A stretch of DNA of 57,866 bases, counting the filler, from Stramenopiles sp. TOSAG23-3 (lineage: Eukaryota): NCBI GenBank assembly GCA_900128585.1. It is 6 parts of 6 records of this genome, joined end to end, with 100 filler letters (N's around TTAATTAATTAA, not from the genome) between each part and the next. Parts side by side here need not be neighbours in the genome. Positions count along the whole stretch, not along the records: positions 1 to 17,265 come from LT642455.1; 5 more parts are not named here. One strand, written 5' to 3'. Below, piece by piece: positions 1 through 57,866 of this stretch. Positions within the stretch are counted from its first letter, which is position 1; each line of letters opens with the position of its first letter. A program made the translations under genes and the position numbers. The notes below the pieces were generated by a model, which saw only the letters and a program-made list of their open reading frames with translations, searched no databases and was not told the DNA's origin.

Positions 1-1
1 G

Positions 2-3000
2 GCAAAGTTTTTAAGGGGATCAAATACGTACCAGACCTGGAAACAGTACGTACCGTGCCAGTACGACGAGTGGTGCACAGAGACGAACGGTTTCGATTGC
101 TTGCAAGAGGAGCGCAACACGACCCTGCTAATGGTGGACGCGGGCCCTGGGTTTCGCAATAAAACGGGCCTCAAAGAGTACCCTGGCAGATGCTTCTTGA
201 TGGAGCTTCTTCCGGATGTTATCGTCCCGTTCCAGAAAGAAGACAATTACGGGGGGATGCAACCTCACTGGCGATACCCACCTGTGCGGACGTACGAGTG
301 GGACGGAAACAACGAGTGGAGCAGCCCCGGCAACACAGGGATCGACCGCCAGCTCGTGCTTGTGGAATACAGGGAAATTGTGCAAGGAACCTACGTTTGT
401 GCCAACAGCGGAAACTGTACCGTGCCGGACACGTGCGCTTGCAACAATTATGACTGGGGAGGGTTTGACTGCAGAATTCCCATGTGCCACCAAGGCTACT
501 TGGAACCGGATTTCCACAAAGTCAACCCGAGTGTAGCGATGGCGCCGCTGGTGCACCCGGACGGAACGGCGCTGTGGAAAGACAAATACCCAGGCCAAGA
601 CACGTACCAGTGTTCTATCAGGGCATACACGCCGTGGGAGAACCCAAATTACCTGCATCGCCACCCAAACTATTTTTCGCGCTACATGAGCATTACGAAA
701 GGGGAGGATGATTACATTCGCTACGCCACTGACCGCCACGTCTTTTTATGGCCCCCCGACAGTCTGTACGGGAGATCGTACAACATCAGCGAGGCCATTT
801 TTGACGATACGAGAAAGGGATGGCTGCGAATGGGAACATGGGAGCGTGTTGGGAACGAAAGCGTATGGCAAAAAGGCACGTGTACGATAGAGTACGATCG
901 CCAATGCGGTATCCCGGAGATCCAGTACGTCACCGTTTCCCTAAACGGTGGGATTGATCTGTCGGACACGACGGCAAAAAAGTTCTACAATAATGTTGGC
1001 GGATCGTTCGCGTTGGAGTTTGATGGGAGTTCCATCAGTGTCCTCGTTGCCGATGATGCGCTCACGCTGCGTCTAAAATTGGAGAGTGCCCTCAGTGTGG
1101 GGACCATTTATGTGACCAGGGACGATTTTAAAATTCTGCAGAGCGACTTTGCAAAAGGGACCTTCTGCGATTATCGGGACCCCACCCAGCCATGCGAGGA
1201 CACGCAATGCACGAAACGAAAAGTAAAATGTTACCCCCCGGAGATTTTACAAGGGTGCGATCGAAACACGGACTGTTACGGGCAACGGTGGAGAGTAACC
1301 TTCTACAACAACCGGGGGGACGTTCCGAAGATGCGCGTGAGCACGGGCGGACCCTTGCGCAGCCAGGATTACGCGTGCGATGGAGAGGCCGAAACGATTG
1401 ATATGGGACGCCCGTGCTCGCTAACGGGGGGGTATCAAGACGGTTACCCGCCCCGGTACCAGTACGGGGCGGCGACCGTCATGGTGACGACGAAGCAGGA
1501 AGGGGTCGCTTCTGCGCAAAAGGCCCGAGACGTGCGAACGTTGCAGACGGGCCGAAGCGTGCTGGACACTGACATGGTGTTTCGACCGAGGGTGTCGCAC
1601 ACGAACCAGTTCACCAGCGCGGTAGGACGCTGGACGGAAGAGGGTGGAAAGTGCGTCGACATGGTGGTGCGCGGCTGCTTAAACAATGGGACGTGCGTGG
1701 CGCCGGGCCGCTGCCAGTGTGCGCCAGGCTGGGAAGGCAACAAGTGTGATATTCCCGTCTGCGAACAGACCTGCCTTAACGGTGGAAACTGCACGTTGCC
1801 GAACTTATGTACTTGTGAAAAGGGTTGGTCGGGCCACGACTGCGGGTATGCGCTTTGCGCCCAGGAATGCAACAATAACGGCAAATGCGTTGAGCCGGAC
1901 ATTTGCAAATGCCCAAAGTGGCCGTCCCTGTGGGTGGATGGGCGCATTGGGGGCGGTCGCCCGCTCTTTCGTGACGAGAATGGAAACCCGCAGAACACAG
2001 GCTGGACAGGGTTCGACTGTTCGACCCCTGTATGCACGCAAGCCGAGGCGTGGACGCCATTGACCCTTGCGGGCGCCGTGCGTCTTGGGGGCGACGGGTA
2101 TGTTATATACGGGGATGACCCGAACAATAACCTGATGGGCCAAATGCCTGCATATTTGCAAGAGCAACGGGCGAACGATCGGTTGAAAGTCGGCCCGTTC
2201 CTTCGACCGTACGAGGTTGTCCCAGAACAGTTGGATGAACTGTCGTGGTACCGGCGGTGGGTGCCTGCGGACGGCCAAATTGTCAGGAACGACGGCAAAA
2301 GCTTCCAAAGCGGTTGCACGATAATATCCCCCATCCCAGCAAAATACCTCACCCCGCAAATGCGCCGGCAATACCCTCGGGTCGATGCGTTTCGGAACCC
2401 CTTGGGCCCTGGGAGTGGGATAGGGCACCAGTACCGGGTCGGCCACTACGTCCTGGGGTGGGCGTCTGCCACCGAGCAGAACGATACGGAATGGAGGCGA
2501 ACGTCTGACACGAAATTATGCAACGTGTTGGCGTGGGAAGAGGGGGACTACATTGAGCAGAATTTGAACCAGCCCACGTACGAGGAAGATGGGCGGCGCA
2601 TTCGATCCAACTACCCCAACTACATCAAGCAGACGGCAGAGCTGTGGATCAAGGGCCCCGTCGTTCGGGGGGAAGGCCTCTACCGTTGCTACAACCGAGG
2701 CAGCTGCGTTTCCCCGGACCTTTGCTCCTGCGCCGATGGGTGGACGGATGCCGATTGCAAGACTGCCCTGTGCCGTTACGAGCAACGGGATATTTTTGTC
2801 TCCCGCCTCCAGGTCGTCGGGTGCCTGAACGCAGGGTCTTGTTTGCGAAAGGACTATTGCAGCTGCGTGAAGACGGACAGTATTTTGCAAACGATTCACA
2901 CCGCCATTGAGCGCTTTCCTGAATTCCCCCCCTTCGTCAAAGAAACGGGTTTCATGGGTACCGATTGCTCTATACCAATGTGCGTGCAGGGGTACTGGGA

Positions 3001-3949
3001 CCAAACGTGTCGTGGCGTCACCCCTGGGGGGGAAGGTTGTTACCGGTGCAAAAATGGTGGGAACTGCACGGCGCCTGATTTCTGCACCTGCACGCCTGAC
3101 TGGACGGGGTTCGATTGCTCCATTCCTGTTTGCGTTGCCATCGCAGACACGGAAACCATATACGAGCTTCAGACGGTGGACGTGGGGCGGGTGCAAGACT
3201 TTGAATTGGACCCTTGCATCGAGCGCGAAGAGCGAAAGCTCGTCAACGCCCCGAAGCTGTATGATCCTCGTACGAACAAAGGCGACAAACATTTCGAACG
3301 GTTGAACTGGAGGGAGGGACAAGACTACATGATGAGCCGGGGGAACTGTACCAGGCCAATGTCATGCACCTGCTTGTGCTACGAGCAAAACCCCGAGTGG
3401 GATCCATGGCAGGACCCGCTGGAGCGGGGCCTTTCCGCGGGCTTTATTCTGGGCACCAGCGGAGAAGCCACCGGTGCCGGGGACGTAGACGACGTCAACT
3501 GCGCCTATGGGTTCGAGGGAAACAAGCGCGTGATCCCCGTCGAGGAGGACCCCGCGCGCGCTGGGGACGAGGTCTTTATGACCTGCCACTTTACGATCAA
3601 AGTCCCGGAGTGGTACGAGGAGTACTCCATCACATTGATTGTTTTTGGGACCCTGTTTGCCATCGGGGCGAGCATCGGCTATTACTACTACCGGCAGTGG
3701 CTGCAGCGAGTCTGGATGCGGAAGAAGGCAGAAAAGCGAAGGAGTCGGAAAAGTTCAGAGAGTAGTATCGGGAACATTGGCGGCGGCGGCGGCCGCAGCA
3801 GCAGTCGCGTCGTTGGCAGCAAGCGTACGAAGAGTAGCGGAAAGGTTACTAAAAGCGGGCGAAGCTCGGACGTGGGCGGGAAAAAGAAGAAGAAAAAGAA
3901 GAAGAAGAAGAAGGACAAAAAGAAAAAGAAATCCAAATCAAGAGTTTGA
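2..3949 (+). CDS. Large multi-EGF-like-repeat type I membrane protein (5'-truncated at window/contig start)
   Basis: Frame is open from position 2. Many EGF-like Cys repeats (e.g. CLNGGNCTLPNLCTCEKGWSGHDC, CKNGGNCTAPDFCTCTPDWTGFDC). Single C-terminal TM helix (SITLIVFGTLFAIGASIGYYYY) followed by a Lys-rich cytosolic tail. Confidence 0.85.
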   Translation, partial: AKFLRGSNTYQTWKQYVPCQYDEWCTETNGFDCLQEERNTTLLMVDAGPGFRNKTGLKEYPGRCFLMELLPDVIVPFQKEDNYGGMQPHWRYPPVRTYEWDGNNEWSSPGNTGIDRQLVLVEYREIVQGTYVCANSGNCTVPDTCACNNYDWGGFDCRIPMCHQGYLEPDFHKVNPSVAMAPLVHPDGTALWKDKYPGQDTYQCSIRAYTPWENPNYLHRHPNYFSRYMSITKGEDDYIRYATDRHVFLWPPDSLYGRSYNISEAIFDDTRKGWLRMGTWERVGNESVWQKGTCTIEYDRQCGIPEIQYVTVSLNGGIDLSDTTAKKFYNNVGGSFALEFDGSSISVLVADDALTLRLKLESALSVGTIYVTRDDFKILQSDFAKGTFCDYRDPTQPCEDTQCTKRKVKCYPPEILQGCDRNTDCYGQRWRVTFYNNRGDVPKMRVSTGGPLRSQDYACDGEAETIDMGRPCSLTGGYQDGYPPRYQYGAATVMVTTKQEGVASAQKARDVRTLQTGRSVLDTDMVFRPRVSHTNQFTSAVGRWTEEGGKCVDMVVRGCLNNGTCVAPGRCQCAPGWEGNKCDIPVCEQTCLNGGNCTLPNLCTCEKGWSGHDCGYALCAQECNNNGKCVEPDICKCPKWPSLWVDGRIGGGRPLFRDENGNPQNTGWTGFDCSTPVCTQAEAWTPLTLAGAVRLGGDGYVIYGDDPNNNLMGQMPAYLQEQRANDRLKVGPFLRPYEVVPEQLDELSWYRRWVPADGQIVRNDGKSFQSGCTIISPIPAKYLTPQMRRQYPRVDAFRNPLGPGSGIGHQYRVGHYVLGWASATEQNDTEWRRTSDTKLCNVLAWEEGDYIEQNLNQPTYEEDGRRIRSNYPNYIKQTAELWIKGPVVRGEGLYRCYNRGSCVSPDLCSCADGWTDADCKTALCRYEQRDIFVSRLQVVGCLNAGSCLRKDYCSCVKTDSILQTIHTAIERFPEFPPFVKETGFMGTDCSIPMCVQGYWDQTCRGVTPGGEGCYRCKNGGNCTAPDFCTCTPDWTGFDCSIPVCVAIADTETIYELQTVDVGRVQDFELDPCIEREERKLVNAPKLYDPRTNKGDKHFERLNWREGQDYMMSRGNCTRPMSCTCLCYEQNPEWDPWQDPLERGLSAGFILGTSGEATGAGDVDDVNCAYGFEGNKRVIPVEEDPARAGDEVFMTCHFTIKVPEWYEEYSITLIVFGTLFAIGASIGYYYYRQWLQRVWMRKKAEKRRSRKSSESSIGNIGGGGGRSSSRVVGSKRTKSSGKVTKSGRSSDVGGKKKKKKKKKKKDKKKKKSKSRV

Positions 3950-4374
3950 ATCTTATAATCACTACCCCCATCCGATTAATCATGTCAACCAATTAGGAAT
4001 GGGCAACATGGTTTCAGCTTCAGCTCACTTCATTGAAACGAGTTAATTAAACATATATTATATACAATACCATTTTTTTATCAGAGAGAGAGAAGAGAGA
4101 GGTTATTACTATACTCTTCTCTCTATTGGTTAATAATAGGGTTTCGTCGATTTGAAATAATAATATATTTTTTCGGAATTTTTCACCATTAAATCAACAA
4201 TTTTCAGAAAGACGTAGACTTTCCACAAAATGAAATGAATTGAAACGAAAGCAGAGTAAAAACGAGGGGGAGCGGAACGTATACCGAACTTCAAAACTAA
4301 ACGTTCTGTCAATTTCTTTGCCGTCGAATTCGCCCGATTGTTTTCTCTTTCTTCGGTGGTGGGCGTGCAACAAT

Positions 4375-5766
4375 ATGAACCGGTTCTTGGTGTTTCAGGC
4401 ATGTCGCCGGTTGCAAGGCGGTGCGTTTGGTTCCGTTCGAACGGTTTCTGGGGGCGTCTTTCGTGGGGCCCTTCCCCGTTCGAACTTACCTGTTGGCATC
4501 GTGAAATCGACTGTCGGTGGGCGAGTGTTTCAGACGAATGTGGGGATTTTGCGCGGGACAGCGTACGCAAATTCCTTACGGCATGCCCGGAGTACCATCC
4601 GGCCAAAGTCGTCCGCGGGCACCGCCATGGCTGCCGCCGGGGGGGCAGTCCCGTCGGTGTCCCGCGCGATTCCCCAGGACAAACTCTTGGCCTCCTGGAT
4701 ACTCGCGACTGGCGGCATGGTCTTTGGAATGGTAACGCTGGGAGGGGCAACTCGTTTGACCCGGTCCGGGCTCTCGATGGTGGACTGGAAGCCCCAAGGG
4801 AGGCCGCTGCCGTCCACGACGGAGGAGTGGGAGTTTGAGTTTGAAAAATACAAGGCCTTCCCGGAGTACCAAAAGTTGAACCAGAACATGACGCTGGGGG
4901 AATTCAAACGAATCTATTTTATGGAATGGGCGCACAGGATGTGGGGCCGGGCAATAGGCCTGGTCTTTGCCGTGCCTTTGCTCGGGTTTGCGGCCGCCAA
5001 GCGAATCCCGAAGCAACTGTACGGCCGGCTGGCGCTGCTGTTTGCGATGGGCGGGGGCCAAGGGTTGGTGGGGTGGTGGATGGTGAAGAGCGGCTTGACG
5101 CACGAACATCTGCCAGGGATATCGCGGAGCGAGCACGACACCCCTCGGGTGAGCCCGTACCGGCTGACGGCTCACCTCTCGATGGCGTTCGCGACGTACG
5201 GTGTGCTGATGTGGACCGGGATGAACTTGCTCACGGGCCCCCCGCGCGTGAAGAGCGGGGCCTTCAACTTGTCGGTCGCAAACTCGGCGTTGAAAGCGCT
5301 TCGGTCGCGGTCGAAAGGGGGCGCAGCGCTGCTTGGGCTGACGGTGTTGTCGGGCGCATTCGTGGCGGGGAACGACGCGGGGCACGCGTACAACGATTTT
5401 CCGTACATGGCGGGGGAGATCATCCCCGAACAGATCTGGATGGACCACCTTGGGCTTCGAAACTTGTTTGAGAACACGGCCACCGTCCAGTTCGACCATC
5501 GGGTCCTGGCGTTCACAACCCTCGGCACGGTCGGGGGGTTGTTTTTGTCCGCCCGTGGGAACTCGTTGGTGTGGAACAGTCTGAACCCGGACGCAAAGCT
5601 TGCATTGACCTCCCTGGTTGGCGTGACGACGGCCCAGGTTGGGCTTGGCATCACGACGTTGATGATGTACGTCCCGGTAGAGTTGGGAGTCGCGCACCAA
5701 GGGGGTGCATTGACCCTGTGGACGGTCGCACTTTGGCTGGTCCACACGCTGCGGTACGTGAAGTAA
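4375..5766 (+). CDS. COX15: Heme A synthase (cytochrome c oxidase assembly protein COX15), mitochondrial
   Basis: Motifs LGGATRLTRSGLSMVDWKP, FMEWAHRMWGR, GWWMVKSGL, RVSPYRLTAHL, GAFVAGNDAG, ENTATVQFDHR, VAHQ. ATG at 4375 gives an Arg/Ser-rich transit-peptide-like N-terminus. Confidence 0.95.
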   Translation: MNRFLVFQACRRLQGGAFGSVRTVSGGVFRGALPRSNLPVGIVKSTVGGRVFQTNVGILRGTAYANSLRHARSTIRPKSSAGTAMAAAGGAVPSVSRAIPQDKLLASWILATGGMVFGMVTLGGATRLTRSGLSMVDWKPQGRPLPSTTEEWEFEFEKYKAFPEYQKLNQNMTLGEFKRIYFMEWAHRMWGRAIGLVFAVPLLGFAAAKRIPKQLYGRLALLFAMGGGQGLVGWWMVKSGLTHEHLPGISRSEHDTPRVSPYRLTAHLSMAFATYGVLMWTGMNLLTGPPRVKSGAFNLSVANSALKALRSRSKGGAALLGLTVLSGAFVAGNDAGHAYNDFPYMAGEIIPEQIWMDHLGLRNLFENTATVQFDHRVLAFTTLGTVGGLFLSARGNSLVWNSLNPDAKLALTSLVGVTTAQVGLGITTLMMYVPVELGVAHQGGALTLWTVALWLVHTLRYVK

Positions 5767-5874
5767 GTGACGAAGTACGAACCAACTATATTTTTCTAGA
5801 AACACACACTCTAATAAAAAAAGCTACTGAGTTACAGAAATACGTTCATGCATAGAAAGGAACCCCACTCTGCA

Positions 5875-7425
5875 CTACACGACCATTTCTTCCACCGCGG
5901 CGGCCGCCTGACCCTTCGCCCCCGTGCGCCCGCCCCCGAACGCTTCTTTCTTGGAGCTCTCCTCTTGTTGAAACTGCATGTCGATGCTCTCTTCGATGCC
6001 GTCGATCTGGTCCTCCATGCCGTCCAGGTGCTCCTCGACTTGCTGCTGCTGCTCCAATAGCAACATTTCGTAGTCCCATGTCGAAAAATGCTTCGTGTGG
6101 ACCGCAAACATAATGAGCTCGCTGATGAGGACGCAGAAGACTGCCACCAGAATAAGGAAAAACGAATCGTACAGCGCGGCAAAATCGACGCAGTACCCAT
6201 GGATCATGTCGAACTGCTCGTTGTAGTACTTGACCTGCGCGTGGCTCTCGTCGATGGTCGAGTTCAAGACCGCAACGATGGACCGGCCCTTGTCGAGCTC
6301 TTCCTGCGGGTCGAACGCGGTCCCCAAGGCTCTCCCCCGCCCTGCGTGAGCGTCTGCGACGGCGGTCACCGGGAGCCAACGGAGCAGGTATCGCGCGTGG
6401 TCGCTCACCGACGGGATCGGCAACTCGGGAAGCGGGTTGCTGGCGGGGGCGCCTTCCCCGTCCCCGACCTTGGGCCGGCTGGCCATCTCGGCAACCTGGC
6501 CGATCCCGCTGTTTTCAAACTGGGCCTGGAGGTCGACCCATTTCTGATACTGAGCAAGGACGCTTCGCATGGTGCTGTCCGCGCCCCCGAGGGCCGCCTT
6601 GGCGAGCGCGATGTACTCCTCCACCTTTTCTATGTACGTTTTGACCAAGTTCCGAAAGAGGCCGCAGGTGTGGGCAAGGGTAAAGGACAGGCCGGTGGAG
6701 ACGGTGGTCACAAGGAAGAGCAAGAGGCCGACGACGTACGAGACGAAGAGGAAGACGGTCCCAAAAATGGCCCAGGCGAGCTGGCAGCCCTCCTGGCACG
6801 CCCACTCGACCGCCACGCACGTCTTGTGGCACCGGTCGGACTTTGCGCAGCACGTGAAGCAGCGGCACCGGCAACACTCGCGGGCACCCCGGCACTGTAG
6901 CTCGCGCTGCGTCTGGAGGACTCCGATGACGACGCCGTGGACGAAGACCGCGACGTGAACGAGGACAAACGCGAGCGCTATGAAGACTACTTGAAACACG
7001 TACATGTTGATCTGCGAGGTGTCCCCGTACTTGTAAGTGATGTCCCGGACGTTCAGCACAGCGGTCGACGACACGGCAAAGGCAACAAGGGTGAGGCCAA
7101 GGCCAAGCGACGCGCCCAACGGCCAGTTGTCCAGTCCAAAGCACCACTTGGCGACTTGAAACGCCCGTTTCGTGAGACGTTTTACCCCTCGCAACTTTCG
7201 GAGCCCTTCCATAGCCCTCGTCAAGTTTTTCTTCGTTCGCGAATAGACTCTTCCTCGACCTCCACCTGACCCTGAACCCAACCGCACCGAAAGGGAGACG
7301 GGTGGCATCGTCGGGGCCACCGCCGCACTACGGCTCGTTGATTTCTGCATCTCCCGGTGCACCCCATTCTCGTTGTCCGTGCTTGGACCAAGGTGGTTTC
7401 GTTCGGACTGTACGATTGCTGCCAT
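5875..7425 (-). CDS. Four-TM membrane protein with Cys-rich loop and acidic coiled-coil tail; resembles the M6/proteolipid (PLP) family layout
   Basis: 516-aa ORF with four hydrophobic segments, a CCRCRCFTCC cluster between TM2 and TM3 and a large loop between TM3 and TM4. Family assignment is tentative. Confidence 0.7.
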   Translation of the reverse strand: MAAIVQSERNHLGPSTDNENGVHREMQKSTSRSAAVAPTMPPVSLSVRLGSGSGGGRGRVYSRTKKNLTRAMEGLRKLRGVKRLTKRAFQVAKWCFGLDNWPLGASLGLGLTLVAFAVSSTAVLNVRDITYKYGDTSQINMYVFQVVFIALAFVLVHVAVFVHGVVIGVLQTQRELQCRGARECCRCRCFTCCAKSDRCHKTCVAVEWACQEGCQLAWAIFGTVFLFVSYVVGLLLFLVTTVSTGLSFTLAHTCGLFRNLVKTYIEKVEEYIALAKAALGGADSTMRSVLAQYQKWVDLQAQFENSGIGQVAEMASRPKVGDGEGAPASNPLPELPIPSVSDHARYLLRWLPVTAVADAHAGRGRALGTAFDPQEELDKGRSIVAVLNSTIDESHAQVKYYNEQFDMIHGYCVDFAALYDSFFLILVAVFCVLISELIMFAVHTKHFSTWDYEMLLLEQQQQVEEHLDGMEDQIDGIEESIDMQFQQEESSKKEAFGGGRTGAKGQAAAAVEEMVV

Positions 7426-8989
7426 TTGTTTGGTAAAGATCGTTCATAAATACTTGCTTGCATTCAAACCCTTTCCTTTTCCTTTGGTTTTCACTCTTCA
7501 ATCTTTCACAGCTCATCTTGATTCTTGATAATTCCAGTAGTATTCCAATAATAATAATAAGTCCTTATTATTAGAAAGAAAGAAAGAAAGAAAGAGAAGA
7601 AAGAAAGAAAGAAGAATTAAAAGAAGAATTCAGTTTTTAAAGAAGAAATCAGCGTTTTTAAGTTATTTAACATTGAATAGTATGACGTAAAACAATTCAT
7701 ACTATAAATATATACTTATAATGTATTTCTATTCCTATCTAAAACGTTTTGAATCACATAGGAAAACAAAAGAAACGAATACGAATGGTTGTACTTTTAT
7801 TCATGAAATTCATAGTAATACTTCAAACTACCCTTAGGGTTTTATTCATTCATTAATAACATCCTATTTTATTGTGAAACACAAATTATCTTATCCTCAT
7901 TTTAATTAAGTATAATTTTACCAAATACAAACTTTTAATATATTAATTCTTTTATTATTATAAACATACAATAATAACAAACTTAAATCAACACGTGTCC
8001 CTCACTTGTTTCCTATCAACATTTGAAAACAAATACTACATTCTACCGTATTCTAACAGACCCAATCGAAGAAAGTTCTTTTTTCTTCTTCCTGCTATTC
8101 CTATGTACACTTTGAAAACTCTCAGCCTCTACTACAACATCCATTCATACACCACAGAGCGTAACCAATCCAACGATCCAACACCATCCTTCAAATCCCT
8201 TTCTTGATTCATTTTTTTTCTTCGTCGCTACAACACATTCAATAACATATACACAGCATCTATATTTGACCTTCATTTACACCATCATTGTATCAAACCT
8301 TCTTTGAATCTTCTTTTCCTTCGTCTTTCATTTCAATGCTGTATTCATACTATTTCCTTCTTTCAATTTGTTTTTCCACTTTTTTTCCAACATTTTCGTA
8401 CTTTTTTGAAAACTTTGAACTAAAAACCAAAGATCGTTTCGATGCTATGTATATGTAGTGAACTAAAAAATGCAATCGATCATTTCCTTCCTTCCTCGAT
8501 TTGTTCCTAAATTTCTTCTTTTTACCACAAGAAGAATTCTTCCGATTCCAATGCTATGCGCCTGTTAAATTTATCATTTGTCGTAGAAATTTCGCGAAGA
8601 AAGAAGAAGAAAGGTCACTCACTCACGCACGGAAGAAAGAAAAGGAAAGGCCCTTTACCCTTGACAGAAACTGAAAAGAATCGATAGAAATGGGGGAAGG
8701 AATGAAAAAGAAACGAGCAAACAAACAAACAAAAACTAAACTGAACGAACGTATTCAAATTGTACGTACAATTTCTTCAAACGCTTTAAACGTTTCACGA
8801 CACCAAACGCCAGAACACCGACCAGTCGGATTTCTTGCTTTTCCCACTTTACCGCATCCACGAACTTGCCCACGCACTCCACGTCAAGCGACAACCGAAC
8901 GAAAGGGACAGCGCAGCGCCTTTTTTGAACCGAACCCTTCTCTTCGTCTAGTCGTCGAACCGAGGATTAATTGTGCCCGCGTACGTTAT

Positions 8990-10459
8990 ATGGATCACCC
9001 CGGAACCACCGCACACACCCATCACCAGACTGCTGTACGCTCAAACACTCCGAACAAACAAAGCTTGCATCGAGGAACGGCGAACAGTTACCAGGAGACT
9101 CCCTCGCAGAAGGCCGTCTTCCGAAGCGCAAACTCGCTGGCATCGTCGCTCAAGGCATTCCTGTCGAACTGCTTCACGAGCGCAACCGTGGAACCACGAA
9201 CGAACGCCCCGGGTGCCATGCAGCTTGACTTTAGCAACCTGCGCCACAACAAGGCGCTCGCAAAGAGCGCCCCGTGCTCCCCAAAGGTGAACGCCCGCCG
9301 GTCGAAGTTTCCGGCCGCCGCCTCGTCGTCGGCATCCTCGAAGCACGCCGTCACGGGGAACGGGAACACCGTCGCCGTCGGCCCGTCCGCCCGACGGCTC
9401 CTCCGCCGATCGAACCACCCCGTTCTCAACGGGTTCGTCCTTGAGAAGAGCCTTCAGAACGGGTACAGCGGAAAGGTGTACCGCGGCCACGAGGCGGCCA
9501 CCCAGCGCAAGGTCGTCGTCAAGTGCTGCCGAAAGCTGTCGAGCTGGACGACCGAGACCCGGGCATTGGGAAAGCTGAAGCACGAGAACATCATCAACAT
9601 GGTCGGCGCCCCCCAGGCGAACGTTCCGTGCCCCCCGAGCATCAAAATGGGCCAAGGGAAGAACTCCCAGATGCCCGACGAGAACGGGACTGTCCCGTCG
9701 ATCCACGTCCTCGCCCAAGAGCTTGCCGAGAACGGGGACCTGTACGAGTTCCTTCAGACGAACGGCCCCGTCGACGAGCCGACGGCCCGGGCGCTCATCA
9801 AGCCCCTCGTCAAGGCCCTGGCGTACGCGTACCACCGCCACGGGGTCTCCCACAGGGACATTAAGTTAGAGAACATTTTCGTCATGAAAGACGGTACCGT
9901 GAAGCTCGGCGACTGGGGCCTTGCGGCCTTCGAGACGAAGGACCGCCAGTGCTCCAGCTCGTGCGGGACCCTCGGGTACATGGCCCCGGAAATGGTCTGC
10001 CGCCACAAGTACGACGCGAACAAGACCGACGTCTGGGCCCTTGCCGTGGTCCTCTTTAGTCTGTGCACGGGCGTGCGCCCGTACGCTGAGCCGGAGCACC
10101 GGCAGCGGTCCCCGAAGGATTTTTCCTGGAAGGACGAGTGGCTTTCGGCGATGATGGAGAACCGGTGGAAGGTGTGGTGGTTGAGCCACGCGCGGACCAC
10201 CAAGTGCATCTCCCGGGTGTCGCCCGAGCTGCGCGACATGATAGAGCGAATGTTCGACGCGGACAGCGACGGGCGGATCTCGCTCCGGGAGCTTCTCCAC
10301 CACCCGTGGATGTGCAAGGACGGGCAAGGTGCGGACAACGAGTCGGACGTCGAGAGTTTCTCCGACTCGGACTCGATGATGGACATCGACATGGGCTGCG
10401 GTGCCATCGAACGTGTAGTCACCAAGGCGGACATCGCCCGGTTCTGCCGAAAGTATTGA
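8990..10459 (+). CDS. Ser/Thr protein kinase (CAMK-like)
   Basis: NGYSGKVY glycine loop, VVVK, HRDIKLEN, DWG, GTLGYMAPE, DVWALAV. Start is uncertain: the ORF is open from 8690, and ATG 8990 was chosen where coding-like composition begins. Confidence 0.9.
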   Translation: MDHPGTTAHTHHQTAVRSNTPNKQSLHRGTANSYQETPSQKAVFRSANSLASSLKAFLSNCFTSATVEPRTNAPGAMQLDFSNLRHNKALAKSAPCSPKVNARRSKFPAAASSSASSKHAVTGNGNTVAVGPSARRLLRRSNHPVLNGFVLEKSLQNGYSGKVYRGHEAATQRKVVVKCCRKLSSWTTETRALGKLKHENIINMVGAPQANVPCPPSIKMGQGKNSQMPDENGTVPSIHVLAQELAENGDLYEFLQTNGPVDEPTARALIKPLVKALAYAYHRHGVSHRDIKLENIFVMKDGTVKLGDWGLAAFETKDRQCSSSCGTLGYMAPEMVCRHKYDANKTDVWALAVVLFSLCTGVRPYAEPEHRQRSPKDFSWKDEWLSAMMENRWKVWWLSHARTTKCISRVSPELRDMIERMFDADSDGRISLRELLHHPWMCKDGQGADNESDVESFSDSDSMMDIDMGCGAIERVVTKADIARFCRKY

Positions 10460-11122
10460 CCGACCGACGCGCACAAAACGGTAGGTTGGACCTATGCTGT
10501 TGTTCTCGGTTCCCCGTACGCCCGCGTACTTGTACAGGTTTCAAACGAAACAAAACCGGACCGATTGGACTGAAGCGCGATGTAATTAATGCCTCCCCCC
10601 ATTGTACAGACGGGCGGGCGGGCGAAGGAAACAAAGAGATGCTTGGATGCATTTGTAAATTATTAAAAACTAAACGAGAAAGAGCGAGGGAAGCAACCCC
10701 ACGCACGCACGGGGAGACAACTTCGTGGAACGTGCGTGGGTCTTGCGCACATTATTGTATGCACATACATGTACATTTTATACATATTATTTTTTTGTAC
10801 GCAATCTTAACATATTTAGGAGAGGGAGAGGAACAATTTAGAACGAGAGAGACAAACAAAACACTTGTTTTCACAATTTTTAACGCGCCCGTTTCCTGGA
10901 TGATACGCGTCCTTGATTTACGATCTGACATGTCGCAACATAACATAATTTATCTGGACGCGTTTGGTCTTGTTCTCGTTTGGTCTCCACCCATGATGCT
11001 CAAATTACCCCTGCCTGGCCCACACCCACTAGCCCGCCGACGCGTTGGCCTCTCTCTCGAATCCCGACTGTACACTGTAAACGATCCTCGCAGCGCGTGC
11101 CCTCCCCGCCCAACTCCGGCAT

Positions 11123-13780
11123 TCAGTTCCATTTTCGAAACACCGGCTTGCAGGCGTCCCCTACGAGGAGGCCGTCGGTGTTCCCCTGGTCCAACGCCTG
11201 CTTGTACACCACGAGGCTCTCCTCGTACGCTTTCAGAAAGTACGCGACGTCCTCCATCGACGTCTGGTAGCAGGCGAGGAAGATGCCCTGGAAAAGGACG
11301 CCCCGCTTGATCATCTCCTGGATGAACAGGGTGCGAAGGGGGCTGTTGGCCTTCCCGTCGTTCCCTTTGAAAATGGAGACGTTCACCCAGGTGTTCGACT
11401 TGATGACTATTTGCTCCTCGAGCCCGGCCGTTTGGACGAGCGCCCGGACCCCCGCGGAGCAGGCCTCGACGAGCCCGTGCACGTGGCCGATGACGTCGTT
11501 CTCCCGGTAGGTCTTGATGACTTCGAGGGCGGCGGCGAGGCCGTGGGCCTCCGCCCCGTGCGTCGTGGAGCAGAGGAAGAGCCTCGGGTACTCCTTCCCG
11601 TCCCGGTCGCGGTGCTGCTTGATCCCCCCGATGTCCATGATCTCGGCCCGCCCGGTGAGGGCGCAGAAGGACATCCCGTTCCCGATGGACTTTCCCCAGC
11701 AGCACATGTCGGCCTCGTGCCCGTACACGGTGTAGGCCCCGGGGAACCCGGCCCGGTACCCGCTGACCATCTCGTCGACGATGTAGACGATCCCGTGCTC
11801 CCGGCAGATGTCCCCGATCTCCCGGTGCGCCCGGGCGACGGCTTCCCGGTCGTACGCGCAGCAGTCCGCGATGGAGTCGGGCTCCGTGATCAGGCCGGCG
11901 ATCTGGTCCGGGTACTGCCGGACGAGCTCCCGGAGGGAGTCCGGGTTCATGCTGTCAAAGGTGAGGGTGAGGGCCTTGACCTCGTCCGGGATCCCAAAGT
12001 CGCACGGGGTGGTCGCGATGAACCAGTCGTCGTAGCTGTAGAACGGGTGGTTCTTCGGGCGGCAGACGTACTTCCGGCCCGTGAACCCCCGGGCGAGCTT
12101 CATCGCGGCGGTGGTGACGGTGGACCCGTTCTTGGCCATCTTGATCCGGTCGTGGCCGGGGACCTGCGCGAGGAATTCCTTCGCCAGGACGCGCTCGAGG
12201 CTGGCCGGGCGCTGGTAGTTGGCCCCGAGGTGGAGCTGCTTCACGACGGCGTTGATCACGGGTTTGAACCCATGCCCAAGGCTGACGGAGGTCAGGCCGA
12301 GGGAGCAGTCGAGGAACTTGTTCCCGTCCAAATCGAAGACGTAGGCCCCGTCCCCGCGCTCGATGGCGGCCGGGGACAGGAGGGGCCACTGGTCGTCCCC
12401 TTTCGAGTACGTGTGGGCCCCGCCCGGGATGAGCTGGTGGATCTCCGCCCGGTACGCGTCGGACTTCTCGAAGTTCGTGCAGCGGCGAAGGGTGACGCCG
12501 CCGCGGGCCGGCACGGGCTGGCGGCGCCCCGTCGCCGTGAAGGCGTTCTGGACCTTTGCCACGGCGGCGATCGCGTCGTCGACGTCCCCGTCCGTCATGA
12601 GGGGGAAGCAGGGGAGGCTGACGATCTCCTTGTACAGGGCGTTGGCCTCCGGGCAATGGGCCTCGATCGGGGAGTAGGCCCCGTCGAAATTGTTCTGGTA
12701 GTACGCGTGCGCGTGGACGGGGAGGTAGTGGACGTTCACCCCGATCCGCTCCTTCCGCAGCGCGGTGAAGAAGGTGTCCCGGTCGCAGGTCAGGTTCTCC
12801 AGGCGCAGGCGGACGACGTAGAGGTGGTGGGCGTTCACCGTGACCCCGGGGATGTCCCGGACGGGGACGAGGGTGTCGAACCCCGCGAAGGCGGCGGTGT
12901 ACCGGGCGCATATCTCGTTCCGGCGCGCGATGAACTGGTCGAGGCGCGTCATCTGCTGGATCCCGAGGGCGCACTGGATGTCCGTGATCCGCAGGTTGTA
13001 CCCGAGCGCGACCATGTCGTAGCGGTGCGAGGCCTGGGCCTCCCGGTCCTTGTAGGACCGGTCGATCCCGTGGGTCCGGAACATGCTCGCCCGGGCGAAG
13101 AACCCGGCGTCGTTCGTGCAGACCATCCCGCCCTCCCCGGTCGTGATGTTCTTGACCGGGTGAAAGCTAAGGGTGGTGATGTCCGCGATGTTCCCGACCT
13201 TCCGGCCCTTGTAGGAGGCCCCGATCGCGTGGGAGGCGTCCTCGATGAGGACGAGGCCGTGCCGCCGGGCGATGGCGAGGAGCGGGTCGAGGTCGACCGG
13301 CTGGCCGCACATGTCGACGGCGATGATGGCCTTGGTCTTCGGGGTGACGAGGGCCTCGACCTTGGCGACGTCGACGTTCATCGTCTCCCGGTCGACGTCC
13401 GCGAAGACGACCGTCCCGCCCTCGTACAGGACGGCGTTCGAGGACGCGACGAAGGTAATGTCCGACACGATGACCTCGTCCCCCGGGCCTATCCCGGCCG
13501 CGAAGACCGCCGCATGGAGGGCGCACGTTCCGTTCGCGACCGCCACCGCGTGCGCGGCCCCCGTGTACTCGCAGACGGCGTCCTCGAACGCCTTCACCCT
13601 CGGCCCTGTGGTCAGGTACGGCTCCTGAAGGCACTCCACGACCGCCTTGATGTCGTCCGCGTTGATCGTCTGCTTCCCGTACGGAAGGGTGGAGGACCGG
13701 ACCGGGTCCCCGCCGTGCATCGCAAGGAGGGAGGCGGGGGGTGGGGTGGTGCTACCATTGGGTGTCGTCAAGGAGGCCAT
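11123..13780 (-). CDS. Fusion: PseC-like DegT/DnrJ sugar aminotransferase (N-terminal) + class-III PLP aminotransferase of the glutamate-1-semialdehyde aminomutase-like subfamily (C-terminal)
   Basis: N-half: LPYGKQTI, YLTTGP, IEDASHAIG, SFHPVKNITTGEGG (PLP Lys at 13151-13153), GYNLRITDIQCALG, VHYLPVH. C-half (about 11123-12487): IPGGAHTYSKGDDQ, DLDGNKFLD, KNGS, HPFYSYDDWF, DEMVSGYR, WGKSIGNG (PLP Lys at 11690-11692), STTHGAE, KPVFRK. Confidence 0.92.
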   Translation of the reverse strand: MASLTTPNGSTTPPPASLLAMHGGDPVRSSTLPYGKQTINADDIKAVVECLQEPYLTTGPRVKAFEDAVCEYTGAAHAVAVANGTCALHAAVFAAGIGPGDEVIVSDITFVASSNAVLYEGGTVVFADVDRETMNVDVAKVEALVTPKTKAIIAVDMCGQPVDLDPLLAIARRHGLVLIEDASHAIGASYKGRKVGNIADITTLSFHPVKNITTGEGGMVCTNDAGFFARASMFRTHGIDRSYKDREAQASHRYDMVALGYNLRITDIQCALGIQQMTRLDQFIARRNEICARYTAAFAGFDTLVPVRDIPGVTVNAHHLYVVRLRLENLTCDRDTFFTALRKERIGVNVHYLPVHAHAYYQNNFDGAYSPIEAHCPEANALYKEIVSLPCFPLMTDGDVDDAIAAVAKVQNAFTATGRRQPVPARGGVTLRRCTNFEKSDAYRAEIHQLIPGGAHTYSKGDDQWPLLSPAAIERGDGAYVFDLDGNKFLDCSLGLTSVSLGHGFKPVINAVVKQLHLGANYQRPASLERVLAKEFLAQVPGHDRIKMAKNGSTVTTAAMKLARGFTGRKYVCRPKNHPFYSYDDWFIATTPCDFGIPDEVKALTLTFDSMNPDSLRELVRQYPDQIAGLITEPDSIADCCAYDREAVARAHREIGDICREHGIVYIVDEMVSGYRAGFPGAYTVYGHEADMCCWGKSIGNGMSFCALTGRAEIMDIGGIKQHRDRDGKEYPRLFLCSTTHGAEAHGLAAALEVIKTYRENDVIGHVHGLVEACSAGVRALVQTAGLEEQIVIKSNTWVNVSIFKGNDGKANSPLRTLFIQEMIKRGVLFQGIFLACYQTSMEDVAYFLKAYEESLVVYKQALDQGNTDGLLVGDACKPVFRKWN

Positions 13781-13939
13781 GATGGTGATGCGGATGATGC
13801 CGAGTCAAAATTCAATTCAAAGCAAAGCAGACGAAGGAGGAAGGGAAGGAAGGAAGGAAGGAAAGAAAGGGGGGAATTTTGCTCTGGTCGGTCGGAGGGC
13901 GAACAAACTTTGAAGGCTCGACGGCACAAACAATCAGAA

Positions 13940-13959
13940 ACACACACACACACACACAC
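13940..13959. repeat. (CA)n microsatellite
   Basis: acacacacacacacacacac upstream of the PseC-like gene. Confidence 0.9.
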
Positions 13960-14322
13960 GTAAATGAGAATGCAATGCGAATCAAATCAAAAAAACGTTA
14001 TGGATCCCTATTTTTAAAAAAGAAAAGGAACTTTCCTTTCTTCTCCAATACCGAAGACGAAGACAGACATACTTCAGACCAAAACTTTCCCAAAATTTCA
14101 AATTTTCCAATTCAATTAAAATATTTAAACTTTCTTCAATAAATGAAATTAAACACATAGGAATATTGTACTTGTATTATCCCTTAGACATACACAAAAT
14201 GAACGTTTTTCGAGGAAACACTTTCATAAATTCATATTGTCTACCCTTTACAAGTACAATATTAAACGTAGATTTCATAGGTCATTTATATCATACATCA
14301 AAGAAGATATAAATTCCATTTC

Positions 14323-14523
14323 TCATTGATAGGAAAGTTTGTACTAAAATCAACTAAGTAAAGAAACAATAACTATTAACTACACTACCCTCTATCAAAT
14401 AGTATATCATAATTAGAAAAACAGCAGAAAACAAAAAACTTATACATAATTATAGCATATAACGAAGATATTTATACACGTTACTTTTTTATGTATATTT
14501 AGTACAATCTTTCCTATCAATGA
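14323..14523. repeat. 26-bp inverted repeat (25/26 identical) bounding 149 bp; MITE-like
   Basis: TCATTGATAGGAAAGTTTGTACTAAA (14323-14348) versus TTTAGTACAATCTTTCCTATCAATGA (14498-14523). Confidence 0.75.
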
Positions 14524-15231
14524 TAATAGGAATTGAGAACCAACCAATCAAATTAAAATATTCATACCTCTCACAGCATCAACAATGTATCCCTATTATC
14601 TATACCTTTTTTATATCTCATTACACTATCATTAAAATGAATACAACTACAACTACTTCCCCATTCTTCCCCTTATTCCTATGCTAACCGAACGAATACA
14701 ATGCTGTATCTATGCTAATGATCATACATTCCTATCAAACACATAGTCTAAGAATTATACAAGTATATTTATACCGAATTGAACTATTTGTATACGTTGT
14801 GATAGGAAGATGTGTACTAAAGTTACAAATATAAAAACGGATAAAAATATCTTGTGTTAATGCTATTGTGATCTATAATCGTTTTGCTTTCTGCTATTTA
14901 TCCAATGATTGTATACTAACAAATAGGAAACATTGTACTAAACGGATGTTCAAACTTTACTTCAATTTTTTTTTGGCAATTTGTTTTCCAAAAATTATTC
15001 CAAATTCCTTATTTCCCAATTGGATTGAAACATTGAAACATTGAAACGGTGCACAAAAAAAGGTTCGTTCAAAAATCTATTCCGATTTTCTCAACACGTT
15101 TGTCTTTCTTGCATCGTTGCGGCCTTGTGGTTCCGTTCGTTCTGTCGCTCTCTTCGTTGCTTGATTTGCGTTTCCCCCCTTCCTTCCTTCTCTCTCTCTC
15201 TCTCTCTCTCTCTCCCCCCCTTCGTTTTCCC

Positions 15232-17184
15232 ATGGCAGGGGTAGCGTCGGACGGTGTGCTGCCGGGGTCCTCGGATATTTACCGGTACCTTCGGGCACGG
15301 GAACCGGCGGAACTCCCGGACGCGTCGGATTACATCGAAACGGTGGCCAAGCAGCGGCCGTTCGTCGTTGGGCTCGTTCAGGCCCGTATGGGAAGCACGA
15401 GGCTCCCTGGAAAAGTCCTCCTTCCCCTCCCAAAGGAGGGCGGCATGCCCGTCCTGTGGCACGACTTTCAGCGCCTGAAAGCGTGCAAGAACGTCGACCA
15501 GTGGGTCCTTGCGACGTCGACGTGGCACACGGACACCGTCCTGGAGGAGTTCTGCACGGAGCACGGGATTGCATGCTTTCGGGGGAGCGAGTCGGACTGC
15601 CTCGAACGGCTGTTCACCGGGGCCGTCGCGCACGGGGCAAAGGAGGGGGACTACGTCCTTCGGATCACCAGCGACTGCCCGCTCATCGACGCCGGCCTCG
15701 TCGACCGGGCCGTCGAGGAGGCCGTCGCGGGGGGCTACGACCAGTACGGGCTCTGGGACCAGGTCCCACGGTCCACGCGGTACGCGGACGGCCTCGACTG
15801 CCAAGTCTTCAGCTTCACCGGGATGGAACGAATGAACCGGGAGGCCAAGGAGCCCCACGAACGGGAGCACGTCGGGCCCTTCATGATGGACCACCCCGAC
15901 CGGTTCCGCCTCGGCCACTTGGACTTTCCGTACGCGAAAGGGAAGAACCGGAACTGGACCCTCGACAACCCGAGGGACTACGACTTCCTCTCCGAGGTCT
16001 ACCAGCGCCTGTGGCGGGGGAAAGACGCCGCGCCCTTCAGCATCGACGACCTGATCGCCCTGCTCGACCGGGAGCCCGCCCTCTCCGACATCAACCACAC
16101 CCCCGCCGAGCTCCAGAACGAAGGCCTCTTCAAGTCCTTCCGGAGCAAGATCAAGGCCCACGGGGGGGGCGACTACCACGCCCGCCGCCTCACGAACTTT
16201 GCGAAAAGCTCGCAGCTCCGGGGAACGCGCGCCCACGTTCCCGTCCAGCCCGTGCTCGCCCGCGGGGACGGGGCCTTCGTCTACGACGTCGACGGGAACG
16301 AGTACATCGACGTCGCCATGCGCGGCGGGGCCGTCGCCTTCGGCCACCTCTACGACTTTCGGGAGGCCAAGGCCCAGGGCCCGCTGACCCCGGCGGCCGC
16401 CAGCGCCCCGGGGGAGGCCCCCGGGGCGGCCACGATCGAGGCCACCGCCGCGCTCCGCCGGCTCTTCGCGAAGCCCCACGTCTTTTACGCGAGCTCCCTT
16501 GCCGGGGCCCGCCGCGTCGTGGCCGGCCTCGCTGGGGACCGCGCCGTGCTCGAGCGCATCGACGACCTCGACCACGGCCTCGCTGCCCGCGCCCCCGCCG
16601 GGGCCGCCCGCGTGCTCTTCGAGGACCGGGCCGCCGGCCGGCTCGCCTTCCCCGCCGTCTCCAGCGTCCAGGGCATCGACTGCGACGCGATTGTCCTCGG
16701 GCCCACGTTCGCCAACGGCGAGACCTTTTTTCCCGTGCTCTGGAGGACCCGCGACGAGGGCATTCGCAGGGCGGCGGGCGACTGCGCGGAGTGGGACGGG
16801 GACCGCGCCTCCCCCCACGGCGTCAACCGGGCGGCCGCGGCCGTCCTCCGGGCGATCGAGTACCACCAGAAGCATTTTGTCGTCTTCAACCTTCACCGGT
16901 TCTACACCTCCCTGCGCTCTGGGTTGATCTCTGGGATCATGGGGAACGGCATGGAGGATAAAGTGGTGCTCCGGGAGGGCGGCGGCCGGATACAGATTGC
17001 CCTTGCCGAGGGTGCAGGGGACCCGCACGCCTTTGCCGAGACCATCTGGGCGGAAATGCTCGCCCGGGGGATCCACATCACGAAAGACCTCTACGTCACC
17101 CCGTGCTTTGCGTACGAAACGGAGATCATCGTTAGGATGACCCTCGCCTTCGACGCTGCCCTGGTCGTGTACAAGTTCAATTGA
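15232..17184 (+). CDS. Fusion: SpsF-type (COG1861) acylneuraminate-cytidylyltransferase-family domain + degenerate class-III aminotransferase-like domain
   Basis: LVQARMGSTRLPGKVL, FRGSESDCLER, RITSDCPLID, YADGLDCQVFSF, EREHVGPF, WTLDNPRDY, NEGLFKS. From 16183: RGDGAFVYDVDGNEYID and LGPTFANG (no catalytic Lys). ATG 15232 lies just after a (CT)n tract. Confidence 0.9.
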   Translation: MAGVASDGVLPGSSDIYRYLRAREPAELPDASDYIETVAKQRPFVVGLVQARMGSTRLPGKVLLPLPKEGGMPVLWHDFQRLKACKNVDQWVLATSTWHTDTVLEEFCTEHGIACFRGSESDCLERLFTGAVAHGAKEGDYVLRITSDCPLIDAGLVDRAVEEAVAGGYDQYGLWDQVPRSTRYADGLDCQVFSFTGMERMNREAKEPHEREHVGPFMMDHPDRFRLGHLDFPYAKGKNRNWTLDNPRDYDFLSEVYQRLWRGKDAAPFSIDDLIALLDREPALSDINHTPAELQNEGLFKSFRSKIKAHGGGDYHARRLTNFAKSSQLRGTRAHVPVQPVLARGDGAFVYDVDGNEYIDVAMRGGAVAFGHLYDFREAKAQGPLTPAAASAPGEAPGAATIEATAALRRLFAKPHVFYASSLAGARRVVAGLAGDRAVLERIDDLDHGLAARAPAGAARVLFEDRAAGRLAFPAVSSVQGIDCDAIVLGPTFANGETFFPVLWRTRDEGIRRAAGDCAEWDGDRASPHGVNRAAAAVLRAIEYHQKHFVVFNLHRFYTSLRSGLISGIMGNGMEDKVVLREGGGRIQIALAEGAGDPHAFAETIWAEMLARGIHITKDLYVTPCFAYETEIIVRMTLAFDAALVVYKFN

Positions 17185-17208
17185 GGAGGCGAGGGGGGGA
17201 GGGCAGAC

Positions 17209-17265
17209 AGAAGGAAGGAAGGAAGGAAGGAAGGAAGGAAGGAAGGAAGGAAGGAAGGAAGGAAG
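17209..17265. repeat. (GGAA)n microsatellite at contig end
   Basis: Perfect GGAA tandem array running into the N linker. Confidence 0.95.
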
Positions 17266-17365
17266 NNNNNNNNNNNNNNNNNNNNNNNNNNNNNNNNNNN
17301 NNNNNNNNNTTAATTAATTAANNNNNNNNNNNNNNNNNNNNNNNNNNNNNNNNNNNNNNNNNNNN
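17266..17365. other. Artificial contig linker N44-TTAATTAATTAA-N44
   Basis: 100-bp spacer carrying stops in all six frames; the same linker recurs five times in the window. Confidence 0.99.
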
Positions 17366-17653
17366 GGGGGGGGGGGGGGGGGGGGGGGGGAGCGAAAAAA
17401 ATTGCATTTTTGCTATAAAATCCAATAAATATTATGTATGTAGTACCGTATGGGAGAGCCTGAGGCATGGAAGGAAAAAAATGTATGGAAAGAACATTTA
17501 AAAACGAAAAGAGTTACAGACACACTCATTTTATAGATGTATACACATCCAGGCAAGCATATATTATCTCGTTAGCAAACGAACGAACGAACAAACCGTT
17601 GTGCAGCCCACCATCATTCACGGAACGAATATTGCTGGAGACATACCGTCACC

Positions 17654-19579
17654 ATGCCTATGAACGAATGCGAGAAGAGTTGCTATCACGGTATGGAGGA
17701 TTGCACGGCAACTTATGGGGCTATAAGTTGCCTCTTTGGATTGATCATATGGATTCCGTTTCACTTGGTATGGGACTTATCAATGGTGGTGCTGATGAGT
17801 TCCATTGCACTTCCCTTTGTGGTCCTTGGGTTCGGTATACCGAGCCTTGTCGTAGAGGTGGTGTTCTACTTCTACGAAACCTTGAAACTGCCTTACGTTA
17901 TACTCAAAAGTGGAATGTTTGGATGGGAACTGAAGCTTCTCCTACTTCTTCTTCAGCCAGTATTTTCGATCGTAAGATTGGTGCTAACAGTGCTGGCTGG
18001 AGTTCTTGGTGTTGTTCTGCAGAGTGCATACGTCGGCCTTGCATCGCACATGAACTCACCGCTCCGCCCGTGGGTAAGCCTGTGGACGATTTTCTATCCC
18101 CAGAGTCAACGCGGTTCTACATGGTTGCACGAACGCAACGTGCTTCTGGATTCGTTCAACCTTACAATTTCATTTTTTGAGATGCGCAACAATCCAGAAG
18201 CCTACGATCGTATTAAGGACCACCCCGGCCCCCCTATACGATTTCCTATCCTTCAAGGAATCGCCTCGATCCCGCTCGCAGTTGTGTTGACGGGGCTTAC
18301 GGTCATCCCGACAACTGTGGTCACTGCGGTGCATACGGCAATTGTGCTGCCATTATCGGCGTTGCCATACGCTCTCGCGCTCCCGCTGATTCGGGGATGG
18401 CTCGAACAGAATGCGTTCGCGTTTTTCTGCATGTTGCCATTTTACTACATCGCACTTGCGTTGGGGGTCGTTGTGTGGGCGATTGCTGTTCCTTTTATGT
18501 TCGTGGCGTGCCAGCTTGTTACCTTCTTAAGAACCTTTCGGTACGTTCTCTCGGGTGAACTTTTTACCATGAAGCCATTTTGGAACATGATGTTTGTGAC
18601 TTCTTCTTACTACAAATTCTCTTGCGAGATGAACCGCTTTATACTCTGCGTTGCCTTTTTCGAAGATGCCGGCGGTGGGAGGAATGATGCATGTTCCTTC
18701 TTGCAGTTCTTTGGAGAACCAGACTCAGAAAGGTGGGGCCAACTTGCGGACGCAGCTGGTTTCGACATTGAGACTGCCGTGAACATGGTGGGTGATCGAG
18801 GGGGTCCTGTTGCTGCGGTTCAAGTCGTCGTCGGAAATGAATTTGAAGAAGATGAAGACCGAAATCCGATGCGCATGTCTCGTAATGTAGGACCACCACC
18901 TGGGCGTTTGGAGCGCCAGACAACTGCGGACGAGCCCATCTACAAAGAGTATTTTCATGGCTTGGTCCGGTTGCCCAATGACCGAAGACTTGGTACGACC
19001 ACCGTATGGAACAGTTTCTTCAATCAGTCTTTTACGCTGGGGGCCGATGCCCTGGCAAAGGGTATCATCTCAAAGGAGGAAATTGAAGACCAAGACCCAT
19101 TCCTGTTTCTTGGGTTGCCTGCGGCCGTCATGTATGCTGGCCTCGAACGGTCCGTTGAGCTTGGGGCCAAAGGAATTGTGCTCGCGAAAGGTTTGGAAGT
19201 AACAGAAGAAAACCGCCCGTTCGGTAATGCCAGCAACATCTTCTGGGGCCCATGCATGAGAATAAAGGAGCTTATTAAAGCGGCTAACTTGGAAAAGAAC
19301 GAGAAGGGCTTTATACGGAAAGCATTGCTTCGGCAGCACAACGAAGACCAGGACTTGGCCACAATAGACGAAAGTCGGTTGAAAGTGTTGAACGAAATTA
19401 TAGGCAGCACGAATTCGATGGCGATCAGAATGTCCAGGTTAATGAAATTTTCCAGCCGATTCAGGGAAGTCCTGTCCATGTTGACCGAGGCCAACACCGG
19501 GGCGGGGAAAGACGATGAGGAGGTCGCAGGAACGGATGGATCGCTAAGTGTAGGGTTGTCCGTGGAAACAGCGCAGTAG
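17654..19579 (+). CDS. Uncharacterised multi-pass membrane protein; C-terminal domain resembles the plant At3g27390 family
   Basis: Many TM helices in the N-half. The C-terminal domain VWNSFF...GIISKEEIE...LGLPA...LERS...GIVL...EVTEENRP...IKELIKAANL...SRLMKFSSRF follows my recollection of the At3g27390 pattern. Confidence 0.7.
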   Translation: MPMNECEKSCYHGMEDCTATYGAISCLFGLIIWIPFHLVWDLSMVVLMSSIALPFVVLGFGIPSLVVEVVFYFYETLKLPYVILKSGMFGWELKLLLLLLQPVFSIVRLVLTVLAGVLGVVLQSAYVGLASHMNSPLRPWVSLWTIFYPQSQRGSTWLHERNVLLDSFNLTISFFEMRNNPEAYDRIKDHPGPPIRFPILQGIASIPLAVVLTGLTVIPTTVVTAVHTAIVLPLSALPYALALPLIRGWLEQNAFAFFCMLPFYYIALALGVVVWAIAVPFMFVACQLVTFLRTFRYVLSGELFTMKPFWNMMFVTSSYYKFSCEMNRFILCVAFFEDAGGGRNDACSFLQFFGEPDSERWGQLADAAGFDIETAVNMVGDRGGPVAAVQVVVGNEFEEDEDRNPMRMSRNVGPPPGRLERQTTADEPIYKEYFHGLVRLPNDRRLGTTTVWNSFFNQSFTLGADALAKGIISKEEIEDQDPFLFLGLPAAVMYAGLERSVELGAKGIVLAKGLEVTEENRPFGNASNIFWGPCMRIKELIKAANLEKNEKGFIRKALLRQHNEDQDLATIDESRLKVLNEIIGSTNSMAIRMSRLMKFSSRFREVLSMLTEANTGAGKDDEEVAGTDGSLSVGLSVETAQ

Positions 19580-19609
19580 ATTCGTATTAGTAGTTGTCCA
19601 TGATTGATA

Positions 19610-19880
19610 TAAAGTGAGAGTCTTAAAGCATATTACCTTATATCACATGGTGTTCTTGTAGTAGTTGTACAGTCAAATACTCTTGTCATAGAACAGTTCA
19701 ACAGAAAACGAGCCCCTTTAAAACATTTATGCCGCTGTTTACTTGCCCATTGGAATCTTGACCAGAAATTGGGGAGGATCTGCAATAGGAAGAGATATGG
19801 TTCTTGAACTGACACCTTCTTTTTATACATCTAGACTTATTTTAAATACACATAAATAACCGCCAGTATTTTGTTTTTTA
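19610..19880 (-). repeat. Dispersed modular repeat, copy A
   Basis: Reverse complement shares GTCAGTTCAAGAAC...GCAGATCCTCCCCAA..TCTGGTCAAGATTCCAA...CAGCGGCATAAATGTTTT.AAGG.GCTCGTT with 36687-36866 and 51722-51921. It also shares the ATGCTTTAAGACTCTCA and AAAATACTGG(GG)CGGTTATTT modules with 36355-36490. Confidence 0.85.
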
Positions 19881-19955
19881 TACTACTCTTGTGTTAGAAA
19901 TTCTTCTTAATAAAATAATTAGCTAGATGTTATAATACTATGTATACTTTTGTAA

Positions 19956-20101
19956 GAAGAAAGAGAAGAGAAGAGAAGAGAAGAGAAGAGAAGAGAAGAG
20001 AAGAGAAGAGAAGAGAAGAGAAGAGAAGAGAAGAGAAGGAAGAGAAGAGAAGAGAAGAGAAGAGAAGAGAAGAGAAGAGAAGAGAAGAGAGAGAAGAAGA
20101 A
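19956..20101. repeat. (AGAAG)n pentanucleotide microsatellite
   Basis: Long AGAAG tandem array. Confidence 0.95.
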
Positions 20102-20333
20102 ATTCAAAAAAAAAACATGATGATGAGATGATCGATGAGAACGAACGGAGGAGGAATGGTGGCACGATTTATTTATTATAATATTTCTATTACTTTTTCT
20201 TTATATACTATAGCATACTTCGAAATGCAAAGTTTAAAATCACAACGGAGATGCAGAATTATGATGGATTCAGCGTCGGCACTAAGTTATTTAATAACAT
20301 ATTCTAGTGAAACATTCGAACTTATCGTATTAA

Positions 20334-21005
20334 ATGTCTTCCTTCGTAGCTATTCAGAAACTATCGAAGGATGCCAAGGGAGTGGAGCCTCCGAGAGACG
20401 CCATTTTCAAATTGACTGCGACCGTGGGAAACTTTGTCGGGTTCTTACTCCGTCCGGGTATTGTTGATGACGTGGTGGAAGAGGCGTATTTAGAGCTCAT
20501 CGACCGGCTGTTTTTGGTTGCTAACAGTTGCAACATCGATTTAGGCAACGCTTGCATATCCAAGATTGAGCTCAACAATCAGAAATATCCACCAAAGCTG
20601 TGCAAAGGGCGAGCGGGTAAGTACACCGAGTATTCCAAGGAAACTGGAATTGGAAAAGAAACTGTTCAGGAAAGTAGAGATTTGAGTGAGGAGGAAAAGG
20701 CGAACATTACCCCTGTTAAATTGCAGACAATTATCAGCAATTTTGCAAAGGTAAGAGACTGGGATCAGTTTCACACGCCCAGAAATATTTATTTGGCTAT
20801 GATCGGCGAACTCGGCGAGTTGGCTGAAATTTTTCAGTGGAAAGGCGACGACGGAAAGGCGGACGTAGGATTGACAAACTTTACGAAAGAAGAACGGGAA
20901 AAAGTGAAGCAAGAGTTGGCCGATGTGTCCATATATGCAGTCCGGCTTGGTGAGTTGATGGAGATAGACTTGAAAAAGCTTTCTGCCTGCATGACTGGTT
21001 GTTAA
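20334..21005 (+). CDS. DCTPP1: dCTP pyrophosphatase 1-like (MazG all-alpha NTP pyrophosphatase) with duplicated/permuted layout
   Basis: RDWDQFHTPRNIYLAMIGELGELAEIFQW and QELADVSIY. The normally C-terminal KIELNxxKYP..KG...KYTE segment lies upstream of this core. Confidence 0.85.
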   Translation: MSSFVAIQKLSKDAKGVEPPRDAIFKLTATVGNFVGFLLRPGIVDDVVEEAYLELIDRLFLVANSCNIDLGNACISKIELNNQKYPPKLCKGRAGKYTEYSKETGIGKETVQESRDLSEEEKANITPVKLQTIISNFAKVRDWDQFHTPRNIYLAMIGELGELAEIFQWKGDDGKADVGLTNFTKEEREKVKQELADVSIYAVRLGELMEIDLKKLSACMTGC

Positions 21006-21149
21006 ATTTTACTCTTAATCTTTTCGTACGCGTTTGTCCATTTTCTTGATTTTGTGATATAAACTTTGTTTTTTTAAAGATAAACTGAATTGCTTTTTTT
21101 TCTTGTCAACACACACAGTCATTGCGCTGAAAATACCAGATACGTTCAT

Positions 21150-21473
21150 TCAAAGTTTGCTCATCTTCTTCACAGGTGCATATTTTATAGCTACACCAGT
21201 AGGCACTTTACGTATTGGATCGTCTTCTGGTATGTTAACACTTTCTTGCAATTCCTTCATAGTAATCAGTTTGCTTTCCAATCCTGCTATTATATCTTCA
21301 ATTGCCTGCTTTGGGCGATGAATACATTTGAATCCAGTCATATTTGATAATTTCCCAAAATTGACTTGGTAGCTTCTAGGATCGCCTTTGTCGTATCTCA
21401 AAATCAATTTAGTTTGTGGAAGCCGATCTTTTATCAACTGACCTATTTGGAACAACAGCCAATTTTCTTGTTT
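21150..21473 (-). pseudogene. Orphan C-terminal fragment of an NAD-dependent nucleotide-sugar epimerase/dehydratase (extended SDR)
   Basis: KQENWLLFQIGQLIKDRLP...DPRSYQVNFGKL...GFK...AIEDII matches the extended-SDR C-terminal pattern. There is no upstream ATG or Rossmann domain, and only about 230 bp to the next gene end. Confidence 0.65.
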
Positions 21474-21701
21474 TTTTTAATAATAATATACTGTCGTCGG
21501 ATTTTGAAAACTTTATCAAATTTTAGATTATTTTATGTACTGGAAATTCCATCCTGGTAATCGTCGCAAAACGAAATTTTAACTTTTTTCAGGTTAGCAG
21601 TTTATTCTCGCATTTCTATTAAAGTGGGGGGCGGTATAGTCAGATTCGATTTTTCGTCTTAATTTATAAGTTATTCCCCCGCCCTCTAAAATGGACGATA
21701 T

Positions 21702-23330
21702 TTAGTCGCTCCAGTCACTGTCACTGCCGCTCGTGCCGTCGTCCGATTCCTCCCCTCCAAATATCTTGATCCTATGCGCCAGAATGGCAGCAACCCCAGT
21801 CTGCTCAATTGAACTCTTTCGTCGGACTTTGGATGCCTGGATTTTATTCTCTATATCGCCCACCGTAACTTTTCCAGCCTGACGGGTGCGAATCGCCTCC
21901 ATCAGTAAATTCCTGGGCTTTTCTGTTGCTACCTTTTGGTCTTCGTTTCGGGGGCTGCTCTCGGCTCCCCCATTGCCCTGTTCCTCTGCTACTTTTTTGA
22001 GCTTCTTCAGTTTAAATTTTTGTACGTCCTGTAGAAAAGATGGGAGACCGCCCTGACTTCCACCGGCATCTGGGGCTGGTGCGGCAGACGACTCTTTGAG
22101 CTTGTTTAGTTTGAATTTTTGTACATCCTGCAGGAAAGATGGTAAACCGCCCTGGTTTCCACGAACATCTGGGGCTGGTGCGGCCGATGCCTTTGCTTTA
22201 GGCGCGGGCCGAATGTTTGGAGTAAGAAGCTTTGAGGGCAGCGGTGGTGGAGATGGCATTCCAGCACTACCTGGCGCTGTGGTCGGACGAGCGGGTGGTA
22301 AAGCGCCTGCCCTGGCTGGGCGTTCTACTCCCGATTTATCCGTCGGCACAGTGCTATTATTTTTGTCAGACTTGTTTGGAGTTTTGGATTCTGCAACCTG
22401 AGGTGTACGGACCGTTTTTGGTTGGGGCGCTACGCTCGAGTGTAGCGGGCGCTCTGCTTTTTGGTGGGGGGGCAACGGGCGTGCGTTAGGGGGTGGAGAG
22501 TCACTTTTGCCCGCCAAATTCATAGACACTTTATCGAGCATGCTTAAGCCTTCTGCTGCTTTCATCCGTCTTTCCTCGATCTCTTTGGACGATTTTGACG
22601 CTGCGTCGCGGGAGGAGAAAACGTGTTCGGACTGTTTGTTCTTCCAGGCCAAATCCGTAACGCCTTTGAACGGGTCCTTTGTCGACTTCTTTTCCAATCT
22701 CCATTTTCTCTGATTCCGGATTTCCTCCCTCTCTGCACGATACTCCGCCATTCTAGATTTTTCAGACGCCACCCACTGGTGAAAAAAGTATTGGGGATCC
22801 GAGTACCGAGCAAGGCAGGTCCCGCTTCGTTCGATGTCCTCTTGAGTCAAAAACTCGTCCATTGACTCCAAATGCGGCGGTGGCATTGACTCGCTGTGCA
22901 GCCCTTGCAGGGCGTCCCCCCGAGTACTGGGAGTAAAAAACTGCTGGGTTTTTTCCAGGTACCGGAGTTGTAACAACTTGTTTTTCATCCCCTTCTCTGA
23001 TTCTGCAGAAAGAAGCCTTCGTGCCTGGCCATTCTCCAGAGCAGTCTCCTTCTTTTCCAACGACTCTTCCAACGCGCGCGCCCTCCGTGCAACTTCCTTT
23101 ATGTTCTTGCCTGTGTCGTCAATTGCTGACGCTAGCTCAGAAAACATACCACTTGCGTGGATAGATAACTCTTCTACTTGCCTGAGCACCCCTATCATTT
23201 CACTAAACGAAGATTGTGCAATCGCTTTGCCGCGCTGAAAATTAGACGGTTCCTTCTCCTCTGCATTGTTTGCAGACGCGGCGGGGAACAAAACTTGCGG
23301 CGGAGCAATTACCCGCGGGGCAAACGACAT
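21702..23330 (-). CDS. SCAR/WAVE-family Arp2/3 activator
   Basis: SCAR-homology domain (GVLRQVEELSIHASGMFSEL; PPPHLESMD..CLARYSDPQYFFHQW), basic region, Pro-rich region, WH2 motifs, central VAAILAHRI, acidic tail with Trp (SDSDWSD). Confidence 0.9.
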   Translation of the reverse strand: MSFAPRVIAPPQVLFPAASANNAEEKEPSNFQRGKAIAQSSFSEMIGVLRQVEELSIHASGMFSELASAIDDTGKNIKEVARRARALEESLEKKETALENGQARRLLSAESEKGMKNKLLQLRYLEKTQQFFTPSTRGDALQGLHSESMPPPHLESMDEFLTQEDIERSGTCLARYSDPQYFFHQWVASEKSRMAEYRAEREEIRNQRKWRLEKKSTKDPFKGVTDLAWKNKQSEHVFSSRDAASKSSKEIEERRMKAAEGLSMLDKVSMNLAGKSDSPPPNARPLPPHQKAERPLHSSVAPQPKTVRTPQVAESKTPNKSDKNNSTVPTDKSGVERPARAGALPPARPTTAPGSAGMPSPPPLPSKLLTPNIRPAPKAKASAAPAPDVRGNQGGLPSFLQDVQKFKLNKLKESSAAPAPDAGGSQGGLPSFLQDVQKFKLKKLKKVAEEQGNGGAESSPRNEDQKVATEKPRNLLMEAIRTRQAGKVTVGDIENKIQASKVRRKSSIEQTGVAAILAHRIKIFGGEESDDGTSGSDSDWSD

Positions 23331-23479
23331 GTTCTCCTCTACTCACTTTGGAAAAGCTATAAAAATCTCCTTTTCTCCATTCATGCATAAAATTTCTGCT
23401 CTTTCTAAAACAACACACAAGAGTGATTCTTTGCCTTGTTTTCCAGTACTTACTGTCCGTGAGTTTTGTATTTTCAGCA

Positions 23480-23545
23480 AAGAAGAAGAGAGATCTAGAA
23501 GAAGAAGAAGAAGAAGAAGAAGAAGAAGAAGAGAAGGAAGGAGAA
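23480..23545. repeat. (AGA)n microsatellite
   Basis: GAA/AGA tandem array upstream of the SCAR/WAVE gene. Confidence 0.85.
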
Positions 23546-23837
23546 TGAAATTTTTTTTAGAACGACTACCGTACTAAGACTAAGAAGTAGTTTTAAAAAA
23601 ATAAAAGAAGAGAGAGAAGAAGAAGAAGTGATGAATGAGATTGTTGGACGGAGGATCTTTTTCTTCTACACTTTTATTATTATTTTTTATTTATATTTAA
23701 TAGCTTATCTAATAATATCATCAGCATCAAAAAATAATAATAATATTTTTTTGGCAATTGTGTATAATAATTATTATTTAGAAGACAATGAGAGTGTACT
23801 AAAAAACTATCCATATACTACGTTCAGTTAAATTGAA

Positions 23838-26180
23838 TTAGATGACAATATGAGGAGGAATGAAAGCATCGCTTCCGTCACTGGATCTTTGCACACTAAC
23901 AGCAGATTCAATACCTTTGGCAAACCGCTTAACCCATTGCTTTGGCCTGAACAGTGCGCTTGTATGTTCGTCCTTGTTTGCAGGACTCGGAACGCCGTCG
24001 ACACTTTGAACACGGACTGTTTCCAAGGCTTCTCTCATGTCTTTCAGTATTCTGTGGAATTTCCCTTGTTTTCGGCACACCGAAACGGCCAGATCTTCAT
24101 AGGCTTTCATCGAGTAGACGATTCCATCTTGAATGTTCACCGCTGCGGCCAAACTTTTCCCCATGCGTCGGACGAGCGTGTCCCTGGGCATTGTTATCGA
24201 TGGGGTACCAGCCCACATCGTGTCTACTCCTGTTGCGCCAGCATTATATTCCACATTGTCCAACACCACGTTCGCTGCTCCGATCCTCCCCACGTATTGT
24301 TCTTGCGGGGCAAAATCACTGAAAAACAAATGGTGTTCGGGAACCCCCCGTGCCAGCAATTCCTGGATTATATTGTATTCTGCTGCACCCGGGTGGCGGA
24401 GCAGCCACAGTATTATGCGTCCCTCGTGGCATTTTCTGCGGGCACGGCGGAAGACGTTTGCCCATATATCGAGCAGGCTTGGGCTTACCTTAAACAGCTG
24501 GTTGAAATTAGAATACACAAACGACTGCTTTGGAATGCCCAGGTCTCGCCGATTGCGGTGGGGTTTGATTTTGTAATACGGGAGTTTTCGCCGGTGATCA
24601 CCAACAAAGATGGAAGGTGGCAGCACTATCAGTTTCTCTGCATACTGCCTCAGCCTATGAACCCGGCCATCCGGACCAAGCCCCGGCATGCTCACTTCTT
24701 CAACAATTGCCGTTTTTGCGTCAACAATGGCGTAGTCTAAAAGTTTAGAGTTCCCAATTGTACACGGCCAACCCAAAAACCCGACTTGCAATTTCGACGG
24801 GCGGTGCGCAAAAATTTCTGGCCTTCCGCCACTCGTGAACCCGTTCAGATCGAACAAAACATCGATGCTATCCTTCGCAATCAGTTTCGCGGCGTCTAGG
24901 TCATGCATTCCATATATGGAGCGGAAACTGTGAACGTTTTCCGCCAACTCGACGTGGGACAGAATCCCTTTTATTGGGCGCTTTTGCAAGGGTGCTAGGG
25001 AGTACAAATGGACCAAAAACGAATTCCCGTCCGACGAGAACATAGAAAAAATATTTTCCAGCAAATGCATCATGGGGTGCTTCGATCCAAAATCGGAAGA
25101 TACAAACCCGATACGAATGGCCGTTTCGCCCGTTGCAGACTTTTTTCCCGCGTCGAAAGTAAGGGAGGGACCGACCCTGGTAGAAATGTGTTTCCCCCAA
25201 CTAGTCATCAAGGAGAAGAGCGTCGTGGAGTCCATGAATGAGGACAGCGCCCGCATGGGGGTCATGGAAAGTTTGTCCTCTGTGTTGCGATCTATTGCCG
25301 AGCGAAGCAATCCGTACACTTGCGCGTCTATAATATCTAATCCATTGTACAAAGCGGTGTATCGCATTAAGTGGGCCAACGCACATATGCATCGGTAGTA
25401 CAAGTTTTGCTTTTGCGATGAATCCTCCCCGAGGCCCACAGCCTCTCTTAGGGCATTGATCGCCCCGGAATAGTCTGGGGTTGGCTCGGAACCAAGCAAG
25501 CTGTCGTGCAAATCGTACAGAACCTCCGATCGGGTCAGCCGGCGGGAATGCCCTTGCTTGTCTAGCAACAGCGACTTCAAAAAATGCTTGCTTGCAATGT
25601 GGTACCCATTCATTTTGGCTTCTATTATGCCAAGTTTCCAATGCACTTCTGGAAAATTGTAATTTATCGTCAAAACCCTCTTTAAAACCTTCCGGGCACG
25701 GAGCAGGTGCTTCCTATCCCCGTCCATGAGTTCGCGACGGTCGTTGGGGATCAGCGTGAGACCGTAATTATAACCGTACAACTCGTTCTTGCGCTTGGAC
25801 AGTTTCCATGCTTTTTTGTAGTAGCCGATGGCTTCCTTTCTCCGACCCGCGGAGGTGAAAATACTCCCCGCATTGTTTATCAACGCGTGGTGTTCCGGCT
25901 CTAATTCGACGGCTTCCTTGTACACCTCGCACGCTTTCTCGTGATCGCCGACTCTGGAGTAAAGAGAGCCAAGATTATGGAGGTCGAAGCCAGTTTTTCT
26001 GTACTTTAAGACCTTTTTGTACGCTTTTATTGCCCCCTGCAGATCGCCAACCCCTTTCTTTTCCCCGCCAATTTTTGACCACTTCTCCGCCAAGTTTGCC
26101 CACTTCTTTCGAGCCCCCCCGAACGCAAGCAGCAGAAGAAAACAAAAACTACTTCGAAGCAACCAGCAGAACCGCCTCAT
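23838..26180 (-). CDS. TPR + GT41 glycosyltransferase (O-GlcNAc transferase/SEC-like) with N-terminal hydrophobic signal
   Basis: TPR repeats followed by RIGFVSSDFGSKHP, IDVLFDLNGFT..RPEIFAHRP..QVGFLGWP, FNQLFK, LWLLRHP, DTMWAGTP. First ATG at 26180 gives MRRFCWLLRSSFCFLLLLAFGGA. Confidence 0.88.
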   Translation of the reverse strand: MRRFCWLLRSSFCFLLLLAFGGARKKWANLAEKWSKIGGEKKGVGDLQGAIKAYKKVLKYRKTGFDLHNLGSLYSRVGDHEKACEVYKEAVELEPEHHALINNAGSIFTSAGRRKEAIGYYKKAWKLSKRKNELYGYNYGLTLIPNDRRELMDGDRKHLLRARKVLKRVLTINYNFPEVHWKLGIIEAKMNGYHIASKHFLKSLLLDKQGHSRRLTRSEVLYDLHDSLLGSEPTPDYSGAINALREAVGLGEDSSQKQNLYYRCICALAHLMRYTALYNGLDIIDAQVYGLLRSAIDRNTEDKLSMTPMRALSSFMDSTTLFSLMTSWGKHISTRVGPSLTFDAGKKSATGETAIRIGFVSSDFGSKHPMMHLLENIFSMFSSDGNSFLVHLYSLAPLQKRPIKGILSHVELAENVHSFRSIYGMHDLDAAKLIAKDSIDVLFDLNGFTSGGRPEIFAHRPSKLQVGFLGWPCTIGNSKLLDYAIVDAKTAIVEEVSMPGLGPDGRVHRLRQYAEKLIVLPPSIFVGDHRRKLPYYKIKPHRNRRDLGIPKQSFVYSNFNQLFKVSPSLLDIWANVFRRARRKCHEGRIILWLLRHPGAAEYNIIQELLARGVPEHHLFFSDFAPQEQYVGRIGAANVVLDNVEYNAGATGVDTMWAGTPSITMPRDTLVRRMGKSLAAAVNIQDGIVYSMKAYEDLAVSVCRKQGKFHRILKDMREALETVRVQSVDGVPSPANKDEHTSALFRPKQWVKRFAKGIESAVSVQRSSDGSDAFIPPHIVI

Positions 26181-26739
26181 TCGAACCGCCGCCACACAGG
26201 CCGGCGTGCTGTTCAATACAATCTGCTGTAATCCGAGAATGTTCGGCCGTCTTCCAGCAGTTCACCTTTTGGGTCACCAAATCAACAAATATGTCGCTTG
26301 TTCCTTTTGGGGTTGACGTCAGCTCCAGAAGAAGTGTCGTGGTAAGTAATGGTTGGTGTGGATAATAAAATACTATTTTAGTCGTCTATGTATACGAGGA
26401 GAATAGACAATAATTTAAATGTGTAATCAGCAGCAGGCAGGGGTAGGTTGTTGAGGGAGGAAGGAGAGGGGGGCGGGGGGAGGACTGACTTTTTTTTATA
26501 TTATTATTAAAATAAATTCAAATTCATCAATCTTATCATCTTGAGTCCTAGGATATATAGAGACTCCACAAACTAAATATTTACGAAACAAACATGGTTT
26601 AGTCATTGTAAAAAATTGACAATGTCTGAACTATAGACATTTCTCTGTAACGAACAGATCATTTTATCGCCTTCGGAAGTAGTTCTGTACAAGAAAGTGG
26701 GTGCTTCCATTGTGTTAGGAAGTTGCGTAGTGTAGTTCG

Positions 26740-28527
26740 ATGGCGAGGAAACGGGCACGAACGAGAACCACGCCGAGGTCACGGACAAAGGGTGGGAAGG
26801 TAGCGAAAATCTCGGTGGTAAACTCGGGGGAGCATGGCCCGACGGTTTTAGTGATAGGAGCAGGCCCATCGGGGCTAGTTTCCCTTAAAACGTTGCGAGA
26901 AAATGGATACAACGCGGTCTGTGTGGAGTCGAGCGGGCACATTGGTGGGACGTTTTACAACAAGACTTACGATGACGGTGCACTGGTTAGCTCCAAGTAC
27001 ATCACTGCTTTTTCAGATTTTCGTTGGGACAGTGAGACCAGACCACACCCTACCATAGATGAATACTTGGAGTACTTAGAAAAGTACTCTGTGAAGTTTA
27101 AACTAAAGGAACACATTCACTTTGGAGTTACCGTAGAGCAAGTGAAACCTCTGGAAACCCCCAGCGGGAAAATGTACCGTTGCTCCTTCAAATTTGACGA
27201 CGACCTGTTGCCCTCTGATGCAAAGCAGAGGCTTGCTGAAAATAATGTTTTTGACGCCGTGGCCGTATGCTCTGGGCTGCACAACGTCCCATTTGTCCCG
27301 TCCATCACTGGGTTTTACAAATACAAAGGGCGATCCATACATAGTAGCGAATATAAAAGCAAATCGATTTTTGCTCACAAGAGAGTCTTAGTTGTTGGCT
27401 GTGGAGAGACGGGCTGCGACGTGGCGTACAGGGCAGTGCAGGTGTCAGCGCCGAAAGGTGTTGCACTGTGCGTGAGGCGAGGGTTTTTGTCCGTTCCCAC
27501 TGCACTTACCGAAACACTCCCGTTAGACACGTACATTACAAACTTGTTTGAATTCTGCTACCAGCACAGATGGACAGAATATTTCAAACTCAAGTGGAAG
27601 TTTACGACCCCTTTCATTAGGGCAGCTTTTCTGCTCGGTACTGGGACTAGTTCCGGGTACAACCAGTGGGCAGGAACGCTGGCCAACGTAAAACGAGGGT
27701 ACCATATAATCAACAAGAGCACTGCGGTCATGCCATACATTAATCCACCGTTGAAGGAACGTTCGTGGATGGGCAAACATGTGTACAGTTATTTCGACCG
27801 AACGAACCCTAACCCGAAAGAACAGGTAGTCAAGGTGGTCCCATCCATCGCAGCCTTCCACACAAACGGTCGGTCAGTAGAATTCTCGGATGGTTCGACC
27901 GGGGATTTCGATGTCATTGTTTGGTGCACGGGGTATAAGCAGAAGTTTCCATTTCTTAATGGGGGGGCTGTGGACGGGGACGACGACCCGCTGCCCTCGG
28001 AGCACATGATATGCTCTCCGTCCTCTCCAAACCTGGCGTTCATCGGATTTGTGAGACCAAATGTCGGCGCCATCCCACCAATGAGCGAGCTTCAGGTCAT
28101 GTACTGGATTCAACGGATGCGTGGGAAAACATCCCCTGTGCCTACGGTGTCGTACAGACTGCTGGGACTAGACCGGACAAAGGCGTATGGGGTGGATTAT
28201 GGCGCCTATATGCATGATTTAGCCCGAAGTATCGGTAGCGCGCCTCACCTTCTTAACTGGCTTTTCAAAAGCCCACGAGTCGCCGTTGCCTACGCATTGG
28301 GCCAAAGCTATATTTCTTTCTTTCGGTTGGAAGGCCCTTTCAAAGAGGAAAATGCTGAGCAAATATCTGCAAACGAGCTATTCTTTCCTGTTTTGGAACG
28401 TGGAGTTGTTGGAAATCTTATTTTTATTGTCGTTATTTTCATATTTGGGATCATCAATTTAACTTTTTGGTTGGTCGACAACGTTGTAGCAATGCCAGTC
28501 TGTTTTCTTTGGAGACTTCTTCTGTGA
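26740..28527 (+). CDS. Flavin-containing monooxygenase (class B FMO)
   Basis: GAGPSG FAD motif, LVSSKYITAFSDF, FMO fingerprint YKGRSIHSSEYK, GCGETGCD NADPH motif, WCTGY, C-terminal TM segment. Confidence 0.92.
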   Translation: MARKRARTRTTPRSRTKGGKVAKISVVNSGEHGPTVLVIGAGPSGLVSLKTLRENGYNAVCVESSGHIGGTFYNKTYDDGALVSSKYITAFSDFRWDSETRPHPTIDEYLEYLEKYSVKFKLKEHIHFGVTVEQVKPLETPSGKMYRCSFKFDDDLLPSDAKQRLAENNVFDAVAVCSGLHNVPFVPSITGFYKYKGRSIHSSEYKSKSIFAHKRVLVVGCGETGCDVAYRAVQVSAPKGVALCVRRGFLSVPTALTETLPLDTYITNLFEFCYQHRWTEYFKLKWKFTTPFIRAAFLLGTGTSSGYNQWAGTLANVKRGYHIINKSTAVMPYINPPLKERSWMGKHVYSYFDRTNPNPKEQVVKVVPSIAAFHTNGRSVEFSDGSTGDFDVIVWCTGYKQKFPFLNGGAVDGDDDPLPSEHMICSPSSPNLAFIGFVRPNVGAIPPMSELQVMYWIQRMRGKTSPVPTVSYRLLGLDRTKAYGVDYGAYMHDLARSIGSAPHLLNWLFKSPRVAVAYALGQSYISFFRLEGPFKEENAEQISANELFFPVLERGVVGNLIFIVVIFIFGIINLTFWLVDNVVAMPVCFLWRLLL

Positions 28528-29523
28528 TGATGACCACCAACAACAATCCATCGTTGCCTTATTTTGTTTTGCTTTTATAATTATTATGTTACATAGACAC
28601 AGCATATAAAAAATAAATTAATATTTCTCTTCGATACAAAATATTTCGGTAAATATATTTCTAAAAAAACTTACAACAAAAAAATAAAAGGACGACCGTC
28701 GTTGTTTTTTTAAAAGTAAAATGCCATCGTAGACAGCTGTTCTAGAAAGTGTTCAGTGTCCTTGGCGCGAAAAAAAATCCAACTCGATTTTCAAAGTATG
28801 GAAGCACTTTGAATGATAACGATAAATTAAAGCAAGGGGGATGCATAACTGCATAAGTTTAGATTACGCAAGCGTTCCGCTTTCCATGCACGACCGTCAA
28901 CGAACGTTTATAAATTGTTTACCTTCAAATGACTTGGAAATGTGGTTCCTAGGGACAATTTTTTGTGAAATGGACGATTTCGACCAAACGCCACCCAAAC
29001 ACTTATTTATCTTTTGTAAGTTTTAGAAAAACGAATGGTACTACCACAATTTTATGCATCTAAACAGACGTTTGACTCTTTAAAATTGTAAAAAATATCC
29101 TTTTTTCATAAAGATCTCTTCGTTTCAAATAGTTAACACAAAGTCCGCTGACACTTTATCCGTCCGCGCCAAAGATACCGACCTCATTTGATAATTTTGG
29201 TAAATAGTATACTACTGTTCATATAAGTAACAGAACAGTAAACAACACCTATCATTATAATAATGTAGTAAAGGAAAAAAAGATTTGTTGCTCAGCGACT
29301 CAGCGAGCTGCTGCTTGCTTCTCACTTCTCATCTTCAGTTCAATAATAATTATTCTTCCTTTTTTTTAATTTAAAAAAAATGACATTGAAAATTCCCATC
29401 GTCCGAGTAGTACTATTATTCAATGACAATATACATTGAACTAATGAATAGGTAAATTAATAAAAAAGGGTTTGTGCAAAGGGAGGCTCAGATGAGAATA
29501 AAACTGTACTTACGGCATACAAA

Positions 29524-30495
29524 ATGAGTTCAGAGATTTCTTTTTTACCCCCACCCGAGTTTACGGACGAAGAGCGGAACTACCAATACAGTCCGTCCAA
29601 ATGGTCGAAACGGGACTTCAAAACTCCGGATGACGTAGTAAACGACCACTGCAATACTGTGAGGCAAGGGAGTGCGGTTATGATAAAGAGTGTTAGAGAG
29701 GCTCAAAGCGGCGGGGAAGACGGTCCATTTGCCACCTTGAATGTGGTGCACACGAAAGACGAGGCTGCAACAAAGGAGGCATCGTTGGACGTATTTTATC
29801 CTCTCGACTCTGCGAACGGCAACCTCTTCCCTGTGGTAGTTTATCTTCACGGTGGATACTGGCAGGCTTTAGAAAAATCAGGATCTTGCTGGCACGCGAA
29901 CACGTTTCGTAAAAATGGTATTGGGTTTGTGGCAATTGGATACGACTTGTGCCCTTCGGTCACGTTCGCTCAATTAGTTCGCCAGGTGAACAATGGGATT
30001 GCAGAAGTTGTTAAGAATCGCTTTAGAGGGCACCCCATATACCTGTGCGGTCACTCGGCTGGCGGTCATTTGGTAGGTATGGCATTGTGCACTGATTGGA
30101 AAGGGGAGTACGGGATTGAAGAGCCGTTTATCAATGGGTTTATTGCCGTAAGCGGCTGCTATGATCTGCGGCTGCTGAGGCAGACGTACGTTAACGATGC
30201 GCTAAAGTTGGACGAAGCCTCTGCGGAGGCATTCTCGCCAGTTTTGAAACCGTTCAACACTACGTCTGGGATGAGACCGGGCTGCGGCGGCATTGTTGCG
30301 TACGGGGAGAACGAAAGTGAAGAATTCAAACGAATGTCGGTGAACTATCACAAGTATATCACTTTTCACAACGTATCTCCGGGCTGCGAACTAATGGAAT
30401 TGCCTGGTGAAGATCACTTTACCGCAATCGAACGACTTGCTGAGGCGGAATATAAGTTGACGAAAAGTACCGTGGGCATGATTCTGAAAAAGTAG
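29524..30495 (+). CDS. AFMID: Kynurenine formamidase (alpha/beta hydrolase)
   Basis: YSPSKWSKR, HGGYWQ oxyanion motif, GHSAGGHL nucleophile elbow, ESEEF, DHF. Confidence 0.85.
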   Translation: MSSEISFLPPPEFTDEERNYQYSPSKWSKRDFKTPDDVVNDHCNTVRQGSAVMIKSVREAQSGGEDGPFATLNVVHTKDEAATKEASLDVFYPLDSANGNLFPVVVYLHGGYWQALEKSGSCWHANTFRKNGIGFVAIGYDLCPSVTFAQLVRQVNNGIAEVVKNRFRGHPIYLCGHSAGGHLVGMALCTDWKGEYGIEEPFINGFIAVSGCYDLRLLRQTYVNDALKLDEASAEAFSPVLKPFNTTSGMRPGCGGIVAYGENESEEFKRMSVNYHKYITFHNVSPGCELMELPGEDHFTAIERLAEAEYKLTKSTVGMILKK

Positions 30496-30707
30496 TTGGA
30501 AGGTACAGTATTGAAAAAAAAAATAATTATATAGCATGCTACATTATAATATTGATATTGGAAAAAAGTAATTATTAATATTATTAGCGTAACGGAAAGT
30601 GCCGGTTGCCTAAGATGCACTTGCACTTTTAAAGGATAGGATCAAAACTCTCGGTAGATTTTTATTTGTACATCATGGTGGCCTTTCTATCGCTCTCCAA
30701 TGGTCCT

Positions 30708-31808
30708 TCACAAGTCTCGTTGGCTCCTTCCGCGCAAACTGTACTTTGCTGCAAAGGACCGAAGCTTCTCACCACTTGAGCCTCGTTCACTCGTTCCTTT
30801 TGGCTCCTCCTGCATTTTTTCTGGAATTTCTTCTTCAACGTCCGTATCGTCGTTCTCGTACAGTGCGTCGTCTTCGGATGTTGAAAAATCCTCGTCAATG
30901 GGATCGTCTGCATGCGCGTCCGCGGGGTCGTAGGCAGTGTTCTTCCGTCTTCGTTCAGAATGCAGCCTCCTTAAATCGCAAGACACTTTGTTGTGGTCGT
31001 CTACCGAGCAATCCATGCGCCTGGGAAGCTGGCATGCATACTTGTACTGGGCTGATAGAAAGCTTTCACCAACCTCTTCGCTCAATTCACGAGTTACGTA
31101 GCTCATATCACAGGTCTGTAGGTACTCGGTGTCTTCCAAAATCGACACTTTGCATGTAATCTCCCGCAATTCTCGTTTGCGCAAGCACAACACACGTTTC
31201 ACTTTTGGGCAGCTAAACCTGTTTTGACTCGACCACAATTCTTTTTCGATGTCACGCTCGACATCACTTCGAAGAATACTTATATCGCACAAATCAGAGT
31301 TCGGGGCGTCCTCATAATCGTCATATTCTGGGGTTTCTTTTTTCCTTTTCCCTCCCGTTACGCTGCACTTGGTCCAGCCATCCAGGTCCATTTTGCACCT
31401 CAATTCTTCGGACTCACACTCAAAATTGTTCCGTGCTTTTCCTAAAAGTTTTGAGACTTTTCTGCCTACCGATTCTTCCATTATATCAACGCGGCAACGC
31501 GGTCCGTCAGGGACACGGATAGATTTTCCTGTTTGACAACTAAAGCTGCTTGTGGCATCGTCTCGTCTGCAAACGAGGTCGGAGTAGCCGTGACATCCCC
31601 ATTTCTGAAACATTTCGTCATACATTTCGTGCATTTCTGACGCTATTTTTTTTTCCAATTTCAAATAATTACATTGGTGTTTTATTCGTTTATTTTTCCG
31701 TTTCTTTCGCCGTCTTTTAGCATCGACAGCGGGACTAATAATTAGTGCAAGGACTATCAAGCAGCAGATGAGGCGAGGGACTGACTTTCGTTTCGATGGA
31801 AACATCAT
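30708..31808 (-). CDS. Secreted protein with four Cys-patterned repeats, unknown family
   Basis: Signal peptide (LICCLIVLALIISPAVDA), polybasic KRRRKKRKNKR, four C-x25-C-x6/7-C-x9/10-C units, acidic tail. Confidence 0.8.
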   Translation of the reverse strand: MMFPSKRKSVPRLICCLIVLALIISPAVDAKRRRKKRKNKRIKHQCNYLKLEKKIASEMHEMYDEMFQKWGCHGYSDLVCRRDDATSSFSCQTGKSIRVPDGPRCRVDIMEESVGRKVSKLLGKARNNFECESEELRCKMDLDGWTKCSVTGGKRKKETPEYDDYEDAPNSDLCDISILRSDVERDIEKELWSSQNRFSCPKVKRVLCLRKRELREITCKVSILEDTEYLQTCDMSYVTRELSEEVGESFLSAQYKYACQLPRRMDCSVDDHNKVSCDLRRLHSERRRKNTAYDPADAHADDPIDEDFSTSEDDALYENDDTDVEEEIPEKMQEEPKGTSERGSSGEKLRSFAAKYSLRGRSQRDL

Positions 31809-32403
31809 CCTCAAAAATGGGTCTTTTCTCTTCAAAGTTAAAGGAAACGTGGTTGTTTTGCAGAATGAGGAGAATTGATGATTAACATGCGTTTTATTCC
31901 TAACACTCCCATGATTTCCTATTCGTTTGGATTGTTACAACATGTGTGAGTACAGTCAATTAATTTATTCGCCGATAATATTTTTTCACCAATAATTATT
32001 GTCTTTTTTTTGGTGTGGGTTGGATTGTGAAAAAAAAAGAATTTTCTTTTTTAATGAATGCTGTGTCTATATTATAGTCGTCTAGGTTATATATTTTTTG
32101 TTAATTTAATGCTGGTGGTATTGTAATAATGAGAGACGACTATAATACGGTACCAATGGTAATATTATAGTAGAACTTTGAAGAAGAAGAAAAGGGCCAC
32201 GTCATCATTACAAAAACATAAACACAGCATGGATTAAATTATTTGGTTTTTTTTCTTCATAAAAAAATACAATTATTTTAGGGTTAGGGTTAGTAACGTA
32301 CGATTAATTTGTCTCGTGTTTCGGGTCTCGTGTCTCGGAGTGATAAGAAAATCTATGGTATCTATCTATCTATTTTTGTGATATTCTCAATTTGTATATC
32401 TTC

Positions 32404-34461
32404 CTACAAACCGTCCAATTGCCGATGTTCGTCTTCCTCTTCGTCTTCTGTGGAGACCGGCGAGTAGGAAATTCCACTGTAATCTTCTTTCTCCGGCCTT
32501 GGGTCTTTCTTGCCATAGAAACGGCAGGCAAAGAGCCCTCCCACCGAAAGGAACCAAAGGGCAATCAAGGCCAAAGACACGGAGCGCCAGGTCACGCCTG
32601 CAGGACTCATCCCGCCGTAGGCATCCACCCCTGCGGTGACGTGATATATCCCATTCTTGTTCCCATTTCCACCGTCTGGCATCATCATTGTCTGAGGCAA
32701 GGGGCAATAGTCGGGGAAAACAGGGCCTACCCGGAGCCCAGAGAACTGTTTCAAATGGCACAGCGTCCGACCGATTCGTGGTTTGTCGACCGGTTGTACG
32801 CCAGCCACCGTGCTGGCTTTCGGTGACCACAGCCTCTCGGCGATCGAGGGAAGCCTTGAAAAAATGCGGTGGTCCAGATTTGCACCCGAGGCGTGCTCTT
32901 CCCAACTGCAAGCCTCGCCCCCCAAAGTCAGGGGGTTCGCTTCCCCAATGATGTCCTGCTGATACATTTTCTGCCACGAGACAGACAAATCGTCCAAGTA
33001 CCACCCCGGGCTTACCACCGTTTGCAGGCCCTTGCTGTGGGCAAGGGATGCCTGCTGAGGCATCCACCCCCTCCAGTACTGGATGACGTGGTGGTCCGCG
33101 CTGGTCAAACCGTTCAGCGCCAACGCTTCGTCCCATAGCACACCCACCTTTCCGTGTTCTTTTGCAAACTGTAAAACACGAGTGGTAAAGGTTTCCTGCA
33201 GCTTCGAACTCCACGTCATACCCTGAGACCCTGGGTCCTTTTCATAAACTGCCTTCCACTTTTGGATCTCGGGGTTGGTCAACCAACATTCCGCGTTGAC
33301 TTCGTCCCCGCCAAAATGAACGTACTTGTCCGGAAACAGTGAAAATATTTCGGTGAAAAACTTTTCCAAGAACGCGTACGTCTGATTATTTAACGGGTTC
33401 AACGCCACCTTGTCGACGCCATGCTCGATCAAGCGGTCATCCTTCACTACTACCCCTGGGCATGGGACGATCATCTCCGGGTAACCTTCCCCCCACGAAG
33501 CGGCGTGCGCGGGGACATCAAACTCTGGGACTATGCGAACGCCGCGATCGTTGGCATATTCAACGATGCGTTTGACGTCCTGCACCGTGTACACCGCGTT
33601 TTGCGGGTCGTACGAACCCTTTTTTGCCAAGAGCGGCTCTGCCTCACTTGCAAACGGGAAGCTCTGGGAATCGACAATGTGCCAATGGAACGAATTCATC
33701 TTTATCCGGGACATTCCCTCTATGATGCGTTCTAATTGAGGCAAGGGGACGAAGTGTCTTGAAGTGTCCACCATCAGACCTCTCCAGGGAAAGCGGGGTC
33801 GATCCTTTATTTCCAGCGGCAAGCCCCCAATGACGAAAAAATCCCCAGACCACTCGCAAAGCTGACGAAAGGTCGACATTGCGTGGGACACCCCAAAGAC
33901 GGTCTTGGCACGAATGCTCACGGCTAAGGTTTTCACACCGGCGCTGTCCGCCGCTACCCGCTTCACGCCCAGGGTGTACGACTCGTTCACCCCCAGCTGC
34001 ACTTGGGTGGCTTCTCCCAGGTCATCGATTTTGTCGATGGTAAAGACCGTCACCATTCGCGGAAACGATGCCTGGCTGCGGATCGCCTTTCGAACGGGGG
34101 AGTACTTCATTCTTGTGTACGGCACGTCCCCCGAAGAAAACACTTTTAGGGCGTCCTTCAGCCGGTTGAACGATTTCTGAACATGGTCTATGCCCGGGGC
34201 AATAATTTTACTATCGAACTCTATTTTAAACAGTTGGGGGTCCAAGACCCCCAAATTCCCCCACCCACCGCTCAAATACGCTTCTGTATTCCATGCAGGG
34301 TCGGGATTGCTGGGCTTTGTAAACGTAACTGGCCCGGACGGTTTCGGCCAGACAAGATCCGGCGGTGAAAGCAGCACAGCTGCCATTTGAAACAGCCCAC
34401 GCGGTTGCAACAAAGGGAGGGTGCACGCAACGATAGATACGTTCGAAACGAACGATTTCAC
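32404..34461 (-). CDS. Beta-hexosaminidase, GH20, with C-terminal TM anchor (start uncertain; first ATG at 34386)
   Basis: NESYTL, DRPRFPWRGLMVDTSRHF, FHWHIVDSQSFP, PEFDVPAH, HFGGDEV catalytic DE pair, WYLD, GGEACSWEE, AERLWS. Confidence 0.93.
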   Translation of the reverse strand: MKSFVSNVSIVACTLPLLQPRGLFQMAAVLLSPPDLVWPKPSGPVTFTKPSNPDPAWNTEAYLSGGWGNLGVLDPQLFKIEFDSKIIAPGIDHVQKSFNRLKDALKVFSSGDVPYTRMKYSPVRKAIRSQASFPRMVTVFTIDKIDDLGEATQVQLGVNESYTLGVKRVAADSAGVKTLAVSIRAKTVFGVSHAMSTFRQLCEWSGDFFVIGGLPLEIKDRPRFPWRGLMVDTSRHFVPLPQLERIIEGMSRIKMNSFHWHIVDSQSFPFASEAEPLLAKKGSYDPQNAVYTVQDVKRIVEYANDRGVRIVPEFDVPAHAASWGEGYPEMIVPCPGVVVKDDRLIEHGVDKVALNPLNNQTYAFLEKFFTEIFSLFPDKYVHFGGDEVNAECWLTNPEIQKWKAVYEKDPGSQGMTWSSKLQETFTTRVLQFAKEHGKVGVLWDEALALNGLTSADHHVIQYWRGWMPQQASLAHSKGLQTVVSPGWYLDDLSVSWQKMYQQDIIGEANPLTLGGEACSWEEHASGANLDHRIFSRLPSIAERLWSPKASTVAGVQPVDKPRIGRTLCHLKQFSGLRVGPVFPDYCPLPQTMMMPDGGNGNKNGIYHVTAGVDAYGGMSPAGVTWRSVSLALIALWFLSVGGLFACRFYGKKDPRPEKEDYSGISYSPVSTEDEEEDEHRQLDGL

Positions 34462-34626
34462 CTGTAGGCTTCTCTCTCTCTCTCTTTAATCCCGTATGTA
34501 CGCAGACTTTTATTAATTCCCGATAGAAACGACTATAGTCATCACTTTAATAAAATTGAAAATGATAAATAAAAAACGGAGATAATACATAGAGGGAGGA
34601 TCTTCTACAACACAAACAAACAAGAA

Positions 34627-34726
34627 NNNNNNNNNNNNNNNNNNNNNNNNNNNNNNNNNNNNNNNNNNNNTTAATTAATTAANNNNNNNNNNNNNNNNNN
34701 NNNNNNNNNNNNNNNNNNNNNNNNNN
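34627..34726. other. Artificial contig linker
   Basis: N44-TTAATTAATTAA-N44. Confidence 0.99.
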
Positions 34727-34728
34727 TA

Positions 34729-36159
34729 AGGAAAATGTACTATAAAAGTGATTTGTTCAAAAACACTATTGGAGGAAACCCAAAATATCGAAGTGCTGTT
34801 AAGAAATGGTTTTATCCTATGATCATACCGACCCGATTCTCCCGAGCGACTGATTCGTTCAGTACACTGGCAGACTACATGCAAGCGCGCGCGACGAAGC
34901 TTCGCAACCACGACCATAGTCCGAGACACCGGGCTTCTACCCTCGGCGGATCCCCGAAGGACAACCTCAGGCAGTGTTTTTTCAAGCACAGCGACCAGCA
35001 TGTTTGCAAAGCAATGTGGAGAAATCCAAACACTAATGTGGAAGAATTCACCTTTGAGCGTCACTGCACGCAGTACCTGCTGCCAGTCCCTTTCACGAAA
35101 TATTGCCTCGTGCTTGTTGAAAGTGAGGTGCCCCGCCAATGGAATATATTGCGCGGGTACGGAAGCTTTTGTTTTGATTTTCCAGCATACCACGTCCTCA
35201 TGACCTTCATGTTCTTAGCGGTGTTTATTTGTCACATGTTTCAGATATTCGGTGCCAAAACTTTGTTTGGGGCGGAGGATGCTGCTTTGGGATTTTCCGA
35301 AATTGCGCAGTATTTTGGATATGTCGTCCGTATAAAATTGTCCATTTTCGGTTTTCTGCTGTTCGTGTGCTGGCTGGAAGCATTGCGAAACTTGGCGGTT
35401 TTGTCCCCTAGTTTAATGAACCTGATGATGATAATCCAGGGAATGACAGCCAAGTTAGGAGTCTGGGCAATGTTGAGTGTATTTGCATTTTGCGCGTTTT
35501 CGTCCATCGAGTACATAACGTTTGGCGCAGAGAGAGGCATAAAGACTGCGACCGAGTTTTTAGTCGAATCCTTCGTAAAAGCGAGTGGCCAAAGCGAGTT
35601 TGAATCGAATGCCGAAAACCTCAACGATATGTTCTTTGTTCAAGTGTCAAATATTGCTTTTATATTTTTGTTCACAATTGTCATCATGAACCTGCTAATT
35701 GCTTTCATGACAGAAGCATATGACTCAGTAAAACTATCTGCCGCAGCAAGATTTTGCTACATGCAATTTGAGCAAGTTCAGTTCCACCAACTAGTGAAGT
35801 CGAAGTTCGACCAACGGAAGCATACCGCACTTCATCACCTAATGAAGAAAGTGGGACTTGGACTTTCAGTGACCAAACGTTTGAATTCGGTCGGGGCAAG
35901 TATGAAAAGCGGCGGTAGGAAGATCCCCCGCAGACTCATTTCACGAGTTTCGTCTTGGGGAGAAAAGAAGGCTTATAACAATTCATTTGCGACGATGCAA
36001 ATAGGTAAAAAGAAGAAAGGATTGGATGAGAAGAAGAACCGGTCGGACGAAAAGCAGAAGGGGTCGGATGAGAAGAAGAACGGGTCGGACGAAAAGCAGA
36101 AGGGGTCGGATGAGAAGAAGAACGGGTCGGATGAATTACAAACGCCTGGGAACTCTTAA
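34729..36159 (+). CDS. TRP/polycystin-like cation channel, C-terminal part (probably 5'-truncated at contig edge)
   Basis: Several TM helices. S6 signature FTIVIMNLLIAFMTEAYDSVK. Frame is open back to the contig start. Confidence 0.75.
   Translation, partial: RKMYYKSDLFKNTIGGNPKYRSAVKKWFYPMIIPTRFSRATDSFSTLADYMQARATKLRNHDHSPRHRASTLGGSPKDNLRQCFFKHSDQHVCKAMWRNPNTNVEEFTFERHCTQYLLPVPFTKYCLVLVESEVPRQWNILRGYGSFCFDFPAYHVLMTFMFLAVFICHMFQIFGAKTLFGAEDAALGFSEIAQYFGYVVRIKLSIFGFLLFVCWLEALRNLAVLSPSLMNLMMIIQGMTAKLGVWAMLSVFAFCAFSSIEYITFGAERGIKTATEFLVESFVKASGQSEFESNAENLNDMFFVQVSNIAFIFLFTIVIMNLLIAFMTEAYDSVKLSAAARFCYMQFEQVQFHQLVKSKFDQRKHTALHHLMKKVGLGLSVTKRLNSVGASMKSGGRKIPRRLISRVSSWGEKKAYNNSFATMQIGKKKKGLDEKKNRSDEKQKGSDEKKNGSDEKQKGSDEKKNGSDELQTPGNS
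36025..36135 (+). repeat. Coding 21/42-bp tandem repeat (DEKKNGS-DEKQKGS)
   Basis: Alternating gatgagaagaagaac(c/g)ggtcg and gacgaaaagcagaaggggtcg units. Confidence 0.9.
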
Positions 36160-36259
36160 AAGAAAGAAAGAGCAAAGATGAGTTCGCAGTTCATGAAGGA
36201 ATGCAAACCTAGAATGTCTAAATCTAGATTTCAGTTCGCAGTACATTAATTTTCATTAT

Positions 36260-36940
36260 TACTTAAACAATTTTCTTGTTTTAAATAAAGAAAAAACAAA
36301 ATGCATTGAGTACGTTTTGAGATGTTTAGAAGAGTCTTAAAATAATAAAGTGAAATAAAAAGCAAAATACTGGGGCGGTTATTTTATGTACTTTTCGTAT
36401 GATATTAAAAACAAGAAAATTGGCTGTTATCATCGTATGATATTTAAAAAAAAAACAAATTATAGTATGCTTTAAGACTCTCATTTTAAATAATCACAAT
36501 AAATTACAATTTCAGTTCCAACCCTGATCCTATCTTGATGTTTTAATTTGATTTTTTATATTAATAATATTTTGTTTTTTTAATAATATTGTAGTTAATT
36601 AAAAAAGAATGTGTCAGTTCAAGAACCACTACAGTTCTGGTCAAGATTCCAATTGGCAAGTTTTTAAACATTTTGATATGCATAATAAAAAGAAAAAAGA
36701 AGGAGTCAGTTCAAGAACAATATCTCCTCCTAATTAATTGCAGATCCTCCCCAAGTTCTGGTCAATATTCCAATTGGCAAAGTAAACAGCGGCATAAATG
36801 TTTTAAAGGCGCTCGTTTTCTGCTGTACTGCTCTATATGAAAGAATGATCGGTAATGAATTTGATCTTAAAGATCTTTCCCAAGTTCTGGTCAAGATTCC
36901 AAGTGGCTAGTAAGAGTTTGGCAGAGAGTGTTCAAGAAAA
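36260..36940 (+). repeat. Dispersed modular repeat, copy B (one full core plus partial tandem copies)
   Basis: Core at 36687-36866, partial cores at about 36601-36660 and 36878-36905, 26-bp module at 36405-36430, other modules at 36355-36390 and 36466-36490. Confidence 0.85.
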
Positions 36941-37002
36941 TATTGTTTTATCATCATTCGTAAGTAACAGATTGTGCTGCAATATTGTAAGGCTTTAATG
37001 TG

Positions 37003-38265
37003 TTAAACCCCCTCTCCCCTCTGTAGCTCCTTCCTAATTTTCTTTCCAACGCTGGCCATGGCGTCTTCTAACGAACCAGACTCTGTGAAATGTGCTTTTG
37101 GAGAATCGACTTTTTCCAACACGCGTAAGTTTAACCATTCGAATAATAAGGAAAGGGTGACAAACCGATCTCTTCTTTTTAATCCATTGTAGAAACGTTT
37201 ATGCTTGCCCATCAAATATCTTGAGCACGCTACATGAAGCAAACAATTGCTGTTCCTCACACGGCAGACAGCATCACATTCGCTCACCATAGAAACCGAA
37301 TCGGCGGTTGCAATTATCGCATCAGAAACAGACAATGCGCTCTGATAAATATTTTCTCCATCGCGTTCTTCGTCGGCCCACAACGTAATACTTGATATGT
37401 TACACGAATCAATATAAAGTCGGAGCCAAGATACCAACTCATTGGGTGTTCTTCTGGAGCATACGACGTTTATTTTGGTCTGTTGCTGTAATCTGGAGTC
37501 TCTCCTCATTACAACTTCAACAACTTTTTCTATGAGCGATTGAATATCAGGGTTACTCCAATTGCAATTTCTGTGAGGTCCTCCGAGAATGATTGAAAGT
37601 GTTCGGTCCCGATGCTCCCAACTTTTTGATTCCAAACCACGAGTTTCTATATTGAAATGCTGCTCGATTCCTGCATTTACCCATTCTTCGTCAACCATAT
37701 GCAAAGAGCCAGGGATTGTATGTACATTTTCTCCCCGGGAAGGCTGCAGAGGCCGGGTTGACGAATAGTCGTGTGCCGGTGTAATAATTGCATCGAAATA
37801 ATGAGACGGGGTCCTGGGGTGTTGAATTTGTACATTGAAACATGGGCTCTCCCTGTTAAATCTACCCATCTGATACTTCAATGCCCATGACAGAGGTGCT
37901 GTTCTTCTTCCACAGGCAACAATTAGATTTGGCAATTCTTCGCTAGGCAGTTTATCGAAAATATGCCCCCATCCGGCCGAGAATCCCAGAATTTTGTGCC
38001 CGTTCCCAAACTTGCCCATAAGTTTCAACAGGTATATATGCAAGAGGGGAGGGACGACACGAAATACAGGGGTTGGCGGAAGCCTAACCATGGTGAATGA
38101 TGAGACACCCAGCCTGTTTAAAAAGGCTAAAGATTGATTCTCTGCCCCAGGCGTTCCATCGCCGAGCACTAACGCATGAAGCCGCGAAGGCGAAAGTTTA
38201 CCAAAACAACGGCAGAAGCAATTCTCCCGTAAACCATACGACAAAGTGCGCCCGCGCACAAACAT
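37003..38265 (-). CDS. ELM1: Mitochondrial fission ELM1-family protein
   Basis: LGDGTPGAENQ, IVACGRRT, VQIQHPR..FDAIITPAHD, LGGP, SRRTP, TADSVSMVSE. Confidence 0.88.
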   Translation of the reverse strand: MFVRGRTLSYGLRENCFCRCFGKLSPSRLHALVLGDGTPGAENQSLAFLNRLGVSSFTMVRLPPTPVFRVVPPLLHIYLLKLMGKFGNGHKILGFSAGWGHIFDKLPSEELPNLIVACGRRTAPLSWALKYQMGRFNRESPCFNVQIQHPRTPSHYFDAIITPAHDYSSTRPLQPSRGENVHTIPGSLHMVDEEWVNAGIEQHFNIETRGLESKSWEHRDRTLSIILGGPHRNCNWSNPDIQSLIEKVVEVVMRRDSRLQQQTKINVVCSRRTPNELVSWLRLYIDSCNISSITLWADEERDGENIYQSALSVSDAIIATADSVSMVSECDAVCRVRNSNCLLHVACSRYLMGKHKRFYNGLKRRDRFVTLSLLFEWLNLRVLEKVDSPKAHFTESGSLEDAMASVGKKIRKELQRGEGV

Positions 38266-39234
38266 GCTTTCGCGCTGCAGGACTGTACCGCAGTCTGACC
38301 GTTTTAATTCATTGGTATGGCAGTTAACTTTTATTTACGTTGTGCTGTTATATAAATCAAGTCTTCAATTCGCTGCAAAATATTTTTAATTCCTTCCACC
38401 CGCAGCGGACGGTTAAAAGTCGTCGGTCCTTCTATAAAAAATTTGTCGTCGTCGGTCATTCTTCTTCTTCTCTTATGTTAATTAATAATTTATTATTAAT
38501 AATAATAAAATAATTAATTTAATAAACAACACACAACACACAACAACACACCACAACAAAAAAACTTATAATTATTAATTATAAAAAAAAATTAAAAAAT
38601 CATCATCATCATTATTATTAGTTACAAAAAAACACAGCAGGCAGCAGCAGAAGAGAGTAAAAATAAAAATATTATTATTTATTATTAAATTATTTTAGTA
38701 TAGAGAATTCTGCCTAGAGATGATCATCAAGCAAGTCGCAGCAGCACAGCAGAGAAAAAAGAAGAAAGGAGAGATGATTTACCTCACAGCGCAGATGATG
38801 ATGATTGCAGCAATATTTTGTGGTAGCTGTCCTCGTACAGTGTATGTATATTTTTTTTTATTATTATTATATTATTTAGTACGTAATAGCATAATATAGC
38901 AATATTGAAAAAAACACAATCAATATTATACCAGGTACAGTGAACAGTGTCTTTATTATTTCTTCATAAACTGTATTATTTTATTATTTTTTTTTAATAA
39001 TTATTATTTTATTATAATTATTATTATATAGCAGTACCAAGGTAGTTTATTATATTTTTTATTCGATGTGATTTAATTTTTTAGTAGCCCCTTTGAATAT
39101 CTACATATAGTAAATGATGTTTCTTTCCCCTTCAGTGTAAGTTATATTATTAACTTCTATTGAAAAGCGCATCTGCCTGGAACGCGCAAGCTAAAGCATT
39201 TTAATAGTCATTTTGTTGGGAGTAGGGGCACAAA

Positions 39235-41325
39235 ATGAATAACAGTAGTAGCAGGGTTTTGTCTTCACTTGTACATTTTGAACATGCGTCTACGAAGCTA
39301 GTTTCTGTATTTTTTACTGAAGTAGAGGTTGCTCTGTTCTTTAGACGGAAAGTTGAAAAAAAGCTTGTTTTTGATAAGACGGCCCTTTCGGTGTCGGTGT
39401 TTCCCACTTCCTCAAACACGGTCGAAAACAAGGTAGAAAACATTAACGGTAAGGCCTCTCAGTTGTTTTTAGCAGAAAGTGTGAGCATAGCGTTTTTTTA
39501 CTTGCACAGTTTTCCCAGTTCAAACTACGAAAGGAATAAAATAGAAATTCAGTTACCTGGTCGCAAAGGGAAGAAGGGAAAGACATGGAAATTTTTTACG
39601 GGGTGCGACAGTGATATGACAAGATGGGAGCAGAAGATACGGTCTTCCCGTTCACTGGCAAAAAAATGCAAATCTTTCAAAGTTACCGCTACGGGTACTG
39701 TGGTAGAATCTTTTGATGAAGGGCTAATATCAGCCCGCACAAGCGCTGTTTATGGGATTTCGTCTACAACTTCAACACAGGGCGAAAAGAAAAGTGTCAG
39801 TTTTGATTCGGCGCTTCCGGTCATTGTGGAGGTACGCCTGCCTGATGATGCGGGAATTGTGAAAATTGAAATTAAGAAGAGAGATAACAAAATCAAATTA
39901 AGCGAACTAAAGTCTAAACTGTGGGCAAAAATAGTCGCACTGGACGAAAACAGCGCCTATGCAAATGATCGCCATTACATTGTAACGAATGTGATAAACC
40001 CATTGTTGAATATAGACCTAGAAGACGAAATTCCGGGGACAAGTGGCCCTTTTCACACCATCTTATCGTGTGGCGAAGATGCGTATCTGTTTAAATTGGA
40101 ACCTGATGCTGATTCAAAATTCCAAGTGGACGGAAAGCTATGGATGTTTGACGAAGATGTTGATCTTCGGGCAGTGTATGACTCCAAAATTCAATCAGCA
40201 TCCAGCTCTACTTTCATCATGCACTTGTGTCACATAAATAAATTACCCCATGGAGGCTTGAACTGTGTTGTAAAAGAAATAAACACCGTTGATGTCTTTC
40301 AGAAGCAGTGCGTACGGCACCACATACGGGTGTGGCACGGCCCGATTGTTTGGAGCATAGAGTACTCCTCAAATCATTTTTATCGTCTCGAGAAGTTACT
40401 GAAGAAGCAGTACAGCACTCTCTCGGTTGACATTCGTCGTGCTCAAGCCCCCTTACCCACGCTAGGAATGGCTATAATTTCCAAGGATGTTTTTCAAAAT
40501 TATGTCTTTTCGTTGTTACGCCATCCTTGGGCTTCGGGTTCCGTGCAGCTGTTGGAGTTTTTGGGTGCGATCAACTCTTCGCGAAATAATGACATGGACC
40601 GGAATGTCATTCATGTTTCGAGGTTAACACAATACGTTGATGTAGGGGACCTTATTTTGTTCAAGTGCAGCGACGTCAAGAGTGGCTTGACTCGAATGGC
40701 CATAAAAAGCGAATGGGACCATGTAGGAGTGGTTGTGCGGGACTCATTGTTTGGTGGTTTTAAAATACTTGAATCTACTGGAGAAGGTGTCAATTCATAC
40801 CCCCTCGTTGGTCGACTTCGGGGTTACTACCTTGCCGGTTTTGTTGATTACATTGGAATTCGTAGGTTGGGTCCTGGGTTTCGCGTGAAGCGAAGTCGCA
40901 ATGATGACATTGATGTACAGGGGATAAAATTCGTTAAAACCGTGAAAGGAAAGCCTTACTCGTTTGGGCTTTCCTCGTATTTTTTTTCAGGTAATCGCGA
41001 GGCCGATAGTTCTGCCGATGCTGTGCAAAAATCAGGAAATGGGGAAAACACTGCTTCTTCTGATAAAATATTCGAAGCCGAAAAGAAGAAAGGCTACTTT
41101 TGTTCTGAGCTCGTTGTTGCATATTTACAATGCATAGGGGCAGTAAAGCAATACCACAGCAGTTTGCATTCTTTGCCTAACATATTTGAAGATAATGGTG
41201 ATATCGAAAAGAACCTTGCAGACGGGGTTTTTTTGGACAAAACGGTACTTCTCGACTGCCGAATACTAGAACTTGCAAGCGCCAAAGTTAAAGTTGGCGA
41301 GGGCGACGATGATGTCTCTTGTTGA
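39235..41325 (+). CDS. PX-like domain + permuted papain-like NlpC/P60 (YiiX/C92-type) peptidase/acyltransferase
   Basis: GDLILF, WDHVGVV (His), LESTGEGV, GKPYSF, YFCSELV (Cys after His, i.e. permuted). Upstream WSIEYSSNHFYRL...LLEFL is PX-like. Confidence 0.75.
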   Translation: MNNSSSRVLSSLVHFEHASTKLVSVFFTEVEVALFFRRKVEKKLVFDKTALSVSVFPTSSNTVENKVENINGKASQLFLAESVSIAFFYLHSFPSSNYERNKIEIQLPGRKGKKGKTWKFFTGCDSDMTRWEQKIRSSRSLAKKCKSFKVTATGTVVESFDEGLISARTSAVYGISSTTSTQGEKKSVSFDSALPVIVEVRLPDDAGIVKIEIKKRDNKIKLSELKSKLWAKIVALDENSAYANDRHYIVTNVINPLLNIDLEDEIPGTSGPFHTILSCGEDAYLFKLEPDADSKFQVDGKLWMFDEDVDLRAVYDSKIQSASSSTFIMHLCHINKLPHGGLNCVVKEINTVDVFQKQCVRHHIRVWHGPIVWSIEYSSNHFYRLEKLLKKQYSTLSVDIRRAQAPLPTLGMAIISKDVFQNYVFSLLRHPWASGSVQLLEFLGAINSSRNNDMDRNVIHVSRLTQYVDVGDLILFKCSDVKSGLTRMAIKSEWDHVGVVVRDSLFGGFKILESTGEGVNSYPLVGRLRGYYLAGFVDYIGIRRLGPGFRVKRSRNDDIDVQGIKFVKTVKGKPYSFGLSSYFFSGNREADSSADAVQKSGNGENTASSDKIFEAEKKKGYFCSELVVAYLQCIGAVKQYHSSLHSLPNIFEDNGDIEKNLADGVFLDKTVLLDCRILELASAKVKVGEGDDDVSC

Positions 41326-41952
41326 CGAGTTGCCTTGCTGCCTTTTCTGTATAGTGTCTATAATTATTTGTATTTCATTATTATTCGAGGCAACATACAC
41401 AACACGTAATGGCAGCAACCAACAATACCGGTAAAGTATTAATATTAATACCTGTACCAGGGTTCGTACAGCTGGTACCAGGTACCTGGTATAAATATTA
41501 CGGTACGTACGGTAATATGGGTTCAGCAAATACGACTCGTAGTAATAATAAAATAAGGCGCCGAAAAAAAACCACAGCCGTTATTTACCCGTCGTCCCCC
41601 TGGAAAAAATAATTATAATACACTGTAGTTAAGTTATACTTCACTACTTTTTTTTTTTGTAATGATGTATTTAGTTAGTATTATTATTACTATTATTATT
41701 TAGTCGTCTACTATTATTATTATTATTATATTATTAGACGACTCTCTATAATAATAATTTTTAATAAACAACAACAAACAACAACAACGACAAAATTATT
41801 CAAACAACTTCTTCTTTCCAAGGTAACGATAACAGACTTTTCCTCTTAATTTCATGTAAGTATTTTCGTCAGCAGTTTTCTTTGAACACAATGTTCATCC
41901 GATTGAACACAACCGGTTTGTAAAGAAATTTGGGAGTATCCATTTAGAAAAC

Positions 41953-43023
41953 ATGTTCTTCTTCAGGAAGCGCAAACGGAAAACAGAAACCGTCAAAGAC
42001 ACACGGACAGAGGCACAAAAACGCATAGAACTGGAAGACAGCGATGCAAACGCTTTCTGGGCTCCGCACGACAAAAACCCAAGGTGTTTCTTGGACATCA
42101 GTGTCGATGGGAAGCATGAGGGCAGAATAAAGATTAAACTCTTGCAAAATATAGTTCCCAAAACTTGTGAAAATTTTCGAGCGTTATGTACAGGTGAAAA
42201 AGGCTTAGGGGCTAGGGGCAAAGTCCTCCACTACAAGAATACCTATCTACACACGGTAATACCCGGTTTTTATTGCCAAGGTGGTGACTTTGTGGAGGGC
42301 AATGGCGTTGGGGGGGCCTCCATATATGGGGAAATTTTTGATGACGAAAATTTTGAACTCGGACACTCTCGCCGTGGCGTCCTGTCAATGGCTAACAAAG
42401 GTCCAAATACAAACGGTTCGCAGTTCATTATTACCCTTGCAGAAACTAGTTGGCTTGACAAAAAACATGTTGTATTTGGGGAAATTGTATCTGGTATGAA
42501 GATTTTACGAAAACTTGAAGGTTATGGCACAGAAAACGGAATCACGACAAAAGTTATAAAAATAACGAATTCTGGGCAGCTTTCCAAGCCCATTCTAAAC
42601 CCTATGGACTTCAAGAAATACCATAAAGAAATATTCGACGCAAAACAAATTGCTTTAAAAGCGTCGAAACAAAACTTTACGAAAGCGGGATACCCCAAAA
42701 ATCAAAAGGTCAAAGTATGGGTCTCGCAAAAAGAACTTGGGAAAAAGGCAACAGAGGGGGGCATGATTGAAGCAAAAGTAACCGGTTACAGCGTAAATAA
42801 TGTAGATAGCGAGAAGCCGAAAGAATTTGTTCACATGATTATCATTAAATTAAGAAAAGGCAAACCAAGTCGGCGTGAACTGGAGCTTCATGAACTCCAA
42901 CAGCAAATGCTAGGTCCACCCCCCGAGCCAGTTGCTGATGAGGATACGAGTAGCGAAGACAGCAGCAGTGAAAGCGATATCAGTGACAGCGATAGTAGCA
43001 GCAGTGATAGTAGCGACAGTTGA
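41953..43023 (+). CDS. Cyclophilin-type peptidyl-prolyl isomerase with C-terminal extension
   Basis: PKTCENFRALCTGEKG, CQGGDF, SIYGEIFDDENF, LSMANKGPNTNGSQF, WLDKKHVVFG; Ser/Asp-rich tail. Confidence 0.95.
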   Translation: MFFFRKRKRKTETVKDTRTEAQKRIELEDSDANAFWAPHDKNPRCFLDISVDGKHEGRIKIKLLQNIVPKTCENFRALCTGEKGLGARGKVLHYKNTYLHTVIPGFYCQGGDFVEGNGVGGASIYGEIFDDENFELGHSRRGVLSMANKGPNTNGSQFIITLAETSWLDKKHVVFGEIVSGMKILRKLEGYGTENGITTKVIKITNSGQLSKPILNPMDFKKYHKEIFDAKQIALKASKQNFTKAGYPKNQKVKVWVSQKELGKKATEGGMIEAKVTGYSVNNVDSEKPKEFVHMIIIKLRKGKPSRRELELHELQQQMLGPPPEPVADEDTSSEDSSSESDISDSDSSSSDSSDS

Positions 43024-43124
43024 GTGTGAAAGTGAACGTCCTCTATGCCTTTACGTAATAAAAAATTCCAATACCCTCTCACATTTTAACTCTTACGCTA
43101 AACGTAAGTAAATTTTAACTAATC

Positions 43125-44123
43125 TTACCACATCCACACCAACTTAAACCCTGCACACGGCTTTGGTGTTGCAAGGCAAACTTGGGCGCGCTGCCCTTCG
43201 TAAGGATCGCCGCCAGACGCTGCATCGGTTATAGCAATATCTCTGTAAACTTTAACGTGAGATCTTAGCCCATCCCCCTTTTTGCGCTTATTTTTCTTTT
43301 CTCGGGCACGACCAAATCGCGGTGTAATTGCTTTAGTAACATTCTTTAAACTAGGCTTTTGCTTTCCCCTTTTTTTCGGCTGCCTTTTTCTTACATTGCT
43401 ATTTGCAACTCTCTCAACAGCTACTTTTCTTTCGTATTCCATTTGTTTCGCTTTTTCTTGTTTGGCTTTTGCTGCTAATACTAAGGCATTTTTCTCTTCG
43501 GCTTTCCTAGCTTTTATTCGCTCTATTTCTTTTTGAATGTCTGCCTCAACGGCAGGGTTCTTCTTCGTTTTTTTTGGGAGGGTAGCACTATTGCTTTGCT
43601 TACATCTTTGATTTCGAGGGTCTAACTTTCTGTTAGCTTTAATAGCATCGATTAAATTTGGCTTCGATTTCCGTTTCGCTGCCTTTTTCTTTTTCAGCGC
43701 AGCCTTCATCATTGCTTTAACCTCTTTTTCGTAGATATTTCTATTTTTTGCGGCAGGAACGGCTACTCTTACGTTGGGGTCAACGACTGGCAGCATGTCG
43801 GATAGTGTCACTGTGCGCGGGACTGTCAAACGAGAGGAGACATCCTTTTTTAAGCTTACGCCTTTCAGCAATTTTGGAGAAGAAACCGAGCGCTTCTTTC
43901 CACGGCTTGCCTTTAAAGCTTGCGTCCGACATCCAAGGTACTTCCGTGCTTGAGAAAGACCCATCGTCACATTATGATCTGCGTTGGGGACAAATCCGCC
44001 TCTATTATTTTCAAAAATGTTGACACCCGCATGAGCCGCTCGATATTCCTTCACGTTCCTAGAGATCCCACCGTGTTGGACGATTCGGGTCATTGTGGAA
44101 CCCTTGTGAGCTGTGCGTCTCAC
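43125..44123 (-). CDS. Lys/Arg-rich hypothetical protein
   Basis: 332-aa ATG-initiated ORF with coding-like composition, bounded upstream by an AT-rich spacer. No family recognised. Confidence 0.65.
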   Translation of the reverse strand: MRRTAHKGSTMTRIVQHGGISRNVKEYRAAHAGVNIFENNRGGFVPNADHNVTMGLSQARKYLGCRTQALKASRGKKRSVSSPKLLKGVSLKKDVSSRLTVPRTVTLSDMLPVVDPNVRVAVPAAKNRNIYEKEVKAMMKAALKKKKAAKRKSKPNLIDAIKANRKLDPRNQRCKQSNSATLPKKTKKNPAVEADIQKEIERIKARKAEEKNALVLAAKAKQEKAKQMEYERKVAVERVANSNVRKRQPKKRGKQKPSLKNVTKAITPRFGRAREKKNKRKKGDGLRSHVKVYRDIAITDAASGGDPYEGQRAQVCLATPKPCAGFKLVWMW

Positions 44124-45276
44124 TGCTTGAGTGTTTTAGTTTTACGTCTCAAAAATATTATTCACTTTTGAGTTTCGGAAGAAACTGATGATATTATTAT
44201 CAGTTCCAGAGTCTGGAAAAAAATAGTAATAACTGCACGAGGTTTGTTCTAATAATGGTGCCGTACTGTCATACCGGGTACTAGAGTCGCTTTCTATTTT
44301 GGTTGCAGCCTATATACATATAAATAGCATCAGTAACAACCACAAAAAAGAGGATTCAATGTTTGCTGCTTTGTTGATTGCTTTGCTTTGCTGCCTGTGT
44401 ATTATTTTTATTATTATTTTATTTACTAATAATAATAATCACAATAAAGTACCGGTACCAGGTACCAGGTACAGGTATTAATACCGGTAGCTGTAATAGC
44501 TTCATCAAAAAATAATTATATCCGTAATACAGTAATAGGAAATTTTCTGCACAATTTTCTTCTTCTAGTTGTCGCTGGTGTTGTTCCCAAGACGACAATA
44601 CAATAAACACTGTCAATCGCACAGGTAAAATAACAGGAGAGCATTTCTTATGGAAAAATAACGTTTTCGTAGTTGTGAATGATGGTTTTGGTTTTGTTAT
44701 ATAAGCTTATACTAGAACGACTGATTAAACTAATTAACAGCAGAAAGGGGACGGACCCATTGTACATTGTATTGTGCGATAATTACGCGTCGTAATTAGC
44801 TGTATAATAAAACACTATTAAAATCCTCTCCGCAGATAACCGTTTTTGACTTCTCTTTTATTATTACCGTTTAGGGTTTGTGTTACCTATTGTAATACTG
44901 TAATAATACAGGATGTAGAAACCCTGATGATGAGGATGATTTGACTGCATGCACCGCATAAAAAATGGTCTGTTTCGCTTTCCTCGTATTGCAGTATTAA
45001 TATTGCAGTATGGTGATCATCACCGTCAGCAAAAAAAATAATAATAATAATGTACATAATACATCATCATCATCCAATAATAATAATTTTATTGATAATA
45101 ATGCACAATAATAGAACGATGACTTCAATAGTGATCATTCTTGCTCTATTTTGGAAGCCTGACAGTCGATGCTATTTAGACAATCGAGCGTTGTATAACT
45201 TTGCAAGAAATGACAGAACGTTGTTCAGGAGCCGATAACAATCTCAAAATTAGATATTTTCAAAAGTGTGAACATC

Positions 45277-48200
45277 ATGGAAGATCGTTGCGTGCACGTG
45301 TACGTCGCTGGAAGCTTCACTGACACAAAAGACGAAAGAGAAGCCCTGCACAAAGTGGTGTTCCCGAGAGTCGAAAAATGGTGCAAGCACAGAGGTCTAG
45401 CTTTGTATGTTACCGATATGCGCTTCAAGAATTCAAATATTCTTCCTGTTGATGTTTGCTTCGACGAAATAGACAAAGCCTCGATAGTTGTAGGTGTTTT
45501 AGGGAACCGCTTTGACGAACCCACACTCGTCGACGAGAGTAGTCTTAAGAAATTCCCTTGGCTGCAAGAAATTACAAAGGATGGTGCATGCTCTGTAACA
45601 GAAGCAGAAATCCGCCGAGCAACGATGAACAGCGGTTATGACAGGAGACCCTTTTGCCAAGAGAAAGGCTTTGATTTTTATTACAGCCGAGACAACAGAT
45701 TTTTAGATACAGAGGGTGTAGTACCGGTACAAGATATGAAGAAATACATTTTTGGTTCGTACTCGAAAGTTGCAGGACAGTTGTTGTTCAAAAAGCATGC
45801 CGAAAAACAGAAGTATTTTAACCTTTTCAAGTCCAAGATTGAAGAAGCGTCAGCAAACTCTAATAACAGAATTCAATTGTACCAAAACTTTCCCTGCGCG
45901 TTTGACACTGCGAGTAAGTCCGGGCCAAAAATTAAGAAACTTGAAACGTTTTGCACCGCAGTGGCAAGAGACCTTGTTGGGGCAATCAGGATAATGTATC
46001 CTGAGCCTTCCCCACCGTCTCCCTCGGCTTTAGTAGATCGAGTGCTTCAACATCAAGAACATTTTCGAAGGCAGTTATGGAGCAAAGAGGCATATAAGGA
46101 ACAAACCGCTGGTGTCTTAAAATATGCAACATCTACCCCAAAGAACGAAATGGGGGTATGCCTAGTCACAGGAGAGAATGGTGCTGGAAAATCGGCATTC
46201 GTATCCCGAGTTGTAAAGAAGGTGAGATCCAGTGCAAACGCCCCAACGTGCTTGTACCACATGATTCAAGCAAGTCCTATGTCGGCGAACATCAATCACA
46301 TGCTGTTTTCGCTTGTGTTTCAGCTTCAAAAAATTGCAAGCAATTTGAACGGAGAAACTTTTGATCCCTCAAAACTCCTGTTTACAGATATACCTTCCTA
46401 CGATGTTGCGAAGCATATGTTCATTCGTTCCCTGCGTTTGGCTTGCGAGGCTTCACACAAGAAAAATACTCATATAGTGTTGTTTATAGATGGTATCGAA
46501 AGTCTTGTAGAAGGGAAAGGCCCTTTTATGGAGCTAGATTGGCTACCTGATTGGAGACCGACCGTTATCGGAGAAGAACCAATGCATTGGCTTTCTCAGT
46601 TGCGCTTAGTTTTGACCCTGCGGACAGAGGCTGGCCGCACAGATCTCATGAACGGCCACATAAGCACAATGAAAAACAGGTGTTTAGGCCAAGGGCGAGT
46701 GGTAAAGTGTTTTGCTTTAGGGTCGCTTAATCCAGAGGAATGTGCTCAAGCGATTGAGGCATACGGTAGCGAATGCTCTGAAAAGACGCAAAACGAACTA
46801 CTGCAACACCCAGGGATGGTTTTGCCTCGATTTATTCAGCATGCCATATATGTGCTGCAACAATCATGGAGTACAGTCAATCGAGTAGCGGGTATTCCCA
46901 AACATCACGCTGAACTTTGCGAAGTTCTCCTTCGCGACATAGAAAATTTACACGGGCCAGAAATAACACGAAAAATTGCGGCTGTCATAGAATGCTCTTA
47001 TGGGGGTATGTACAGAAATGAGCTTTTAGAGTTTGCTAAATTATCGGTGGCTACATTGCTTCCGATCCTGTTTAAGCTAGGACCCTTTTTGACGCCGCAC
47101 TTTGTACCACAAGGCTCAATAGGTTTGATAGATAATAAGTTTTCGCTCTCTTGTGCAGCTGTTCGTGCTGCTGTGCATCGTCGATATTTCAAATGGGCGC
47201 AAGAAAAAAATGATGAGGCCCCTGTAAATACGTTGGCATCTGTGTCATACTCAGAATTGCACAAGCGTTTAGCTAGATTCTTTCGAAGAAAATGTTTCAA
47301 CACACAGTTTGCAAGAGAAAATACTGAAGATGCCATCAACAAAGCAATTATGCAGGCGCAAGGGGGCGATGGCAAGGTAGAGGACGTTTTAAGCATGGCA
47401 GAAAGAGAGAGTGAAAGCAATATATGGCGACGATCTACTAGATGCCATCAACGAGGGCTCCTTTGCCTGCCATTTCATCTACTTCGTTCAAAAAGCTATA
47501 ATTACCTCGTTGATATAATGACTGATCTGCATTATTTGGCCGCTTGCTGTACGGCAAACTTTACCTACGAAGTTGTCTACCTGATTAAAGAATCGAAGCG
47601 AATCCTGCTGTGGGGTCGGGCCAATCAGAGGGGTTGGGCCGGGTTGAAGAACTTTTTGTTTGCGGGGAAAAAACAGAAAAAGGTTAAAATTCACTCTGTT
47701 AATAACGAAGACATTCAACGATTACGAGAATTCATTTCGTTTTTGGACAATTATGCCCATTGGCTGGCGATTCAACCGTACCATATCTTCCAATGCGCCG
47801 CAAATATGCCCAATCAATCTGCGGCCGGGGACGCTGCTCTTCGGTTATGGAGCGACTCAAGCGACCGGGCGGCATGCTGGGTTCAAAATGCAGTTTTGTT
47901 TACAACGCTGTCTCCGCATTTGAACGAACCTCCCAAGGCTGTACAGAGTGAGACAGTGCAAGCATTAATCGATGGGGGTAAAAAAACCTCTGAGCACGAA
48001 AGTAGTCAAAAAGTGACGGAAGAGGATAGTTCGAGTGATACCGAAGAAAAAGCCCCAGAGAAGGATAACGAAGTATCCCCCCAAGAGGAAGTTCATGCTG
48101 TATTAAAAGACACCAATCTGGCGAAACAGCTAAAATTTTTGGACGTTGATGCTAATGTTTCTGAAAAGAAGCTTATGGCTGGGTTCAGACGATGGATTAG

Positions 48201-51200
48201 ATGGGTAAACAAAGAAACAGCCCCTGATCCGTGCAAAAAGTCTTTAATTGGCCATAGTGCAAAAATCAATTCGCTTTCGTTCGCCCCGAAATCGGACCAA
48301 GTGGCTGTACATTCTTTGATTGCTTCGGCCTCAGATGACTGCACAGTAAGGGTATGGAACCAAGATGGGGAATGCATCAACACGTTTACAAGCCATGATG
48401 CGGAGGTTACATGCTGCAATTTTTGTCCCACTGATATGAAAACGCTAGTGTCTTCGTCCATGGACGGCACTTTAAAATACTGGGATGTGGTTGGATCACA
48501 ACTAAAATACACATTTGCGGATCCGTTCGAACCATCAATTGTTAATTCAAGTGCTGGAATATCGATATTTTGCTGGTCCTTGGACGGCTCGCAAATATGC
48601 TATGGGCGCACAAATGGGGATGTTGTACTGGTTCAGGTGACCAATACAGGGATGGTTTTCGAAAAACAATGGAAAGCTCATCACGGAGCTATATCCTGCT
48701 GCGCGATTATTGAGGATAAAGTCTTGACAGGATCAATAGAGGACAAAACCTTCCGAATATGGGATGCCGATAACTGTGATGAACTCTTGCGTAAGGTATG
48801 CGAGCCTTTGCAAATAAATGTTTCGCCGGGAAACCCTGCAATGGGTACGTCTAATTTGACCCTTACGAATCTTGAATCATCCGCACTAGTGGTTTTACGC
48901 GATTCTGCAGCAGGCATCAAAGTTGTATATGTTTCGTTGAGGGGCGAATCCGAGGCTAGTAGTGACCCTACTATACTCGAAGAGAACAGGGGGGACATTG
49001 TTACCGCGTGCGCTGTATCTCAAAACCGCGTTGTCCATGCAACAATGAACGGTGATATACATGTTTTTGACAGAAATAGTGGGAAGACTGTTGGCAGTGG
49101 AATTTTGTGCGGGCACATGACTTCTGTAACAGCATGTGCATTTTCTGATGATGGTGATACGTTGGTATCGGGCGAAGATGATGGCCACATTAAACTGTGG
49201 AACCCAACTCCTTTGACTCCGCTCGATCAAAAATATGCTGACGTAATTGCGAGCAGTGCTCGTGGGTACGGGGCGATGGTTGTTGGAATTGACTCTCAGC
49301 ACCTTGAATTTGCACCTTCTCTGGCTACTGTTTTGCACCCATCGAGTGTATCCAGTTCAATTCTAGTTACACGAAACGATGGTGCTATCGAGTTATTAGA
49401 TGCTGAAACCGGCCAACTTTGCACCCAGCTCCGACGTGGGACGGCTACATTGCGCGCACCTGCCAAATTTGCGAAGGATTGCAAACGAGTGCTTGCTGTC
49501 AATGATGGTTCGGTGCTGGTTTATCCTGTGCCTCCGGAGGCTAATCCAATCGTAGCGCGGGGGGCAAAAGAAGCTGCCCCCTCTTTGAATTCTGTGGCCC
49601 ACACTGTCGATATGGGCGTACAGACAATAGGGGCATGGGCTTTGTCACCGGATTCGATTTGCATGGCAATGTCAGGGGGGGTGTCTCCCCCACACATCAG
49701 CTCATACATTACCAATGAAACCAAGCATTTGCTGCGTTTTGGGGTCTCTACTGTTCCTGGCAGTATCGGGTGGATGCAAGACAATACCGGTTGTTTACTA
49801 GCCATATTTTCAGGCCACTGGAGTATGATAACGCAACTACAATTTTCCATCGACGGAAAGCATCTCTTCAGTGTCGGGCGTGCCATGGAAATCCTTATTT
49901 GGGACACCGCGAATGTCAAGAGGGTTGATTCTCGGGGATTCTCCAGCAAAAGTCAGAAGAAGCCTGCACCCAAATTAAATTGCATTGCGGCGTTGAATTC
50001 GCCGATGCATGTCGGAACTAGTTTAGAAAGCTTCAGTATTTCCCCAGATGAGTTTTTTTTTATCACCCGCCACGATTCTAAAGTTGTAGTCTCATGGGAC
50101 GTAGAGGAAGTTTTCAATCACACACCCAGTCCAAATGATATAAAGAAAGAAGTAAAAAAGAGAAATGAGGGCGTGTTTTCAGAAGGAGAAATGAAAGCAT
50201 GGAAGAAGGGAAAGATTGAAGGAATTACTGAATCGGTCGTTGCAGCCCATACAATGAAGGAGTGTATGAAGCATGCACCGGGTGCCACTATAATATATGG
50301 ACACAAGGGTATTATAACGGACGTTGCTTGGGCATCAACAAATGGTGTGTTTGCTACTAGCAGCGTAGACGGAACCATTCGAGTCACAAGAGCGCATGAT
50401 AATCACCATGTAGCCACTCTCACATCAAAAACTTCGAGGTGCAAAATCAATGCTTTGACATTCACGGCAGAAGGAACTGCCATAGTGTCAATCTCAGAAG
50501 ACAGCGAAATTAGGGTGTGGCGTTCCCCGGCATATCGTACTATTCCAACTTTGGATAAAATCAATGGTGTCGTCGGCGCGGACGTAGCGTGGTCATCGAT
50601 ACCTGTCCGGTTTTCCTCCATCGACCTGTACCCTGACATGATTTACAAAATAAAAGACTTGCCTACATGCTTGCGATCAACGTACTCTATGGGTGGGTGC
50701 CCACGAATTTGTGTCGGGGACAATGGGGGTAAAGTAAATATTTTTGAATTAGTTGATGTCATTTGCCGCCCGCCACCAATGGTCACGGCTCAGTACACCT
50801 CACGCCTGAAACAACAGCGCATATGCGCAGACAAATTTCTGTCCGTAGTTTGCCCCGGGTGTCATTTGGAATTCAACTTGAGTACCGTACCTGCGCATGC
50901 AGTCAATGTTTTACAGAAGAAGGCCCGGGGGGCATACAATAATAGAAATATTGACCGAGAGTATTACACTGACCATAGATTGCTAACATATTGTCCCCGG
51001 TGCAAACAAGTATTGCGGCTGAATCCGTTTGACGCTCACTTGCCGGTCTCAAAAACTAAAGCAAGGGTGCAACTGCTGAAACCGAAGAGAAAGGTTTCTA
51101 GTAAAACGGAAGATGAGTCGGACGACCGATCGGAATCAGATGTCAGTGGCTCTCCTGAAATTTCCTCGTTTATTCGAAAAGCGCCCTCCACGAAGTTAGA

Positions 51201-51615
51201 ATTTACCATCATGGCGTTTAAACCGCAAAGTACAATAAAGTCCAGTCATACAGACCATAAACCGAAGGCAAGAATAGTACGGAAGTCCTTCAACCCATTA
51301 AAAAAGTCGCGGCAAATGGCAAAATCAAGGTCGGTGTCATCCATGATGCGTCAACAGGCTCGCAGCAATGCATCGTTGGGATTTTTGGATACAGGGAAAA
51401 GCGAATACGATGACACATTTGTTCCGAATGGGCCTTCTATGCGTTTGACCAAGTCAAGACTCAATAAGTCTGTGGTGGAACCTAGCATTATCGAGCCGGT
51501 TAAGCGTCACTTGCCAAATGTTCATGGCAGCAAAAAATTCTCTCATTTCTCTCAAGATAGGGTTGTTACATCTTTCGGCGGTGGGTATGACTTCAAGACC
51601 TACAAACCCCTTTGA
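45277..51615 (+). CDS. DUF4062-NACHT-WD40 STAND NTPase (TEP1/NWD-like) with C-terminal Zn-ribbon
   Basis: N-terminal VYVAGSFTDTKDEREAL..VFP..DMRF, Walker A GENGAGKS, Walker B VLFIDGIE, many WD40 repeats (GHSAKINSLSF..ASASDDCTVRVWN), CPGC...CPRC..LRLNPF. Confidence 0.88.
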   Translation: MEDRCVHVYVAGSFTDTKDEREALHKVVFPRVEKWCKHRGLALYVTDMRFKNSNILPVDVCFDEIDKASIVVGVLGNRFDEPTLVDESSLKKFPWLQEITKDGACSVTEAEIRRATMNSGYDRRPFCQEKGFDFYYSRDNRFLDTEGVVPVQDMKKYIFGSYSKVAGQLLFKKHAEKQKYFNLFKSKIEEASANSNNRIQLYQNFPCAFDTASKSGPKIKKLETFCTAVARDLVGAIRIMYPEPSPPSPSALVDRVLQHQEHFRRQLWSKEAYKEQTAGVLKYATSTPKNEMGVCLVTGENGAGKSAFVSRVVKKVRSSANAPTCLYHMIQASPMSANINHMLFSLVFQLQKIASNLNGETFDPSKLLFTDIPSYDVAKHMFIRSLRLACEASHKKNTHIVLFIDGIESLVEGKGPFMELDWLPDWRPTVIGEEPMHWLSQLRLVLTLRTEAGRTDLMNGHISTMKNRCLGQGRVVKCFALGSLNPEECAQAIEAYGSECSEKTQNELLQHPGMVLPRFIQHAIYVLQQSWSTVNRVAGIPKHHAELCEVLLRDIENLHGPEITRKIAAVIECSYGGMYRNELLEFAKLSVATLLPILFKLGPFLTPHFVPQGSIGLIDNKFSLSCAAVRAAVHRRYFKWAQEKNDEAPVNTLASVSYSELHKRLARFFRRKCFNTQFARENTEDAINKAIMQAQGGDGKVEDVLSMAERESESNIWRRSTRCHQRGLLCLPFHLLRSKSYNYLVDIMTDLHYLAACCTANFTYEVVYLIKESKRILLWGRANQRGWAGLKNFLFAGKKQKKVKIHSVNNEDIQRLREFISFLDNYAHWLAIQPYHIFQCAANMPNQSAAGDAALRLWSDSSDRAACWVQNAVLFTTLSPHLNEPPKAVQSETVQALIDGGKKTSEHESSQKVTEEDSSSDTEEKAPEKDNEVSPQEEVHAVLKDTNLAKQLKFLDVDANVSEKKLMAGFRRWIRWVNKETAPDPCKKSLIGHSAKINSLSFAPKSDQVAVHSLIASASDDCTVRVWNQDGECINTFTSHDAEVTCCNFCPTDMKTLVSSSMDGTLKYWDVVGSQLKYTFADPFEPSIVNSSAGISIFCWSLDGSQICYGRTNGDVVLVQVTNTGMVFEKQWKAHHGAISCCAIIEDKVLTGSIEDKTFRIWDADNCDELLRKVCEPLQINVSPGNPAMGTSNLTLTNLESSALVVLRDSAAGIKVVYVSLRGESEASSDPTILEENRGDIVTACAVSQNRVVHATMNGDIHVFDRNSGKTVGSGILCGHMTSVTACAFSDDGDTLVSGEDDGHIKLWNPTPLTPLDQKYADVIASSARGYGAMVVGIDSQHLEFAPSLATVLHPSSVSSSILVTRNDGAIELLDAETGQLCTQLRRGTATLRAPAKFAKDCKRVLAVNDGSVLVYPVPPEANPIVARGAKEAAPSLNSVAHTVDMGVQTIGAWALSPDSICMAMSGGVSPPHISSYITNETKHLLRFGVSTVPGSIGWMQDNTGCLLAIFSGHWSMITQLQFSIDGKHLFSVGRAMEILIWDTANVKRVDSRGFSSKSQKKPAPKLNCIAALNSPMHVGTSLESFSISPDEFFFITRHDSKVVVSWDVEEVFNHTPSPNDIKKEVKKRNEGVFSEGEMKAWKKGKIEGITESVVAAHTMKECMKHAPGATIIYGHKGIITDVAWASTNGVFATSSVDGTIRVTRAHDNHHVATLTSKTSRCKINALTFTAEGTAIVSISEDSEIRVWRSPAYRTIPTLDKINGVVGADVAWSSIPVRFSSIDLYPDMIYKIKDLPTCLRSTYSMGGCPRICVGDNGGKVNIFELVDVICRPPPMVTAQYTSRLKQQRICADKFLSVVCPGCHLEFNLSTVPAHAVNVLQKKARGAYNNRNIDREYYTDHRLLTYCPRCKQVLRLNPFDAHLPVSKTKARVQLLKPKRKVSSKTEDESDDRSESDVSGSPEISSFIRKAPSTKLEFTIMAFKPQSTIKSSHTDHKPKARIVRKSFNPLKKSRQMAKSRSVSSMMRQQARSNASLGFLDTGKSEYDDTFVPNGPSMRLTKSRLNKSVVEPSIIEPVKRHLPNVHGSKKFSHFSQDRVVTSFGGGYDFKTYKPL

Positions 51616-51659
51616 ACATTACGGAGTACTCTATAAAAAAATTACATTTCTAGGTATTT

Positions 51660-51921
51660 TAAACGTTTAAGAACTCTTAAAAACAAGAAAAATTGGCTAT
51701 TGTTTTATAGTAATTAAAATTAAAAGAAAAAAGAAGGTGTCAGTTCAAGAACAATGTCTCCTCCTATCGCAGATCCTCCCCAAGTTCTGGTCAAGATTCC
51801 AATTGATTGGTCTTAAAAGTACACAGCGGCATAAATGTTTTGAAGGGGCTCGTTGTCTGTGGTACTGCTCAATGAAATAATGATCGGTATTGAGTTTGAT
51901 CGTTTCGGGTTCGTATACACA
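51660..51921 (+). repeat. Dispersed modular repeat, copy C
   Basis: TTAAAAACAAGAAAAATTGGCTATTGTT (51677-51704) followed by the shared core running to the contig end. Confidence 0.85.
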
Positions 51922-52021
51922 NNNNNNNNNNNNNNNNNNNNNNNNNNNNNNNNNNNNNNNNNNNNTTAATTAATTAANNNNNNNNNNNNNNNNNNNNNNN
52001 NNNNNNNNNNNNNNNNNNNNN
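51922..52021. other. Artificial contig linker
   Basis: N44-TTAATTAATTAA-N44. Confidence 0.99.
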
Positions 52022-52022
52022 G

Positions 52023-53567
52023 CCGTCCAGTGCCTCGCCGAGCCCGGCAGAAGCGAAGCCGAACCTGACCGTCCACCCCGGCGTCAGCTGGCTGACAAGC
52101 TCCATCGAAGACTCGTCCCGGGGCGACCTCGAGGCGAAGCTGGCGAGAGAAATTGAGCAAGTTGCCATTCTGACCGAAAGGTGCAGCAAGCAGCAGCTCG
52201 AACTCCAACGCGTTGGCAAAGAGAACTCCATGCTCTCGCACAGCGTCAAGGTGGCCGCGCGGTCCATAGAGAACTTTACCGAGAAGCTGCAAGAGGGGCA
52301 TGTTAGAAACGAAGAGGTAAGCAAGCAGGCCTGCGACATAGAAGAGAAGAACAACGAGCTTCGCGAAAAGATAAAATCCATGTCGAAGGGGCACGATGAG
52401 AAAGTTCGGGGCCTGGAGGAGGATTTGAAAGAGTTGACCCTTCGGCTGGAGGACTCGACCAGCCGGGCCAAGCGCATAAGGACAGAGTCGACGGAGGAAA
52501 CGAACAAGCTGAAGGTGGACCTGGACCATATTATGCGTCAGCTGGAGACGCGGAACCGGGCCGTGGAAAAAATGAAAGTAGAAGTGAACGAAGCAAACAG
52601 TGAGAAAAACAGCGTAAAAGAGAACTTAGAAAGCCTGTCCGCGGAGGCCCAGGAACGGATTGGCTCGCTGGAGGCAGAGGTAAAGAAACTGACCGACGTG
52701 GTGGACGAGCAGCGTTTGGAGATGGCCCTGACGCGAAAAAGGGAGAGCGCGCTCGAGGGCGAACGGGCCCGAGTGCAAGAGTTGCTGCGGCAGCACGCAA
52801 AGCTCAACTCTGAGCATCGCAGGAGCATAAGCGACCAGGCCATGGCTATCGAGCAGCACAAGAGCATATCCGATTCCAGGCTCGACGCCATCCGTGCGCT
52901 GAACGTGGAGCTCGAGCAGGCCGGCAAAGACGTCCTCGAGAGCGAGAGAAACCGGAAGGCCATCGGCCAGCGCAACGTTTCGCTGGTGAAGGACTTCAGC
53001 GACATGCGAGAAAAGTACGCCGTGGTGAAGGAAGAGGCCGCCACGATGCGCCTCTCCTTGGAGCGAGAGAAGATGTCAAAAAAAGATTTGGTAAACAAGC
53101 TAAAGCACTTGCAGAAGCGGCGGGCCAGGGAGTACAACGAAAACGCGAGCCGCATCGTTGCCTTGGAAAACTTTTGCGAGACCGTCGCGGACGAGGGGCA
53201 TGGCAACGCGGCCCCCCACCATAGCGAGGTAAAGTTCGAAGAAAAAAAACAGCAGAAAGAAGCCGACCCCAAGAAAGCGTTGGCCGACCACTTGGCACGA
53301 GAAAGGGGCGTCGATGCGGTCGGGGTCAAACGACTTTTGGCAGCCACCACCAGAGAGTTAAGGTTCAAGGCCAACGCCCTGGCAGAACTTTCTGAAAAGT
53401 TCGTCGCTGCCCGGGGCACCGCGCAAGAACATGAGCGGGAACTGGCGTCGCTGCGGGCACAGGTCGAGAGCCTCGATGATGCCAACAAAGTACTCTCTGT
53501 AGAGAACCAGATCTGCGTTGAGCTGCTGTACAAGGCGAATGGGATGGCCAGCATTAACCAAGGGTAG
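52023..53567 (+). CDS. Long coiled-coil protein, 5'-truncated
   Basis: Frame is open from the contig start; heptad-like E/K/L-rich sequence almost throughout. Confidence 0.8.
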   Translation, partial: PSSASPSPAEAKPNLTVHPGVSWLTSSIEDSSRGDLEAKLAREIEQVAILTERCSKQQLELQRVGKENSMLSHSVKVAARSIENFTEKLQEGHVRNEEVSKQACDIEEKNNELREKIKSMSKGHDEKVRGLEEDLKELTLRLEDSTSRAKRIRTESTEETNKLKVDLDHIMRQLETRNRAVEKMKVEVNEANSEKNSVKENLESLSAEAQERIGSLEAEVKKLTDVVDEQRLEMALTRKRESALEGERARVQELLRQHAKLNSEHRRSISDQAMAIEQHKSISDSRLDAIRALNVELEQAGKDVLESERNRKAIGQRNVSLVKDFSDMREKYAVVKEEAATMRLSLEREKMSKKDLVNKLKHLQKRRAREYNENASRIVALENFCETVADEGHGNAAPHHSEVKFEEKKQQKEADPKKALADHLARERGVDAVGVKRLLAATTRELRFKANALAELSEKFVAARGTAQEHERELASLRAQVESLDDANKVLSVENQICVELLYKANGMASINQG

Positions 53568-53698
53568 TGGCGAAAGGAATAAACTACAAAGTATGATAAA
53601 GTAATAACAGCCAATTTTCTTGTTTTTAAAGTAAAAAGTGCATTTTCGCTGGTCTTAGAATTATTATTTTGTCTTTCTGAATTACCTAGATACCCTCC

Positions 53699-53902
53699 TC
53701 ATTGGAACGCCACCCGAAAGTTCACCGCGGCAAGCGGTGATTTGATTGCTCCGCCAACCGGCACGCATACCATAGTGTATGTTTTCATCTCATCGTCGGG
53801 AAACAGCCGCGACGGCCAATCGATCCCACACTGCGAGCGCTGGGTCGTCATTCGGTACCAGGCGTCGTTCCCGTCGTCGAAGAGATTTCCCTGGAAACAT
53901 GC
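53699..53902 (-). CDS. 3' end of an unidentified gene truncated by the contig edge
   Basis: Open frame ACFQGNLFDDGNDAWYRMTT...VNFRVAFQ* with coding-like GC, ending just before an AT-rich spacer. Confidence 0.5.
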   Translation of the reverse strand, partial: ACFQGNLFDDGNDAWYRMTTQRSQCGIDWPSRLFPDDEMKTYTMVCVPVGGAIKSPLAAVNFRVAFQ

Positions 53903-53903
53903 G

Positions 53904-54003
53904 NNNNNNNNNNNNNNNNNNNNNNNNNNNNNNNNNNNNNNNNNNNNTTAATTAATTAANNNNNNNNNNNNNNNNNNNNNNNNNNNNNNNNNNNNNNNNN
54001 NNN
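53904..54003. other. Artificial contig linker
   Basis: N44-TTAATTAATTAA-N44. Confidence 0.99.
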
Positions 54004-54714
54004 TATTGTACACTAAGAAGTAGAAGTAGAAGAGGCCGGTACCGCAGTCGTAATATAATCAGATAATAATATTTTATTAATTAAGAAGAAGAAGACGACT
54101 TCACTATTTAAACGCAAAACAACAACAGTTCCAGCAGTCGAGTAGGGCAGGGCAGGGCCACCGGTGTCTTCTGTGTTTTGCTTTGCGTAGTATTATAGTC
54201 TTGTTTCATCTAATAAAAGGTATTCTAATGCCTCGTCGCTGTTACGTTGGACTTGAGCTTGTCTTGTCGTATTCGCCGTATGGCTATCTGTACGAGTAGT
54301 GTGGGAAGTGTAATAAGTATTTATTAGTCTGTCTGTCGAGAGATACGAGGAGAGTAGTAGAGGAATCTTCCAAGAAGGCAACCAGACGACTACGGAGCAA
54401 CAGGATTATATTAAAACCGTACCAACCGACGGAGGGCGGCACAATCATCAACGAACAAACTAAAAATAAAAAAAATAATACAGTAATAATAATAAAAATT
54501 AATAAATAAAAGTCGTTCATCTACTGTATAATAGAAAAATAATAATAAAATTACTATATTATTAGCCAGACGACTGCAAAGAAAGCACAGCAGACAGAGA
54601 AAACAGTTATTTCTTTCAATTTGGAAAATCCACGCAGTTTTCCTCCAAGTTACACTGATCACGACCCGAAAGCCTTGAAGTAGAAGGAGAAGCAGCACAG
54701 GTCGCAGTGTAAAC

Positions 54715-55885
54715 ATGTCTTCCATCACCACTGCCGGGCAAAAAATACAGAGAAATGAGGAAGAGACCAGAGATGACGAGGACAGTGGTTCAGCTGTAGA
54801 AGAGCTCGCCGAGGGAATATCTTTGATGGCGCTGAAAGGAGAAAGCCTGCGTGCTTCAGAGGTTACAAATGGTGAAATAGATCCCGAAGAGCAGCTAAAC
54901 TTCCTTTGTATCTCTAATTTAATAATGGACGTATACCCGAAGCTGTTACGTCGTTTTTTGACCAAATGCTATAACAACTGTAGTTTCACAAAACTCGACT
55001 TAAGAGCAGCAGAATCAACCCAAAAGCAGCAGTACTCGTTGAAACTGCAAACCGCAAAGATTGTTGTTGAGAATCGAGAGGTGTACAAATTTGTGTTTAA
55101 AATCAAACCAGATAAACCAACTCTGCGCCGCCTGCAGGAGTCAACAAAATCAGGCACTTTAAAAGCGTCGATTTCAAGCCCCAGCGAATCGCTTGGTGTG
55201 TTCCCAGTGGAAGAAGTCAGCAAAAAGTTCATTAGTATTTCCGCAAACAATGCTGGTGCTTTTGGTGAAACGGCACCATTCAAACTACAATTAGTGGGTG
55301 ACGTGTTCGAAAACATGACCTTTAAGAAAGAAAAATATAGTCATGTACGAAACGAGATCGAAACTCAAATTCCTTGCACAGGAGAAGAGTGGAAAGCTGC
55401 CATGAAAGCGCAACAGGAATACGATGAGTATTGTAACGAAGAAAAAAAGCAGAGGGGCAAAACCAAAAAAGGAAAGGGTAGCAAAGAAGCACGCCGACAG
55501 CCGATTAATCAATGGAATATCGAGCCGCTACAATTGAAAATCGGACCACATACGTTTGAAGTTATGAAGATTGAGAACAATTCAATTTATTTTAAATGGG
55601 ACAAGAAAACTAAGAAACGACAGAAAGAATGGCTGAAGAAAATGGCTTCCCATGACTTAGTCAATCTAGGCACTTCATTGGTCTTTTTTTGGTCCGCGTC
55701 ATTCTTTGATTCTTGTCCCAGAGATTGCAACACTGGTCGCCATTCGTGGGTAAACGACCAGTTTATCGCGAAAGGGTTGCTGAACCACTTGGACTCCCCT
55801 GCCGTAAACCATGAATTAACTCGCAAGCATTATTTCGATGGTCACGAAGTTTATTTTGTTGACAGTGAAGACAAACGAAATTCGT
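54715..55885 (+). CDS. Hypothetical protein, 3'-truncated
   Basis: ATG-initiated open frame running to the contig end. No family recognised. Confidence 0.65.
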
Positions 55886-55985
55886 NNNNNNNNNNNNNNN
55901 NNNNNNNNNNNNNNNNNNNNNNNNNNNNNTTAATTAATTAANNNNNNNNNNNNNNNNNNNNNNNNNNNNNNNNNNNNNNNNNNNN
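55886..55985. other. Artificial contig linker
   Basis: N44-TTAATTAATTAA-N44. Confidence 0.99.
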
Positions 55986-55986
55986 G

Positions 55987-57387
55987 CGCGAAGAGATCGC
56001 CCAAGAGCAGTTGGCCAAGCACCACTCGGCAAAGCGTCACGAAGACACTGTCAAGAATTTGCCCATTGACCACGGCATTAACCACCCATTGAAAAATCTG
56101 ATGCCATCGAATGGGGCGAAAGATCACGGGCTGAAAGCCTTGATGTCAATCCTGAATATTTTGGCAAACAATGGAGGGTCCCGGCAAGGCGGAACTGTTC
56201 GTGTCCTACGGTCCAAGAACGGTGGAACGGTGCGCATTATTTCCTTGCGCCGGATCCCGTTTGGTGGGCGCCACGGGAAAAATAATCCCTTAAGTTTGAA
56301 GAAAGCAGGGGGTGCCAACCGCCCAAAGCCAATTAAAATCACCACCGTCTTGAAGAATGAGAAAGGAGATGCCAATTCAAACATTAAGATCAAAGTTTTA
56401 CCCGAGACAAAACCGACCGTGAAGGTTCCTGAGACAAAGGCGCCCCTCCTGCAAGCCTCAGAGAAAAAGGCGCCCGCGAAGGCTCCAGAGAAACCAGCTG
56501 CGGCCGACCCCAAGGCGAGTAACGACGGGCGAAAAAAGGGCCGCAGGTTGCTGGCTGAAGAGGTGAAAACGTTGACCGTGGCAGAGATGCGAGATCTGCG
56601 AGATGAGTTCTTGGAATCGAACACGGATGTACGCCAGCAACTCTGGAAACAGAAAGTTCTGACCCTTTCAGAGGAGCAGCAGAAGGAGTTTCAAGATATG
56701 CTGGACAAGAAGAACAATGGAGAGAAAGACGAGCCCGTAGTCGAGCCAAAAACTCCACCAAAGCCAAGGGAAAAGAAAGATCTGGAATCGTTGGAAAACC
56801 GCCCAGCTGAAGCCCACCCGCTTTATTCTGGCCACACCGAGGGATGCCTTGTTTTCGGAGCCATTGCAGCAGAGAAAGTACCGGGAAATCTCCGGTTCAC
56901 CGCAAAGTCAATGTGGCATGATTTTATGTCCCACCACATTGACCTGAGCCATACCATTCACCACTTATCCTTTGGTGATCTTACGCATGTGCTCCAGAAT
57001 GAATTCGAACACGTCGATTTTCACGACTATGAAGGTTTGAAGTACATCTCCGCGTTGGGTGGCAAAGAATTTGTGTCTGAGGGCACCAAAATGACGCATC
57101 ATCACTACACCAAGGTAGTGAAGACCCGGTTCAGGCTGCTCGACAAAATCCCGAAAGGCCTCAAAGGCCACGAATTGTTTCAATACACAAGCACAAGCCA
57201 TCAATACGAAGACACGACGCACGCGCCTTCCGTGAAGGTGTCATTCGATTTTAGTCCAATGACATTGTATTTTAAAGAGACTGGAACCCCCGTTTACAAA
57301 TTTTTGACTTCAGTTTGTGCGATTATTGGAGGTGCCGTCACGGTGTTCTCCATGTTGAATTCATTGCTTCAGTCACTCTCCAAATAA
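55987..57387 (+). CDS. Erv41/Erv46 (ERGIC)-family COPII vesicle protein, C-terminal part
   Basis: EGCLVFG...KVPGNLRF, DLSHTIHHLSFG, HHYTKVVKT, PSVKVSFDFSPM, KFLTSVCAIIGG. Confidence 0.88.
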   Translation, partial: REEIAQEQLAKHHSAKRHEDTVKNLPIDHGINHPLKNLMPSNGAKDHGLKALMSILNILANNGGSRQGGTVRVLRSKNGGTVRIISLRRIPFGGRHGKNNPLSLKKAGGANRPKPIKITTVLKNEKGDANSNIKIKVLPETKPTVKVPETKAPLLQASEKKAPAKAPEKPAAADPKASNDGRKKGRRLLAEEVKTLTVAEMRDLRDEFLESNTDVRQQLWKQKVLTLSEEQQKEFQDMLDKKNNGEKDEPVVEPKTPPKPREKKDLESLENRPAEAHPLYSGHTEGCLVFGAIAAEKVPGNLRFTAKSMWHDFMSHHIDLSHTIHHLSFGDLTHVLQNEFEHVDFHDYEGLKYISALGGKEFVSEGTKMTHHHYTKVVKTRFRLLDKIPKGLKGHELFQYTSTSHQYEDTTHAPSVKVSFDFSPMTLYFKETGTPVYKFLTSVCAIIGGAVTVFSMLNSLLQSLSK

Positions 57388-57787
57388 TGCGATGAATCTG
57401 TGGTTAGTCGGGTATAATCAGCTCTATTTTGCATTACAACTCGTAGATTTGTGTGAACGTGAGTGCGTATCACAAAGAAATGTTTGGCCAACACGCCTCT
57501 GCAGTTCAAATGTAAGAATTAAAAACGTCCGCGTATATACATATTTCTATAAAAAAACCTAGAGTGCCACTCCTCCAATTCCCACTTCGAACAAGTAATA
57601 ACTTCATTAAAATCTTCTTAAGTTTACGAACCAACTCTTTTTTTTATAAAAGAAGAACGCAGCTTTTGCCACGTGGAAAATTCTTCATCATACTTATAAT
57701 AATATATTTAGTATATTACGCCATAATATGATAGATACACGGCTATGAATAAACCTTCTTGAATGAAGAAATTTCCTCCTCGCTCGG

Positions 57788-57866
57788 TCTTCTTTCTTCT
57801 TCTTCTTCTTTCTTCTTCTTCTTCTTCTTCTTCTTCTTCTTTCTTCTTCTTCTTCTTTCTTCTTCT
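57788..57866. repeat. (CTT)n microsatellite at contig end
   Basis: Imperfect CTT tandem array. Confidence 0.9.

Follow-up and report, generated by a model that had tools for sequence, protein, structure and literature searches.

Two divergently arranged genes with bacterial-type enzymatic domains in the genome assembly of a eukaryote (Stramenopiles sp. TOSAG23-3) raise the question of whether they are genuine protist genes and, if so, of what they serve to make. They lie in a 57,866-nucleotide stretch of DNA (hereafter the window), and a preliminary description of it had proposed that an operon acquired by horizontal transfer was refactored into two fusion genes under one bidirectional promoter, letting a protist make a CMP-activated amino sugar for surface glycosylation. 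The features of the locus are collected in Table 1.

Table 1. Features of the divergent gene pair and its surroundings, in positions along the window.
Feature	Position	Strand	Remarks
Probable 3' untranslated region of gene 1	10826..11122	-	RNA-library contigs running into the ORF
Gene 1, PseC-type aminotransferase + class-III PLP enzyme	11123..13780	-	intronless ORF, 885 aa
Gene 1, intact class-III (fold-type I) domain, PRK06209 type	11126..12478	-	residues 435-885; NF004856
Gene 1, PseC-type DegT domain	12560..13669	-	residues 38-407; PF01041 E 8.6e-120; SFHPVK lysine K210
Divergent intergenic spacer	13781..15231	.	1451 bp, GC 0.33
(AAGG)n repeat	13834-13870		TRF
(CA)n run	about 13938-13960		read in sequence
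ATAGGAA-N4-TGTACTAAA, 4 copies	14329..14942		14329 (+), 14498 (-), 14802 (+), 14923 (+)
(TC)13 repeat	15189-15214		TRF
Gene 2, SpsF-type cytidylyltransferase + dead class-III remnant	15232..17184	+	intronless ORF, 650 aa; first ATG at 15232
Gene 2, CTP_transf_3 (SpsF-like) cytidylyltransferase domain	15370..16005	+	PF02348 81.5 bits vs cut-off 22.6
Gene 2, degenerate class-III domain (pseudoenzyme)	16132..17181	+	lysine lost, large deletions, PLP-binding core not confidently folded
(GAAG)14 microsatellite	17210..17265	.	true contig end; TRF
Artificial linker N44-TTAATTAATTAA-N44	17266..17365	.	joins next contig

The window consists of six contigs joined by artificial linkers, present five times, and everything from position 17,366 onward belongs to a different contig from the gene pair, whose own contig stops 81 bases past gene 2, leaving a real flank on the left only. 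COX15, a protein kinase (Pkinase) and an EGF protein are encoded on the same contig piece as the two genes, as had been described. The repeats reported to flank the genes were found as well, with the correction that the (GAAG)n tract is the end of the contig and not an internal flank. Similarly, the view that the genes are truly integrated held for the left side, where overlapping contigs of independent runs connect the kinase to gene 1, but not for the right side, which abuts the artificial linker. AT-richness and microsatellites are features that the spacer and the sequence downstream share with the other intergenic regions of the contig. The GC content at third codon positions (GC3) is 0.95 in gene 1 and 0.89 in gene 2, higher than in their contig neighbours (0.69-0.79). 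A second divergent gene pair on this contig has a spacer of 1264 bp, so a spacing of 1451 bp is ordinary here. Scans of the contig returned no Rfam families or tRNAs.

Both genes were recovered, intronless and at 99% identity, from independent marine metagenomes and metatranscriptomes, and the stretch was present in 20 of the 24 runs listed (13 studies; 6 RNA). Assembled contigs, rather than reads, from two DNA runs (X4 and X6) and two metatranscriptomes (X3 and X8) were aligned along it, and pieces at least 99% alike numbered 15 of 23 in X4, 16 of 28 in X6, 11 of 13 in X3 and 17 of 21 in X8. Gene 1 was covered by RNA-library contigs at 10826-13167 and 13142-13804 (X3) and at 10799-12766 and 12768-13488 (X8), and by DNA contigs at 10567-11975 and 12317-13804 (X4). 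For gene 2, a single RNA-library contig (X3, 15228-17199) was accompanied by DNA contigs at 15272-16103 and 16292-17071 (X4) and at 15434-16424 (X6), and a 650-residue copy at 99% identity (P0172) was found in other data. The domain junctions of both genes were spanned by RNA-library contigs with no joints reported. Moreover, an X8 contig (8787-10764) overlaps the X4 contig starting at 10567, linking the kinase to gene 1. Gene 1 and gene 2 thus appear to be transcribed, with the reservation that an RNA library may contain DNA and that contigs reveal neither strand nor transcript ends nor expression level. The contigs that enter gene 1 from its 3' side come from two studies, and their starts at 10826 and 10799 mark the probable untranslated region only approximately.

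Gene 1 was confirmed to encode the two domains previously read from it, a PseC-like and a class-III aminotransferase. Besides the PF01041 match, the whole protein scored 436.1 bits against the PseC equivalog model TIGR03588, above its cut-off of 423.5, and remained under the cut-offs of the ArnB model (306.5 vs 631) and the LegC family (235.1 vs 420). The lysine of its SFHPVK sequence (SFHxxK motif), which forms the Schiff base with PLP, was invariant in 10 of 10 sequences of our alignment A3. The second domain was matched by PF00202 (Aminotran_3) over residues 471-781 (E 5.5e-28), and in the same alignment its Schiff-base lysine K697 and the D669/E670 pair, whose Asp binds the PLP nitrogen, were invariant. 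This domain aligned to positions 6-441 of the 450 of NF004856 (PRK06209, named GSA aminomutase) and narrowly missed its cut-off (458.2 vs 486), which suggests a close relative rather than a certified member of that family. It is not a true HemL (TIGR00713, 152.1 bits vs a cut-off of 527.3), even though the nearest solved structure is a HemL (2e7u, E 8.3e-37). Its identity to bacterial class-III genes that adjoin SpsF (which we call type A) was 46-52%.

In gene 2, the predicted SpsF-type cytidylyltransferase was upheld by a PF02348 score well above the gathering threshold. Its QARxGSxRLPxK and SDCPLID motifs were invariant with respect to bacterial fusions, and the closest solved structure was 6oew, described as 'Cytidylyltransferase' (E 2.2e-29). 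The PseF equivalog TIGR03584 was absent from the 18 families matching gene 2 at E <= 0.01, and matches to KdsB models fell far under their cut-offs. The C-terminal half proved degenerate, in agreement with the preliminary description. It did not reach the PF00202 cut-off (18.6 bits vs 30.5, over 37 residues only), it carries large deletions, and the Schiff-base lysine is replaced, with LGPTFANG in place of the bacterial WGKGIANG or FGKAMANG (alignments A1 and A2). The lysine was missing in all four eukaryotic gene 2 orthologues compared, and the copy in the window has an extra deletion of ~55 residues relative to P0173-P0175. An AlphaFold2 (AF2) model from an eight-row alignment had a mean pLDDT of 57.1, with values of 75-94 in the cytidylyltransferase domain and below 50 in residues 310-549, the core of the dead domain. 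An Atlas feature search on this domain pointed to Aminotran_3 at a borderline 0.90. Complex prediction for the gene 1 class-III domain and the dead domain gave 0.00 and 0.00, values without bearing on binding in either direction.

The preliminary description named no eukaryotic counterpart, but the locus is not alone: orthologues were found in several 90%-identity clusters of marine data, next to related PseB-PseC and PseF-PseC fusions. The gene 1 architecture is shared by P0002-P0006 at 59-71% identity, with both domains 58-74% identical across orthologues, and the P0003 cluster includes EukProt proteins labelled 'Stramenopile-MAST_4'. Among gene 2 and its orthologues (P0173-P0175), the cytidylyltransferase is 76-81% identical and the dead class-III domain 27-32%. 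Proteins of both genes have N-terminal extensions with no counterpart in bacterial relatives. In the tree of the PseC domain, a clade of ten (SH-aLRT 99-100) joined seven PseC-class-III proteins with three other fusions: P0009 (Pfiesteria), with a PseF part and PseC; P0011, with PseF (254.9 vs a cut-off of 205.7) and PseC; and P0050, with PseB (435 vs a cut-off of 407.75) and PseC. One fusion in this eukaryotic clade comes from a dinoflagellate transcriptome.

The suspected bacterial ancestry was borne out by the per-domain trees, in each of which the eukaryote-type clade was nested among bacterial-type sequences; together with the kinase linkage, this nesting supports horizontal transfer of both genes, probably from bacteria to a eukaryote. 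The SpsF domain of gene 2 grouped with bacterial 'type B' fusions (SH-aLRT 86). In the class-III tree, the dead domains, whose branches are very long, fell next to the live domains of the eukaryotes, and an AU test did not reject their grouping with the type-B bacterial fusions instead (p 0.517); in view of both, a class-III duplication within the eukaryote is not claimed. A search of 1.84 billion representatives yielded, in its best 150, a single 50%-identity cluster with the PseC-class-III fusion, which would therefore be essentially specific to the eukaryotic clade of gene 1. Because fusions of SpsF to class III abound in bacteria, gene 2 probably arrived ready-made. The proposed refactoring of an operon into two fusions is consequently consistent with gene 1, whose fusion is nearly clade-specific, but probably not with gene 2, whose fusion already exists in bacteria. 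A Bdellovibrio locus (L064) returned by tblastn as a PseC-class-III fusion was rejected, as it consists of separate ORFs. In viral contigs, the gene 1 query had one partial match at 34% identity, and a query with alignment A3 returned 80 loci matching in the PseC domain only (best 52%, L101), none with the fusion; these matches have no bearing on a viral transfer route in either direction.

The head-to-head layout with a spacer of about 1.45 kb was confirmed, with the (AAGG)n, (CA)n and (TC)13 repeats located near the two ends of the spacer. Positions 14143-15024 had no RNA-library contig depth and were partly covered by the DNA runs X4 and X6. Inside this interval, the motif ATAGGAA-N4-TGTACTAAA occurs four times and nowhere else in the 57.9 kb (expected 0.00), with its first two copies forming a 37-nt inverted pair that is 89% complementary. 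These copies are candidates for a shared cis-element or for a vestige of a small inverted-repeat element. The bidirectional promoter proposed earlier is putative; the observations relating to it are the divergent layout, the motif confined to the spacer and the fact that the two genes occur together in RNA libraries.

The expectation that such enzymes co-occur with nonulosonate clusters in bacteria was substantiated by gene neighbourhoods. A Chryseolinea locus (L046) has the order PseB-PseC-GNAT-AKR-SpsF-class III-...-NeuB, SpsF-class III is accompanied by NeuB in Halobacteriovorax (L063) and Flavobacteriales (L014), and type-B fusions lie less than 9 kb from NeuB in all four loci examined. 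Of 50 loci that are 15 kb or longer, 41 have class III adjoining SpsF, and 19 contain NeuB. Within 10 kb of bacterial SpsF-class III, PseB was detected in one and PseC in eight of 50 loci, so this module is not strictly tied to the canonical Pse route. PseC, SpsF, class III and AKR are fused to one another in several pairings. Such a combination is also described, in the accessible part of PMC7371886, for a Vibrio cluster without NeuA, where an SpsF-like cytidylyltransferase-aldo-keto reductase fusion follows PseC. For the SpsF-linked class-III (PRK06209-type) enzyme, no characterised function was found in the literature, supplementary files aside.

What these genes do is best approached through the reading that we somewhat favour, with a degree of confidence slightly better than even: that they are real protist genes of bacterial origin, likely involved in CMP-5,7-diamino nonulosonate synthesis for surface glycans. 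They would reside in the nuclear genome of a marine protist not in culture, probably a stramenopile of MAST type. PseC-type aminotransferases act on UDP-2-acetamido-2,6-dideoxy-hexos-4-ulose, and the PseC domain of gene 1 would carry out such an early amination, the live class-III domain a further PLP-dependent tailoring step and the SpsF domain of gene 2 the CMP activation, yielding a pseudaminic-acid-like 5,7-diamino nonulosonate destined for surface glycans. As the three enzyme families stand beside a NeuB/PseI-type synthase in bacterial clusters, a nonulosonate role is likely here too, and a CMP-nonulosonate role is plausible. What the analysis shows directly is the domain content, which catalytic residues are kept or lost, the eukaryotic surroundings on the left, the occurrence in independent DNA and RNA libraries, the bacterial affinities and the neighbourhoods in bacteria; the substrate, the product, a single joint pathway and the co-regulation of the two genes are inferred. 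In tblastn searches of the 57.9-kb window (E <= 1e-3), no PseB, PseH-like GNAT, PseG-like, NeuB/PseI, canonical PseF, AKR or SDR was detected, in line with the earlier remark that PseB, PseG, PseH and PseI/NeuB partners are missing from this contig. Counted against the nonulosonate role were this lack of partners, the lack of a PseF-model match and the sub-cut-off class-III score, and also the higher GC3 of the pair and the scarcity of PseB and PseC in the bacterial loci.

Some of these same points also speak for a second reading, in which the genes are bacterial-derived and eukaryotic but belong to no nonulosonate pathway, or to no common pathway, and which we regard as possible, although distinctly doubtful. 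The PseC-like domain could then supply some other glycan with a UDP-4-amino-4,6-dideoxy-hexose, and the SpsF-like enzyme could activate a different acid sugar, for instance Kdn or Kdo, both of which occur in microalgae, or another substrate. By sequence, the solved structures nearest the DegT domain are indeed ArnB (252.7 bits) and perosamine synthetases, with H. pylori PseC (2fn6) at 198.4; gene 2 does not match the PseF model, PseB and PseC are absent near most bacterial SpsF-class-III loci, and microalgae have been shown to possess Kdn synthesis and CMP-Kdn synthetases, according to the accessible part of PMC6200933. Nevertheless, gene 1 lies above the PseC equivalog cut-off, its clade includes PseB-PseC and PseF-PseC fusions that exceed the PseB and PseF cut-offs, NeuB-family synthases occur beside SpsF-class-III modules of both bacterial types, and fusions among PseC, SpsF, class III and AKR tie these families together (PMC7371886, in the part available).

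It is rather improbable that the pair is a relic, with an incomplete pathway and genes that are decaying or retained for an unrelated function, which may not be catalytic. Such decay would account for the half-dead gene 2 with its extra deletion and for the partner genes missing from the window, but the ORFs of both genes are uninterrupted, the gene 1 domains and the gene 2 cytidylyltransferase are conserved across orthologues, the latter with intact catalytic motifs, and both genes are present in metatranscriptome assemblies from two studies. Far less credible still is an artefact in which chimeric amplification or assembly attached contaminant bacterial DNA to a eukaryotic contig. In its favour, the window is a composite of short contigs, the data sets that match best (X1 and X2) are very small, with 12 and 8 million letters, there is no right flank and the pair stands out in its GC3. 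Against this stand the 99%-identical genes in libraries of other studies, the contigs that tile from the kinase into gene 1, the AT-rich, microsatellite-bearing spacer and downstream sequence resembling the other intergenic regions, the N-terminal extensions foreign to bacterial relatives and the EukProt labels on orthologues, to which a 10,071-bp ENA contig, the longest listed for both the COX15 cluster and a gene 1 fragment, adds circumstantially.

We compared the pair, read as genes for nonulosonate synthesis, with systems already known. The CMP-pseudaminic acid pathway of Helicobacter and Campylobacter comprises PseB, PseC, PseH, PseG, PseI and PseF. Gene 1 resembles it in passing the PseC model and in having PseB-PseC and PseF-PseC fusions among its nearest relatives, and the cytidylyltransferase next to this PseC-type gene belongs to the Pfam family of PseF. 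In contrast, the locus has a recognisable version of just one of the six canonical enzymes; its cytidylyltransferase is of SpsF type and not PseF type, a class-III PLP domain comes in addition and the host is a eukaryote. Also comparable are the bacterial GNAT-SpsF-class III-reductase-NeuB modules and SpsF-class-III fusions of Bacteroidota, Bdellovibrionota, Thermodesulfobacteriota and others, the fusions being usually annotated as 'glutamate-1-semialdehyde aminomutase / SpsF'. Gene 2 shares their domain order and conserved cytidylyltransferase motifs, whereas its class-III half is dead in the protist, where PseC has the live class-III domain as its fusion partner. SpsF owes its name to Bacillus subtilis, in whose sps legionaminic-acid pathway the protein is reportedly a proposed CMP-nonulosonate synthetase; it is a CTP_transf_3 protein like gene 2, lacks the class-III fusion, and is likened here by family and not by alignment. 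HemL has the same fold type as the gene 1 class-III domain, but the relatives of the latter have a bacterial context of sugar biosynthesis and not of haem.

The dead domain of gene 2 allows a further comparison. Trypanosomatid AdoMetDC and deoxyhypusine synthase have dead-paralogue partners known as prozymes, and here too an oligomeric enzyme fold persists over long divergence in a dead copy beside a live one; binding between the dead and live domains would be hypothetical. In the most extended form of our reading, which is tentative and on balance unlikely, marine heterotrophic stramenopiles, perhaps also dinoflagellates, would make pseudaminic-type sugars, known as 'bacterial sialic acids', by a pathway rebuilt from bacterial parts into multi-domain proteins, and the conserved dead class-III domain would act as a prozyme-like docking module through which the cytidylyltransferase is tethered to gene 1 at its live class-III domain.

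Pseudaminic and legionaminic acids are treated as bacterial and archaeal sugars in the accessible parts of PMC5811610 and PMC6200933. Literature searches found no paper on a eukaryotic pseudaminic pathway (stramenopile, protist or dinoflagellate), the sole hint coming from the available portion of PMC8208679, where five algal or alveolate synthases fall within a PseI-rich group. If the proposed role is true, pseudaminic-type sugars, so far seen as prokaryotic, would join the eukaryotic surface glycobiology of the ocean, and may bear on how protists recognise prey, viruses and symbionts; production of such sugars by widespread uncultured marine grazers would change what these sugars indicate in environmental glycomics. 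The locus would also provide a tractable case of a bacterial pathway re-packaged into fusion proteins after transfer. Moreover, the gene pair flags a large uncharacterised bacterial module, in which SpsF, a class-III enzyme and a reductase stand beside NeuB, and gene 2, its lysine lost in every orthologue compared, provides a naturally occurring example of a domain turned pseudoenzyme.

The preliminary description had proposed two divergent bacterial-type fusion genes carrying four domains on either side of a 1.45-kb spacer, and the open reading frames, domain scores and alignments bore this out. The first domain of gene 1 exceeded the NCBIfam PseC equivalog cut-off (436.1 vs 423.5), and the second scored slightly below that of NF004856/PRK06209 (458.2 vs 486), a family named 'glutamate-1-semialdehyde aminomutase'; scores of true HemL models on this class-III domain were much lower. 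Both PLP lysines (K210 and K697) and the class-III Asp-Glu pair were conserved without exception in an alignment that included nine relatives. Gene 2 encodes a CTP_transf_3 cytidylyltransferase domain (81.5 bits), followed by a sub-threshold Aminotran_3 trace of 37 residues. Compared with bacterial SpsF-class-III fusions, its cytidylyltransferase motifs are intact, and its C-terminal half is missing large segments as well as the Schiff-base lysine. AlphaFold2 modeled the cytidylyltransferase confidently (pLDDT 75–94) and residues 310–549 below 50, and a language-model search still recognised an Aminotran_3-like protein in gene 2, at a borderline 0.90.

Features of the gene pair, of the window and of compared bacterial loci
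Feature	Position	Strand	Remarks
Gene 1	11123-13780	minus	885 aa, long intronless ORF
Gene 1, DegT-family domain	residues 38-407		
Gene 1, class-III aminotransferase domain	residues 471-781		
Gene 2	15232 (first ATG) to 17184 (stop)	plus	650 aa, long intronless ORF
Linkers N44-TTAATTAATTAA-N44	17266-17365, 34627-34726, 51922-52021, 53904-54003, 55886-55985		
GT41/TPR protein region	23838-26216		other piece of the window
GH20 hexosaminidase region	32404-34461		other piece of the window
Chryseolinea locus L046	5550-15571		PseB-PseC-GNAT-AKR-SpsF-classIII-methyltransferase-GNAT-phosphoesterase-ATP-grasp-NeuB
Halobacteriovorax locus L063	3854-13412		SpsF-classIII + NeuB, AKR, epimerase-DegT fusion
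Flavobacteriales locus L014	7971-14559		GT2-GNAT-SpsF-classIII-SDR-NeuB-DUF4910

Within the spacer (1451 bp, GC 0.33), the motif ATAGGAA-N4-TGTACTAAA occurs four times (14329-14942), with no copy elsewhere in the window and 0.00 expected, and the first two copies make up an inverted repeat of 37 nt, with 149 nt between them. These copies may represent a regulatory element common to the two genes or what is left of a small inverted-repeat element, both being candidates, and do not count as evidence for a single bidirectional promoter. As another divergent gene pair on this contig (5875-7425, minus; 8690-10459, plus) is separated by 1264 bp, the spacing of genes 1 and 2 is ordinary for this genome. 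Intergenic GC ranges from 0.21 to 0.49 across the window, and the spacer is typical in this regard.

Five identical linkers join the six pieces, so the window is not one contig and adjacency across the linkers is artificial. Piece 1 (1-17265) holds the gene pair together with genes for an EGF-domain protein, COX15, an unknown ORF and a protein kinase, and it terminates in a (GAAG)14 run, 81 bases past the gene 2 stop; the genes from 17366 onward are therefore no evidence of linkage. Thus, the eukaryotic context claimed for the pair stands on the left, through the EGF, COX15 and kinase genes, and falls away on the right. GC3 was 0.95 for gene 1 and 0.89 for gene 2, 0.69–0.79 for the other piece-1 genes and 0.41–0.65 for most genes on pieces 2–6 (one reached 0.74), and GC content may differ strongly between regions of the assembly, or more than one organism may be mixed in it. 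Piece 2 opens with a run of 25 G (17366-17390), probably an artefact that arose at the contig end through amplification, sequencing or assembly. Other contigs of this assembly code for a GT41 O-GlcNAc-transferase-like protein containing TPR repeats and for a GH20 hexosaminidase.

Orthologues of gene 1 with the same architecture were found in marine data at 59–71% identity, in several 90%-identity clusters, one of which (P0003) contains EukProt proteins labelled 'Stramenopile-MAST_4' and another an unlabelled EukProt model. For gene 2, whose orthologues are P0173-P0175 plus a copy with 99% identity, EukProt members were likewise present. The PseC-class-III architecture of the window recurred at high identity in a single 50%-identity cluster (P0006) among the 150 best matches from 1.84 billion representatives. 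The nearest named relatives of the piece-1 COX15 are stramenopiles (Hondaea, 54%; Nannochloropsis, 51%), a weak pointer to a stramenopile host, as plants score similarly. Identity across orthologues was 58–74% for both gene 1 domains, 76–81% for the gene 2 cytidylyltransferase and 27–32% for the C-terminal class-III remnant, hereafter the dead domain. Since the lysine is absent from 4/4 eukaryotic gene 2 proteins, its loss is probably old; the dead domain has been maintained as an open reading frame despite it.

All trees were quick IQ-TREE searches with support by SH-aLRT only. The class-III domain of gene 1, its orthologues, P0065 and the dead domains were split from all sampled bacterial sequences with support 100. 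P0065 is an aldo-keto-reductase-class-III fusion of 812 aa with five near-identical members, and it groups with the eukaryote-type, not the bacterial, class-III domains. The dead domains form very long branches, and their grouping with the type B bacterial fusions, one group of SpsF-class-III fusions, was not rejected (AU test, p 0.517). The cytidylyltransferase of gene 2 falls within these type B fusions (support 86). Bacteria are rich in SpsF-class-III fusions of ~700 aa, with seven full-length matches in 151 sampled genomes of one phylum. The simplest reading of these sequences is that gene 2 was acquired already fused and lost one activity afterwards. The gene 1 class-III domain is 46–52% identical to bacterial class-III genes adjoining SpsF (type A). 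As the rare bacterial PseC-class-III fusions P0008 and P0071 lie apart from gene 1 in both the class-III and the PseC tree, its fusion appears to have arisen independently, within this eukaryotic clade or close to it. The earlier proposal that an operon was refactored into two fusions thus fits gene 1 and probably does not fit gene 2, given the abundant bacterial fusions.

In two trees, the second of which was enlarged by the 34 top-scoring PseC-domain representatives of the 1.84-billion library, the PseC domain of gene 1 fell in a clade of ten (support 99–100). Seven of these are PseC-class-III proteins, and the others are a Pfiesteria piscicida transcript (partial PseF plus PseC), P0011 (PseF-PseC) and P0050 (PseB-PseC), whose named domains pass curated cut-offs except the truncated Pfiesteria PseF part (128.7 vs 205.7).

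Among 50 bacterial loci no shorter than 15 kb, 41 have SpsF fused to a class-III gene or immediately upstream of it; a NeuB-family synthase is present in 19 (strict threshold), GNAT in 31, PseC in 8 and PseB in 1. Type B fusions lie less than 9 kb from NeuB in 4/4 loci examined, and some bacterial SpsF-class-III fusions add a Gfo/Idh/MocA domain (~1020–1050 aa). A recurrent bacterial module comprises GNAT, an SpsF-like cytidylyltransferase, a PRK06209-type class-III enzyme, an SDR/AKR reductase and NeuB, often with DUF4910/DUF2172. Fusions of various combinations tie PseC, SpsF, class III and AKR to one another. PseC-like genes occurred in 80 viral loci, of which 29 also encode PseB, 17 SpsF and 13 NeuB; a 188-kb IMG/VR contig filed as viral (L101, 7013-16128) carries PseB-PseC-AKR-SpsF-classIII and a NeuB homologue consecutively. 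Published cluster tables agree with these bacterial neighbourhoods: PseG, 'GSA aminomutase', cytidylyltransferase, oxidoreductase, DegT and CapD are adjacent in a Legionella serogroup 6 O-antigen locus (PMC3694923), and in a Vibrio cluster an SpsF-like cytidylyltransferase-aldo-keto reductase fusion follows PseC, proposed as a substitute for a missing NeuA (PMC7371886).

The 7-kb stretch was found, whole or in part, in 20 of 24 listed public runs from 13 studies, including 6 RNA libraries. Two DNA runs (X4, X6) and, likewise from other studies, two metatranscriptomes (X3, X8) were compared over 4000-17200 as assembled contigs, which do not show the strand, the ends of transcripts or the level of expression. 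Every gene from COX15 through gene 2 was covered, and 15/23, 16/28, 11/13 and 17/21 pieces were at least 99% alike in the four runs. RNA-library contigs tracked gene bodies: the kinase (8787-10613 or 8787-10764), gene 1 (10826-13167 and 13142-13804) and gene 2 (15228-17199); no introns were seen, and these contigs had no reported joints. By spanning both domain junctions, they rule out misassembly in the source data as the origin of either fusion. Between 14143 and 15024 their depth was zero, with partial coverage in the DNA runs, a weak hint of separate transcripts. An X8 contig (8787-10764) overlaps an X4 contig (10567-11975), joining kinase and gene 1 across independent samples. A 10,071-bp ENA contig, the longest listed for both the window COX15 cluster and a gene 1 fragment, supports linkage circumstantially. 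That the locus is contamination or a chimera is thus highly improbable, in view of this mostly ≥99% identity in independent DNA and RNA data, of the kinase-gene 1 connection, and of the N-terminal extensions on both proteins, which bacterial relatives lack.

As to function, we infer that the eukaryotic pair supplies three steps toward a CMP-activated 5,7-diamino nonulosonate in a putative pathway: the PseC domain would carry out an early 4-amination, the gene 1 class-III domain a PLP-dependent tailoring step, and the SpsF-type domain CMP activation. By analogy, a class-III enzyme with a reductase, or with the fused Gfo/Idh/MocA oxidoreductase of some bacteria, would suggest oxidation-transamination at a sugar hydroxyl, as in Kdo8N synthesis. 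Alternatively, the pair might have a different amino-sugar or ulosonate role. As the preliminary description had noted for PseB, PseG, PseH and PseI/NeuB, the partner genes are missing beside the pair: no PseB, PseH-like GNAT, PseG-like protein, NeuB, canonical PseF, AKR, SDR or DUF4910 was found anywhere in the window. The gene 2 cytidylyltransferase had no match to the PseF model, and PseB and PseC are absent near most bacterial SpsF-class-III loci. On these grounds we give the different role a real, if minor, chance.

The enzyme families involved, like the type of pathway, are already known. Novel features are a eukaryote as host, a PseC-class-III fusion specific to its clade and the conserved dead class-III domain, together with an indication of Pse-type fusion genes in several protist lineages. 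Literature searches yielded no account of a pseudaminic pathway in eukaryotes, though supplementary tables may hold relevant entries; in one study, five algal or alveolate synthases sit in a PseI-rich group (PMC8208679). The pair is a solid, widespread HGT-derived module whose putative Pse-type role would be rather surprising in biochemical terms and can be tested.

What the first reader, a model, noticed from the sequence alone, without database searches (positions are those of the whole stretch)
16183..17184. Catalytically dead duplicate of the neighbour's class-III aminotransferase: a possible heterodimer scaffold joining the two fusions
Seen: this domain aligns end to end with the active domain at 11123-12487. 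Matches include RRLTNFAKS vs RRCTNFEKS, ARGDGAFVYDVDGNEYID..AFGH vs ERGDGAYVFDLDGNKFLD..SLGH, EDRAAGRLAFP vs DEMVSGYRAGFP and EMLARGI vs EMIKRGV. However, the PLP Lys motif WGKSIGNG has become LGPTFANG (Pro at 16702-16704), the KNGS loop is lost, and the domain is about 120 aa shorter. The frame is intact with the same GC-rich codon usage. Known: class-III PLP enzymes are obligate dimers with active sites at the interface. Inference: the pseudo-enzyme pairs with the active copy and tethers the PseC-like and cytidylyltransferase domains into one channelling complex.
Basis: partly seen in the sequence, partly recalled or inferred. Interest (0 to 1): 0.8.

Follow-up and report, generated by a model that had tools for sequence, protein, structure and literature searches.

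The report
Dead aminotransferase domain kept by protists
A marine protist carries a bacterial-type sugar-activating enzyme fused to a catalytically dead copy of an amine-transferring enzyme, which related protists have also kept and given a newly conserved helix, so it probably serves as a binding module rather than as the missing half of its active neighbour.

Summary
Gene B (15232-17184, 650 aa) is an SpsF-type cytidylyltransferase fused to a class-III aminotransferase domain with Pro in place of the PLP lysine. It lies head-to-head with gene A (PseC fused to an active class-III domain) on a eukaryotic contig, probably of a MAST-4 relative. The dead state is old and shared: 0 of 6 orthologous dead domains keep the lysine, while 7 of 7 gene-A orthologues do. 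The loop that a class-III subunit lends to its partner's active site is the most degraded internal segment (6% identity among orthologues), so B should not complete A's site as SPT1 does for SPT2. Instead one outer small-domain helix (residues 550-568) has gained conservation, which points to a new binding surface with an unknown partner. Trees reject a recent copy of the neighbour but cannot separate an ancient duplication from descent from a bacterial SpsF-aminotransferase fusion. Both genes come from a bacterial pseudaminic-acid-type cassette; this scan noted the active bacterial fusion before on other DNA. Verdict: a real, retained pseudoenzyme and a new variant of a known kind.

The parts
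11123..13780 (-). Gene A, 885 aa: PseC-type sugar aminotransferase fused to an active class-III aminotransferase
   Evidence: one RNA-library contig covers 11006-13804
12488..13780 (-). Gene A N-terminal domain, PseC/DegT family, Lys motif intact
   Evidence: TIGR03588 436 bits over cut-off 423.5; PF01041; K210 invariant in 7 of 7 orthologues
11123..12487 (-). Gene A C-terminal class-III aminotransferase, PRK06209-like
   Evidence: NF004856 461 bits, cut-off 486; PF00202 over cut-off
11690..11692 (-). Gene A catalytic Lys697
   Evidence: invariant in 7 of 7 orthologues; position
11555..11569 (-). Gene A STTHG interfacial loop, inferred to be the part lent to the partner subunit's PLP site
   Evidence: invariant in 7 of 7; aligns with the xGT loop of a solved class-III domain; role from PMC6861513 passages and recalled knowledge
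13781..15231 (.). AT-rich spacer between the divergently oriented genes; possible shared promoter (inference)
   Evidence: GC 0.275 at 14001-15000; gene starts
15232..17184 (+). Gene B, 650 aa: SpsF-type cytidylyltransferase fused to the dead class-III domain
   Evidence: one RNA-library contig covers 15228-17192
15349..16137 (+). SpsF-type cytidylyltransferase domain, strongly conserved
   Evidence: PF02348 81.6 bits over cut-off; 77-81% identical to orthologues; model matches PDB 6oew at Z 30.3, rmsd 1.8 over 237 residues
16183..17184 (+). Dead class-III aminotransferase domain (the finding)
16486..16497 (+). YASS in place of KNGS; Tyr419 and Ser422 invariant in dead orthologues
16702..16704 (+). 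Pro491 at the catalytic lysine position (Pro in 4 of 6, Ser in 2 of 6 orthologues)
16807..16821 (+). Degenerate counterpart of the STTHG interfacial loop
   Evidence: no shared motif among the 6 dead domains; mean pair identity 0.06
16879..16935 (+). Small-domain helix 550-568 with gained conservation (N553, R556, S563, S567); candidate new binding surface

Best explanation
An ancestor of this marine stramenopile lineage took up a bacterial pseudaminic-acid-type cassette (PseC, SpsF-type CMP-sugar synthetase, class-III aminotransferase, probably also the aldo-keto reductase and PseG). It came to hold two copies of the class-III domain. The copy on PseC stayed an active enzyme and most likely homodimerises. 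The copy on SpsF lost the lysine and the loops that build active sites, its own and a partner's, but kept its fold and gained a conserved outer helix. It now works as a non-catalytic interaction module: it packs on or oligomerises the cytidylyltransferase, or docks another pathway protein through helix 550-568, not through the canonical dimer active-site interface. Shown: loss of catalytic residues, retention across the lineage, the pattern of conservation, bacterial cassette context, transcription-compatible RNA contigs. Inferred: that the helix is a binding surface, what it binds, and the pathway product.
For: Lys absent in 6 of 6 dead domains, present in 7 of 7 gene-A orthologues. Dead domains are one clade (SH-aLRT 100 in both trees). 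They are 31-39% identical to the window's copy while the SpsF half is 77-81% and the active domain 63-74% identical, yet all six frames are open. Conservation is patterned: core strands and Lys-loop region 0.48-0.57, active-site and trans segments 0.00-0.23. Helix 550-568 is the best window for conservation above the active enzymes (0.60 dead, 0.49 gene A, 0.29 bacterial; excess 0.21 against 0.04 for the best window elsewhere; 0 of 5000 column shuffles reach it), and it holds 4 of the 6 positions invariant only in dead domains, spaced i, i+3, i+10, i+14. Bacterial homologues have varied charged residues there. The model keeps the class-III fold (pLDDT 84; Z 29.4, rmsd 3.0 over 316 residues). 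One RNA-library contig spans all of gene B. Of 8 bacterial loci scanned, PseC passes its cut-off in 8, PseG in 6, PseI in 5 and PseB in 4, and 5 have a PRK14863-type aldo-keto reductase hit. The host genome has such a reductase and a PseG-like fragment.
Against: The helix test rests on 5 sequences, three of them related, and column shuffling ignores autocorrelation, so its strength is overstated. No partner is identified. I could not read the model's coordinates, so surface exposure is inferred from helical spacing and bacterial variability. The model used an alignment dominated by active homologues; with 3 sequences it was poor (pLDDT 42). Two orthologue clusters (P0213, P0214) end after SpsF in the protein collection; I read these as introns but have no DNA. 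The window's copy is enriched in G/A/R/P (0.41 against 0.17-0.23), a sign of relaxed selection. PseB and PseI were not found in the assembly.
Confidence: 0.58

Rival explanations
1. One reading: the dead domain pairs with gene A's active class-III domain through the normal dimer interface, giving a one-active-site heterodimer (like SPT1/SPT2) that tethers PseC and SpsF for channelling.
For: Same subfamily: a dead-domain profile scores 64-83 bits on the 7 gene-A orthologues. The genes are head-to-head here. The N-terminal strand and GH segment, part of the usual dimer contact (recalled), is the best conserved region at 0.57. Precedent: SPT1 lacks the Lys and pairs with SPT2 (PMC6148460, passages).
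Against: In fold-type-I transaminases the neighbouring subunit's interfacial loop completes the site (PMC6861513, passages). The matching STTHG loop is invariant in 7 of 7 active orthologues but has no shared motif in 6 dead domains (identity 0.06). The YQRP segment and the C-terminal tail are also lost. Gene A keeps both the catalytic and the donated residues, as a self-sufficient homodimer would.
Confidence: 0.12
2. The domain is a slowly decaying relic kept only because it is fused in frame to an essential cytidylyltransferase; selection asks only that it folds and does no harm.
For: Path lengths between dead domains are about 6-9 times those between active orthologues (3.7-4.7 against about 0.5-0.6 per site). 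Large deletions and composition drift in this species. Two clusters end after SpsF. Much of what is conserved is structural core.
Against: A C-terminal relic could be shed by one stop codon, yet 6 of 6 sampled dead domains run to the C-terminal helix. Four residues on one helix are invariant only in the dead clade. The short forms share a tail that reads, two bases on, as the conserved HDLIL-type coding sequence, one ends at a donor-like G-K-stop, and P0186 starts just downstream, all as expected from an intron.
Confidence: 0.17
3. The domain is a ligand sensor: it binds PLP/PMP non-covalently, or an amino-sugar or CMP-sugar, and tunes the fused cytidylyltransferase.
For: Ser422 of the phosphate site is invariant; the pyridine-binding Asp is kept in 4 of 6; the model has pTM 0.82, which suggests a fixed arrangement of the two domains.
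Against: The Asp is Phe here and Asn in P0186. The substrate-pocket segments are lost (N-terminal arm 0.14, YSYDDW region 0.12). Conservation was gained outside the old pocket.
Confidence: 0.08
4. The domain is a dominant-negative regulator: it still enters the canonical interface with gene A but, lacking the donated loop, switches the aminotransferase off.
For: It fits the loss of the donated loop together with retention of the N-terminal GH segment.
Against: It does not explain the gained conservation on helix 550-568, and the long interface region around YQRP is also degraded (0.23).
Confidence: 0.05

Closest known systems
Bacterial SpsF-type cytidylyltransferase / PRK06209-like class-III aminotransferase fusions (about 697 aa, e.g. 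Flavobacterium)
   Same: Same domain order; the class-III domain is of the same subfamily (dead-domain profile 49-94 bits on 108 such fusions).
   Different: The bacterial domain keeps the Lys and all loops. The eukaryotic SpsF half groups with stand-alone bacterial SpsF, not with these fusions (p-AU 0.03 for joining them), so the fusion may have arisen separately.
Serine palmitoyltransferase SPT1/SPT2 (PMC6148460, passages read)
   Same: PLP fold-type-I paralogue without the catalytic Lys, beside an active paralogue.
   Different: SPT1 forms the shared active site with SPT2; here the donated loop has decayed, the family is class III rather than AOS, and each copy carries another enzyme.
Trypanosomatid prozymes of AdoMetDC and deoxyhypusine synthase (PMC5201418, PMC3663545; search listing with abstract start only)
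   Same: Dead paralogue kept by selection in a protist lineage.
   Different: Other folds; they are free subunits with shown allosteric activation, whereas here no partner is known.
CMP-pseudaminic/legionaminic acid pathways with SpsF/FlmC as activating enzyme (B. subtilis sps, PMC7439481; Caulobacter flm, PMC7591256; Vibrionaceae and Legionella clusters, PMC7371886, PMC3694923; passages read)
   Same: PseC-type aminotransferase and SpsF-type cytidylyltransferase; bacterial clusters also carry the aldo-keto reductase and class-III aminotransferase.
   Different: Here the host is a eukaryote, the genes are rearranged into two fusions, one class-III copy is dead, and PseB and PseI were not found in an incomplete assembly.

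Membership tests
Active class-III aminotransferase (PF00202) | Fold-type-I class-III fold | tested here: met
   Model residues 319-650 match 6ssd at Z 29.4, rmsd 3.0, 316 aligned; the model was built with active homologues in the alignment
Active class-III aminotransferase (PF00202) | Schiff-base lysine | tested here: not met
   Pro491; Pro in 4 of 6 and Ser in 2 of 6 orthologues
Active class-III aminotransferase (PF00202) | Asp pairing with the pyridine nitrogen | tested here: not met
   Phe463 here; Asp in 4 of 6, Asn in 1
Active class-III aminotransferase (PF00202) | Gly-Ser/Thr phosphate site | tested here: inconclusive
   Ser422 invariant, the Gly replaced in 6 of 6
Active class-III aminotransferase (PF00202) | Pfam gathering score | tested here: not met
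   20.1 bits against 30.5
SPT1-like dead subunit of a one-site heterodimer | Lacks the Lys while an active paralogue is in the same genome | tested here: met
SPT1-like dead subunit of a one-site heterodimer | Keeps the residues donated to the partner's active site | tested here: not met
   STTHG loop and YQRP not conserved in 6 of 6; that these are the donated parts rests, PMC6861513 and recalled knowledge
SPT1-like dead subunit of a one-site heterodimer | Physical association with the active paralogue | not testable with these tools
   needs co-expression and pull-down
Recent local duplicate of the neighbouring gene | Dead domain sister to this species' own active copy | tested here: not met
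   p-AU 0.043 in a 53-branch placement test; the dead domains form their own clade
Ancient paralogue of gene A | Dead clade sister to the eukaryotic active clade | tested here: inconclusive
   p-AU 0.485 and 0.147; the best placement is sister to gene A plus two bacterial proteins
Bacterial SpsF / PRK06209-like fusion | Class-III half groups with these fusions | tested here: inconclusive
   p-AU 0.517; the other, 688-aa fusion type is rejected at 0.02
Bacterial SpsF / PRK06209-like fusion | SpsF half groups with these fusions | tested here: not met
   p-AU 0.030; nested among stand-alone SpsF at SH-aLRT 98
CMP-pseudaminic acid pathway | PseC aminotransferase and a CMP-activating enzyme | tested here: met
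   TIGR03588 over cut-off; PF02348 over cut-off, the only match in the assembly
CMP-pseudaminic acid pathway | PseG hydrolase | tested here: inconclusive
   fragment on a 517-base contig, 27 bits, far under the cut-off; weak pairwise match, E 0.14
CMP-pseudaminic acid pathway | PseB dehydratase and PseI synthase | tested here: inconclusive
   not found with these queries in a 28-Mb, 7088-contig assembly of unknown completeness

The most novel reading that the evidence does not exclude
A lineage of abundant marine grazing protists rebuilt a bacterial nonulosonic-acid cassette into a eukaryotic enzyme complex. A class-III aminotransferase pseudoenzyme, using a newly evolved helix, docks the CMP-activating enzyme onto the PseC-aminotransferase protein or another pathway enzyme. 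The complex would make an amino-modified pseudaminic-acid-like sugar (for example by reductase plus aminotransferase acting at one hydroxyl) for the cell surface. This would be a class-III pseudoenzyme hub and a route to find out what the widespread, unstudied reductase-SpsF-aminotransferase module does in bacteria too.
Probability: 0.25. Interest if true: 0.82.

Novelty: new variant of a known kind. Interest (0 to 1): 0.57.

Why it matters
Dead paralogues of PLP enzymes are known (SPT1), but one full-text search for a class-III aminotransferase pseudoenzyme returned no paper, and a broader one returned none on this family among the 20 of 22 listed. This case shows how such a domain can lose both catalysis and its role in a partner's active site while gaining a conserved surface. 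It also marks a bacterial surface-sugar pathway fixed in a marine stramenopile lineage; no listed paper tied MAST-4 to it (listings only). The active class-III enzyme belongs to a module that is common in bacterial pseudaminic-acid clusters, and my searches found no described reaction for it, so the two protist proteins give a compact system to work it out.

Tried and rejected
Complex prediction of gene A residues 430-885 with gene B residues 316-650, each with a 7-row alignment: score 0.00 in two runs, mark 0.32, controls not folded; verdict 'no answer', so no evidence either way. First fold with a 3-row alignment: pLDDT 42, unusable. Word-indexed protein search with the dead domain alone: only the own cluster, 1 of 8000 candidates. 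Metagenome scan with the 3-row alignment: 80 loci kept of 278, best identity 30-59%, none recognisable as an orthologue, so no orthologue DNA, no dN/dS and no test of shared adjacency. Viral collection: 1 weak PseC-like locus, none for gene B. First class-III tree (56 rows, 447 columns; quick tree because the careful search did not finish) put the dead clade near the root with long-branch warnings. I then cut to 34 rows, dropping 22 bacterial rows including the long row P0217, and to 393 columns; there the clade fell beside gene A and the bacterial fusions. Both results stand. The test of dead + P0079 + P0057 did not finish. The stretch 13890-15019 had no cover in 4 of 4 RNA runs, which proves nothing by itself. 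Six differences in RNA contigs over gene B (3 in each half, 2 of 3 non-synonymous in each) are too few to use. ESM Atlas gave only generic class-III clusters at 0.91-0.92. Contamination was considered and rejected: the contig also encodes an EGF-repeat protein, COX15 and a protein kinase, and orthologues are in EukProt. A Kdo8N-like reading by KdnA was dropped: the Kdo8N transaminase structure matches the PseC/DegT half, not the class-III half. PMC13317340 (passages) does not mention SpsF. No supplementary files were read; they may list these genes in MAST genome papers.

Full report
Setting. The window is a chain of contigs joined by N spacers. Bases 1-17265 are contig C52 of a 28-Mb, 7088-contig eukaryotic assembly. 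That contig also encodes an EGF-repeat protein, COX15 and a protein kinase. Gene A (11123-13780, minus strand, 885 aa) joins a PseC domain (TIGR03588 over cut-off) to a class-III aminotransferase near the PRK06209 family. Gene B (15232-17184, plus strand, 650 aa) joins an SpsF-type cytidylyltransferase (PF02348) to the domain in question. They are head-to-head across 1.45 kb of AT-rich DNA. A cluster of gene-A orthologues holds EukProt entries labelled Stramenopile MAST-4, so the host is probably a MAST-4 relative (inference).

Observation. Confirmed. The domain aligns with its neighbour at 23% identity, E 2e-11, far above 300 shuffles (139 against a maximum of 51). Codon 16702-16704 is Pro491, opposite Lys697. 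It is 333 against 454 aa. The KNGS motif is replaced by YASS rather than deleted. In RNA libraries one contig covers 15228-17192, all of gene B, and one covers 11006-13804, all of gene A; 4 of 4 runs laid cover some part of the dead domain. These are contigs, so DNA carry-over is not excluded.

The dead state is old and shared. A full HMMER search with the domain found 19 proteins, three of them clear orthologues (P0186, P0187, P0188). A profile search and cluster look-ups added P0210, P0211, P0352 and P0353. In the six dead domains aligned, the Lys position is Pro in 4 and Ser in 2; 7 of 7 gene-A orthologues keep it. The window's dead domain is 32-39% identical to the others (31-39% including P0186's comparisons), against 77-81% for the SpsF half of the same proteins and 63-74% for the active domain. 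It therefore evolves roughly 6-9 times faster than the active copy (path lengths), but stays in frame to its last helix. Against this, two clusters (P0213, P0214) stop after SpsF. I read them as introns run through by a prokaryotic gene caller: one member ends at G-K-stop, two divergent ones share a five-residue tail that reads two bases on as the conserved HDLIL-type sequence, and P0186 begins just downstream. Without DNA this stays an inference.

What is kept and what is lost. Mean pair identity by region, for 5 dead domains, 5 gene-A domains and 11 bacterial ones: N-terminal strands and GH segment 0.57/0.73/0.74; Asp strand to Lys loop 0.48/0.79/0.71; N-terminal substrate arm 0.14/0.77/0.64; YQRP region 0.23/0.69/0.60; YSYDDW region 0.12/0.72/0.57; STTHG loop 0.06/0.68/0.59; C-terminal tail 0.00/0.65/0.47. 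In fold-type-I transaminases the neighbour's interfacial loop closes the active site (PMC6861513, passages). STTHG aligns with the xGT loop of a solved class-III domain; that its Thr binds the partner's PLP phosphate is recalled knowledge. A dead subunit that completes a partner's site, as SPT1 does (PMC6148460, passages), should keep this loop. This one has lost it, while gene A keeps both catalytic and donated residues.

A gained feature. One segment goes the other way: small-domain helix 550-568 (helix in the model). It scores 0.60 among dead domains, 0.49 among gene-A domains and 0.29 among bacteria. It is the best of all 19-column windows for excess conservation (0.21; best elsewhere 0.04; 0 of 5000 column shuffles reach it), and N553, R556, S563 and S567 are 4 of only 6 positions invariant in dead domains and variable in both active sets. 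Their spacing puts them on one face, where bacteria have varied charged residues. Small invariant residues on an otherwise variable face suggest a packing surface. Caveats: five sequences, three related; shuffles ignore autocorrelation; I could not read the coordinates. The model of all of gene B (130-row alignment, pLDDT 84, pTM 0.82) matches a Leptospira cytidylyltransferase (6oew, Z 30.3) and class-III enzymes (Z up to 29.4), but active homologues dominate its alignment.

Origin. Most of the 120 listed hits to gene A are bacterial SpsF/class-III fusions of about 697 aa at 47-55% identity. A dead-domain profile scores these (49-94 bits, 108 proteins) and gene A (64-83, 7 proteins) alike, and a second fusion type lower (21-56, 42 proteins). 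Dead domains form one clade in both trees. The first tree pulled it towards the root with long-branch warnings; the smaller, more strictly trimmed one put it in a polytomy with gene A and the PRK06209-like fusions (SH-aLRT 99). AU tests do not reject dead + gene A (0.485) or dead + bacterial fusions (0.517), and reject dead + the second fusion type (0.02). In a 53-branch placement under LG+F+G4, the best place is sister to gene A plus two bacterial proteins; sister to this species' gene A alone has p 0.043. The SpsF half nests among stand-alone bacterial SpsF, and joining it to the PRK06209-like fusions is rejected at 0.03; those stand-alone proteins were found with the eukaryotic profile, which favours them. 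So the copy is not recent.

Pathway. Among 16 bacterial genome loci around relatives of the active domain, 7 have a PseC-like and 6 an SpsF-like ORF. I scanned 56 of 184 ORFs, chosen from 8 loci (7 of these plus one metagenome locus): PseC over cut-off in 8, PseG in 6, PseI in 5, PseB in 4, a PRK14863-type aldo-keto reductase hit in 5. SpsF/FlmC-type enzymes act at the CMP-activation step in B. subtilis and Caulobacter (PMC7439481, PMC7591256, passages), and similar clusters are tabulated for Vibrio and Legionella (PMC7371886, PMC3694923, passages). The host assembly has the reductase type (29% identity, E 1e-19), a weak PseG-like fragment and a Kdo-8-phosphate synthase. Gene B is its only PF02348 match. 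PseB and PseI were not found. The product is therefore unknown; a pseudaminic-acid-like sugar with an extra amino step is my guess. Two earlier notes of this scan describe the active bacterial fusion in such cassettes; they are leads only.

Verdict. A real, lineage-wide class-III pseudoenzyme on a horizontally acquired sugar-activating enzyme. Best reading (0.58): a non-catalytic interaction module acting through a new helix surface. Rivals: tolerated relic (0.17), canonical heterodimer (0.12), ligand sensor (0.08), dominant-negative regulator (0.05). Searches found no paper on it (listings only, subscription journals and supplements not covered). Novelty: new variant of a known kind. Interest 0.57.

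Noticed in passing
G000:C653:4817-5569 (L107:1339-2409, minus): Aldo-keto reductase of the PRK14863 type that accompanies SpsF and the class-III aminotransferase in bacterial pse clusters; probably part of the same transferred pathway.
   Followed up: partly
G000:C1741:1-517 (L106): Open frame resembling the end of PseG, possibly running into an acetyltransferase start (my reading by eye), as in bacterial PseG-PseH fusions; scores are weak.
   Followed up: partly
G000:C661:7271-8044 (L109): Kdo-8-phosphate synthase over the TIGR01362 cut-off, while gene B is the only CMP-sugar synthetase match in the assembly; gene B might activate Kdo as well or instead.
   Followed up: partly
proteins P0010, P0011, P0111, P0101: Other fusions of the same cassette: a bacterial PseC/class-III fusion (P0010, far from gene A in the trees, so probably independent), a dinoflagellate protein with an N-terminal extension on PseC (P0011, Pfiesteria), a dehydratase-PseC fusion (P0111) and a GNAT/class-III fusion (P0101).
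   Followed up: partly
G000:C2340:2142-2468 (L002) and G000:C3609:1501-1977 (L111): A further, distant class-III aminotransferase and a second DegT-family match elsewhere in the genome.
   Followed up: no
window 2-3949 (+): Large EGF-repeat protein, open at the 5' end, with a hydrophobic stretch and a Lys-rich tail near the C-terminus.
   Followed up: no
window 23838-26216 (-), another contig: TPR plus GT41 (O-GlcNAc-transferase-like) protein.
   Followed up: no
window 20334-21005 (+), another contig: Protein with a weak MazG-like match, perhaps two such domains.
   Followed up: no
window 17310, 34671, 51966, 53948, 55930: Identical 12-base spacers between runs of 44 N mark joins of unrelated contigs; adjacency across them means nothing.
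   Followed up: yes
L009, L010, L012: These bacterial clusters carry a divergent NeuB-like gene below both cut-offs next to spsF and the class-III gene; L010 and L012 also hold a canonical PseI.
   Followed up: no
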